From: Macrostomum lignano | Taxonomy: Eukaryota | Direction: 5' to 3' | NCBI GenBank assembly: GCA_002269645.1 | Contig: NIVC01001375.1 | Location: forward strand, 238,626 to 302,625 | DNA: 64,000 bases | Part shown: one piece after another, positions 1 to 64,000 of the stretch | Numbering within the stretch: position 1 is the first letter of the stretch | How the letters are laid out: each line of letters starts with the position of its first letter | Position numbers and translations under genes: made by a program | Notes under the pieces: generated by a model | Told to the model about the DNA's origin: nothing | Databases searched by the model: none | What the model saw: the letters and a program-made list of their open reading frames with translations, nothing else

Positions 1-560
1 TTTCGCACTTGATGAGTGAAGGATTAATTATTGAACTTCCTGAGACATTAATTATTGCACTAGCTGAGGCATAGATTATTGCACTTGATGAGTAAAAGAT
101 TATTGCAATTGATGAGTAAATGATTATTGCACTAGATGATCAAAGTATTATTGCACTAGCTTAGAAAGTGATTATTAAAATACATTAGGAAAGGTGTATT
201 GCACTTGATGAGAAAAAGATTATTGCACTAGATGAGAAAAGAAATATTCCACTGGCTGAAAAAAATAACGATTGCACTAGCTGAGACATGGATTATTGCA
301 CTACCTGAGAAAGTGATTATTGCATCAGCCAAGGAAATAGTTGCACTAGTGTAGCTTAAAGTATATTCAAATTTAGAAAGCATATATACGCTTTCTATCT
401 TGCTTGCTTTTGCTTGCTATCTGGGGGTGCTTGTTATTGTATTTGGGGGGAGGGGGGCGCTTGCTATTGTATTTGGGGGTGCTTACTATCTGGGGGATGC
501 TTGCTATCTGGGGGGATGCTTGCTGTCTTGGGGATGTTTTCTATTTAGTGGCAATGCTTG
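1..560. repeat. Two degenerate tandem repeats: ~29-bp ATTATTGCACT(A/T)GATGAG unit (1-350) and G-rich TGCTTGCTATCTGGGGG unit (400-560)
   Basis: Repeated motifs read directly. The 400..663 and 404..622 ORFs are artefacts of the second repeat. Confidence 0.75.
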
Positions 561-1883
561 TTATCTTTGTGAAGGCTTTATTTTTTGTCTTTTTGTTACT
601 TTCAGACTTAAAATATTCATAGCAAACATCTTTGTCCGTGACAATTTTACTAGAATAAGGTGATTTATAAAACTGAAGAAGGAATTTGTTCTTTAAAAAA
701 TGTGCTTTTTTAATGGATCTGCATGAATAATTTTTTCTCCGTGCTTATTGGGCTTTTTGCTTATTTGCTTATTTGCGAATTTTGCTTATATATTTCTACT
801 GTAAATAGAGTCTTAAGAATCTACTAAATTTTCGGGTAATGTAGCTCCTTGATGAAAAGTAAGTAGCTAGATGAAAGAGAAGTAACCAATATGAACTGTA
901 TTAGGTTTTTCAATGTCGATGCATTTCGTCCACAATGGACATCGCTATGTACATAAAAGGCCCCACAACCTACTCTGAGCAGTCAGCTTGCCATAAGGGA
1001 TGCTAGCCGTCAACTTCGTAAATTTTTTTAGCTCGCTCAAAAACCGGACTGGACACTGATTTGATATGTAGCACGCCTTTCCATCCAAACTTGTACTGTA
1101 CCCAGTTTTTTTCTTAATTTTTACTGCTCTGTCAAATGTTACAACTTCTCAAGACAATATATAAGAACAATTTCTTACTTCGTTTGATAAATTTAGTGAG
1201 CCCTGACGATGTCCATTATGGACTAAAAGCATCGGCATTGAAAAACCTAATACAGTTCATATTGGTTATTTCTTTCATAAATTTTCCGTTCAACGCTCAT
1301 CGCGTACTCTGGTGGTTTGGTCCATGTATTGCTAGTCAAAAGTATTGCTGCTTATCGTCTACATATATGCCTCAACCTAGCTGGCGTATATAAGCGTAAC
1401 TCTAACGCCTATCGTTATATATACAAGCTGGAGCCCGGCCTTGCCTGGTCAAGGCTAGAGCGCTTTTTCTTATGCTGACAAAAGTTAAGTCAGTCGACTG
1501 CACTTCATATTTATGACAAATTTTAATCTATTTTTCAAATTTTCTTACGAGCCAGCCAAGTACATACAGTATAAAAATAAATATACCGGAGCGGTATTAG
1601 CATGTAAGCTCACTAACTTTTCTAAATGTACTGCAACTGCAAGTACAACTGCAATACTCAGCAAAATTGAAGAATTGCTGAGTGGTCATTTGTATAGTGC
1701 AAGGTGAGTTTCAATTAACATACATGCAACGTACACTTCAGTTTATCGATAGGCTTTTTTAGACACTGACCAAGCAAGGCCAATCTCAAAGCCAAATAAT
1801 AAACAAAATGGAAAGCGAAAAGCGAAAAAACTGAAAGCATAAAGCGAGAACCTAAGGTGAGAAAGCGACGGTAAGAGTTTACG

Positions 1884-2973
1884 ATGGCAAAAGGAGAATA
1901 CAACAGCCTTCACGTCAAACTGCTGCTCGAGTATTCCCAGTTTAGGGAAATAGACCGACTCGCGAGTTGGCTCGAGAAACGCACTCAACGGTTTCAGCCA
2001 GCTGAGCATAGAAATCAGCAGAAAAGGACGAAAATTCAATTCGGTCGTTGGCTCATCACCATGCAGACCACCGATGGTCAGCAAATGTCCGAGACATTCC
2101 GTCTGCTGCCACAGAAGTTGAGCGATAACAGAAGCAAAGTTGAGTTCGTGAAATCGCTCTGCCGGAGCTTCAGCGACATGTCGAGCGACGAAGCGACGCA
2201 TCTGGTAGAGTCGCTGCTGTCCATGATCGATCAGTTTCTACAAGGAGAGAGTGACATCGCAAAGGAGGAGCAAACTGTGCAGCTGCGATACGAGGAGGCC
2301 GGCAGCCGAGGCCGCATCACATTTGGGGAGTTCCTGACGCCTAGGAGCAAGCGAGTCAAGCAGCTGGTCAAGCTGTGTGGTGAGCAGCGGGCCGCGCTGG
2401 TGTGCCTTCGCTACCACAGCCTGAACATGTTCAAGAGCGGAGAGTCCAGCCTCTGCCCCAAAGCTTTCGATGCCCTGTTCGAGCTGGGCAAAGCCGCTCA
2501 CGAGGGCTTCGCTTCGCCCCTCAATTGTCAGCTGCTGGGTCGGCAAGGAGCAAAATTCTGCAGCCTGTTCCCTGACACTGACAGCGCATTCGGCAGTCTG
2601 GGCGACTTTTTTCACATAGACCTGATGCAGCATCCAGGCGGCTGGGTGCTCAGTCCCCCCATTTTAAGAGATCCTGCTCAGAGCCACAGCGAGGCGAGTT
2701 GTGGACATCCTTGACGAGTCGGAGCGGGGAGCTTTCTGGTTCTTCCTCATCTTTCCTGACTGGACAGACTGCGACGGCTGGCAGATCCTGGACGAGTCTG
2801 AGTGGAAAGTTGACAGAATTGATGTGGAGCCAAATCAGCTGGAGGTTCAGGATTGCTACGGCTTCACGCTGACTGTGCAGGTCACGGTGAGCCTGTTCAC
2901 CATGGGGGAGCCGCCAGACTCCGTCAACCTCGTCAAGCTTTGGGACGCGATGAGAACAGACGCTGGCAAGTGA
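1884..2973 (+). pseudogene. PCIF1: PCIF1/CAPAM-like cap m6Am methyltransferase homologue; intronless, no WW domain, frameshift at about 2655-2666 (pseudogene or consensus error)
   Basis: ORF 1884-2714 has LRYHSL..HEGFASPLN..FCSLFPDTDSAFGSLGDFF, matching remembered PCIF1 LRRY..ECFASPLN..YCSAFPDTDGYFGSRG. The next frame continues PPF*EILLRATARRVVDILDES..FWFFLIFPDW, aligning ungapped with NPPFCEELMDAMVSHFERLLES..LSFIVFIPEW. AATAAA at 2993-2998, about 20 nt after the stop. Confidence 0.8.
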
Positions 2974-3120
2974 CAGAAATGAGATCGTATCCAATAAAGT
3001 AAAAATTTTACTGAGTGACATTGTACATGCATATGACATTTCTCCGAGTACTCGTACTTGTATTAAAACCTTGTCGTTTGTCGCAATTTTTAATGCATCT
3101 CTTTAGTTCATCTGCACTCC

Positions 3121-3420
3121 CCTCTGTTTACTCTATTTTCTCTCCAACTTTCCAGTTCAGACTTGTTGTCTCTCTCTCCCTCCCCTCTTTGTCTAGTAAA
3201 GTCTTGTTATTCTTATCTCTCTCCCTCGTGGCCTTCTGATTGGTTCTTCAATCTGGCCTCTTTCCTCAGTCGCGCATTCTAACCCCCTTACCTCTGTTTA
3301 CTCTGTTTTCTCTCCCGTTTGTCCAGTTCAGTCTTGTTATTCTTGTCTCTCCAATCGCTGCTTTCTGATCGGCTCTTCAATCTGCATTGCCTCTTTCCTC
3401 AGTCACGCACTCCTGCCTTT
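3121..3420. repeat. Diverged tandem duplication of a ~170-bp pyrimidine-rich segment
   Basis: CTCTGTTTACTCT(A/G)TTTTCTCTCC...CAGTTCAG..CTTGTT...TTCTGAT(T/C)GG..CTTCAATCTG..CCTCTTTCCTCAGTC(G/A)CGCA occurs twice. Confidence 0.7.
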
Positions 3421-3919
3421 TCTAATCTGGACTCAATCCCCATCCCATAATTTAATACCTTATATATAGTTTTGCGCCTCGTTAATCGATTCGTATTAAT
3501 GCATTAGTTTTTACCGAGTATAAATTACTTGAGATACGAGCGTATAAAAAAAATATTCAATCGTTTATCTTATTTTTCTCTACATCGTTACTACCGAAAT
3601 TTTACCTAAACATTGGTAGTAAATCCATTCGATTGATTTACGAGCTACCGGAGACGACAAGTACATTCATTTATACATAATAGCCTCGTACAATTGTATA
3701 TTGATGAGGACGAACTTTTTCCAATTCTACATTTGCAAATCGGATGCTTACAATATGCACTACTGGCAGTAGGCTACAAGTGTTTTTTAACTTCTCACTA
3801 TTACTAAATTTGTGTGTTTGGCATTTATTGCTTTGCTTTCCTAGGTCAGTTTGTACTACGAATTCAATATTTAGTTCTGCTTGTTAGGCCAGATTCATAT
3901 TTCTTTGTCTGTGAGACTA

Positions 3920-4730
3920 GGGCGGCAGTTGTGACATCGGACGACGTCGTTCTTGGGTACTGCGCACAGGCCTCCCTGACGACTCCAACGGATTCTTGCT
4001 CTGTCGCAGAACAAGCAGGCGACACCCCAGGAGAAGCGACTATCCGTCCTAGCGGACGTCCTAGACTCTATCCTAGCGCTGCTGTCTAGCTCAGCTGAAG
4101 GAGCTCAACGCCTGCTAGACCAGCTGACGGCGGCGGCCGCTGTGCAGTGATCAGCGGTCTAGTGCCAAGCATCATGGACGACATGGCACGGCGCAGGGCG
4201 CTTTCCTGGGGTGCATTCCGCACGGTGCGGACTGTCCTGCAGTGCCTAGCGCTGCCGGATCGGCTGAGAAGGCGGCTGTTCCAGGCAGTCATAGAAACGG
4301 TCCTCCTTTACAATACCAAAAGGTGGACACGGACCGGCCCACAAGAGCGGCAACTCGACACCGTTCATGCTGGATTTACGCGAGCCGCCTTCTGTGTCTA
4401 CTACTCGCCGACCGCCACCACCAACACCAGCTGCTGCGCATGCGACGTTTACAGCTGGCCGGTCATGTCATCCGAGAAGAGCATTACTGCCCTGAGCCAC
4501 TGCAGGACGCGCTGCTGCTCTCCCGTCAAGGACCGCGGCGGCTTGGTCAGACAAAAAGTCTGCGTTTCATTGACCTGCTTAATTCTAAGAGACGCTGAGA
4601 TTTCTAACCCTCGTGGACTCGCTGTTCTGCGCAACTCTGCGCTTGCGCGCGCATTTTGACTCCAGCCCAGCTAGGCTTGTCTAGGGCTGCTGTAGTTTGC
4701 TTTTGTTGTTGTTGTTTCACAGAAATTGCG
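3920..4730 (+). mobile_element. 5'-truncated, decayed non-LTR retrotransposon (RTE-like LINE): RT C-terminal fragment with (TTG)n tail
   Basis: Broken frames read WVLRTGLPDDSNGFLL..EKRLSVLA..LALLSSSAEGAQRLLDQL (eroded YADD region), RRRLFQAVIETVLLY and LRMRRLQLAGHVIR. The fragment ends in TTGTTGTTGTTG near 4703-4715. Confidence 0.75.
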
Positions 4731-4990
4731 TGTTGTCCATGGCACAACCTTATCTTTATTCTATGCTTAGTTAAAAGTATTTTTTATAGTTACAGTACCT
4801 GTACTGTTCATGTACTGTTCATCTACTGTATTCTATCTTCATTACCAATTTTACACAAAAAATGGAGTTTTTCATGCGAAAAAATAAAGAAATTATTGCA
4901 CATATACTTGCAGTAGAAATACGTGCAAATACATAGTTCACATATTTTAATCAGTTTGCAATTTTGTTTGTAGTCAGCGCAATTTTAATA

Positions 4991-6812
4991 TCAATCTTCA
5001 CCCTCGTCCTCATTGATCGGAGTCAATTTTTCGTCCTTGACTTCTCCAGCCTCCGCGCCGCCTTCCCCTTCGCCGCTTGCGTCTGGGGTGCCATCGACGC
5101 TAGTGCCATTCTCGGCGCCGTTTCCGTCGTCCGTCGATCCGGGAAGCGGCTCGGGACTGCCGTAGTTTGGCGGCTCCGGCAGCAGCTCGTATCGCTTGGC
5201 GTAGACGCTCGGAGCGAAGCCGAACGCATCGAGAGCGGTGTCGCTCTGTTCGACAGACTTGGCGGCGGCCGCCTCGCGAAGAATTTCAACAAAGTTCTGG
5301 CCGGCTCCGTAGGCATAGTGCAGCGGTAGGCGGCCAAAGCTGTCAGCGAGTCGAAGCAGGTCTGGGTGCTCGTTGGCTAGGTAACGAGCAGTGTCTTGGT
5401 TTTTGCAAAGCAGGGCAATGTGCAGCGCCGAGAGGCTCTCTCTAGTGCGAGAGAACACATCTTCAATTTGCTGCTGATCTTGCAGTTGCTTGCAGTGCTG
5501 CTCCAGATGCTCTCGAGTGCCTTTGGCGCTGAGCTTCCACAGCTCCCTGTAGCGAGCCTCCCACTTGGACACGGAGTCCACAATTAGCTTGCTGGCCTCC
5601 GGCAGACCTTTGAGCTTGGGACCGAACGACTTTTTCAGGCTTGGCAAACTGCTCCCATAGTCGTTGGCCAGCAGCCAGCGGAGGTGTTCGACTTTCTCTT
5701 CGCGCATCCAACGGATCACCAAACTGTCAAGCTCCTTGACAACGGCGTCGTTTTTAGTGGCTTGAGCTGCGTCGCGAACGTTCATTCCCTGGAATATGTT
5801 AGAGATTTTCCATTAGACACTTTTCGATCTGTTTAATTTTCAGAACTGTCAGCCCCTGTAGGCTATGCATTCGTTAGGAAAAGGGCATTTTACGTTTCTC
5901 AAACTCCACAACCCCCCAATCACAACCGACTTCCCTCTCCCAAAACTTCATTCTGATGCCGTGCAACACCCTGAAACCGACGAATATCGGCCAAACGTCG
6001 GTGTTACAAGCACCTAAAAGTGTTCATACACCAACGACTTTGGGTAGATGTGAGAAACATCGCGGAAATAGCGGAACTATGCTTCAAAATTCTTGTTGAC
6101 CGAATTTCACCTTGTTCAATGTTAATTCTGCTACTTCAGAAGTCCCAATTTGTAGAATACCTTGGGTGAAAATAGAGTTGTGAAAGCATCCACAAAAAGC
6201 GCACCAGCTCAATCCAGCATTCATCGACGCCCTCACCTGTGCGTCGCGAGCGCAGAAGTTGTGCCCATCGTGCAGCATTCGCAGCAGAGTCTCGACATCG
6301 CAGCTGGATCGCACCGCCGCGTGCAACGGCGTCGCGCCGGTTTTGTTTCGCGTCTCGCCTCGCTTCGACGGCAGAGCGAGCGTCTCAACCGGTACAGACT
6401 GGCGCAGCTGCTCCAGCTCCTCGCGACGACGCTGCTCTTCGCGCTCACGTTGCAGCCGTTGCTCCTCGGCTATGGCCCGTTGTCGCGCCTCCTCCTGCAG
6501 CTGGCCAATGCGCGCCTGGCGAATCTCTTCAATCTCTTCGTCGCGTTCTCGACAATAATCGACGGTTCGACGATAGTTCATCAGACGCTGGGCCACGAAC
6601 TCGATCGGATCGTCCGGACGGCAGGCGGCCGCTTCGGATAATGCGAGGGCGAGCGCGCTGCCAACAGTTTCACGAGCGTAGACTGAGTCCGGATGCTGCT
6701 GCTCGTCAATGACGAAGGATTTGGGCTTAGGAGCTCGGAGGAACATGTTGTGCACGTCGGAGTTGGCCGGCGTCACCTGGTTAGGATCGATTTCGATTTC
6801 TGAGCTGGCCAT
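4991..6812 (-). CDS. Dpy-30 (DYDC-like) dimerisation motif + coiled coil + ankyrin-repeat protein, ~457 aa; exons 6812-6237 and 5788-4991
   Basis: YARETVGSALALALSEAAACRPDDPIEFVAQRL is a Dpy-30 motif. Ankyrin motifs are GATPLHAAV, SALHIALL and GRLPLHYA. Donor CAG|GTGAGG and acceptor TTCCAG|GGA join in phase 0 to give ARDAQ-GMNVRD. Confidence 0.85.
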
Positions 6813-7344
6813 TTGTGTTGTCGGATGGAGCCAAATGAAGCAGAGAGAATTGTTCTGTATGCCTTTAGCTATAGAGTCTAGATTGAAATGTAAAGAGCTA
6901 AATAACTGCTTGGGGGCTAGAGCTGATTGCTGCCTTAGCTACCACTCCCTAGCAACAGCGTAGGGTAGAGAGTTAGGGGATGAGGGGCTATGCCATGGGG
7001 AAGGCAATAAATGTACACCGGCAAGAGTGAGCCGGGTGTACAGCAAGTACAGCCCGAGTTTGGGGCTTGGAAGTGAAGGCATTGAGGATAGGGAGAAATA
7101 ATGCAGGTGTTGGGGACAGCCGCACGCTTTTGGAAAGAAAATTCTACCAGCAGCAGTATGAAAAAACACCTGGTAAGGGATTTGAGTACGAGATTAAGAA
7201 TTTTGCGTAGCAACCAGGTCAGCTTCATCTCCTCTGTGTAATGCTGGGCCGTTTACATGCTATGCAATAAACTGGATAGAGGCTTTGGATTCAATGATTT
7301 CACTTCAATCAGGATCCCTTTGTCCGCTTAAATCCCTATGCGCC

Positions 7345-8270
7345 CCGACACCCATAGTGGCATCTCGACACCCTTAGTGGCATCTCGACACCCATAGTGG
7401 CATCTCGACACCCATAGTGACACCTCGACACCCATAGTGACATCTCGACACCCATAGTGGCATCTCGACACCCATAGTGACACCTCGACACCCATAGTGA
7501 CATCTCGACACCCATAGTGGCATCTCGACACCCATAGTGGCACCTCGACACCCATAGTGACATCTCGACACCCATAGTCACACCCCGACACCCATAGTGG
7601 CATCTCGACACCCATAGTGACAACTCGACACCCATAGTGACATCTCGACACCCATAGTGGCATCTCGACACCCATAGTGGCATCTCGACACCCATAGTGA
7701 CATCTCGACATCCATAGTGGCATCTCGACACCCATAGTGGCATCTCGACACCCATAGTGGCATCTCGACACCCATAGTCACACCCCGACACCCATAGTGA
7801 CATCTCGACACCCATAGTGACATCTCGACACCCATAGTGACATCTCGACACCCATAGTCACACCCCGACATCCATAGTGGCATCTCGACACCCATAGTGG
7901 CATCTCGACACCCATAGTGGCATCTCGACACCCATAGTCACACCCCGACATCCATAGTGGCATCTCGACACCCATAGTGACACCCCGACATCCATAGTGG
8001 CATCTCGACACCCATAGTGACACCCCGACATCCATAGTGGCATCTCGACACCCATAGTGGCATCTCGACACCCATAGTGACACCCCGACACCCATAGTGA
8101 CATCTCGACACCCATAGTGGCATCTCAACACCCATAGTGACACCCCGGCATCCATAGTGGCGCTCTGAAAACCATAGTGACACCTTGACAACCTTAGTGG
8201 CACCCCAACACCCATTAGTGGCGCCCAGACACCCCTAGTGGTGCCCCGACATCCATAGTGACGCTCAGAC
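7345..8270. repeat. 20-bp minisatellite CACCCATAGTG(G/A)CATCTCGA, ~45 copies
   Basis: Direct reading. It explains the SRCHYGCRDATMGVE ORFs. Confidence 0.95.
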
Positions 8271-9173
8271 AACCGTGTGGCGCTGACTTATCCAAAGATC
8301 CAAGAAGTGGAACTTTATTTTGCCAGAAAGCACATATGTAGAGTCATACATGTAGAGTCACGCATGAAGTTCTAATACAGCAGTTCATGCGGTAAAAACA
8401 ACACTGTTATCAGCCGCAGAATGACGTAGTCAACATACCCGGTAGTTGCACAAGTTTGGCGCAATCACACGGCACAAATGCGTGTGTTCTAAAAATATCT
8501 TGAAATGCAAATCCTTGAATGTACAAGCTGAGTGCTAGTTGATGAGCAGAGGTGCAAATCTCAAGGCAAAATACGCACCAAACTTGCTTTTGAACGCGTG
8601 CCGGCCGGCCGTCCCAATGCTGTAAATTTTTAACGGTCAAACGAGTTCAAACAGGCCGAAGATAAGATTTACTTATTATTCAAGTAGCCGGATAGGCTTC
8701 TGGAATTGGACAGCAATAATCTATAATTGATAACAAATATAGGCTTAATAATTTAAATCAGTCATGACTCAAGTTGATTCACTCAGAGCAGCACTAACAG
8801 AAGGTACTAAAGATAAAGAAGTTTACATGTAGCTATAGTAGATTGCGATATTGACTGCGCCACATGCGCCTCTCTTTCAATATCAAACTGCGTGACCTTC
8901 AACCCCCGTATAGTCTGTATTTCTCTAAATTTAGCTCCAATCATTCCATTGGCTCTACCAGCATCCGCCATTGATCCCCCACTGCAGTATAAGCCTACTC
9001 GGCCAACGAAAACATGTGTAGGAAGCATGAAACAATCGCTAAAAATATACCAAAAGTTGTTTAGTCGAAATCGAATCACGATATAAAATCTCAATTGTAT
9101 AAATATACGCTGCCATGTATCGACAGAACTTGAAGGAGAATTGCTATGAGATCATTCAACCGCTCCACTTGAG

Positions 9174-9869
9174 ATGATTACGAAGAACTCAGACAACAAA
9201 GGCAGGTTCGGCTTGCTTCGACAAATATTCGACTCTTATCAGAGACAGCAGCAGCGTCGGTGCCAGCATCCGCCGCCGCTGCCCAGCTACGAGCAGGCTG
9301 CTCTAGAAGACCGACTCAATTTGCCACAGGGCATTTTGGCTGATCGGAAATATCGAGTGTGCTACCTGTGCTCAACCGACGCCTCTAATTCCAACTCGCC
9401 GCCGTCTACTAGCAAGATCATGGACAGTAGTCGGTTGAGGGTAAATCAGCAGACACTGCTGCACAGTCTGGACGACATAGCTGCCTACCTGCTGGAGGAG
9501 CTCACGGATTTGCGCTACGGCCCTGTCGCTGCGGCACTGCCTATAGTGAAGAAGTTTCTGGTAAACCGAGGCAAAGTCTTGCTGGTGATGAACACGTCAG
9601 CAGCGACACCGGAGCTTCCGCACCGGTTGACCAGCCTGCTGCCAAAAGCATCGGGCTGCCCTTTGCTGGCCCGGCAGATCGGCACAGTGCAACAGGAGCT
9701 TCTGGCACTTCATCGTGGCATCGACGGTGATTTTCACTTGCAGCAGCATCAGCAGCATCAACGACTACTTCGACGACACGCGCTGGTTCGAGTCGACTTG
9801 GACAAGTTGAGCAGTCTGCTATTGAAAAAGCGAGTCGCAAAAATTGAGTTGAGATCTGAGCGAGTTTGA
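9174..9869 (+). CDS. Orphan 231-aa ORF of unknown function with a PPLPSY (PY-like) motif; possibly the terminal exon of a larger gene
   Basis: Non-repetitive, GC-elevated ORF in AT-rich flanks, with Q-runs like the neighbouring genes. No family recognised. Confidence 0.55.
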   Translation: MITKNSDNKGRFGLLRQIFDSYQRQQQRRCQHPPPLPSYEQAALEDRLNLPQGILADRKYRVCYLCSTDASNSNSPPSTSKIMDSSRLRVNQQTLLHSLDDIAAYLLEELTDLRYGPVAAALPIVKKFLVNRGKVLLVMNTSAATPELPHRLTSLLPKASGCPLLARQIGTVQQELLALHRGIDGDFHLQQHQQHQRLLRRHALVRVDLDKLSSLLLKKRVAKIELRSERV

Positions 9870-11046
9870 AACTAATTCGATCATGTTTGAAAACTTCAAT
9901 CCATTGTCAACCATTTTACGAGCTTTTTTGCAGTGTACACGAAAATGTACATGCATACACTGTACATGTATTAGCGAAACGTGCATGGTTTCTTGGAAAC
10001 CTTATCTATGTGAAGTTTTTCATCTCATAAAAATACGCACAGCAATATCTAATATTTTTCCTGCTGCCACCTGTACATAACAGCATGTAGCCACCCCAGT
10101 TTGTTTAAATTTCTCATCTTTCATTCTGTGTTCTGTTGCCTTTAATTTGTAAATATTTCGACGGTTCTTAATAAAATAAATCTGGAGTGCACGAGCTATG
10201 TTTTTATTTTCTAAGTCGAAAAAAAGATTTATTTCTTTCATACCTCCAGGTCTCTCTCAGAGTGCAGAAATCAATCAACAGCTTTATTCCGAGCTGATCA
10301 AGCCTCAAGGTTCATTATCTTCATGTAGCTAGGCCGGTTCGTGCGACCAGCTAACTTGGATCAGTCACTATATACATGTACTACTACTTTTTCGCCATTC
10401 GATCCATACTATAAACCCTTGCTTTTAGAGCTCGCATTATTGCGATCGATCAAAGAAAATGAATGCATGTAAAACCTGCATTATTTGCATCGTCAGTTGC
10501 CTTTTAAATTAAACTCGCAAGAACTATTTAATTACAGCAGGTAATTTCACTCAATCCCAATCAAGCAAAAGAAAAACATGCATAGCTATGTTACGTGATT
10601 GATTTCCCAGATTATCTAACATAATTGCCCTTACTACGGACCTGTACAGACATAGAAAATTAGAAGAGAGATATATACAGAATGAAAACTAAAAAAGGTA
10701 GCAAAAAAACTTATTAAGCAGCTAGAAAATAAAATTTAGTTCTAGCTCGTAGTACTGACAGTAGTATATATGCGCGATGATGATGTACGATGAGAGAGAA
10801 GTGATTACATGGACATCATGTAGTCCATCCACATTTATTAGTGTCATATCACATGACATGTACAGTGGTATACATGTACATACACATGTGTGTGCATGCA
10901 GAGAGATGAATAAATTTCTAAAGCTGAAAAATGAAAATGTAACCCAAAATCACTATAGAAATTCTGCGGCGAAGTAAAACCCACAGTTGATAAAAGGATC
11001 TGCACACAAGGACTATGCACTGTATAACGTATATACAATGGTCCTT

Positions 11047-11300
11047 GGGCCTTTTCATTTTGCTTGTTCTGGTTCCAGAACCAGAACCAATTTGTGAAGT
11101 ATAACTTTTTGTCTCCATAACTAGAGGGAGATACGTGCTATAAAGTTTTTATTATTGAATGACAATCGCCAAGAAGAAAGTGAAAAATCGTGCAAAGTGA
11201 GGCTGTTAAGGCAGTCAAATATTAACAGAGTTTAATACTGCTGTTTTTCTTGGAATTCCGAACCGATTCTGGTTCTGGAATTGGTAATATGAAAAGGCCC
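11047..11300. mobile_element. 254-bp MITE with 12-bp perfect TIRs and a 3-bp TSD (CTT)
   Basis: GGGCCTTTTCAT (11047-11058) pairs with ATGAAAAGGCCC (11289-11300). There is an inner inverted TTCCAGAACCAGAA. CTT lies at 11044-11046 and 11301-11303. Confidence 0.7.
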
Positions 11301-11689
11301 CTTGTCCGCACATTTACGAGCTACATGCAATATATAGTACGGATTTTATACATGTATGGATTTTAAGGTGGGGGGACGAAGCCAAGAATTCAACATGTAC
11401 ATGTACATAACTAAATTCCTACAATTCCATTATTTTGAGAATTGTGTTTGATTGTCTGCAGCGCTCATTTTGGCGCTGCATGCAGGTACCCAGTTGCAGG
11501 CACTCATTTTGGCACTAAAGGCGCTATATTTTAATTGGCGCCCTGAAGAAAAATTATTGATTACCACAACGAGTCACAAGGTGGAGTGGGGGAACAAAAG
11601 CATTGCATGGTATTAGCCATGATGCAGTACGCTATAACCTGTACATGTATGGCGATGCGAGGAAAATTATGTTTTCGAAAGCCCGCACC

Positions 11690-11693
<4 letters not shown>

Positions 11694-11734
<41 letters not shown>
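11694..11734. repeat. (TA)n microsatellite
   Basis: Direct reading. Confidence 0.95.
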
Positions 11735-11737
<3 letters not shown>

Positions 11738-14535
11738 GTAAAACCACAAAACTAAAATATGATGTTAGAAAATTGAAATGAGATTTAACACCCGACCTCC
11801 TTATAAAATCATTTGGATTCCACGTTATTGTATTCTAGTGGTGCAGAATCGTATTGTTGCCAAAATTCCCATGAAAGGCGGTTAGATTTTGACGATCTAA
11901 CGTGTAGCTTAAAATTTAAAACTGCACCTACAAAAAGCATGCTAATTTTTATAAAAAAAGAAAATTCCTCCTTTACGAATGTGTACGAGGACACAACTTA
12001 ACTTTCCGGGTTTTCTGTAAAAAATATATTTCGCGGAATACAGGTTTTAAAAAGTTAAATGTTAATTTGATTGTGACTCACTTCACTAGGCCTGGCCTAT
12101 ACGATGATGCTGATGTGATGATACTGATGCACCATGCTGTTGTGTGATGGGACGGCAGTGACGTGAGTCTGACAACAATAAAACAACAGTACACTAAGCT
12201 GCGTAGCCATGACTCCAACTATTTTTTACCTAATTCATGTACCTTTTATGTAATCTAGACTAGGCCTATACCTATATATAAAAATCAAAACTGTGTGTCC
12301 GTCTGTCTTTTATCATTTATTACTTAAAGGTTTAGTCCAAAAATGGTTAAGGGTTAGGCCTATAATTCAACTGTATCTGTCACTGTCACCTATCAATGTC
12401 ACGGGGTCAGGCTTGCAAGTGAAAATTTCTAATTGCTTTTTTTGTTTATTTCTGATAAATTTAAAACTACTTAATATGCTTAGGCCTAGATATAATCAGA
12501 AATAAATTAAGGATGCAGTCAAACAAATAAACAAAATAATTTACAAACTTGTTTTGAAAATTTGTCATGATGTCAAAAGTTTTGTAAATTTTTAGGTCTA
12601 CTACTTGTCCAAATTTCAAAAGTAGGGTGGCCTAAGATAGCCTAGATCCCTATCTTTTTATTGTGTTAGAAAATTGACAATGTATTAGACTTGTATTTTT
12701 TAATAGGTCTAGGCATGCCACACTTAGAGACATGACAGCCATAGGTCTATCTATAATTCAAAATCTAGGCAATCTCTTATTGCCAAAATTTAAAGCAATA
12801 GTATGTGATTAATATTATCATTTTTGACTAAAAACATAAATCATAATATAGTAATATACTAATATGCATTATGCTATATGCATTAGTAATTTAATATATC
12901 AATTATTTTAGCAATAGCATACTTGATGCAACTAGAGACATTGGCATACTGTCTATAGGTAATAGAGGTGTTCTAAAAGAGGTGTTCTGTCAAAATCAAA
13001 AACAAAATTTAGTATGAGCAATACTCACTTTTTTACTTTTGATTTACTGCTAATGCAAAACAAAATATAGGTATATATAGGATAAATTTGTAAATTTTTT
13101 GCGTCTAGATATGTAAAGTTCTCATTGCTATTTCAAATTCAAAAACTTTTTTGCTGCAAAAACTATAAAATCTAGTTACCCTTTGCTACTGGGTATGTGT
13201 GTACATATAATATAGTCTGGTATATAGTAGTTGCAACTTTATGAAAGTATAATTCTAATAATATTGCTAGGACTCAAGCAGAAGAGCTATGGAAAAATAT
13301 ATATACAAGTGTATTATACAGTTTATATAAAGTATAATGCAAGCAAAAGGACTATGTAAATAAGATTAGACATGTAACCCTCATTATATATACTCTTTTG
13401 TATGCATGGCACCTTCTCTTGCTCTCTTGCATCTTCTACATAAACATGCAGTATCACTTAATGTAAGCTAGTAAGTTAATGTACATGTATGTTATATCAC
13501 TGAATAGCAATAATTGCAATCATGTAAACTATATATGTTTATGTATGTGTATCTGTATTGCAATATGTGCAAAATAGGCAACATATCAGCAAATGCTTTT
13601 ACAGTTAAGTTCTGCAAAATTGACAAAAACTTATAGTTCCACAAACATGCTAAATATATGACAGTTTTAACAAATCCAAATACTTTTTATAAATTGTAAA
13701 AATATCACTGATTCAACACAGTAACAAAGTTCCAAGAATATTGAAATTAGATGGAAAATTTTAGAACTAGACTTGGAAAGTAGTAAGAAAAAGAAACTGA
13801 AAATCTGCGTAGGTTTAATGAAGCAACAAGTTTTACATTAGCAATGTGCATCTTTAGGTTTATTTGAATAGCAAATGGGTTGCAAGTAAATAAGTATGTA
13901 TAATTTTAATCATTAAGGTCACACCCCAATAGCAAAAGAAATGAGCAGCAGGTATGGAAATGTCTATGGCACAAAGCAGTGCAAGAGGTTGGAAAGCAAC
14001 CCCCAGAAAATGATAAGATTTGTTGGCTAATTTTATGCAAAGTGATTGGCAAAGAACATTAGAAATAAACAGGCAAGCAAACAAGATAAAATGAGTAAAA
14101 AGGTTAAAAAAATTGAGCTGCTAAGCCAGTGCTAGCAATGTGGTACAGGGGGCAGCACACAGGTAAATAAGTGAGTGAGCAACCCCCACCCCACTGCGCA
14201 CAAAGGTTTTATAAGTAATTTCTCATTAAAATTATGTTTAGTTTTGTATTTATTGGGATTCTAGCGATTTCAAGACTTTTACTAATTGTTACTGTTGAGC
14301 AAAAATTTGTAAACATGCAGTCTATGAAGTCTGACAGAGGCTCAGCAATATAATGGGTAGGGTGGTTTGTAAATCATGCATTATCATTTTAATCCACAAG
14401 CAAACATACTATAGAAAACATTGCAAACAACGCATTAAGTTGCTGACTCATTGTTAATCTTTATCCCACTGTTTGTCCAACAGCAACAGAAAACGCAAAA
14501 GAAAAACAAAAATTTCTCCACCGCCCGGCAAGCAA

Positions 14536-15298
14536 ATGGACGTAGACACCATGGATGATCCCATATCTGATGAGAATATTAATCCGCTTGCGCCCAGCTC
14601 GCGCAGACAGATGATGCACAGTCCTACAATCAATGGCGCCACTCAGCATCAAGTTAATAACAGTTGCGAGGCCGAGCTGCCAGCGTCTCTGCTTACCGAG
14701 GACGATCTTCAACCGCCGCCGCCGCCTCCAGTATCCATGATGTCGGAGTTGCGTCGGAACTCCGGTTCCAATGCAGCTGCTGGCGCTGGCCGGCCTCTGT
14801 CCACCGCTACGTTCCGCTTGCCGGCTGCGTCTAAACGCTTGTCCACCGCCGCTGACGCTCAACAGCTCGGCGACAGCGGCAACAAGGTTGACGATAGTGG
14901 CGGCGCCGTCCAGTCATCGTCTGGCCCGGCTGGCTCTTCCTCCGCTATTCGAGAACGAATTCGCGAACTGAAACGGCAGAAGATGGAGCAGATGAAACAG
15001 CAGCAAGAGCAGCAGCAGCAGCAGCAGCAGCCGTCCAATTCCGATGGGATTATCTGGCCTGAGCCTCCGCCGAGTTCGCTGCTGGTGAGAATTTTAGTAG
15101 CTTGAAATATAAGTTTCGTATTGAATCCTTATTGCAGTAAAACAGTTGTGTAAGTTGTTCAATCTTCATGAAAATTGGGCAGACAGACAGACAGAGAGAC
15201 GGACAGACAAACAGACAGACAGATAGACAGACAGACAGATAGACAGACAGACGGACAGACAAACAGACAAACAGATAGACAGACAGACGGACAGACAA

Positions 15299-15351
<53 letters not shown>

Positions 15352-15357
15352 CCATAT

Positions 15358-15437
<80 letters not shown>

Positions 15438-18400
15438 TGACAGACAGACAAGCCATATAGACGGACATAGACATACAACCATAGCAGACAGTCTGGATAT
15501 TAAAGGTGTGCTAAAATTCGTTTCATTTTTCCATACACGTCTGCTTAGAAAACTTTACTACAGCTATAAAATATTTATAGCTAAATATATAGTATATACA
15601 TACCCGTAGATATGGAGATTAGGGAATAAATGAAGGCATAAATTCATTCATCCATGAAAATGGATTGAAACCTATTAAATCTAGCCAAGTATTTTTCATC
15701 TACGGAAAAAGCTACTAAGAATTTCATATCGCAATCGATATGAAGGCTCAATCTCTTACTTATAAGTGATCTGATAAATAAAGCAATTTCTTAGCTTGGC
15801 TTGGCGAAACAGTAGTAAAAGTGCAAAGTTATTTATATTGCAGACGTCAGTGTTTGCATGACGGCAGTTTTCTGTAAGTGTTTATTTTTGTATTAAACAA
15901 TAAAATTAGATGTGCTTTTTCAAAGATTCTAACCTTGCTGTGCTACTTTGTGAGAGTGTTTGAAATTTTATAATTTCTGCTTAGAAGTTTAACTGTTTGT
16001 CTAATCCTGTTATAACGGATAATACTAAGAGTTTAGGGCTTCCAATTAATTTAGTTGCCTAGATGCGGCTTTTTGATGCTTAGTTTCTAAAGGTTTAGTT
16101 CTATGTTGATGAAGTGTAAAGTTCTAGTACATGCACTCAGTGCATTTTTTAAAGTACTGGCGCTTTTATATATAAAAATGACATGTACACTAGTGCTTTA
16201 CACCAGTACTCTAAAAGTACACGAATGCCTAATAAATAGTATATGAGTATTGTAAAAGTACACCAGTACTCTAAAAGTACAGAAATGCCTAATAAAAGGT
16301 ACATGAGTACTTTAAAAGTACATAGTGTTAAATTGACTACGTCTTCGAAAAACGAAAAAATAATAAAGTAGGCAAAAATCGGATGTTTGTATCCTTCAAT
16401 ACCTCTGCGTTCTCGCGCAGGCAATCAAAAAAAACAAACAAGTTAGCGAAAAACACGCTTACCAAAAATCACGCCCTTTTTAATTATTATTTAACGTGGG
16501 GTGGGGTTAGCAAATCGAGGGGGGTTGGCTCATGTACATTAAATAAAGAAAAAAATACACGTACAATTAACTAAGTAAACCCCCAAAAATATGACAAAAA
16601 ATGAACCTCCAGAACATTCCCCCCTTCCTGATTGGTTCCAATCAGCAAAAAAGCAGAAAAATATCGTCTTCCCGAGACTTACGTACAATTAATTGAAAAA
16701 GGTGCAATTGTGCAATTGAAACGGTTGCCAGCATAATTTGAAAAAAAAGCAGTAAAGTTCTGTAACCAAAAAAATGAATAGCGCGAAAGCAGAGAGTAAC
16801 AATACGAATGCATGCAATGTGAAGTGTCAATTGGGCTCAAAAATAGTTAAATGTAACCCTTGACTTCCGTCGCTAGCCAACCAATACCGCTCTACTAAGA
16901 AACAAACACAACCGAACTCAGACTGCTTAGTGAAACAACACAGGATGAAAAATGTCTCGAAAACCTCAAAAATAGTAACTGTAAACATATGAAAAAAAAA
17001 TCAAAGCACAAACTCTGCCAAAATAACTCGTATTCAAGCAAGCAACAAGTCTTTTTACTCAAATTAAAAAAAAACAGAAAATACGCAAAAATAAGCAGTC
17101 CATCAACCACTTCAGCTGTTAGAAGCAAAAAACGGCAAATAATGACACGAAAAAGATAAATAATTCCAAACACCATAAACTAGCCGTCAAAAAACTACAT
17201 ATTTGAAAAGTCTTGTTTAGCATCGAAAAGTCCATTTTAACAAAATGTCAACAGTCACTGTTCACCTCGCTGCAGCACACACAACTTCGTCACGGGTCGA
17301 AGCACTGTCCCACCGCCAGTCCGCACCTTGGCCACGCGCACATGGCCGTCTCGTCCAGGGAATACCTCGAGAACTCGCCCGAGCGGCCAGTGTCCTCGAG
17401 GCGCATCCGCTCGTAGTGCCAAGACGATGTCGCCGACGGCGAGATCCGGCTGCTCCTTGACCCACTTGGATCTGGCGTTGAGTCTTGGCACCCACTCACG
17501 CAGCCATCGGTGCCAGAAGTGCCGCACCAGCTCTTGGACACGTCGCCACCGCCGGCGCGGGTCGCGGCTGACCTCGGTCGAGACTTCCGTAGCAAAGTCA
17601 CCACCCAGCTGTCCATGCAAGAAATTGTTTGGCGTCAACGGCGTGTCGTCCTTTGGGCTTGCGGTTTGGTATGTCAACGGCCTGGAATTGATGAGCGCTT
17701 CCGCACCGGTGAAGGCGGAATGCAGCTCTTCGTCGGTGATGTCAGCGTTGCTAAGGATGGCGCGCACAGCTCGCTTAGCGGCGCGAACCATAACTTCGTG
17801 GGCGCCGCCGAAATGGGGCGCCGACGGAGGCTGGAAGCGCCACTTGATGCCGCGCTCAGCTGCCGCTCTCTGGACTTTGTTCTGCTGCTCGTTTTCGAAT
17901 TCTCGTAGTTCTCGCTCGCCTTTGACAAAGTTGCCGCCGTTATCGGAGTAAACTTCGAGTGGCCGGCCTCTACGGTTGATCATGCGCGCGAAAGCATTCA
18001 GAAATGAGTCAGAATCCAAGCTGTACGTCATTTCCAGGTGCACGGCTCTCGTCTCCAAACAGGTGAACAGGGCCAAATCGTCTTCCGCGCCCTTGTACCG
18101 TTTCAAACGGACCACCGAAGTCGACTGCCACAAAGCTAAACGCTCGGAGAGAGTTCTTCAGCCTGGCCTCTGGCAGCGGCGCCATCTGCTGCACCTCCGG
18201 TCCTGCTTTTTGCCTTCTGCATCGCGCGCACTCCTTCTCCCATTCTCGAATGGCTTCGCGCCCACCGACTACCCAAAACTTCGTCGACATCGCTGCCAGC
18301 GTCTGGTTTGTTCCGCCATGTCCTTGATCTTCGTGATAGTGCTTCACCAACAACTTCGTGACCCAACTTCGCCTCGGCAGAATGACCGGATGCTTGGACT

Positions 18401-21400
18401 GATATGACAGATTCTGGTCGAACTTCAGTCTTCCGTCCACTCGCAGCAGTCCGTCTTCATCAAGAAATGGTTGGAGACAGCGAAGCTGACTGCTGGAGAA
18501 GACTGGCCTTCCCTTACGCACCTGCTGAACTTCTGCTTTGAAAGCTTCTTCTTGAGCCACACGTAGGATTCGATCCTCAGCTTCTTGCATCTCCTCGACC
18601 TCGAGATCACCAAGTCGCCTCTCATCTCGCGGAAGTCGGCAATTAATTGTGAAGCGCTGAACCCATGCTGTCATGCTACGCAGCCTGCGGTAGCTCGAAA
18701 ATCGCTCTGGATTCAAACGCCAATCGTTATCTGTGGTTTCGTTCGACAACAGAGTTACGGCCGCCGATTTACTACTCTTGCTCGCCTCTCGCCGAACTTC
18801 TTGATCTCCGTCAACCGATGTCGGAACTAGCCTTGCCGGCCAGCTATCCTCATCTAGCAGCAGAAACTCTGGTCCCGCGCTCCAGACCGCTGATTGGCAA
18901 AGGTCTTTGGCGCAACAGCCTCGCGATACGGCATCAGCGGGGTTCAGATCGGTCGGCACGTGACGCCACTGACAAGTCTTCACCGCCTCTTAAATTAACG
19001 CAACACGATTTGCTACGAACGGCTTGAAAATTTTACTGCGACCCTCGAAGCCACCAGAGCACATTTGCACTGTCACTCCAGAACACCGACTCTCTCAGGT
19101 CTAAACCGAGCGCATCTGCCACCGTCTGGGCCAGTCGCACGCCAAGCACCGCCGCCATGAGCTCGAGTCTGGGGATGCTGCATGCTGCCAGTGGAGCTAC
19201 ACGTGCTTTTGCGGCTACAAGACGAACACAGATTTCGTCCAGGCTTGTGGTGCTCCTGAGATAGATTACCGTGCCGTAAGCCACCTGAGATGCATCCACA
19301 AAGACGTGTAGCACTGCCTTTTTGGTCGGATCGAGCCATAGACATCGTGGAATTTTCAGCATGCTCAACTCTTCAATCTCCGCTGCCCATTGCGTAGCCT
19401 TCGCGGCAACTTGCTGGTCCAAGGGCTCATCCCAATCCGCTCCATTCTGCCAAATCTCCTGCAGAAGAATTCGACCGCGAATTGTAAATGGACTCAGAAA
19501 CCCGCATGGGTCGAACACCATCGCAACGCGCTTGAGCAGCTGTCGTTTCGACTTAACGGACACTTCCTTCGCACCTGCATTTCTCGTGACCGCGAGCATA
19601 TCATCATTGGCTGTCCAAGTCACTCCCAACGCCTTCGACGTCGCCATTTCTCCACGAAGCACGTGCTGCGCTTTCACCGCTCGATCCTCCAGAGCTACTG
19701 TCTCCAACACCTGATACGCTTTTGGCAATCCTTCACTCCTCTGCAGTCGCTTCTCCGTGCTGATCAGTCTGCGTTCCGCAGCTTCACGATTGCTCGGCAG
19801 AGCACGATTTTGAGACTTCCATGGAATGGCTACCTGATATCTTCCTTCCACCATCGACATAGACTCCTTGACTACCGTCACAGCACGCTGCTCATCCGCA
19901 GTTATCGTCCCTCTTTCGCGGTTCAGCTCAGCTACATCAGGAACTTCCTCGATCGCCCACAACCTTCGAACCTGACTGTCGACCTGATCTTGACACTCGT
20001 GGCAGAGGAACGATTCCCCGCTCTTGCTGCTTCCCTCATCCGAATCTAACTGCCCGATGCAGGTCCATCCAATAGGAGTCAGTCGAGCTATTGGTTCCCC
20101 TGGCATTCCACAGACTTCTTTGCAAGCCAGATGCATGTCAACCGTCTTCCGGCTTGATGTTGACTCAAACGGAATGCCTCTCAGATGCGCCTAGTGCTCC
20201 GCCAGTTGACTCCAATCAACTGCCTTCATTCCGCCGGTTACTTTCTCCGCTTTGAAAGCAACAATTTTTGTCTCAAACGCTGCATCGACACTCCGGACTG
20301 TCACTTCTACAGGCGCTGTTTCAAACGACTCGACTCCTCCGTTGAGCACCTTAACGTTTATGCGCTGAAGTTTACCTTCCAGTCCCAGCTCTGCTGCTAC
20401 GTCCGCATTGAGGTACGTGCGCGTACTCGCATCATCAAGCAACGCGTTGATCCGAACTTGGCGCTCACCAGCCACCAATATCACCGGCACCGTCCTTCAC
20501 GCAGTTTCTTTTACGACTTCAGCCAGCATAGTGCGCTCCTTCTTCGTCGCCGCTGCTACGTCCTCCGTGGATTTTCGTGCCTCTCCTTCGCCGCTTCTCG
20601 TCACTGCAGCTGCTGATTTCGGCTCCCGCTTCTGGTGAAGCATTCGATGGTGTTTTCCCTGGCAACCATCTACGCCACAGGTTCTAGACCACCGACAAGC
20701 TAAACCAGAGTGATTGACGCCGAGACAATGAAAGCACAGCTTCTTCTCACGAGCAACGGCCCATCGCTTCACTACATCCATCTCCGCAAACTTCGGGCAC
20801 TCCCAGGCGCCATGGCTTCCTTCACAGACACGGCAGTTTTTCTTGCGCTGCTCATCGGCTCTCGTTGACTCCGCGACAGCGCCAAAATGCGTTCGAGCTG
20901 TTTCCGTGCGCTGCATCCCGCTGAATTTCTTACTTTGCTCCATCTTCCCTGCTCCTGGCCCATTCTGTGCCGCAACTCCATGCACTGCCTCCATAGCAAC
21001 CGTCTGATACTCAGCCTCCCGCAGCAGCCATTGATGAAGAGCGCTGAGCGTGTCATTCCTGCCATTCTCCCCGACCCATCGGTGGTACCGTGCTAGGGTG
21101 TCCATCGGCAATTTCTTTTGCACGCGAAGATGAAGCAATCCATTGCTGTCTAGTTCAGCTTCACGACCCGCCTCCATCAGATTTATAACCGCTACATCCA
21201 CCAGATCAGCCAGCTTCTTCAACTGAGGCGCGCTCTCCGTCACAATGGGCCGAAAACGGTCCAGATCCTCCAACACTAGCACCAGCCTGCGCCGCTCTCC
21301 TCCATATTCTCTCTCCAGCCTATCAAGAGCCGCCTTGTACGCAAATTCAGAATGCCCTAGGTTGGCTATTAGCTTCAGCGCATCGCCCTGCAGACACTGC

Positions 21401-24400
21401 CTCAGTTGCAATAGCTTGTACACTCGAGAGGAGGGTGCAGCATCTACACACGCGTAAAAGGCCGCCTTCCACCCCTCGTATTGACGCTTATCACCTGAGA
21501 AACTGGGAATCGCCACCCGCTGCAATTGCCGCCACATGTCCTGACTGACCTGCCTCTCCGCTTCTTCTCTCACCCTCTGTGTACACTCCTGCTGAACGAT
21601 TGGCTCTCTGAGTTGCCACTGTACACTGGCTGACTGTGAGGTGGCTGGCCTGGGTGCAGGGTTTTGCTTTATCGATCGCTCGCCTGACCCCCCTTCGTGG
21701 GCAGTCCAATCAGCTTTTTCACTCCTGTCTGCCGCAGCGCTTACACCCACCTCAGCCCCAATCGGCTGTTCAGCCAAACCTGAACCTGGGCTAGCCCTTT
21801 CACACGGGCTCTCTGCCTTAGTGCTGCCAGTAACAATTTTCAATCGCCTCAGCTCCTCTGCCAACTGCTCGTGCCGTTGTTGATAGTCTCTCTCTAGCTC
21901 TCTCTGCACCTCTTCCAACTCCAGCGCTCTGTGCTCTGCGGCTTGCAGTTTTCGCTGCTCTTCCTCACGCCTCTGCTGTTCTTCAGACTCCGCCAAGCGA
22001 TCCTGTTCCTCCCTCTCAGCTGCTTCACTTCTGCTACGATCTTTCCAGAACTCGGTCATCAGACCCACAGTCTCACCGTAGTCCTTTTCAGCATTCTCTA
22101 GCTCCTTGATCGTTTGGCGTCGCAGTGGCAGGTCATCTCCGGTGAGCTCCAGCAGCTTCTCCAGCTCAGTGGTCACAGCCTCGAACAGCTTCTCCATGAG
22201 AGTCGCTTGCTGTTGTACTTCGACGCCGTCTTGACCACCAGCAGCGAGTTGTTGCACCAGCCGGTTTCTTCCTTTGGTGAATGCGGCCTTGGCCCTCGTC
22301 TTGGCGGCCTTCGCGTCCATCAGCTTGCGTTCTTCCTCGTCAGCCGGCGGGTAGTTCGACTCGAATTCTTCTCCGTCCTTTTGCATTTTTCAACCACGCT
22401 CTGCTACCAGTTGTTAAATCGACTAAGTCTTCGAAAAACGAAAAAATAATAAAGTAGGCAAAAATCGGATGTTTGTATCCTTCAATACCTCTGCGTTATC
22501 GCGCAGGCAATCAAAAAAACAAACAAGTTAGCGAAAAACACGCTTACCAAAAATCACGCCCTTTTTAATTATTATTTAACGTAGGGTGGGGTTAGCAAAT
22601 CGAGGGGGGTTGGCTCATGTACATTAAATAAAGAAAAAAATACACGTACAATTAACTAAGTAAACCCCCAAAAATATGACAAAAAATGAACCTCCAGAAC
22701 ACAGTACTCTAAAATCACACCAGTACTCTAAAAGTACACGAATGTCTAAAAAAGTACAGGAGTACCCTCAAAATACATGAATACTTCTAAAAAACACGTG
22801 TAGTTTAAGAGTACACCGAATAATTTAGAAGTAATTTCTAAAAGTACAAGTATAACTGTACTTTCAAAACTAAAAATGCTATCCGGTTAAAGTTCAACCA
22901 CGCGCTGGACGCCTTATTTATAAATCTGAAATCTATTACCAATGGGCTAATTATATATTATTATTATAAGGATCTATCTTAATAACTTTATCCAGGTTGC
23001 CCACGTGTCCAGCACCCAGGCTGAGCAAGACCAATGCAGTCCAGATCCTGTGACTAATACTGAAGACTGCGGCCAACAGCACTATGTCGAGGTGCGTTAA
23101 AGTGCATATATAAGTTACAAATTTATTATAAAGAATGTCAGATGTATACACCGGTATTTGCATTGCTTTACTACTTTATAGATAACTTCTATTTGATTAG
23201 TACATTAATACCTCTAATTTTGCGTGCATATGTTGCACTTTTGATAAGACTAAAATGGGTGCGCTTATTATTATTTCACATTTATCTTCTTCCTATATTG
23301 TGTTGAACTATTTACGCCTAAATCAATGTATAATATCTGTTTGTATTTGGTTATGATCCTAATGATTTCAGCTTTTTTCGTAAGCCTAATGTGTCGGATC
23401 GTGTTTGAGTTTTTGATAATGAATCATTTAAAAGTAAAAAAACTGATCATTGGAAACAGAGTAGAGACAGTAGCTTAAGGTAGCTTGTTAATCAGGGAGT
23501 ACCCTCTTAGATTTAAAAATAATTCATCATAGAAATATTAAACTCGGGTTTAAAATTATATTTACGCGAATTCGTTAATAAGGAAATACCCTCTGTCTTA
23601 AAAATAGATTTGGGAAAATCCGTCAAGCAGGAAATACCCTCTGTTCTAAAAACATGTTTAGGGAAATCCGTCAACCAAGTAACACACTTGTGTTCTACAA
23701 ATAGATTTGGAAAAACCCGTTAACCAAGGAATACCCTCCGTTCTAAAAATAGATTTGGAAAAACCCGTTTACCAGAAAACACCCTCCGTCCTAAAAATAG
23801 ATTTGGAAAAACCCGTTAACCAAGGAATACCCTCCGTTCTAAAAATAGATTTGGAAACTCGTTAACCAGAGAATACCCTCTAAAAATTGTTCTAAAATGT
23901 TCTAAAAATAGATTAACCAATATTTAAGGATTCCTGCTGGTTTTAGAAAGATTTTCCCTATTTTTTAATCTTAATAAATTAATACGCTCGTAAGTTTACT
24001 TTGATCAGCTGAATGTGATTTATGACTAAATAAAACTGCTAGGCCGCTCCGTTTCACTCCCTGTAATTTATGTTTCGGTCTGTTGCGCTTGCGCAATACA
24101 GGAGTCGCATTGTGCCGCAGCCAAAGAGGACAATCCAATTGACGATGACGAATTTCATTCGTTAGAATCGCCAAGTGGAAGCAGCAACGAGAAAATCATT
24201 GATAGTGTCGATGATATTGTAGTTGATAATGACGATATCAATACCGATAATGAGGTTCAACAATATCTGCGTGCCGACAAAGAATCACCAGGCTATGCTG
24301 AAAATGATGAAGGAAAAATAGCCGATGGCAGTTCACTTGCTAATATTGGCATCGATGGGGATGTAGGTTTATTATGAATTTTATCTCTTGTATAAAATTT

Positions 24401-27400
24401 GCTATCGGACCCTGCTTGCTTGCGCTGAGACACTGACCTGGCATCTTTGGATTGTTGCTGCTTTTTTGTTGTTTGAGTTTTATTGGCTATGGCCAAGGAA
24501 CGCTGGGCAATGTGGACTGCTTTTTCTAGTGGCGTTGAAATCCATATTTTGTTTATTTCTCTCTCAATATTTGACTTATCGCTATCCAGTCGCTCTGATG
24601 TCATCTAGTCACTCTGATAACCGTAATCTAGTCACTCTGATGACCGTAATCTATTCACTCTGATAACCGTAATCTTGTCACTCTGATAACCGTAATCTAG
24701 TCACTCTGATAACCGTAATCTATTCACTATGATAACCGTAATCTAGTCACTATGATAACCGTAATCTAGTCACTCTGATAACCGTCATCTCTAGTCACTC
24801 TGATAACCGTCATCTAGTCACTGATAATCGCCATCTTTTCACTCTAACTGTCGCTATCTTGTCACTCTGATAGCCGCCATCTTGTCACTCTGATAGCCGC
24901 CATCTTGTCACTCTGATAACCGTCATCTAGTCACTCTGATGACCGTAATCTATTCACTCTGATAACCGTAATCTTGTCACTCTGATAACCGTAATCTAGT
25001 CACTCTGATAACCGTAATCTATTCACTATGATAACCGTAATCTAGTCACTATGATAACCGTAATCTAGTCACTCTGATAACCGTCATCTCTAGTCACTCT
25101 GATAACCGTCATCTAGTCACTGATAATCGCCATCTTTTCACTCTAACTGTCGCTATCTTGTCACTCTGATAGCCGCCATCTTGTCACTCTGATAGCCGCC
25201 ATCTTGTCACTCTGATAACCGTCATCTAGTCACTCTGATGACCGTAATCTATTCACTCTGATAACCGTAATCTTGTCACTCTGATAACCGTAATCTAGTC
25301 ACTCTGATAACCGTAATCTATTCACTATGATAACCGTAATCTAGTCACTATGATAACCGTAATCTAGTCACTCTGATAACCGTCATCTCTAGTCACTCTG
25401 ATAACCGTCATCTAGTCACTGATAATCGCCATCTTTTCACTCTAACTGTCGCTATCTTGTCACTCTGATAGCCGCCATCTTGTCACTCTGATAGCCGCCA
25501 TCTTGTCACTCTGATAACCGTCATCTAGTCACTCTGATAACCGTCATCTAGTCACTCTGATAACCGTCATCTAGTCACTCTGATAACCGTCATCTAGTCA
25601 CTCTGATAACTGTCATCTAGTCACTCTGATAACCGTCATCTAGTCACTCTGATAACCGTCATCTAGTCACTCTGATAACTGTCATCTAGTCACTCTGATA
25701 ACTGTCATCTAGTCACTCTGATAACCGTCATCTAGTCACTCTGATAACCGTCATCTTGTCACTCTGATAGCCGCCATCTAGTCAGTCTGATAATTGGCTG
25801 ACTTATGTTATTTACCTTCTTTAATTTACTAACTGATTTATCCAGAAATTGAATGCCACAGTTCAAATTAATTTTGCACCGCCGTTTATGAATTATGGCT
25901 TTGATTGCTAAATTATTTGATTTATAAATAAATTAAATTACGCTTGCAATTGGTGTACAGTAGTTTTAGTAAAATATAAGTACGGAATTGAGTATTAAAT
26001 TTCATTGTTAAAATATTTTTTTCATTTCAGGGTCACCGCGACTCGCCGCAGCCTGCCGGCGACGCACCAGTTAAAGGCGGACTGGTTAGTATCTGTTTTT
26101 TTAATACTGTTACAGTTCTGTAGATTCTTATGCCAAATTGTTTTATAATGTACTATTGTTATTTGTAACCTATATTGAGTGTCTTCTACTTAGCATAGAG
26201 TAGGCACGAAGCGCAATATAATTATAACACTACTGTTTACTAGTGCCTGTCCTACTCTCTACTTGTGTCTATTCTACTCTAGTCCTATCTATTGTACTCT
26301 ACACTTGTGTCTATTCTACTCTGCACTTGTGTCTATTCTACTCTAGTCCTATCTATTCTACTCTGCACTTGTGTCTATTCTACTCTAGTCCTATCTATTC
26401 TACTCTGCACTTGTGTCTATTCTACTCTAATCCTATCTATTCTACTCTAGTCCTATCTATTCTACTCTGCACTTGTGTCTATTCTACTCTAATCCTATCT
26501 ATTCTACTCTAGTCCTATCTATTCTACTCTAGTCCTATCTATTCTACTCTGCACTTGTGTCTATTCTACTCTAATCCTATCTATTCTACTCTCTACTTGT
26601 GTGTATTCTACTCTAATCCTATCTATTCTACTCCAGTACTACGAGTATACTCGTATCTATTCTACTCTGCACTTGTGTCTATTCTACTCTAGTCCTATCT
26701 ATTCTACTCTGCACTTGTGTCTATTCTACTCTGCACTTGTGTCTATTCTACTCTGCACTTGTGTCTATTCTACTCTGCACTTGTGTCTATTCTACTCTGC
26801 ACTTGTGTCTATTCTACTCTAGTCCTATCTATTCTACTCTGCACTTGTGTCTATTCTACTCTAGTACTATCTATTCTACTGTCTACTTGTGTCTATTCGA
26901 CTCTACTCGTATCTATTCTACTGTAATAAAACTGGTTATCACACGCGCTGAGTTCTCAGTATTCATCAGTTTCTCTAAATGCATTTTCATTCAGTGCCAG
27001 GTGTGCAAGTACTACAATAAAGCCTCTATATACATATCGGCCTTCATTCGCCTGCTCGGCTCGTGTGTTACTCCCTTCCCCCATACCTTGCTGTTCTCAA
27101 TACCGAGAGCTCAATTCTAAGCGCCCAGTCTTTTACTACTAGACCTCGTGCACAGGGCAAAACCTATTCTATCGCTATGATATTCTCTCCTTCTCTTCTT
27201 CCTCTAGTGTCTCTCGACTGGCTCTTGCTCTCTTCTGCAGCTTATTTAATGTGCAATACGCTCTAGTGTTTCTGTCTAGTATATTATTTCTTCTCTAGCT
27301 AGCTCATTTCTATCTTGTACGTATTTGTAATTTAGATGTGTTTGATCTGAGGTCGGAACTGCGGCAAGATTTTCTAAGTAAGCTTCTTGCAATCTCTTCT

Positions 27401-30400
27401 TTTCCAAATAGTATACTCACGTACGAGTGATCGAGGTTAAATACTCTCACGTTCTCAGCAGCTGTGCAACCTTCCCAGATTCTCGGTTGCTGGGCCAGCC
27501 TTCCAGAGTGTCAGTTGCTGGGCCAGCCTCCCAGATCCTCAGTTGCTGGGCCAGCCTCCCAAATCCCCAGTTGCTGGGCCAGCCTCCCAGATCCTCAGTT
27601 GCTGGGCCAGCCTCCCAGATCCTCAGTTGCTGGGCCAGCCTCCCAGATCCTCAGTTGCTGGGCCAGCCTCCCAGATCCTCAGTTGCTGGGCCAGCCTCCC
27701 AGATCCTCAGTTGCTGGGCCAGCCTCCCAGATCCTCAGTTGCTGGGCCAGCCTCCCAAATCCCCAGTTGCTGGGCCAGCCTCCCAGATCCTCAGTTGCTG
27801 GGCCAGCCTCCCAGATCCTCAGTTGCTGGGCCAGCCTCCCAGATCCTCAGTTGCTGGGCCAGCCTCCCAGATCCTCAGTTGCTGGGCCAGCCTCCCAGAG
27901 TGTCAGTTGCTGGGCCAGCCTCCCAGATCCTCAGTTGCTGGGCCAGCCTCCCAGGGTGTCAGTTCCTGGTCCAGCCTCCCAGATCCTCAGTTGCTGGGCC
28001 AGCCTCCCGGATCCTCAGTTGCTGGGCCAGCCTCCCAGAGTGTCAGTTGCTGGGCCAGCCTCCCAGAGTGTCAGTTGCTGGGCCAGCCTCCCAGATCCTC
28101 AGTTGCTGGGCCAGCCTCCCAGATCCTCAGTTGCTGGGCCAGCCTCCCAGATCCTCAGTTGCTGGGCCAGCCTCCCAAATCCCCAGTTGCTGGGCCAGCC
28201 TCCCAGATCCTCAGTTGCTGGGCCAGCCTCCCAGATCCTCAGTTGCTGGGCCAGCCTCCCAGATCCTCAGTTGCTGGGCCAGCCTCCCAGAGTGTCAGTT
28301 GCTGGGCCAGCCTCCCAGATCCTCAGTTGCTGGGCCAGCCTCCCAGATCCTCAGTTGCTGGGCCAGCCTCCCAGATCCTCAGTTGCTGGGCCAGCCTCCC
28401 AAATCCCCAGTTGCTGGGCCAGCCTCCCAGATCCTCAGTTGCTGGGCCAGCCTCCCAGATCCTCAGTTGCTGGGCCAGCCTCCCAGATCCTCAGTTGCTG
28501 GGCCAGCCTCCCAGATCCTCAGTTGCTGGGCCAGCCTCCCAGATCCTCAGTTGCTGGGCCAGCCTCCCAGATCCTCAGTTGCTGGGCCAGCCTCCCAGGG
28601 TGTCAGTTCCTGGTCCAGCCTCCCAGATCCTCAGTTGCTGGGCCAGCCTCCCGGATCCTCAGTTGCTGGGCCAGCCTCCCAGGGTGTCAGTTCCTGGTCC
28701 AGCCTCCCAGATCCTTAGTTGCTGGGCCAGCCTTCCAGATTTTCAGTTGCTAGGGACCACCCTCTGAGCTTTTCAGTCCACTTTATCTAAAACAAAGCGT
28801 CCCTAGACTGGTAAATCCATAGTGCTTATCCTTCAGAGCGCACTTTCATTCCACAGAGCGGCAGCCAATCCTCTCTGCCTCCGCCGCCACCCGAGCTGGT
28901 GTCAGCCGGTCCCCAGTCAGCCCTGCCAGCCCCAGTGTCGGACATCAGCCGCAAGCCCAGCATGCAGCAGCAACAGCAACAGGATTCCCAATCAGCTGAT
29001 CAGTCGAATCGAATCCGTCAGCTAACTGGCGAGGTTGAACGGCTCAACGCCGAGTTAGAAGGCGCCCGTCACGTCTACAAAGAATTCGAACGATGCATGC
29101 AACAGATGGCTGAGCAAAAACGGCGCTCCGATCAGCAGGTTGCTGAGATTGTTAGAGATCGAGACCAGGTGCGATGCTACTCATTTTTCAATTTAGTGAA
29201 TCAATAATAGTGGAAAAAACCCTGTGGCGTTTTAGAAATGGAATTCCGTATACGCTTATAGAAGGAAATCCTTGTTTGATATTAAAAATTCAAGATAATG
29301 TTAATTACAGTACTCTTGAAATAGGAACAGATTATTCCAGCAAGGGAATCATAAGCCGTCTAAAAATAGAAACGGATTATTCTAGCAAAGGAATCCTCAT
29401 CTGCCGTCTAAAAATAGAAACTGATTATTACAGCAAGGGGAAATCCTCAGTGTTCTTAAAATAGAAACTGATTATTCCAGCAAGGGGAAATCCTCAGTGT
29501 TCTTAAAATAGAAACTGATTATTCCAGCAAGGGGAAATCCTCAGCGGTCTTAAAATAGAAACTGATTATTCCAGTAAGGGGAAATCCTCAGCGGTCTTAA
29601 AATAGAACCTGATTATTCCAGCAAGGGGAAATCCTCAGTGTTCTTAAAATAGAAACTGATTATTCCAGCAAGGGGAAATCCTCAGTGTTCTTAAAATAGA
29701 AACTGATTATTCCAGCAAGGGGAAATCCTCAGTGTTCTTAAAATAGAACCTGATTATTCTAGCAAGGGGAAATCCTCAGTGTTCTTAAAATAGAAACTGA
29801 TTATTCCAGCAAGGGGAAATCCTTAGCGGTCTTAAAATAGAAACTGATTATTCCAGCAAGCGGAAATCCTCAGTGTTCTTAAAATAGAAACTGATTATTC
29901 CAGCAAGGGGAAATCCTCAGCGGTCTTAAAATAGAAACTGATTATTCCAGCAAGGGGAAATCCTCAGCGGTCTTAAAATAGAAACTGATTATTCCAGCAA
30001 GGGGAAATCCTCGGTGTTCTTAAAATAGAAACTGATTTTTCCAGCAAGGGGAAATCCTCAGTGTTCTTAAAATAGAAACTGATTATTCCAGCAAAGGGAA
30101 ATCCTCAGTGTTCTTAAAATAGAAACTGATAATCAGGAAAATCCATCCAATCTTTCTAAAAATCGAACTCATGGATGCCAAGGTTACACCTGTTCGTTAC
30201 GTTCAACAGTATGGGGGCATATAAATAATTATTACGATGAAGAGGCAACAGGGAATCCCCATCGCACTCTCGCAGGCGCTGGAAGACCTCCGCTCAGTGG
30301 AGAAGGCATTCTCCGATCTGCACCGCCGGTTTGAGAAATCCAAACTGCTAGTCGAAGCGCACAAGAAGAACGAAGAGACGCTGAACAAGTGCGTGCAGGA

Positions 30401-30662
30401 GTACCAGGCCAGGATGAAGCGCAACGAGCAGAAGTACCAGACTCTCAAGGCGCACGCGGAAGAGAAACTCGAGGCGGCTAATCGGGTTATCGAAGAGCAG
30501 AAGCGCAACTCCGAGGGCGAAGCCGTCAGACTGCAGGCGGTGCTGCGCAAAGCGGAACTGCAGGCCCAGAATCTGCAGGCGCAGTTGGACCAGAAGAGCA
30601 GAGAGAATGCGGAACTGACGAGCATCTGCGACACTCTGATTCACAAGGTTGCGCCCGAGTAA
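14536..30662 (+). CDS. TACC: TACC-family centrosomal coiled-coil protein, ~552 aa from ATG 14536 (frame open from 14473, true 5' end uncertain); exons 14536-15084, 22996-23091, 24102-24362, 26031-26084, 28857-29168, 30276-30662
   Basis: C-terminal TACC domain RDRDQ|[63 protein letters not shown]. All five introns are GT-AG and phase 0 with an open joined frame. AATAAA follows the stop. The middle exons are assigned from splice signals and frame only. Confidence 0.85.
15178..15475. repeat. (GACA)n microsatellite in TACC intron 1
   Basis: Direct reading. Confidence 0.95.
16326..16616 (-). repeat. 3' LTR (291 bp), preceded by polypurine tract AGGAAGGGGGGAA (16617-16629)
   Basis: TGTTAAAT...CCAGAACA; by eye 4 substitutions and 1 indel versus the 5' LTR. 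Confidence 0.95.
17255..20490 (-). pseudogene. pol: Disrupted pol: protease (LLDDAS), RT with catalytic core deleted, RNase H (VFVDAS, WSDS), integrase (HHCC, VDFGGP, YSDNG)
   Basis: In-frame stop at 20191 (TAG where W is expected) and another at 19033; frame changes near 19000 and 18050-18130; no YVDD motif. Confidence 0.9.
20497..22386 (-). CDS. gag: BEL/Pao Gag, 629 aa; ends at a probable nonsense codon in frame with the protease
   Basis: [30 protein letters not shown], and knuckles [27 protein letters not shown] and [11 protein letters not shown]. Confidence 0.9.
   Translation of the reverse strand: MQKDGEEFESNYPPADEEERKLMDAKAAKTRAKAAFTKGRNRLVQQLAAGGQDGVEVQQQATLMEKLFEAVTTELEKLLELTGDDLPLRRQTIKELENAEKDYGETVGLMTEFWKDRSRSEAAEREEQDRLAESEEQQRREEEQRKLQAAEHRALELEEVQRELERDYQQRHEQLAEELRRLKIVTGSTKAESPCERASPGSGLAEQPIGAEVGVSAAADRSEKADWTAHEGGSGERSIKQNPAPRPATSQSASVQWQLREPIVQQECTQRVREEAERQVSQDMWRQLQRVAIPSFSGDKRQYEGWKAAFYACVDAAPSSRVYKLLQLRQCLQGDALKLIANLGHSEFAYKAALDRLEREYGGERRRLVLVLEDLDRFRPIVTESAPQLKKLADLVDVAVINLMEAGREAELDSNGLLHLRVQKKLPMDTLARYHRWVGENGRNDTLSALHQWLLREAEYQTVAMEAVHGVAAQNGPGAGKMEQSKKFSGMQRTETARTHFGAVAESTRADEQRKKNCRVCEGSHGAWECPKFAEMDVVKRWAVAREKKLCFHCLGVNHSGLACRWSRTCGVDGCQGKHHRMLHQKREPKSAAAVTRSGEGEARKSTEDVAAATKKERTMLAEVVKETA
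22392..22409 (-). promoter_or_regulatory. Primer-binding site TGGTAGCAGAGCGTGGTT, complementary to the initiator tRNA-Met 3' end
   Basis: Lies 2 nt inside the 5' LTR. TGGTAGCAGAG complements the eukaryotic tRNAi-Met end CUCUGCUACCA. Confidence 0.8.
22412..22701 (-). repeat. 5' LTR (290 bp)
   Basis: Near-identical to 16326-16616. Confidence 0.95.
23580..23900. repeat. ~48-bp minisatellite (AAGGAATACCCTCCGTTCTAAAAATAGATTTGGAAAAACCCGTTAACC) in TACC intron 2
   Basis: About 6 diverged copies; resembles the intron-5 array. Confidence 0.8.
24590..25790. repeat. 23-bp minisatellite CTAGTCACTCTGATAACCGTCAT with a 299-bp higher-order repeat x3, TACC intron 3
   Basis: The variant unit GTCACTCTGATGACCGTAATCTATTC recurs at 24631, 24930 and 25229. 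Confidence 0.92.
26235..26925. repeat. Mixed 20/22-bp minisatellite (CTATTCTACTCT + AGTCCTAT or GCACTTGTGT), TACC intron 4
   Basis: Direct reading. Confidence 0.9.
27455..28752 (+). repeat. 28-bp minisatellite GTTGCTGGGCCAGCCTCCCAGATCCTCA, ~46 copies, TACC intron 4
   Basis: Direct reading. The unit is stop-free in all three + frames, which produces the 391-446 aa artefact ORFs. Confidence 0.95.
29300..30130. repeat. 47-bp minisatellite (AAGGGGAAATCCTCAGTGTTCTTAAAATAGAAACTGATTATTCCAGC), TACC intron 5
   Basis: About 17 copies read directly. Confidence 0.93.
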
Positions 30663-32493
30663 GCCCGAGTAAGACGGTAAAACAAAATAAACTTTGTTAG
30701 AATGACTTGTTTATTGAATAATCTAGGTTATGTCATGTGCTCGTAATTGATGGTATTAATTTAACGTATTACCAAGCAATAAAAATCTGTCTGTATGTTT
30801 CGCAAAGCATCGAATGTTTTTGTTTGGTTTTGCCTAGTTGATTGCGTTTAAAAACTATTAAAATAAGACTTGCTTTGCTCGGCCTTAATAGGTGCTTAAA
30901 TTTATTTCATTAAAGTTAATTTTTTACTATATATATCCCTTCGGTGCATACTTTGCTTTCAGTATGCGATTAAAACAATTATTATTAATCATCATATTGA
31001 AGCTGGTGTTATCTTCAAATTTGAGTCTTCTTTGCTTCATCAATTGATTTTTCTATTTTAAGGGATTATAATTCGAAATTAATTTTTATAGTCTTCCATC
31101 CTGGTGTAGTCTGCTTTAGTAAATTATTTATTAAACAATTTAACAAAAATCAGTTCATTCAGTATTCACGTCTAATGCTATTTTTTATTATATAGGCTAG
31201 CTACACTTCAAACTGTGTTTTCAATTTGTAATTCTCTATCTGTTTATATTATTCTTCTACGCATGGTTTTTTATCCCCTCATTCACGTAACGTGTCTATT
31301 AACAGCTGGTGTTTTTGCATTGCTGCTCAATCGCTTTTCAATATACATGTGCGTGATGTACTACTCACTCGTAGGCCTAACTGGGCCTGTTCGTAAACAA
31401 CTGACCGATATTTATTATGAAATACTATTTTTGTTGATAAATGCAAATTTGTCTGCTAAGAGTTTTTTCTCTTTGGTTTCAATTTTTAGTGTCCGTCTGT
31501 CCGCTTTCGTTTGCTTTTTTGATGTGCGAGCGTCATTTGCCCCCCCCCCCCTACACACGCACGTGTGCTTGTTGCTCCATTGTAAAGCTATCTTGCTTGA
31601 TTTTGGCTTGCAGTTGTTTTATTGTAGACTGGTTGCAGAATTCTGCAGTTAGTTTTACCATTATTATTGTAAAATTATTTTTTCTTTGAAAAAAACAATT
31701 GATATGCGATATAAATAAATTAATACATGAAATTTAAATGGCAGTTGCTTTCACTTCACTCGAGTCGCATGCGACTATACGAAATAATTTGTTATATCAT
31801 ATGATTTTCGTTTTTTACAGCTATAGAATCACTTAAATAGAACTAAAGCAGGATTTTATTTTTGCTTCGAAAAATCTAACATTTACACTGTCCTGTGATG
31901 GGGCACGTGGATGTACGAGTACTTTGTATTACACGAAATGCTATGTCAAGTCTTAAGTACAAACCATGCAGTACCCACCCGGTGCTTTGGCCGGTTGGTG
32001 ATTAGCGAGGCTACGCTCGTACCTTAGTAATATAGCTTTAAAAAAGTTGCTGATCAGATTGCTTACAGTATCCACTTTTGAAATTATAGCTCCATGTATA
32101 AAAATGTGAACTTTTTCTCGAAAATATTGAAAAAGTTAAAAACCTGCGTACCGGAACAAAGACGGTTAAACAAATTCACTACAATTTAAGCTTTCTTATT
32201 CGAAAAAATAGCAGTAAAAATGTTAATTTAATAAATTTAAATATTTTAGTACACAAAATATACAGTATATAAGCAATAAACTCAAAGGATTTCGTGCACA
32301 ACAACATATTTTAACTTGCAAGGTCAATACCATTTTTAATAATTTAAATAAAGACTCATATTCTGATCATCATAATCACTATTCACTTGTTTGCCTGTGA
32401 GTGCGACTCTTGACTGTAGTGGTGAGGAATAAAACCGACTAAAGCACATAATTTTATTTCAGCGCGAACACAGTACAAGGCAGCTAGATAAAT

Positions 32494-35400
32494 ATGTCAA
32501 TTCGAATTAATGAAGACGAGGAAGGTTCGCCATTGCTGGCTGGTGTATATTCTGATGCTACTTCAGCTGCACTCCAGAATGAAAGCAATTCGTAAGTTTC
32601 GTACAGGTTAATGTTTCCTTTTTTGATTAAAAAGTAGTAGTATAAGAAATAAAAAACTATAAAACCCTATGCTATCTATATCTTTTTTTAGTTTTTTTGA
32701 ATCGTAGGCCCCCTATCTTGGAGAGTATGCTAAAATGATCTACTTGTCTGTAAAATAAAGAACAAACTTGTTCTGTAAAGTTTTAACTTAACAATTATTT
32801 TTTTAGATCAGTGTCAATCAACAGGAGTCCAACTGATGAAACCTACCGATGGAAGTCGATTAGACTTTGTTACTTGACATTCTTTATATCTAGCTTGGGT
32901 TTTTCAATTTGTTTGTCTTCAATTTGGCCATATCTGCAACAAGTAAGTTAAAGAATCTTTAAATATTTGTGTTATTTTATTTGGATCAAAATATTATCAA
33001 GTTTATATTTTATTATTTCATGTTAGAAAAGACTGACAAATACAAAATATTTATTATAACTATGTAAATATCATTGATTTTAAATCAAAATTAAAACTTA
33101 TTTTTATTAAGACAAAAATACTAGAGTTTGACTTTTTTAATTCTATTAAGATGCTCCAAAATCAGTTACAGAGGCAGTGTTTTTATATATAATAATAAAT
33201 TCTAGCCTTTTTATTCTAAATTATCTTTGTGTATACTATTTTTAAATAATCAACCAAAGTTCAGATTTTATATTTAGTTAAATTAGGTTTGTTTTAAATA
33301 GGCACTGGTTCAAATTGTTAAATTAACTTAGCAAACCATAATAATAATGCATTAATTTCCACTTTCAAACAGGTGGACACTGAATCAAATGAAGCCTTCC
33401 TAGGCTGGGTGGTAGCCGCCTTCAGCTTGGGCCAACTGATCGCCAGCCCAATCCTTGGCTTGCTATTCAATGTGATGAAGCAGGCCAGAATCCCTATTCT
33501 AATCTCCCTAGTGATCAGCCTATTTGGCAGCGCTCTATACGCTTATGTACACATATTCCCAACCAATCGCAGATTTGTACTATTAGTGGCCCGCTTTGTC
33601 ATTGGTCTCGGCGCTGGAAATGGCGCCGTGATTAGAAGTTTCGTGTCTGGCGCCACCACGGTGGCCGAGCGCACTGAAGTGATGGCCAAAGTGTCCATCT
33701 GTCAGTCGCTGGGGTTTATTGTTGGCCCTGCGGTGCAGGCTGTGTTCACGCTACTGGGCTATCCTGGCCCTGTGCATGGCGCTGCGCTACAGATCAACAT
33801 GTACACCTCTGCCGGGCTGCTGTCCTTTCTCATGGGTGAGCTCATCCTCTAAACCGCTTCTAACTCTCCCCTGCGCCCCTCTCACTAATTCAAATTGTAG
33901 TTTCTTTCATTTTCACTTTCAATTACAGCTATCGGAAACATCGTTTTGATTGCTGTCTTCTTCAAAGAGTTCTTTTTCGAGACTGACACGATGGACAGAT
34001 CTTTGGCTAATCCGGCTAGCATCAGTGAGTTTTTAGCAGTGCTTTGCGGTTGTTTGCTGTCGGTGATATTATCGACTTCATTTTTTACCACAACAAAAAG
34101 ATCCTCAGTTGCTGGGCCAGCCTCCCAGATCCCCAGTTGCTGGGCCAGCCTCCCAGATCCCCAGTTGCTGGGCCAGCCTCCCAGATCCTCAGTTGCTGGG
34201 CCAGCCTCTCCGATCCTCAGTCTCCCAGACTCCTAGATGCGATCTTCAAACTTCTTCATCACTGGAAGCGCCATCTCATTGCAGACTCGGATGCAGCTGA
34301 GCAACTCCAGCATCAGCAGACAGACAGCCAGACCAAGCCGGACACTTTGGCTGCCCTCATCTGCATCTTCACGTTCTGCGTTCTGTTTTTCAACTTTTCA
34401 ACACTGGAAACGTGAGTTTATAGGTTTTAGAGCAGCTGTTCAAAATTGCCTGTAAAATATTCAGTGAATTTTCTGTGCTCTTAGTTCAACAGAACCTCAA
34501 GAATATTCATTGTAATCATTGCTTCTTACACCATATGTTGCTAACTGAAATTGCATTAAGGCGAAGACAAGACTAGATTAAAAAAACATTTTTTTGATAA
34601 GCCAGTTAAGCCTATGGACTTTAATAATTGATATGATACGCTTCTTTCTTGCGTCAAGAACTTTGACTATGCCAGTGTAGTAGGACTTTCATTTTGGCAA
34701 TGCGTCTTATCTTAAATTTATGGCATTCTGCCTGTAGCTGCACCGCTTTCACTGCTGCATTGCAGTATCATGACCCCGCTGAGTCAGGTCATGTTCGCCT
34801 GGAATAAGGAGCAGGCATCGCTGTACAATGGCATCGCTCTGGCCGTCTGCGGCTTCATCTCCATGGTGTCTTTTATATCTATTAGGTGCTGGACTAAAAT
34901 GTGAGTGATAAGATAAATTGATGGATAGATAGATATCAGCAGATAGATATCAGCAGATAGATCAGCAAATAGAGCAGCAGATAGATCAGCAAATAGATCA
35001 GCAGATAGAGCAGCAGATAGTTCAGCAGATAGATCTGCAGATAGATTAGCAGATAGAGCAGTAGATGGATCAGCAAATAGATCAGCAGATGATAAATCAG
35101 CAGATAGATCAGCAGATAGATCAGCTAATAGAGTAGCAGATAGATCAGCAGATAGATCAGCAGATAGATCAGCAGATAGATCAGCAGATAGATCAGCAGA
35201 TAGATCAGCAGATAGATCAGCAGATAGATCAGCAGATAGATCAGCAGATAGATTAGCAGATAGACCAGCAGATAGATCGGCAGCTAGATCAGCAGATAGA
35301 TCAGCAGATAGATCAGCAGATAGATTAGCAAAAATATCAGCAGATAGATCAGTAAATAGAGTAGCAGATAGATCAGCAGATAGATCTGCAGATAGATCAG

Positions 35401-37023
35401 CAGATAGAGCAGCAGATAGTTCAGCAGATAGATCAGCAGATAGAGCAGCAGATAGATAAGCAAATAGATCAGCAGCCACCCCTTCCCCACCCAGCCTGAC
35501 GGAGAACGATTTGATAGTGGCCGCCCTGACCCTGACCTTCGCGGCCTTCATGCTGCTGACCCCGTGGGTCGGACTGCCGGCCCCGCTGAGCCAGGTCATA
35601 GGTCAGATAGATTAGCAAAAATATCAGCAGATAGATCAGTAAATAGAGTAGCAGATAGATCAGCAGATAGAGCAGCAGATAGATCAGCAGATAGAGCAGC
35701 AGATAGTTCAGCAGATAGATCAGCAGATAGAGCAGCAGATAGATAAGCAAATAGATCAGCAGCCACCCCTTCCCCACCCAGCCTGACGGAGAACGATTTG
35801 ATAGTGGCGGCCCTGACCCTGACCTTCGCGGCCTTCATGCTGCTGACCCCGTGGGTCGGACTGCCGGCCCCGCTGAGCCAGGTCATAGGTCAGATAGATT
35901 AGCAAAAATATCAGCAGATAGATCAGTAAATAGAGTAGCAGATAGATCAGCAGATAGAGCAGCAGATAGATCAGCAGATAGAGCAGCAGATAGTTCAGCA
36001 GATAGATCAGCAGATAGAGCAGCAGATAGATAAGCAAATAGATCAGCAGCCACCCCTTCCCCACCCAGCCTGACGGAGAACGATTTGATAGTGGCCGCCC
36101 TGACCCTGACCTTCGCGGCCTTCATGCTGCTGACCCCGTGGGTCGGACTGCCGGCCCCGCTGAGCTCCTACTTCATCGTCAACGGCACCGCCAGCGACGA
36201 CAGCGCCGGGCTGCCGATTCGAGTCGAGGACCACTCAGGCGGCTGCTCGCCAGCTCTGCCCTGGTGCTACCGAGTGCCTGCGGTAAAACTGCCCCTGGCA
36301 ATTCTGGCCATCGCTGTGCACTCAGTTGGCTATCCTATCGCCATAGTGCTGGCGCCCTCCGTGCTCACGAAAATTCTTGGCCAAATTCGACAAGTGAGTG
36401 ATAATTTATAGATGATTCATAGACAGAGATATGACCTCATTTAAACAATATGTACGCTCATGAGTCATTTACAGAGATATGATCTCATTTGAACAATCTG
36501 TGCACTCATGATTCATAGACAGATATGTGACCTCATTTGAACAATCTGTACACTCATGAGTCATAGACAGATATGTGACCTCATTTGAACAATATGTACA
36601 CTCACGAGTCATAGACAGAGATATGACCCCATTTAAACAATCTGTACAGGCATGAGTCATAGACAGAGATATGACCCCATTAAAATAATCTGTACAGTCA
36701 TGAGTCATAAACAGAGATATGACCTCATTAAAATAATCTGTACACTCATGAGTCATAGACAGAGATATGACCCCATTTAAACACAGGGCGTGTGGATGGG
36801 CCTGCTCACAGGCGGGGGCAGCTTGGCTCGCTGCATCGGCCCCATAGTGGTGAGCCTTCTATTCTCCGGCTACGGACCGCAAGCCTCTTTTCTAACCAGT
36901 TCAGGCCTCGTCCTACTCAGCCTGATCGCCGTTGTCGCGTTCGCTAAACGACTCGTACCGTTCGACGTTTATCGGATGCGAAGAATGCGCCTAGGCGGCT
37001 ACGGGACCTACGCCGAGATCTGA
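32494..37023 (+). CDS. MFSD8: MFSD8/CLN7-like lysosomal MFS protein, ~554 aa; exons 32494-32591, 32807-32942, 33373-33835, 33929-34024, 34237-34411, 34766-34900, 36069-36393, 36787-37023
   Basis: N-terminal EEGSPLL dileucine motif, [62 protein letters not shown] and [24 protein letters not shown] phases sum to 1665 nt (555 codons). Confidence 0.93.
34099..34232 (+). repeat. Short array of the same 28-bp unit in MFSD8 intron 4, abutting the acceptor at 34236
   Basis: AGATCC(T/C)CAGTTGCTGGGCCAGCCTCCC, ~4.5 copies. Confidence 0.92.
34925..36050. repeat. 12-bp GATAGATCAGCA minisatellite plus a 287-bp triplication containing the exon-7 acceptor and first ~97 nt of exon 7 (MFSD8 intron 6)
   Basis: CCACCCAG|CCTGACGGAG begins at 35495, 35782 and 36069, an exact 287-bp spacing. 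Confidence 0.93.
36405..36786. repeat. 48-bp minisatellite x8 filling MFSD8 intron 7
   Basis: The TGA(C/T)C(T/C)CATT motif recurs at 36432, 36480, 36528, 36576, 36624, 36672, 36720 and 36768. Confidence 0.92.
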
Positions 37024-38887
37024 ACGTAAAGGACATGCATCCTACCTAATTTAAAGAAAAACCTAATCAAATATGATAGTAGAATCTCGTATTGAAGGGA
37101 AATCCTGTATCTAAAGATTAATCCCGTAAGATCAGATCACTCTCATATCTAAGACAAATCATGTTTGTAATTGAAATCCCATGTCTAGGGTTTCATTAAA
37201 ATACAGGAATTCGTCGATATTAGGCTAGCAAAATAATTGCCATTTTAGGTAAAATTCCATGTATATAAAATGGAAATTTCCTAGTTAGAGTATTAATAAA
37301 AATAAAAAGGAAATTTTTGCCTCGAAAAAGAAATTCGAGTATTTTCTGTATAGTTTGTTTTAATTACGCTCGTAACTAGTTTAAATTTAGTGCATCCACA
37401 AGATTATCCAAGTTGCTATTTATAGGTTTCAATTTTGAATTGCCGCGTTGACTCGCAAAATTTCAACTACACTTTCACATAACTTTGAACCTTTAAATAG
37501 ATGTAATTATTTATTTATTTTTTGTGACCTACCTGTACTTTTTTCGCTGTTGTGGAATTTATATCTATTAGAAATATCACTCCCACAAAGTTAATAAAAA
37601 CTTGCAAAGTTGGTAACAATTAACTTTCTGATTTTGTTTTGCGTATTATAACAAATCAACATTTTTTCTGAATTCTATTGCTCCACAATCTGATCAAAAT
37701 ATTGAATTTTATGTATCTCAATTTTTAGTTTCAATGTGACAACAGCAAATACGGCATTTAATCACTTTCGACTGATGCATATCCGCTTCAAATTGAATCG
37801 ATTTTCGTCAGTTTTCATGCTTAAAACTTTTATTATATGATTAAACATTTTATCCAGTTTTAATTGCTTTATAATTAATTCTATTGTATTCATAAACTGC
37901 GTGTTAGTTTGTTACTGATGAAATTACTTGTCTGGTAGTGCTTTAAGACTTTTTTATGTATAAATTCAGCCTCCACAAAGGTGTAACTCATTTTATAAAT
38001 CAAGGTACAAGAAGAAATGTCCTGTTAAGGTATTTTTTTCAAAAACTTTCAAATTAAAATTGATTGGTTGTAAACACGAAGAAGCAGTGAATTTATGTAT
38101 TTTGCACAGCAAGAAAGTAGCACGATATAATTATAAAAACTATTATAAAAAACTAAACAAACAGATAAGCAGAATGGAATAAGTGCAATAAATTTTATAA
38201 GCACCATATAAGCCTGGCACAATATAATTCAACATTTAATTCAAGCGCTAGATGTAGAAAAAAATTACGTGGAAAAGCCGGTTTAGAGTAAAATGATACT
38301 TTTTATAATTAAAATTTGTCAAAATGTATTCGCTGTCAAAGTTTTATAATAATAAAACCTGAAGAATTCTAACTATTTGCCAAAATTACGAAACTAAACT
38401 TAAAAAAAATCTAAATAGCACAAAAATGTTTGAACTATGTCGTGGAAAAGTGTGCTTTAGTATGAAAATGAATTATCATTCAAATATTAGAATCTAGTAA
38501 TTTGATGCTAATCTAGGATTATCGATTATTGATATCTTTTATATATATTTATCGTCAAAGTTTAGTCAATTGGAAGACAATTAAAACAAATAGGAACAAA
38601 AATATATAAGCAAAATTAAGACAAAATTAAAGTTTAGTTAAATTGAGATTTTATTGCTATTGGGTTTAAAGAACTACATAAATTTATGCATGCAGAGGCG
38701 CAAAAACGCTGAAGTTAATTACAAATTAAAACTGCTACTAAAACCAAAATAAAATAGTTTTATGTCAGAAATATCATCACAAATTTTTTTGCATTTTAAA
38801 AAATGTTCTAAACTAAATTATAAAAGATTTCGTTAAATTTATTTTTTTTAAATTACTAAAACAAAAAAGTAATTGCTTGCTTAAATG

Positions 38888-41504
38888 TCATTCAGATTTC
38901 ATTCGCAGAGGCTGAACCCAGATCATCAACTGGGCCAAGGGCAGTATAGCTGCTAGGCCGCCAATGCTGTAGCTTAAAGTCGGACCGTAGAGCCAGAAAG
39001 CTGAAAAAATCAATAAAATACGCAAGTCTGCAAGTAACTTGATAGCCTTAAGAGTACAAGTAGACAGTAATGATTTTTATAACTAACTTTTAAAAGATTT
39101 TTCAATTATCTATTATATCAGTTATTCACCCCATAAGAACCCCATTTAAAGCCTATTTAGTAATTTTTTTTATTTCTACTTTCAGAATACTGCAAGTAGG
39201 CAAGCAGCGAATTTTATTAACAAATTATTACACTTGAATTGATAGCTTACTGCAAGTAGGCAAGCTACGAATTTTATTAAAATTTTATTTATAGCTTACT
39301 GCAAGTAGGCAAGCTACGAATTTTATTAAAATTTTATTTATAGCTTACTGCAAGTAGGCAAGCATCGAATTTTATTAAAATTTTATTTATAGCTTACTGC
39401 AAGTAGGCAAGCATCGAATTTTATAACCCAAACCCAAACTTACCAAGCGAAGCAAACAGTGGACCGACAGCTCGAGCCAACGAGCCCAAGGATCTGAGCA
39501 CGCCAAGCGCTTGACCCTGCGACTCGGGCGGAGCCAGCTGCGACAGCATAGCGGTCAGAGCTGGCACGGGACAAGCGGAGCACATTGAGAATAACAATAC
39601 GCCAATGTAGAAGACCGATTGGCCAGTTGCATTGCCTAGCAACAAGCCGGCCGGGCACAGAGCGGCAATGGCTAAGCTGGCCAGTTTGAGCTCCGAACCA
39701 GCTCGAATCCGACGAACCAAGCCGCCTTGAAGGAGGGCGCTGGTCACGCCGATGCACAGAAACATGACGCCCTGCTGGCCCCGGCTGAATCCCAGGCGTA
39801 GGTGGGCCAAGAATGGCAGCGTGAACTCCAGGCCAGAGAATAGCGTTAGGAATAGAAAATACACCAGGGCGATGTGGCGCATCTGACCTCGCTCTGGAAG
39901 CGATTGTGTACATGAAACTGGCATTGATGTGCTATCGATTATAGTAGCATTCACAGGTGAGATTCACAATGTGATTCACTGTGATTCACGCATCCTTAAC
40001 GATGAGGTTCACACATTCTTCACGACTAGATTCTCACATTCTTCACGACTAGATTCACACATTTTTCCAATGTGATTGACACATGATTCGCACATTATTC
40101 ACGATGAGATTCGCTCATTCTTTACTATCAGGTTCACACATTCTTCACGACTAGATTCTCACACATTCTTCACAATGAGATTCACACATTTTTCCCAATG
40201 TGATTGACACGTGATTCGCACATGATTCACGATGAGATTCGCTCATTCTTTACTGTGAGGTTCACACATTCTTCACGACTAGATTCACACATTTTTCCCA
40301 ATGTGATTGACACATGATTCACGATGAGATTCGCTCATTATTTACTGTAAGGTTCACACATTCATCACAATGAGATTCACAAATTCTTTATACTATGAAG
40401 TTCACACATTCTTTACAGTGAGATTTACTCATTCTTTACTGTGAGGTTCACACATTCTTTACAGTGAGTTTCACACATTCTTTACTATGAGGTTCACACA
40501 TGCTTCACGATGCGATTCACGCATCCTTCACGATAAGATTCACACATTTTTCACAATGCGATTCACACATTTTTCACGATGACATTCGCAGATAGATTCA
40601 CCGATGCATCATAGGTTATTTTCAACTTTAAGTTACAAACAAATATAATTAAGCCATCCGCACTCCATACTACTCACCAAACTGCCCAGCAGTAGGCATC
40701 GCGTCAAACGCAAACAATCGAGCAGGATTTAACAGTACAGCAGCTCGGCTCACAGCTGCTGCGCCGCCGCCGCGGCCGCCCGACCCTCGCCGACAAGTCT
40801 CCGGCAGTTTGAGTCGAGCAACCAGCAGGGCAGCAGCTGCCAGCACCAGGGCCAGCACAGCCGGGTAAGCAAAATTGCCAGCCGAATTCGATCTCAAGCT
40901 CTGCGCCAAGAATGCGCCCAGAGCCGGGCCAGTTGAGAAAGCCAAGCTGAACGCCAAGCCAATCCACAGCATTCCTCTGCCGCGATGGTCCGCGTCTGAA
41001 GCGTCGCTAACTGCGGCGGTGCACACGGTGACGCTGCAACGGGCCAGGCCGGCTAAAACTCTCGAGGCTAGAAAAACCGCGAACGAAGCGGAGGACAGGG
41101 CCCACAGGGTGTACGCTGCGGCTGTGCCTACTAGGGACAGGGTTAGCACTGGCAGTCTGCCAATAGCATCTGACAGACCGCCGGCCAATGGCGCCGATAT
41201 GAACTGCAGCACAGAGAACAGGGAGCCGAGAAGGCCTCCAAGCAGGACCGAGTCCCAGCTTCTCTCCTGCTGCTGGCCGCTTAGGGCTGCCGGCTGCAGG
41301 TCCGGGATGCCCAGGCTGATGCGGAAGCGCTGAGATGTGCGCTTGAACTCGTTGAACAGCTGGTCCTGCGGGATGGGGGGTGGAGTCATCGCTATACACT
41401 TGGAAAGACAGACAGACAGACAGGCAGAAGGCAGACAGACAGGCAGACAGACACATAGACAGACAGACAGAAAGACAGACAGACAAACAAACACACAGAC
41501 AGAC

Positions 41505-41569
<65 letters not shown>

Positions 41570-41570
41570 C

Positions 41571-41641
<71 letters not shown>

Positions 41642-41664
41642 GTCAGACAGACAGACAGACAGTC

Positions 41665-41701
<37 letters not shown>

Positions 41702-41731
41702 CACAGACAGACAGACAGAAAGACAGACAGG

Positions 41732-41765
<34 letters not shown>

Positions 41766-41766
41766 C

Positions 41767-41821
<55 letters not shown>

Positions 41822-41839
41822 GTCAGACAGTCAGACAGT

Positions 41840-41877
<38 letters not shown>

Positions 41878-41934
41878 AACACACAGACAGACAGACAGAC
41901 AGTCAGACAGACAGACAGACAGACAGACAAACAC

Positions 41935-41973
<39 letters not shown>

Positions 41974-41974
41974 C

Positions 41975-42013
<39 letters not shown>

Positions 42014-42056
42014 AACAAACACACAGACAGACAGACAAACACACAGACAGACAGAC

Positions 42057-42149
<93 letters not shown>

Positions 42150-42358
42150 CCGACAGGCAAGCAACTCACATCCCCCATCGCAGCGAAGTGATCCAGTATG
42201 GAGGGGAACAGCGGCAGGATCAGTGTGAAGCCCAGCAAATCCAACAGCAAGGTGAAGAACACGGCTGTGAAAACTGATTTCCGTGTAGCGGCGGAGGCGG
42301 CAGCGCCATCGGCAGTGCCAGTTGACTCTGCAGTCATGCTGCGGGTAACAGCTGGCAT
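38888..42358 (-). CDS. MFSD10: MFSD10/TETRAN-like MFS transporter, ~479 aa; exons 42358-42170, 41365-40678, 39893-39444, 39000-38888
   Basis: [66 protein letters not shown] and [24 protein letters not shown] phases sum to 1440 nt. Confidence 0.93.
39188..39422. repeat. 49-bp minisatellite x~5 in MFSD10 intron 3
   Basis: GCTTACTGCAAGTAGGCAAG at 39245, 39294, 39343 and 39392. Confidence 0.9.
39955..40605. repeat. Degenerate ~22-bp minisatellite (GATTCACACATTCTTCACGAT) filling MFSD10 intron 2
   Basis: Direct reading. Confidence 0.85.
41405..42150. repeat. (GACA)n, i.e. (TGTC)n in gene sense, filling MFSD10 intron 1
   Basis: Direct reading. Confidence 0.95.
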
Positions 42359-42677
42359 GGGCCCGAGTTATTTAGTCAATGCTGTCAATTGTTGAAATCT
42401 TTATATAGGCAACTGCTGGGCCAAGATCTAGATGCTAGAAACGCCAAATATGTGCGCACAATTATTGAAGTTAATGTAATAAACAATAAGAACTAATAGA
42501 AGCAGGTGTTTTTCAAGTCGATCTAGGACTCAGTGAACCAGTTACTGGATAACACTAGTTCTGATGATTCATTTCATTGTGAAGAAAAGATACGAGCCCA
42601 TATAAACTTAAGTAAAGCACCTGCTGCAACAGTTCAATATAGAAAGAGCTAGACAGTTAAATTCAAGCTACAGCTCA

Positions 42678-43060
42678 AGGATCTGGGAAGCTGGCCCAGC
42701 AACTGGGGATCTGGGAGGCTGGCCCAGCAACTAGGGATCTGGGAAGCTGGCCCAGCAATTGAGGATCTAGGAGGCTGGACCAGGAGTTGAGGATCTGGGA
42801 GGCTGGCCAAGCAACTGGGGATCTGGGAAGCTGGCCTAGCAACTGGGGATCTAGGAGGCTGGCCCAGCAACTAGGGATCTGGGAAGCTGGCCTAGCAATT
42901 GAGGATCTGGGAAGCTGGCCTAGCAACTAGGGATCTAGGAGGCTGGCCCAGCAACTAGGGATCTGGGAAGCTAGCCTAGTAATCTGCTGATCTGGGAGGA
43001 TGGCCTAGCAACTGAGGATATAGGAGGGCAGCCTAGCAATTGAAAATCTAGGAGGCTAGT
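42678..43060 (-). repeat. Third, more diverged array of the 28-bp family, upstream of MFSD10
   Basis: The + strand reads GGATCTGGGAGGCTGGCCCAGCAACT(G/A)GG, the reverse complement of the unit. Confidence 0.9.
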
Positions 43061-43599
43061 CTAGATTTTATATGCTATACAAAAATTTTCTTAATTTAGC
43101 TTTATCTTCTTAAGATTCCTGCTTAGCACAGAGGGTTTATTATCACTGATTGATCATTTATAATATATTGGTCAATGGTCATAATGTATTAGTATTAAAT
43201 ATTGAATTTACTTGCAGACTTTGCTATAGTGCAAAGGAAAATCAATACATAAAGCATAGCAGTATAAATAGTAAACATAGTCTTTTTGCCTATATTAAAA
43301 ACATGTTATTGTTAAACAATCAGAATTTTTAAGTACAATTAAATTGACTCATTCTGATTACTCATGACATGATTAAAAATCAACTATACAATAGTAATCA
43401 TAAATCACAACTATTTTGGATGGGGTATAAATTAAAACAGCTAATCCAGTAATCCTCAACAAAAAGTGAAACAATGCATTTAAAATTTTGCATTAAAAAA
43501 GGCCTTTGCACATAAATTTGGTTGAGTAAAAATTTGGTTATTATAATATTTTTGTCTGCACCTATACATTATAGGCATTTTTGTTTGGGAGCCATATGT

Positions 43600-43835
43600 A
43601 TGTAGATAAATTAAAAATAAGAGAAACTATCTAATAATGCGAAAATCAAATGTAGGACCGTAGGTAGGGCGCAGTGCCCAATTGGGGTGTATTTTTAGAG
43701 ACCTATTCTTCTAATATTAACTGAAATTAGTCTAGGAACGAAGTTGTACTTTTTATTACTAAAAAGTTCAGGCATTCAGGCTGTAGACTGGAATACCGGA
43801 CAAACAAACAAACAAACCTTAGAGATTTAGTATAT
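43600..43835 (-). mobile_element. Possible decayed Helitron-like 5' fragment
   Basis: Minus strand TATACTAAATCTCTAAGGTTTGTTTGTTTGTTTGTCCGG resembles invertebrate non-autonomous Helitron 5' ends. No 3' hairpin-CTAG end was identified. Confidence 0.3.
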
Positions 43836-44679
43836 TGTGATTTACAATTTCACCTATTGTCCTATTTGATGAATATTGAATAATGCCATATGGTTCCTAG
43901 AAAATATGGACTTAAAAAGTGAGTTGAGAAAAACAAATAACAGACCCTGTTATACGGCTCATATATAGCTAATAATATAGCTAATATTGTAATTATTGCT
44001 TAATTTTGGTACATTTTTTCGAAACATATATTTATTTACACCATTTGATAAATATAATCAAAAAGTTCCTTCTCTTTGCCATTAAAACGTTAGCCAATTT
44101 TGCAGGAACAAACTAATCCGTTCTTTGCTGATGTAAAACTTTAAAACTGAAATTAAAAATAGGCAAGAGTATTGAAATTCTGTTTAAAGTTACCAAGCCA
44201 GAACTTTTCCAATTCCTGTTTATATCAGACAAATCTGCGCAGCATATTGCTCTGAGTAGCGTATTGCGCACAATATTCACATCATAAAATGAGCATAACT
44301 ACTGCCATCGAAAGATAAGTTTAAATTAGAAAACCATGAAAGTTTTGGAACAAATATTTATGCTTTTCTGGATGTGCGAAAGTGCGTTTGGAAAGGATCT
44401 ACTCTTTAAAGATAACAGTCCAGCTGACTTTTCGACTATGGTGTGTAAAAATTCATTCAGCCGACGAGTTCAAAATTTGTTGCGCATAATGATACAGCCG
44501 CTCTGCTATCCGGCATTTTGTCTGGATAAATTTATCCAGACTCTCCAGCCATCGTAAAAGTCACTGTCATCTGCACTTCCATCACTACCATAACCGTCAT
44601 TCACATACATGTAGCTACTTGTAGCAGCTGTGCAGGTAGCCCATATTTAGCTTTAGTACCTACCGAGACTCCAGCGGTC

Positions 44680-45560
44680 TCCCTCTCGACTCAGTCTCCC
44701 TCTTCCCTTCAGTCTCCCAATTCCCCTCAGTCCCCTTTTCCCCTCAGTCTCCCTCTTCCCCTCAATCTCCCTCTTCCCCTCAGTCTCCCAATTCCCCTCA
44801 GTCCCCTTTTCCCCTCAGTCTCCCTCTTCCCCTCAGTCTCCCTCTTCCCCTCAGTCTCCCTCTTCTCAGTCTCCCTCTTCCCCTCAGTCTCCCTCTCTCC
44901 TCAGTCTCCCTCTTCCCCTCAGTCTCCCTCTTCCCCTCAGTCTCCCTCTTCTCAGTCTCCCTCTTCCCCTCAGTCTCCCTCTCTCCTCAGTCTCCCTCTT
45001 CCCCTCAGTCTCCCTCTTCCCCTCAGTCTCCCCCTTCCCCTCAGTCTCCCTCTTCCCCTGCAGTCTCCCTCTCTCCTCAGTCTCCCTCTTCCCCTCAGTC
45101 TCCCTCTTCCCCTCAGTCTCCCTCTTCCCCTGCAGTCTCCCTCTCTCCTCAGTCTCCCTCTTCCCCTCAGTCTCCCTCTTCCCCTCAGTCTCCCTCTTCT
45201 CAGTCTCCCTCTTCCCCTCAGTCTCCCTCTTCCCCTCAGTCTCCCTCTTCCCCTCAGTCTCCCTCTCTCCTCAGTCTCCCTCTTCCCCTCAGTCTCCCTC
45301 TTCTCAGTCTCCCTCTTCCCCTCAGTCTCCCTCTTCCCCTCAGTCTCCCTCTTCCCCTCAGTCTCCCTCTTCTCAGTCTCCCTCTTCCCCTCAGTCTCCC
45401 TCTTCCCCTCAGTCTCCCTCTTCCCCTCAGTCTCCCTCTTCCCCTCAGTCTCCCTCTTCCCCTCAGTCTCCCTCTTCCCCTCAGTCTCCCTCTTCCCCTC
45501 AGTCTCCCTCTTCCCCTCAGTCTCCCTCTTCCCCTCAGTCTCCCTCTCCCCTCAGTCTCC
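44680..45560. repeat. 18-bp strand-skewed minisatellite CCCCTCAGTCTCCCTCTT
   Basis: Direct reading, ~48 copies. Confidence 0.95.
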
Positions 45561-46399
45561 CTCTATCTCGGTCTTCATCTCCGCCTTACTCCTTATTTGT
45601 CTCCCAGCAATTCACCTTCATCATCCATCAGACACCCCCATCTGTCTGTAATTGTTAAAGACGGAGGGATTTCTGCACCACCGTGGGTACACGGTGCAGA
45701 CCACTTGACCCATGCAGCTATGCAGAGGCTTGATCACACGGTTAATTCTGAAATCCTGCAACTATTTATGATGCAATATAACTACAGTATGTCTCATATA
45801 CAGTAGATATCTACCAGTTTATATAGTTGATTATAAATCGACTAAATACCTCCAAGATTTTTTAATCTGCCAAAAATGCGAAATCTCACTATTTTTGCAG
45901 TTTTTTTCTGACTTCTTTTTTGTTCATTGTTCAGCCGCGGTCGCAGCAAACAAAGACTTGAATGTTTCCCTGTCGGAACTAGATAAAAATGACCGTTGCC
46001 TCTAAGCCACTTAGTAGTGCGCAGGACAGGCCATATGCCAGTACTGAATTCATGTCAGACTAGATCCCATGCAATACCCCATCGGAAAATATATTCCTAT
46101 AGTTATCCTACAAGATATCCGTTGCGGTCAAAAATGACAGAATTCCATCCTCTTTTATACCTAGATGTTTTATATGGGACACGATGGAAGGCAGGACACT
46201 GCATCGCGTGGAACAGTTGCTTCAAAATACGTGAAGTAACTTCGATCGCTTAGCATGAACTGACGTTTTATAAACAATTGTATTTTCCTGCGGCCTTGAA
46301 GGGCTCAAATAGACTGACCACCTGTTGTAATCTTTTATGAACCACTGACCAAGACTTTTATTTGCGTCTTTTTCTAATCCTCAATAGGATTAGGATAAA

Positions 46400-47055
<656 letters not shown>

Positions 47056-47675
47056 ACTGTAGATATTTAGAATGCATGGACTATGAATCCGACTGACGGA
47101 TTAACTAAATCCTGTAAATGACTGCAAGCAGCCATTGCATAAATGCATCATTCTTCCCAGGAAAACATTTTTGTTATTATCTACAGACCGCTGGCCTCAG
47201 TCAGTGAGGCATTTCACTCGCCTAAATGCGGGCCGAAGTTTACGTTTGAAAAACCGTTTATGCTATTTCTCCGCATTTTTATACTTATCTTAATATTTAT
47301 ACATGCGCCTTTGAACAAAGGTTGGCATTCCTTAGCAGATAGCTTAGTATAAAAAAGCTTCGCATAGATTATGCAATAACATGGATCAATTAGGTCCAGA
47401 TAGTGTATCCAGACTGTGCTGGGATTTCAGAGACGGCAGGCATCCCAGCTTATGATAAAGGTTGTGTCGTTCGATCCATTCAAAGACCCGCCATGAGTTT
47501 TAAACGATCAAATCAATCAGTCTGATATTTCCGCAGGTACCAGAAAGGGACAGAAAGGAGAGACATGTCAATTAGTTTCCCAAGCTTTCATTTACGTTAC
47601 GCGACAGCCACCTGTTTGAAAGAAACGAACTTGTTCATTTTGTTAGACATTTGCTTTCTAAAACGGAATTTGAAC

Positions 47676-48052
47676 TGAACAATCAGGGAGGGTTGGTTCT
47701 GACACTCACCCACACTGAACAATCAGGGAGGGTTGGATCTGACACTCACCCACACTGAACAATCAGGGAGGGTTGGTTCTGACACTCACCCACACTGAAC
47801 AATCAGGGAGGGTTGGATCTGAGACTCACCCACACTGAGCAATCAGGGAGGGTTGGATCTGACACTCACCCACACTGAGCAATCAGGGAGGGTTGGATCT
47901 GACACTCACCCACACTGAGCAATCAGGGAGGGTTGGATCTGACACTCACCAACACTGAGCAATCAGGGAGGGTTGGATCTGACACTCACCCACACTGAAA
48001 AATCAGGGAGGGTTGGTTCTGACACTCACCCACACTGAAAAATCAGGGAGGG
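47676..48052. repeat. 40-bp minisatellite CACACTGAACAATCAGGGAGGGTTGGATCTGACACTCACC, ~9 copies
   Basis: Direct reading. Confidence 0.93.
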
Positions 48053-48574
48053 AAGTGGTGGCATTTACTGTAAACAATTCATCCTACAAAGAACTCATAT
48101 GCGATAGCGAGCAAAACATGCAGTCTGTTGCAGTCTGTCTGTCCACTTGACTTTAAGAGTCCAAATCGCAAAAAATCAGGTTCAAGTGGTCTGCAGCATG
48201 AATGAAGTGAATGCCGGTGATTAAAAAAATGTATTGAATTTCAAGTTTGTTATTATAAATGAATGACTTCCTACAATGCCGTACACTGCACACTGCATGG
48301 GTCTTTTCGCGAATAGAAATTTCTGATTTATTTTACTTTCAAGCGAGGACGTAAAGTCGCTTGAAGGAAAGAAAATGTCATGGCCACTTCATTTCGAACA
48401 CAAGTATTTTTAGCTAAGAGACACTTTTTAGTAGCGATTCGACTCTGAATGATTTCTGTGGCGTTTCTATAAAAATATTTTACTGTGTACTAAACAGACA
48501 TAACATATGGGAAGGTTTATTTAGGTAAGTTTACAGTTTACGACTAGAGAGAGACACCAAGACAACATAGACAC

Positions 48575-49520
<946 letters not shown>

Positions 49521-49599
49521 CATGTCAGAGAAATCGCAGCAACACACCCCAGTTCGAAGCAATCCCCCACTCAGCGGCGAGCTCGAACAGCGGTAGTCA

Positions 49600-49715
49600 G
49601 GCCGCTGGCCAATGACTGAATCCGTGGGGATTTCTGGCCGCCGCCCTCCCCGCCGCCCGCTCCCCCGGCCATCCACTCCAGCCTCTCCGCCCCGCCTTCA
49701 CCATCGCGCCCTCAA
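49600..49715 (+). promoter_or_regulatory. GC-rich patch with CCAAT and GC-box-like motifs; candidate NK4 promoter
   Basis: GGCCAAT followed by CCGCCC/CCCCGCC runs about 600 nt upstream of ATG 50271. TSS not established. Confidence 0.35.
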
Positions 49716-50270
49716 CCGAATTAGCAATTGTTTACCTTAATTCCTGTTCCAGAGGTATATCGACTTTTAGCGATCTATACCTGCTCCCCGCCATCCAGTT
49801 CCAGACTCCCAAGCTTAGCTTCGATATATAAAAACTTTGAAAGCCCAAGCGACAGACCTCAGTTTCCGGAACACAACCAACAGCTTGCTAAAAATTTGCC
49901 CCTCATCACTTCCAACTCAATTTGATTGGCAAATTCAACACAGATTGATCTGCTTTATATTTGTCCTTTGTTAAGATAGAATCCCAAAGCCACTCAAAGC
50001 GGGATTTATATAACCCTGTGGCTTCCCCCAGTCTCTCTTTAGCCACTTGTCTATTCCCCATTCTCGAGCCAAGGCCTGAACCTCTTCAGATCTTAGAGTG
50101 CCCCCTTCAAAGTCTCTCGAATATATTGGTAGTGGAGCGACCTAGATAGCCTATTATAACAAAAATAGACCCTTTAGCACACTTAACTTCTATAAGCTAA
50201 GCTTGCATAGAAATAGTATAAGGACTTAATATTATCATAATACAACTATCTATCCGTATAGATAAGGGCG

Positions 50271-53200
50271 ATGGAGAGTCTGGCATCAGCTGATCCGCAA
50301 TATTGCTATTATAACCGGCCGCCGGCATATAATACCGACATCTCATGCAGCGCAGATGTCAATGTTGACGCCTACAAACTCTACCAGCCTTATCATCAGT
50401 TGTTTAAAGCTGATAGCTATCCTGGCAACGGTTGCTATGGATACGGCTACCAGCAGCAGCATCAGCAGCCTCATCATCAACAGCGGCAGCATCCGTGGTA
50501 TTCATACTATGGAGCAGCAGCAGTCGCCGCAGCTGCCACAGCCTCGGCCACCGAGTCCCTCGCGATCCAGGACTTGTCAATGACTGCCGGGCCCGAGACT
50601 GCCTCTGTTCATGACGGTGAGTGCGAGTTTTGCTTGGTCTGAAACCTGCTAGGATTAGATCTGATACCTGCTGGGATTAGAAATGACACCTGCTGGGATT
50701 AGAAATGACACCTGCTGGGATTAGAAATGACACCTGCTGGGATTAGAGATGACACCTGCTGGGATTAGAAATGACACCTGCTGGGATTAGAGATGACACC
50801 TGCTGGGATTAGAAATGACACCTTGAGAAATGGCACCTGGTATTAGAAATTACACCTGAGATTAAAAATGACCCCTGGAATTAAAAATGACCCCTGGGAT
50901 TAAAAATGACCCCTGGGATAAAAATGACACTTGGAATGAGATATGACACCTGGGATTATAAATGGCACCTGGGATTATAAATGGCACCTGGGATTATAAA
51001 TGGCACCTGGGATTATAAATGGCACCTGGGATTAGAAATGACACCTGGGATTATAAATGGCACCTGGTATTATAAATGGCACCTGCTATTATAAATGGCA
51101 CCTGGGATTATAAATGGCACCTGGGATTATAAATGACCCCTGGGATTAAAAATGACCCATGGGATTAAAAATGACCCCTGGGATTAAAAATGACCCCTGG
51201 GATAAAAATGACACCTGGAATGAGATATGACACCTGGGATTATAAATGGCACCTGGGATTATAAATGGCACCTGGGATTATAAATGGCACCTGTGATTAG
51301 AAATGACATCTGGGATTAGAAATGACACCTGTGATTAGAAATGGCACCTGGGATTAAAACTGACACCTGGGATTAAAAATGACACCTGGGATTAAAAATG
51401 ACATCTGGGATTAGAAATGACATCTGGGATTAGAAATGACACCTGTGATTAGAAATGGCACCTGGGATTAAAACTGACACCTGGGATTAAAAATGACACC
51501 TGGGATTAAAAATGACATCTGGGATTAGAAATGACATCTGGGATTAGAAATGACACCTGGGATTAGAAATGACACCTGGGATTATAAATGGCACCTGGGA
51601 TTAGAAATGACACCTGGGATTAGAAATGACACCTGGGATTAGAAATGGCACCTGGGATTAGAAATGACACCTGGGATTAGAAATGACACCTGGGATTAGA
51701 AATGACACCTGGGATTAGAAATGGCACCTGGGATTAGAAATGACACCTGGGATTAGAAATGACACCTGGGATTAGAAATGACATCTGGGATTAGAAATGA
51801 CACCTGTGATTAGAAATGACACCTGGGATTAAAAGTGACACCTGGGATTATAAATGGCACCTGGGATTATAAATGGCACCTGGTATTATAAATGGCACCT
51901 GGTATTAGAAACGACACCCGTGATTAGAAACTTCGCATCATAAATTCGAATCCAAGCCACTGCAAACACTCGAGCCAAAAAAGTGAAAGGTACAATCTGG
52001 ATCCATACTTTACAGAGTCTCCGTATCCAACGTTGCCAGTGGTTCAGCAGCAGCAGCAGCAGCAGCCCGCCGGCCCCAACAGGGACCGGGTGCCCCAGTC
52101 CATCGGGGGCTCGGTCATGGACACTGCCTTGTCGTGGCGACCCGGCTTAATCCTGTCGTCGGCTCCCGCCGGTTGCCGGCGGCAGGAGAACCAAAGTGTC
52201 CACCCTTCGGCTGTCGACAGGGACACAGCGGCTGCCTGCGTCCCTGCCCCCCTGCTGGCAGGCAGGCGCTCCGACTCGGCTGGGAGTGCGACCGACCAGG
52301 CGCCGAAGCCAGGGTCGGCCGGTCCAGCACTCGCCCCAGGCGAGGCTGCGTCTGGTCCCTTGGCTGACTCGTCTGGGATGACGTTGGCGTTGACTGGCTC
52401 CGGTGGGAGGATAACATGCCATGCTCCCACGCTGGCAGCAACCACCCTTCTGGAGTCCAGGATGATGCGTGGCTTGTCCCCTCCCTGCCCGGCGTTCGGA
52501 GGCGCTTCCTGGCAGGCTAGCCCCTTACAACAACAACAACAACAGCAGCAGCAGCAGCATGAGCACCTGAGCCAGCTTCAATCGATTGATTCTCAAACTT
52601 ATCCGATGATCTACCAGACTCATCATCAGCAGCATCTTCAACTTCATCAGCACCGTCATCACTCCAGCCCTCTCGATCAGGTCGGGCTGCCAACTTCTTC
52701 CTCTAGAAGAAAAATCGGCGAAGTTGCAGCAGCCGCCGCCGACACGTCCGCCGAGGCATCATCCGGAGACAGCGTCTGCCGCGCCATCAGCAGCAGCTGC
52801 ATCAACCGGAAGACCGAAGACCGGGAGCTGGAATTCGGGGCCGAGTCCCCGGTTGCCAAGGACACCAGCGCTAATCTGGGGAGCGGCGTGGTACTTCGAG
52901 CTCAAAAATCGAAACGGAAGCCGAGAATTTTGTTCTCCCAGGCGCAGGTGTTCGAACTCGAGCGGCGGTTTCGGCATCAGAGATATCTGAGCGCACCGGA
53001 GAGGGAGCAGCTGGCTGCGCTGCTCAAGATGTCCGCTCAGCAGGTGAGGGTGCTAGAGGGCGTGCTAGAGGGCGTGCTAGAAGGTGTGCTAGAGGGTGTG
53101 CTAGAGGGTGTGCTAGAGGGGTTGCTGGAGGGCGTGCTAGAGAGGGTGCTAGAGGGTGTGCTAGAGGGTGTGCTAGAGGGTGTGCTAGAGGGGGTGCTAG

Positions 53201-56200
53201 AGGGTGTGCTAGAGGGGGTGCTAGAGGGCTGCTAGAGGGTGTGCTAGAGTGTGTGCTAGAGGGGGTGCTAGAGGGTGTGCTAGAGGGGGTGCTAGAGGGG
53301 GTGCTAGAGGGTGTGCTAGAGAAGTGTGCAACAAAAAATTCTGATTTAGTTTGGGCATATTTTTGTTCAATAAGCATTGAACGCATAAAACAGCTGTGAA
53401 TTTGATGAAGATTCAACCTGTAGCCCCCCGATCCCCTGAGGCGATTTTATCGTTGAAAAAAAGCTGGCTATATTTGAGTATCGGAGTAGCGAGCCACTTT
53501 TCATGATGAGAAAAAAAGGCGGTTTTCAAATCGCAGTTGCTATGGGCTTCATAAACTGTAGGAACTTATCAGTTGTTTTTTTATTGTCCTATGCTCCACA
53601 CTAACGCATCAACTGATAGCTCAGATATGGATGAAGGTTGTTAAAGTAAATAATTTGTGCATATGAATTGAAAGATATGCAATGCTGATTAGACACGGGT
53701 TTGCATTGAAATCAGATTGAGAAGTTGAGTTGAGAAAATTGCCTCAGGCAGGCATGGATTTTTGGATTTTGATTCGAGATTTGATAGAATTCAGCTGATA
53801 AATCAAGGTTTGAAAAAATTGAAAAAAAAACTGGCCATGAAAGCGCTGGATAGCCGGCTGGTGAGAGAGTTTTTACGCTAGTGGATGGGGGGAGAGAGGA
53901 GATGAGATCGAGAGATAAGAGAGGGAGATAAGGAGATAAGTGAGGAGATAAGATCGAGAGGGAGATAAGAGAGGGAGATAAGAGAGGGAGATAAGAGAGG
54001 TAGATGAGAGAAGTAGATGAGAGAGGTAGATAGGAGAGGTAGATGAGAGAGTTAGATGAGAGAGGTAGATAAGAGAGGTAGATGAGAGAAGTAGATAAGA
54101 GAGGTAGATGAGAGAAGTGTAGATGAGAGAGGTAGATAAGAGAGGTAGATGAGAGAAGTAGATGAGAGAAGTAGATGAAAGAGGTAGATAGGAGAGGTAG
54201 ATGAGAGAGGTAGATGAGAGAGGTAGATGAGAGATTTAGATGAGAGAGGTAGATGAGAGATTTAGATGAGAGAGATAAGAAAAGTAGATAGGAGAGAAGA
54301 GGGAGAAAAAATAGGATAAGAGAAAGAGGCAAGAGAGGGGGATAGAGGGGAGTTAGATGCAGCACTGATCAGGGACATATAATTTAGCAGACAATAACAA
54401 GCCAATTGTCTACCTGTAGCCTGTACGCTGGGTTCTTGACCTATTTAGCTCAGTCCGGGTCAATCATACCGCCTGATCTACCCAACCCCAAGCAATAAAA
54501 TAACTTCAAACAAAAAGACTCCCTCTGGCTTGTAGCAGGCAGAATGCATTTTGTTTTCATTACGAATTTCGGGGGGTTGGGGGAGTTTTGTTTAGATTTA
54601 CTCTATAGAGGCCTAGGCGTACTGTGTCTAAAATCAACTAAACAAGATAGTAAATGATATCAGCCATACAGTATATATGCCGCCTTTTTGATAGATATAT
54701 GACCACAGATGGAGCCACGCGAGTTTGGGACCGGGTTACCCGGGTAGGGTGGAGGGAGTTTGGCTTTTTGATTTAGCCTTGTTATCTGTTTGATAAAAAT
54801 ATTACTTTCCTGGAAGTGTTTTACTGCGACCCTGTTTCTTTTAGTAGGGTTTCTGATTTTTATTTGGAATTTTGTTCTGATCAATTGTGAGTGAAGAAGA
54901 ACGTGGGAAAGTGGGGTGGGAGAGGGTGAGAGAGAGTGAGAGAGGGTGAGAGAGGGTAAGAGAGAGTGAGAGAGGGTGAGAGAGAGTGAGAGAGGGTGAG
55001 AGAGGGTGAGAGAGGGTGATGGAGGGTGAGAGAGGGAGAGAGGGTGATAGAGGGTGAGAGAGTGAGAGGGGATAGAGGGTGAGAGAGGGGGGGAATGAAA
55101 CAGAAGAGACAGTGAGAGCTGCTGTGAGAGAGAATGAGACAGAAGAGACAGTGAGAGCTGCTGTGAGAGAGAATGAGACAGAAGAGACAGTGAGAGCTGC
55201 TGTGAGAGAGAATGAGACAGAAGAGACAGTGAGAGCTGCTGTGAGAGAGAATGAGACAGAAGAGACAGTGAGAGCTGCTGTGAGAGAGAATGAGACAGAA
55301 GAGACAGTGAGAGCTGCTGTGAGAGAGAATGAGACAGAAGAGACAGTGAGAGCTGCTGTGAGAGAGAATGAGACAGAAGAGACAGTGAGAGCTGCTGTGA
55401 GAGAGGATGACAGAGGGGTAAAAGAAAAGTGAAAAGAAAGCCGTAAGCAAGCCCAGCATCACATGCGCAGTAGAAGCCGTGCCTACAAAGGCCATAAAGA
55501 CGATTCATACAGTTATGAGCATGCTGGCAGCTTGGGCCTGCCAGTTATCAGTGTCGCAGCCAAATCCACGAATCGATTGCATCACACGGCACATAACTGG
55601 CTCTGCATGTCTTTGGGGTCACTTGTTAGAACCACATTAAGCTGTTAAAGCTTGCGGCTTAATAGCCTGGCATTGTGTCTTTGCGCGAATGTCAGAATTG
55701 CGCAATCCGGTGTTCTACACACTGTCTATGGCTGAAACCCCGTCCCGCCTGCGGGCTTCCATCAAAAGGCCACTTGTCTGAGATTATAAAGAACCGCATG
55801 CTGGGTCTTAGGTGTCTATCTGGTTACATCATCGCGCGGGTCGTTGCAGACTCGAAATATACTTACTGAAACAATAAATAATGCTTTTCAGGATGAAGTT
55901 CAAGATTTGCCTAATTGGACACTGTAGCTTTAGGAGTAATCTGACTCTTCTATTACAATTGCAGTCCTCCGGTCCTTTCTTGATTTACCAGAATTGCTCT
56001 CATTTTTTGTTCATCATTTACTTCACGCTCACTATTTCTTTGCATTCCTTCTGGCTCTTCAAATCTCACCATTCTCTTGCTCCCTTCCTCTCTCCCTTCC
56101 CCTCCCTTCCTCTCTCCCTTCCCCTCCCTTCCTCTCTCCCTTCCCCTCCCTTCCTCTCTCCCTTCCCCCCCTTCCTCTCTCCCTTCCCTCCCTTCCTCTC

Positions 56201-58769
56201 TCCCTTCCCCTCCCTTCCTCTCTCCCTTCCCCTCCCTTCCTCTCTCCCTTCCTCTCCCTTCCTCTCCCCTTCCTCTCCCTTCCTCTCCCTTCCTCTCCCT
56301 TCCTCTATCTCTTCTTCTCCTCTCTCCCTTCCTCTCTCCCTTCCTCTCTCACGTCCTCTCTCCCTCCCTTCCTCCTCTCTCCTCCCTTCCTTCTTACCTT
56401 CATTTCCCCTTTCACTCTATCATTCCCTCCCTCTCTCCCAAGGTAGAGCTGGAGACAGAGCTTGGGTCAGTGCCACTAGAAGCTTCCGCAGACTACCACA
56501 CCTGCCGCCCAGCGTCAGCGCACGGCTGATGAATCTAATAGCAATTATCCACTGACTTGCGGCTGGCAGCTTCTTCAGGAAAATTGATTGATAATCTGAA
56601 ACCTACTACAATAACTGCGGCGACAATTGGGCTGGGTTAATTAACCTCTCGAATCTCTAAGAAATCGCCTAGAAACCGCAAATTGCGGGTCAGTGGTTAT
56701 GGTCTGACAAAAACAAAAATCAAAGATCTTGAAAGCTTGAAGTGATTATTTGATGAAATTAGTTTTAGGCTGACCAAACTGCAACTGACTGACCTGATTG
56801 ATTGATGGATTAACGACTCCAACCAAAGCAATTTTCTAAGAAACCGCCTGTTGAATCCGTCGAATGGGAGAGCAATTTTTTGTTTGGTTAAAATTGCCAG
56901 AAGACAATTTGGGCAGAACAAACATTGACAAGACTAAGAAATCTGAATAATTTCTTTAACTTTCGCCTCCCTCTTGAAAACTTTCGCCCTGAAGGGTTGG
57001 GCACTTCAGTGCTGGCCCACGGCAGCTAATGAATGATCATTCTTGCTGGAATATGGGCTGGAATTTCCATCGGCAGGCGATAGAAGAAAATCTTTCAACG
57101 CTCAAGTGGTTGTTCTGGGCTCCCGCTGACCGACTGGAGCCATCAGAAAGTTTGATGAAGCTCAGAAATATGGGGAGAGAAATGACCTGGTGTTTGCTTT
57201 CCTTCTCCTGACTGTCAGCTGGGAACTGCTGTTCCACTATGGGCACTGATTGCAAACAGAGAAATCCAGTTTGTTAATTTCATTTAGTGAGGTCTGAACT
57301 CATTCAGGTGGTCTGAACTCATTCAGGTGGTCTGAACTCATTTAGGGTGTTTTAACTCCTATAGGGTGTCCTCAACTCCCTCAGGGTGTTTTAACTCACT
57401 CAGAGTGTCTTAACTCACTCAGGGTGTCCCAACTCCCTCAGGGTGTCCTGAACTCACTCAGGGTGTCCTGAACTCACTCAGGGTGTCCTGAACTCACTCA
57501 GGGTGTCTTAACTCACTCAGGGTGTCTCAACTCACTCAGGGTGTCTCAACTCCCTCAGGGTGTCCTCAACTCCCTCAGGGTGTCCTCAGCTCCCTCAGGG
57601 TGTCCTGAACTCACTCAGGGTGTCTTAACTCACTCAGAGTGTCTTAACTCACTCAGGGTGTCTCAACTCACTCAGAGTGTCTTAACTCCCTCAGGGTGTC
57701 TCAACTCCCTCAGGGTGTCCTGAACTCACTCAGGGTGTCCTGAACTCACTCAGGGTGTCCTGAACTCACTCAGGGTATCCTGAACTCACTCAGGGTGTCC
57801 TGAACTCACTCAGGGTGTCCTGAACTCACTCAGGGTGTCTTAACTCACTCAGGGTGTCCTCAACTCCCTCAGGGTGTCCTCAGCTCCCTCAGGGTGTCCT
57901 GAACTCACTCAGGGTGTCTTAACTCACTCAGAGTGTCTTAACTCACTCAGGGTGTCTCAACTCACTCAGAGTGTCTTAACTCCCTCAGGGTGTCTCAACT
58001 CCCTCAAGGTGTCCTGAACTCACTCAGGGTGTCCTGAACTCACTCAGGGTGTCCTGAACTCACTCAGGGTGTCCTGAACTCACTCAGGGTGTCCTCAACT
58101 CCCTCAGGGTGTCCTCAACTCCCCCAGGGTGTCTCAACTCCCTCAGGGTGTCTCAACTCACCCAGGGTGTCTCAACTGGCGTCCCAACCATCACACCGAC
58201 CTCCCCATCAGGTGAAAATTTGGTTCCAAAACCGGCGCTACAAGGTGAAACGCCAACAAGCCGACAAGTCTGTGGAGCTGCAGGCCGCGGCCTACAACCA
58301 GTGCCGGTTCCCAGTCAGCAGCAGCTTGCTTCGCGAAGCCATTGCCTCCTCTGCAGCCGTCTCCGACCACGTCGACAGCGGCGGCGGCGACGGCGGCGGC
58401 CAGGCGTCGGGCAGTTTCGGCAGCTACGCAAGCGCAACCGCGGCGGCCATGGCGGCGGCAGCGGCGGCGGCGGCGGCAGCGGCGGCTGCGTCGGTTTCAG
58501 TCGCCGAATCGTCGACAACAACTTCGGGTAGCGACGCGGAGGCTGTTGCAACTTCCGCGTCGGTCAACAACAAGCTGGTCGAAACTGACGCTCTTCATCA
58601 ACAGCATCCGTATTTGAGCAGCCAGCAGCCGCCTCCACCGCCGCCTCCATACCACCAGGCCGTGTCTGCGGCGGCCGCCATGCAGCATCATCAGCATCAT
58701 CAGTATTCAACAGGTGTCCCCGCCTATTCAGGTGCTGCAGCAGTTCACCATCTGGGTTGTCAGTGGTAG
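50271..58769 (+). CDS. NK4: NK2-class homeobox gene, NK4/tinman/NKX2-5-like, ~643 aa; exons 50271-50616, 52016-53043, 58212-58769
   Basis: Homeodomain [44 protein letters not shown]|[15 protein letters not shown] has the NK2-diagnostic Tyr54 and the NK4-type RKPR..QNRRYK. DKSVEL follows the homeodomain and the protein ends in W. Phases 1 and 0 sum to 1932 nt. Confidence 0.88.
50643..51930. repeat. 22-bp then 19-bp minisatellite (CACCTGGGATTAGAAATGA) filling NK4 intron 1
   Basis: Direct reading. Confidence 0.95.
53047..53322. repeat. 12-bp GTGCTAGAGGGT minisatellite starting at the intron-2 donor
   Basis: Direct reading; produces the VLEG tail of ORF 52033..53235. Confidence 0.93.
53885..55100. 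repeat. Two GA-rich low-complexity tracts (53885-54360 and 54915-55100) in NK4 intron 2
   Basis: Direct reading. Confidence 0.9.
55093..55405. repeat. 39-bp minisatellite x8
   Basis: GAGAATGAGACAGAAGAGACAGTGAGAGCTGCTGTGAGA, period 39. Confidence 0.93.
56075..56440. repeat. CT-rich polypyrimidine repeat
   Basis: Direct reading. Confidence 0.9.
57290..58180. repeat. 20-bp minisatellite AACTCACTCAGGGTGTCCTG ending ~30 nt before the exon-3 acceptor
   Basis: Direct reading. Confidence 0.95.
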
Positions 58770-58904
58770 GACAGCTGCTACTGTCCAAGGCGCTTGGATG
58801 ATTCAATGAGGTTCTTGGGCGGCTCATTGTCGTTTGGAAGGGTCATTGGAATTTTTTCTTAATGATTTGCATGCAAATTGACTGCTGGGTGGCTCATTGA
58901 CCCA

Positions 58905-59600
58905 GATATAGCTCAATCAATGACCCAATGATCCAGATAAAGCCCAATCAATGACCCAATGACCTAATGACCCAATGACCTAATGACCCAATGACCTAAT
59001 GACCCAATGACCCAATGACCCAGATATAGCTCAATCAATGACCCAATGACCCAATGACCCAATGACGCAGCTAAAGCCCAATCATGACCCAATGACCCAA
59101 TGAACCGATGACCTACTGACCCAGATATATCTCAATCAATGACCCACTGACCCAGATATAGCTCAATCAATGACCCAGATACGGCTCAATTAATGACCCA
59201 ATGACCTAGATACTGCTCAATCAATGACCCAGATACAGTTCAATTAATGACCCAATGACCTAGATGCAGCTCAATCAATGACTCAATGACCCAGATATAG
59301 CTCAATCAATGACCCAGATATGGCTCAATTAATGACCCAGATACGGCTCAATTAATGACCCAATGACCTAGATGCAGCTCAATCAATGACCCAATGACCC
59401 AGATATAGCTCAATCAATGACCCAGATACGGCTCAATCAATGACCCAATGACCAATTCAGCTCAATCAAAGACCCAGATACGGCTCAATCAATGACCCAA
59501 TGGCCCAGACATACTCGTAGCTCAACGTCGAATTATGACCCAGTATATGACTCAATCAATGAGAATGACCCAGATATAACTCAATCAATGACTCAATCAT
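58905..59600. repeat. AATGACC(C/T)-based compound repeat downstream of the NK4 stop
   Basis: 8-bp core units interleaved with AGATATAGCTCAATC spacers. Confidence 0.9.
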
Positions 59601-61879
59601 CGCAAGAACTTTTTAGCCATTTAAATGTTTAGAACTTTTCGTCGGATTATTGATTTAAAATATTTATTGATCTATTTTGCAAATTGCAACGCACATTTTA
59701 ACTAAGCAGTTGCGCTATATGAGGCTAAATTAACATACTTTGTGTAAATTAATTTTTCTGACCATAAAAAAACGAATTTTGCTGTTACATGTACATGTAT
59801 CTGCATGATGACTTGATTGTAAACTGCACCCTCTTGCTTGAACTTTTGTTATAATGTAGTAATTTCTATACAGACCTAGCTGTTCTCAATTACGTGTTCA
59901 TGTGCATGTACAGTATGCTAAAAGCACTGTACGTTTATCTCAAAACTATCTCCTACTATGCAGTGAATGTTTGCAGTTATAAAAAATATCATATAAATGT
60001 ATGTATATAAAAATGGTTTATACATGTCTTAATTAATTGACATGATCCCGTTACATGTATTTCTCAAATCGTGTAAAGATGTCAGTGTTGTTTGATAAAT
60101 GCCATTGGTTTGCATGTGCTGTAAATATAATATACTACTTATACAAGTAGCAATAAATACATGTAATACCATGCATTGCATATGCAGCAGTATTAATACA
60201 CTGTACACTATATGAATTGCTTTGACTTTGAATTCGAAATTTGATGACCTCAATTAAGGTTAAAGTTTGACTAACAGCTAGAGACCAAACTAGCTGGATT
60301 CACACTGGATTCTAATCGAAAACGAAAAATTATAACGAAAAAATCCCTTTTGCTATAGGGAAACAGCCTTTTTAAAAAAATTGAGCCGTACGTATATATC
60401 TCTGCACAGAACGCCTCAGAATGTCCTCCCCTAAATCTTTTTCTATTGGTCTCAATTGTACTCTTATTGTACATGTAACTTTATAGCCAGCACAGCTTTA
60501 CTGTGTAACCCGGCCTTACTGTGTACCTGTACCTGCACAAAACGCTGCAGGCCATACCGGCGAGGACAGGCGCACAATCGGCGTTTTGTCGACTGCATGC
60601 GTAGCGGACCGCACCTAATTGTCCTAGGACTGTTATGAACAATTACCCCATCAATTAGTAGAACAGTAAAGGAAAAATTTAACCAAATTTAACAAAAAAA
60701 TACATAGTTACAGGAAGTCACGAACGTTCTATGCAGGGCACACCTGCACTTATATGAGCGACAGTTAAACGAAAAAAATAGTAAAACAAACGATTTAGGT
60801 TAATAATGTAGTAAATGTTTTATATATAACAAGACGCATAAAAAATAATCTTATAAAATTATTAAGTATAAATCTTTCTTAAGTATTTTATTTGTTAAAT
60901 TCATGAGTAATCAAAGCTTGGTATTAAAATTTGAAATTGTGACTAATTTTTTTCGAATGGAATTTTCATATGTGCATGTTCTTCGTCGTGACTCGTGCTT
61001 TAGTGCTGTAGCCTGTAGTACATCACTGATTCACTGTACATGTGTTGTGTTGACAGCTTTGACAGTCACAGCGGCGTTGGGAGGGGGGATGTTGGGATGT
61101 ATTCCCCCGAATAGCCTAAAAAAGTTTCGTCTGTTTTCTAGCAATTTCTTATTTCTTTTTCGTTTTTGTTCTCCATAGACCATAGGGGATGATAAGGCCG
61201 GCCAAGGCGGCCTTAACCTCCTAACCCGATAAAAACTTTTGGCGGCCTATTGGCGGCTTTTGGCTAGCCTTCTAAATTTTATTGATTTATCAATTTTTGT
61301 TTTGCATTTTATTAACAACAGCTAATGCCTAAAGCTACTGACTAGGGTTTTGCAATAGACATTTGCTTGGTAATAATTTATTATTAATGATGATACCAAA
61401 ATTTCCTTGCAGAAAGGGATACACTTGATCAGTTTCAGTTTCTTTTTAGTAATCCTAGGTCTAGACTTTTTAGTGCATTATCCTTTGCCTTTGGCTTTGT
61501 TTTAGCTATAAATATCTAAGTAGCTTAGCTGTCTGTAGCCCTAGGCCTAGCTATTCAGAAACTTTTAATGCTTAATGTACTTTTTGTTTATTGGTAGCTA
61601 TATATATATATTTATCGATTAAGGTAAAATTGTAACCTTATTTTTACTTTATAAAATAATTACTTGTTTGTAATAGAGCATCTGTTTTTTATCTAATATT
61701 TAAAGAAAGATATTTTAGTTATTTAAAATCAATATTCTTTTTTATATAAGAAATTGTTATTAAATAAATAAATAAAACTAAATGTTTGTTTAAAACTTTT
61801 TTACAAAAAATCAGAAAATTCTAATCTAATGAAAAATATTATAATAAAAAATAATATATAAAGTGTCTTTGCCTGCTCA

Positions 61880-63190
61880 CTGCTCCTGAAACCTCCCCTA
61901 ATCAGTTACAAAAATCGCCTCTTAACTGCCCCTGAAATCTCCCCCAATCAGTTAGAAGAATCGCCCTCAACTGCTCCTGAAATCCCCCCCCCCAATCAGT
62001 TAGAAGAATCGCCCTCAACTGCTCCTGAAATCTCCCCTAATCAGTTAGAAGAATCGCCCTCAACTGCTCCTGAAATCCCCCCCAATCAGTTAGAAGAATC
62101 GCCCCTCAACTGCTCCTGAAATCCCCCCCCCAATCAGTTAGAAGAATCGCCCCTCAACTGCTCCTGAAATCCCCCCCCCCAATCAGTTAGAAGAATCGCC
62201 CTCATCTGCTCCTGAAATCCCCCCCCAATCAGTTAGAAGAATCGCCCCTCATCTGCTCCTGAAATCTCCCCTAATCAGTTAGAAGAATCGCCCTCAACTG
62301 CTCCTGAAATCCCCCCCCCAATCAGTTAGAAGAATCGCCCTCAACTGCTCCTGAAATCCCCCCCCCCAATCAGTTAGAAGAATCGCCCCTCAACTGCTCC
62401 TGAAATCCCCCCCCAATAAGTTAGAAGAATCGCCCCTCAACTGCTCCTGAAATCCCCCCCCCAATAAGTTAGAAGAATCGCCCCTCAACTGCTCCTGAAA
62501 TCCCCCCCCAATCAGTTAGAAGAATCGCCCCTCAACTGCTCCTGAAATCCCCCCCCAATCAGTTAGAAGAATCGCCCTCAACTGCTCCTGAAATCCCCCC
62601 CCAATCAGTTAAAAGAATCGCCCCTCATCTGCTCCTGAAATCTCCCCTAATCAGTTAGAAGAATCGCCCCTCAACTGCTCCTGAAATCCCCCCCCAATAA
62701 GTTAGAAGAATCGCCCCTCAACTGCTCCTGAAATCCCCCCCCCAATCAGTTAGAAGAATCGCCCCTCAACTGCTCCTGAAATCCCCCCCCCAATCAGTTA
62801 GAAGAATCGCCCCTCATCTGCTCCTGAAATCTCCCCTAATCAGTTAGAAGAATCGCCCTCAACTGCTCCTGAAATCCCCCCCCCCAATCAGTTAGAAGAA
62901 TCGCCCTCAACTGCTCCTGAAATCTCCCCTAATCAGTTAGAAGAATCGCCCTCAACTGCTCCTGAAATCTCCCCTAATCAGTTAGAAGAATCGCCCTCAA
63001 CTGTCCTGAAATCCCCAATCAGTTAGAAGAATCGCCCTCATCTGCTCCTGAAATCTCCCCTAATCAGTTAGAAGAATCGCCCTCAACTGCTCCTGAAATC
63101 CCCTAATCAGTTAGAAAAATCTATCATCAACTGACCCTGAAATCTCCCCCAATCAGTTAATAGAATCGCCACTTAACCACCCCTGAAATC
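61880..63190. repeat. ~44-49-bp minisatellite AATCAGTTAGAAGAATCGCCCTCAACTGCTCCTGAAATC(C)n with a variable C-run
   Basis: Direct reading, ~28 copies. Confidence 0.95.
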
Positions 63191-63653
63191 GCTGTACTGA
63201 GAAGTTGCCGTTATTTATGAATAAAGTTAAGTAGCTGGTTTTATTATAATATTATGCAATATATATTCCATGCTCTAAATGTAGGCTACCATAAGTCCTC
63301 GACCTCGTGACAAACCAATTTTGCTTAATGTTTATTGTATTCCCCCCCCTTGTTTTCAAGACAACCAACAATATTGCGCATTGCAACGTGCAGGTGTGTT
63401 TCCAATGGCCCTAATTTGCACAGCTGTAACGTGATATATTTGGCTAGCTAATAAAATATGCGCATATTTATTTTAATAAATTTTTTGATTCGCACGCTCC
63501 CTGCTTTTCTTGCAGCTCTTAGAAAATTCTAAAAGCTAGTAGAGACATATCTGCGCATACCTTTGTGAATGTCTTTAACAAACGGTTTAGCAGCAGCAAT
63601 GTCCACTTCAAAGCGATCTGTAGACGAGCCGTACACGGCCAGCAGTTAGATCG

Positions 63654-64000
63654 ATGCGCAGCACCGCAGGCGATGACGTGTTGGCCAAATATCGAACCTC
63701 AGACACTTCATCTTCAGCGTTGAATTCTTCGAAGCAGTCGTATCGGCTCGATCACAGAGAGCCGAGCTCCGACACGCCAGCTCCTCACCAGCATCAGGTG
63801 GGCTACGCCAACCTGCCCAATCAGATCTACAGGCGAGCGGTTCGTCGCGGTTCGAATTCAACTTGATGGTGGTTGGCGAGACTGGATTGGGGAAGTCCAC
63901 CTTGTTGAATAGTTTGTTCTCGTCTGAGCTGTACAACTCTGACCATCCTGGTCCGTCCAAGCGGATTAAGAAGACTGTCTGTGTTGAATCCCACACTGTA
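63654..64000 (+). CDS. SEPT7: SEPT7-like septin, 5' part (runs off the window), with a 1-nt deletion frameshift at 63851-63852
   Basis: [18 protein letters not shown], then in a shifted frame [33 protein letters not shown] (P-loop). This matches remembered SEPT7 [52 protein letters not shown]. Confidence 0.88.

What the first reader, a model, noticed from the sequence alone, without database searches (positions are those of the whole stretch)
35315..36393. Exact 287-bp triplication gives MFSD8 three identical exon-7 acceptors, with a junction resembling exon 6
Seen: acceptor plus the first 97 nt of exon 7 start at 35495, 35782 and 36069; only the third continues as the full exon, and copy 2 has one synonymous difference (GCG vs GCC). 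The truncated copies end CCCCGCTGAGCCAGGTCAT, 18/19 identical to exon 6 (34774-34792), whereas true exon 7 continues CCCCGCTGAGCTCCTAC. This suggests a microhomology template switch. Read-through of copy 1 or 2 stops at ..LSQVIGQID*. Two weak donors (CAG|GTCATA, TAG|GTCAGA) allow a 100-nt plus 107-nt inclusion that is stop-free and restores frame (+69 aa). Inference: a snapshot of decoy or poison exon birth by tandem duplication, or a broken allele.
Basis: partly seen in the sequence, partly recalled or inferred. Interest (0 to 1): 0.7.

Follow-up and report, generated by a model that had tools for sequence, protein, structure and literature searches.

The report
Young tandem triplication of splice acceptor
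One of the three copies of the lysosomal transporter gene MFSD8 in the flatworm Macrostomum lignano carries a recent 287-bp tandem triplication. It repeats the end of intron 6 and the first 97 bases of exon 7, is a clear scar of DNA template switching, and has no shown effect on the gene.

Summary
Window 35317-36165 is a 287-bp unit present 3.0 times at 99% identity. This gives three identical exon-7 acceptors, at 35495, 35782 and 36069, and only the third continues as the full exon.

"Exact" is slightly overstated. Units 1 and 2 differ at three bases and units 2 and 3 at one.

The window is the last 64 kb of contig NIVC01001375.1 of the Macrostomum lignano assembly Mlig_3_7. The gene is a real MFSD8 relative. 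My 8-exon, 538-aa model equals GenBank PAA68713.1 exactly, so the deposited CDS uses the third acceptor.

The two other copies of the locus in the same assembly have a single acceptor and no junction. The event is therefore specific to this copy and younger than the split between the copies.

Both junctions carry the same 12-nt filler, whose first 8 nt copy exon 6 just after a shared 10-nt motif. That supports a microhomology-guided template switch, followed by one homology-driven expansion from two units to three.

The decoy or poison-exon reading is untested, since no reads or RNA data were reachable. This is an ordinary class of mutation in a very repeat-rich, triplicated genome, so interest is modest.

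The parts
32494..37023 (+). MFSD8-like gene with 8 coding exons and a 538-aa product (GenBank PAA68713.1, BOX15_Mlig000144g2)
   Evidence: The model has GT-AG at every intron. Its translation is an exact match to PAA68713.1. The best named homologues are MFSD8, and Pfam gives MFS_1 at 1.7e-27.
34766..34900 (+). Exon 6, with donor AAAAT|gtgagt at 34900/34901
34774..34792 (+). Template motif in exon 6, CCCCGCTGAGTCAGGTCAT. It consists of 10 nt of microhomology with exon 7, then one T where the junction has C, then the 8 nt (CAGGTCAT) copied into the junction.
   Evidence: The same site reads C in paralogue L003, which gives a 19/19 match.
34935..35475 (+). 12-nt microsatellite (ATCAGCAGATAG)n that fills intron 6. 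The left breakpoint lies in its 3' part.
   Evidence: The same array is present at different lengths in both paralogues.
35317..35603 (+). Repeat unit 1, made of 178 nt of intron tail with the acceptor, 97 nt of exon 7 and a 12-nt filler
35495..35591 (+). Truncated exon-7 copy 1 (97 nt, encoding the ninth hydrophobic segment), behind decoy acceptor 1
35592..35603 (+). Junction filler 1, CAGGTCATAGGT. It contains the two candidate weak donors, CAG|GTCATA and TAG|GTCAGA.
35604..35890 (+). Repeat unit 2. It carries the private synonymous G at 35809.
35782..35878 (+). Truncated exon-7 copy 2, behind decoy acceptor 2
35879..35890 (+). Junction filler 2, identical to filler 1
35891..36165 (+). Repeat unit 3, the original copy. 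It runs on into the complete exon 7.
36069..36393 (+). Complete exon 7 (325 nt), with donor CGACAA|gtgagt. This is the acceptor used in the GenBank CDS.

Best explanation
This is a real, evolutionarily young structural variant in one of the three subgenome copies of MFSD8 in Macrostomum lignano.

**Step 1 (inferred from the junction).** DNA synthesis ran through the acceptor and the first 97 nt of exon 7.
- The growing strand left its template and re-annealed about 0.8 kb upstream in exon 6, using the shared 10-nt motif CCCCGCTGAG.
- There it copied 8 nt (CAGGTCAT) and added 4 more (AGGT), possibly a re-copy of AGGTCA.
- It then re-annealed in the 12-mer microsatellite of intron 6 at the position now numbered 35317 and continued.
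- The result was a 275-nt tandem duplication with a 12-nt patchwork filler.

**Step 2 (inferred).** Unequal exchange or slippage between the two 287-bp units added a third unit. This explains why both junctions are identical.

**Consequence (inferred, not shown).** The productive mRNA uses the third acceptor, which alone is followed by a complete exon and a consensus donor. The two upstream acceptors are sequence-identical competitors, and their use would be unproductive in nearly every case: a stop at ...LSQVIGQID*, or a frameshift. I expect the copy to be neutral or mildly weakened. It is tolerated because two other intact copies exist.
For: **Structure**
- The repeat structure is shown.
- The junction 19-mer matches exon 6 at 18 of 19 positions, against 0.01 matches expected by chance.
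- The one mismatch is the base at the switch point. There the junction has C, which is exon 7's own next base (GAGC|TCC).
- Both junctions are identical, including the filler.

**Comparison with the paralogues**
- Paralogous loci L001 (NIVC01000013.1) and L003 (NIVC01000381.1) have one acceptor, one copy of the 97 nt and no filler.
- CDS divergence gives the tree (window,(L001,L003)): 1.48% and 1.67% for the window against 0.56% between L001 and L003.
- Units differ by 1 in 275 and 3 in 287 bases. That is less than the genome-wide divergence of about 2.2% between copies (PMC10733133).
- All three units carry T at the site corresponding to 36085, where both paralogues have C. The extra units are therefore not paralogue sequence joined in by mistake.

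**Gene state and context**
- The GenBank CDS equals the model that uses the third acceptor.
- Intron 6 is a fast-changing microsatellite: 701, 1168 and 1968 nt in the three loci.
- Tandem duplications of about 100 bp to 10 kb that show polymerase-theta end-joining hallmarks at their junctions, and patchwork templated insertions made by that pathway, are documented in C. elegans (PMC8654963).
Against: **Gaps in the evidence**
- No sequencing reads or transcripts could be examined, so neither copy number nor acceptor use has been checked independently.
- Mlig_3_7 is a Canu assembly of noisy PacBio reads, polished with Pilon, of a genome with three similar subgenomes. 36% of its assembly length lies in chimeric scaffolds (PMC5730564, PMC10733133).
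- Polishing with multi-mapping reads could have created or erased the few differences between units, which weakens the age estimate.

**Features that fit the model less well**
- The template lies about 0.8 kb from the right breakpoint (about 0.5 kb from the left one), and the microhomology is 10 nt. Both are larger than is typical for polymerase-theta end joining. The exact pathway, fork-based switching or end joining, is therefore open.
- A crude U1-pairing energy does not separate the two filler donors from the gene's real donors. Pseudo-exon use cannot be dismissed on strength alone.
Confidence: 0.75

Rival explanations
1. The repeat is an assembly artefact. Either the whole duplication or the third unit was produced by the assembler or the polisher, and the real locus has one or two units.
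For: The assembly is known to be redundant and partly chimeric. Paralogous blocks are sometimes misrepresented, and 93% of read pairs map to several loci. It was built with Canu 1.4 on PacBio reads and polished with Pilon using Illumina and RNA-seq reads. Look-ups for ORFs spanning the junction in other public assemblies found nothing.
Against: - An assembler cannot invent a 12-nt filler whose first 8 nt copy a specific nearby exon, so at least one junction must exist in the reads.
- The array is 849 bp (35317-36165), far shorter than PacBio reads at 130x coverage.
- The units are not identical.
- The window has no N, and the array lies 27.8 kb from the contig end.
- All units carry the window-type T at the 36085 site rather than the paralogue C.
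Confidence: 0.1
2. The copy is broken or strongly weakened. The first acceptor met by the spliceosome is used most of the time. Most transcripts of this copy then carry a stop after the ninth membrane segment (391 aa), or retain intron 6 through decoy-type interference. On this view the copy is on its way to being lost after genome duplication.
For: - The three acceptors are identical from -178 to +97 apart from three point differences (two at about -110 in unit 1, one at +28 in unit 2), and the upstream ones are transcribed first.
- Read-through gives ...LSQVIGQID*.
- Two intact paralogues provide redundancy.
- Decoy splice sites inside introns are known to promote intron retention (PMC6097662, PMC7373989).
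Against: - The CDS is intact, and differences from the paralogues are mostly synonymous. However, the event is too young for decay to show.
- The deposited transcript-guided model uses the third acceptor.
- From general knowledge of splice-site competition, a truncated exon without a good donor is a poor competitor when exons are recognised as units.
Confidence: 0.15
3. The extra units are a selected regulatory device. On this view they work as poison or decoy exons, used to tune MFSD8 output or to make a +69-aa isoform.
For: Inclusion is possible on paper, and the 100+107-nt combination is stop-free and restores the frame. The crude U1-pairing energies of the filler donors fall within the range of the real donors.
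Against: - The units are absent from both paralogues and very young, so nothing shows selection.
- Both filler donors have C at +3, which none of the gene's seven donors has.
- The +69-aa product would repeat a membrane segment and insert 35 out-of-frame residues into a 12-segment transporter.
Confidence: 0.04

Closest known systems
Small tandem duplications made by microhomology-guided template switching (FoSTeS/MMBIR) or polymerase-theta end joining with templated 'patchwork' insertions (e.g. C. elegans helq-1 and brc-1 mutants, PMC8654963)
   Same: - It is a head-to-tail duplication within the reported size range of about 100 bp to 10 kb.
- There is microhomology at the switch points.
- The short filler is copied from nearby sequence and partly repeats itself (AGGTCAT/AGGTCAG).
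   Different: - The microhomology is 10 nt and the template is about 0.8 kb away. Both are larger than typical for polymerase-theta joints and closer to fork-based switching.
- A second, homology-driven step made three units.
- This is a germline variant fixed in an assembly, not one seen arising in a mutant.
Decoy exons and poison exons (SF3B1 intron 4 and OGT decoy exons, PMC6097662, PMC7373989, PMC12017769)
   Same: An intron contains exon-like pieces with a fully competent acceptor. Their use would be unproductive.
   Different: - Known cases are conserved and regulated, with use demonstrated experimentally.
- Here the pieces are days-old in evolutionary terms and absent from the paralogues.
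- They have doubtful donors, and no expression data exist.
Human MFSD8/CLN7, the lysosomal MFS protein mutated in neuronal ceroid lipofuscinosis type 7
   Same: - It has about 38-40% identity over about 90% of its length to proteins named MFSD8.
- It has 12 hydrophobic segments.
- It has an N-terminal E-x-x-x-L-L motif.
- The long loop after segment 9 has an N-x-T site and the conserved GC...WC residues.
   Different: It is a flatworm gene present in three subgenome copies. Its function and location in the cell have not been tested.

Membership tests
MFSD8 (CLN7) orthologue | Major facilitator fold with 12 membrane segments | tested here: met
   Pfam MFS_1 at E = 1.7e-27. A hydropathy scan finds 12 segments.
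MFSD8 (CLN7) orthologue | Closest named relatives across animal phyla are MFSD8, not another MFS family | tested here: met
   The top named hits outside M. lignano are MFSD8 or MFSD8-like from molluscs, brachiopods, hemichordates and vertebrates, at E = 1e-106 to 1e-87. Against MFSD10 (PDB 6s4m) this protein reaches only 8e-07, whereas the neighbouring gene reaches 8e-33.
MFSD8 (CLN7) orthologue | N-terminal acidic dileucine lysosomal sorting motif [DE]xxxL[LI]. That this feature is defining is recalled from the literature and was not checked here. | tested here: met
   Residues 10-15 read E-G-S-P-L-L.
MFSD8 (CLN7) orthologue | Long loop between segments 9 and 10 with a glycosylation site and conserved cysteines | tested here: met
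   There is an N-G-T site at residue 390. G410, C411, W417, C418 and P422 are invariant in the alignment with MFSD8 proteins.
MFSD8 (CLN7) orthologue | Lysosomal location and transport or channel activity | not testable with these tools
   This needs cell biology.
Template-switch / microhomology-mediated tandem duplication | Direct head-to-tail repeat that is absent from the ancestral state | tested here: met
   There are three units. Both paralogous loci are single-copy.
Template-switch / microhomology-mediated tandem duplication | Microhomology at the switch point | tested here: met
   CCCCGCTGAG is shared by the exon 7 breakpoint and exon 6. CA/CAG overlaps at the re-entry into the intron.
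Template-switch / microhomology-mediated tandem duplication | Junction insertion copied from nearby sequence | tested here: met
   CAGGTCAT directly follows the shared motif in exon 6. The 19-mer has 0.01 chance matches expected in the window.
Template-switch / microhomology-mediated tandem duplication | Dependence on replication-fork switching or on polymerase theta | not testable with these tools
   This needs genetics.
Poison / decoy exon | Inclusion or engagement seen in transcripts | not testable with these tools
   No RNA data were reachable. Neither protein search containing these 32 residues returned a protein ending in [10 protein letters not shown].
Poison / decoy exon | Use introduces a premature stop or a frameshift | tested here: met
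   This holds for every combination tested except 100+107 nt in that order.
Poison / decoy exon | Competent splice sites on both sides | tested here: inconclusive
   The acceptors are identical to the real one. The donors GTCATA and GTCAGA have C at +3, unlike all seven real donors, yet their crude U1 duplex energies overlap those of the real donors.
Poison / decoy exon | Conservation in paralogues or other species | tested here: not met
   The units are absent from L001 and L003.
False duplication in an assembly | Identical copies next to a gap or contig end, with no new junction sequence | tested here: not met
   The units differ at 3 bases. The window has no N. The array is 27.8 kb from the contig end. 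A new 12-nt filler is present twice.

The most novel reading that the evidence does not exclude
The two extra acceptors act as decoys that hold back or destroy a sizeable share of this copy's transcripts. That would make this an observable first step in copy-specific gene silencing after whole-genome duplication in M. lignano. It would also be a natural three-way competition between sequence-identical 3' splice sites, with the unit-2-specific G at 35809 as a built-in tag.
Probability: 0.12. Interest if true: 0.55.

Novelty: new member of a known kind. Interest (0 to 1): 0.3.

Why it matters
**As a mutational scar.** The junction is unusually readable. The donor of the filler, the microhomology used and the unduplicated state in two sister copies can all be seen within one assembly.

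**As a splicing test case.** If the triplication is real in the animals, it is a ready-made experiment on how a spliceosome chooses among identical acceptors. M. lignano has transgenesis, and RNAi as far as I recall.

**As a view of genome evolution.** It shows how repeat-filled introns can swallow an exon boundary, in a genome where indels dominate the differences between the three subgenomes.

**For annotation.** Spliced reads shorter than 97 nt past the junction cannot tell the three acceptors apart. Quantification at this locus will be ambiguous.

None of this changes current understanding of MFSD8 or of splicing.

Tried and rejected
- **First protein search.** A search with only the C-terminal half found four distant fragments and missed the organism. 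The full-length model was needed.
- **Independent confirmation of the junction.** Exact look-ups of two minus-strand ORFs that span the junction found nothing in the public assemblies.
- **Third protein search.** I ran no further search on the junction peptide. Both earlier searches already contained the 32 duplicated residues and returned no protein ending in [10 protein letters not shown].
- **Literature and supplements.** Searches for Mlig000144, Mlig003459 and MFSD8 in Macrostomum found nothing.
- **Older UniProt models.** A0A1I8HTA2, A0A1I8GXH1 and A0A1I8GIL7 (Macrostomum lignano entries held in UniRef only; as far as I recall they derive from the earlier ML2 assembly) each skip different in-frame pieces around intron 6. 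This includes the model matching the single-copy L001 type. I treat them as prediction errors, not as evidence about splicing.
- **Donor scoring.** Scoring donors by U1 duplex energy gave no separation.
- **Template in a paralogue.** I considered that the template was a C-bearing exon 6, as in L003, which gives 19/19. I set this aside: the tree makes T ancestral, and exon 7's own C explains the base.
- **Filler from intron 7.** I considered that the filler came from the 48-nt minisatellite of intron 7. Only GTCATAG is shared, so I rejected it.
Full report
**1. What is in the sequence**

Positions 35317-36165 form a tandem array of a 287-bp unit, with 3.0 copies, 99% matches and no indels. The units start at 35317, 35604 and 35891.

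Each unit has three parts:
- 178 nt of intron tail, made of 12-mer microsatellite plus the C-rich tract ccaccccttccccacccag;
- the first 97 nt of exon 7;
- in units 1 and 2 only, the 12-nt filler CAGGTCATAGGT (35592-35603 and 35879-35890).

Unit 3 runs on into the full exon 7. The units are near-identical rather than exact. Units 1 and 2 differ at 35385, 35387 and 35522/35809. Units 2 and 3 differ only at 35809, up to the breakpoint after offset 275.

The window has no N.

**2. The gene and the organism**

I built an 8-exon model with GT-AG at every intron: 32494-32591, 32807-32942, 33373-33835, 33929-34024, 34285-34411, 34766-34900, 36069-36393 and 36787-37023. It gives a 538-aa protein.

- That protein is identical, residue for residue, to GenBank PAA68713.1, 'hypothetical protein BOX15_Mlig000144g2' of Macrostomum lignano.
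- It is encoded on NIVC01001375.1 of assembly GCA_002269645.1, Mlig_3_7.
- Locus L002 from that record is identical to window 22494-47023. The window is therefore the last 64 kb of that 302,625-bp contig.
- The deposited CDS uses the third acceptor, at 36069.

The protein is an MFS transporter (Pfam MFS_1, 1.7e-27). Its best named relatives outside the species are MFSD8 or MFSD8-like proteins from molluscs, brachiopods, hemichordates and vertebrates, at 38-40% identity over about 90% of the length.

Other features fit MFSD8:
- It has 12 hydrophobic segments.
- It has an N-terminal E-G-S-P-L-L motif.
- The loop after segment 9 has an N-G-T site and invariant GC...WC residues.

The 32 residues encoded by the duplicated 97 nt contain the ninth hydrophobic segment.

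**3. The paralogue comparison**

The same assembly holds two more copies of the locus:
- L001 on NIVC01000013.1 (protein PAA94182.1);
- L003 on NIVC01000381.1 (protein PAA84307.1).

In both, an MFSD10-like gene lies downstream on the opposite strand, as in the window. Both have a single acceptor, a single copy of the 97 nt and no filler.

Intron 6 is a 12-mer microsatellite in all three loci, but its length differs:

| Locus | Intron 6 length |
|---|---|
| L001 | 701 nt |
| Window | 1168 nt (594 nt without the two extra units) |
| L003 | 1968 nt |

CDS differences are as follows:

| Pair | Divergence | Synonymous / non-synonymous |
|---|---|---|
| Window vs L001 | 1.48% | 20 / 4 |
| Window vs L003 | 1.67% | 21 / 6 |
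| L001 vs L003 | 0.56% | 7 / 2 |

The tree is therefore (window,(L001,L003)).

This fits the published picture of Mlig_3_7 as three paralogous subgenomes, S, L1 and L2. They differ by about 2.2% in SNPs overall and 1.1% in CDS, with most of their difference in indels (PMC10733133). By inference the window copy is the S copy; this was not tested.

All three units carry T at the 36085 site, where both paralogues have C. The extra units are therefore not paralogue sequence spliced in by a chimeric assembly.

**4. How it arose**

The truncated copies end CCCCGCTGAGC and continue CAGGTCAT. Exon 6 reads CCCCGCTGAGTCAGGTCAT at 34774-34792, nine bases after its acceptor.

- The 19-mer has one other match in the window, in exon 6, at up to 3 mismatches. 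Chance would give 0.01 matches.
- Given the shared 10-nt motif, the chance that the next 8 filler bases match those following the motif in exon 6 is about 4^-8.
- The single mismatch sits at the switch point. The junction has C, which is exon 7's own next base (GAGC|TCC).
- L003 happens to have C at that site in exon 6, which gives 19/19. However, the tree makes T ancestral.

The remaining AGGT, read with the following CA, repeats AGGTCA from the copied piece. CA/CAG overlaps the point of re-entry into the intron.

This is the pattern of serial template switching guided by microhomology. It matches the documented polymerase-theta end-joining signatures: tandem duplications of about 100 bp to 10 kb, and patchwork templated insertions (PMC8654963). 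The 10-nt homology and the 0.8-kb jump suit a replication-fork mechanism better than classic end joining.

Both junctions are identical. The third unit is therefore best explained by unequal exchange or slippage between two existing units, not by a second independent switch.

**5. Age**

The units differ by 1 in 275 and 3 in 287 bases. Two of the three are two bases apart in the microsatellite and may be a single event. That is below the divergence between the subgenome copies, which agrees with the absence of the array from L001 and L003.

One caveat applies. Pilon polishing with multi-mapping reads could have altered these few bases.

**6. Could it be an artefact?**

The assembly is noisy in origin: Canu 1.4 on PacBio reads at 130x, polished with Pilon. 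It is also redundant and partly chimeric.

Against an artefact:
- The filler, with its specific origin, must exist in the reads.
- The array is under 0.9 kb.
- The units differ from one another.
- There is no gap, and the array lies 27.8 kb from the contig end.

I put about 10% on an error, mostly on the count (two units versus three) rather than on the duplication itself. I could not reach reads or another assembly. Exact look-ups of junction-spanning ORFs found nothing.

**7. Consequences for splicing (inference only)**

The three acceptors are the same from -178 to +97, apart from the three point differences listed in section 1. The possible outcomes are these:

| Splicing choice | Result |
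|---|---|
| Acceptor 1 or 2, no further splicing | ...LSQVIGQID*, 391 aa, losing the loop and segments 10-12 |
| Pseudo-exon ending at CAG\|GTCATA (100 nt) | Frameshift |
| Pseudo-exon ending at TAG\|GTCAGA (107 nt) | Frameshift |
| 100 nt from unit 1 followed by 107 nt from unit 2 | Frame restored, +69 aa, 35 of them read out of frame |

- A single 100-nt inclusion opens a long alternative frame whose stop lies in the last exon (546 aa). Such a transcript could escape exon-junction-dependent decay.
- All seven real donors of the gene are GTRAG. Both filler donors have C at +3.
- A crude U1 duplex energy does not separate the filler donors from the real ones. I leave donor strength open.
- From general knowledge of splice-site competition, an acceptor followed by a complete exon and a consensus donor is favoured. 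The transcript-guided annotation agrees.
- Spliced reads shorter than 97 nt past the junction cannot distinguish the three acceptors. The annotation is therefore weak evidence.
- Decoy-type interference leading to intron retention is a known possibility (PMC6097662, PMC7373989).

**8. Verdict**

The functional reading is untested, and the lack of conservation speaks against a selected role.

This is a well-resolved example of a known mutation class, in one of three redundant gene copies of a genome where simple and tandem repeats make up 15%. It is not described in the searchable literature.

It is of modest interest, mainly as a natural test of acceptor competition and as a caution for annotation.

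Noticed in passing
window 24602-25792, 35317-36165, 57313-58171, 61879-63190: Four of the eight tandem arrays with a period of at least 100 bp in the window have periods of 281-299 bp. They are built on unrelated basic units of 23, 12, 20 and 48 nt. The 299-bp order is also seen in paralogue L001 as BLAST offsets. A preferred size of about 290 bp for higher-order duplication in this genome is possible but unexplained.
   Followed up: partly
window 36163-36165 (right breakpoint): Two older UniProt models, A0A1I8HTA2 and A0A1I8GXH1, start exon 7 at the in-frame AG|C that coincides exactly with the right breakpoint. They skip precisely the 32 duplicated residues. One of them matches the single-copy L001 type. 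This is probably a prediction quirk, but the coincidence is unexplained.
   Followed up: partly
L003 12668-12686 (exon 6 of paralogue NIVC01000381.1): Exon 6 of this paralogue reads CCCCGCTGAGCCAGGTCAT, a 19/19 match to the window's junction. The window and L001 have T at that site.
   Followed up: yes
window 27473-28764, 34099-34221, 42679-43064: A dispersed 28-nt minisatellite (AGATCCTCAGTTGCTGGGCCAGCCTCCC) lies upstream of the gene, inside MFSD8 intron 4 and, inverted, near the neighbouring gene. The long array is open in all three frames, giving false ORFs of 391-446 aa.
   Followed up: no
window 38888-42358 (- strand): The neighbouring gene is an MFSD10-like transporter (8e-33 to PDB 6s4m), annotated at 479 aa. 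A 744-bp (AGAC)n array at 41406-42149 lies inside it. A gene with a TACC C-terminal domain lies upstream of MFSD8 in the window and in L001. In L003 a Helitron-like gene and a gene with faint tyrosine-recombinase (Phage_integrase) hits lie within the 10 kb upstream instead.
   Followed up: partly
window 36412-36783: Intron 7 of MFSD8 is almost entirely a 48-nt minisatellite with 7.8 copies. Nearly every intron of this gene is filled with tandem repeats.
   Followed up: no
window 35495-37023, +1 frame: The alternative frame of exons 7 and 8 is open, so a single 100-nt pseudo-exon inclusion gives a 546-aa frameshifted ORF. Its stop lies in the last exon, so it might not trigger exon-junction-dependent mRNA decay.
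   Followed up: partly
protein search behaviour (vs 14): A query of 242 residues that is identical to part of PAA68713.1 and PAA94182.1 did not retrieve them. The full-length query did. The word prefilter can miss even identical proteins, so a negative result from that tool is weak evidence.
   Followed up: no
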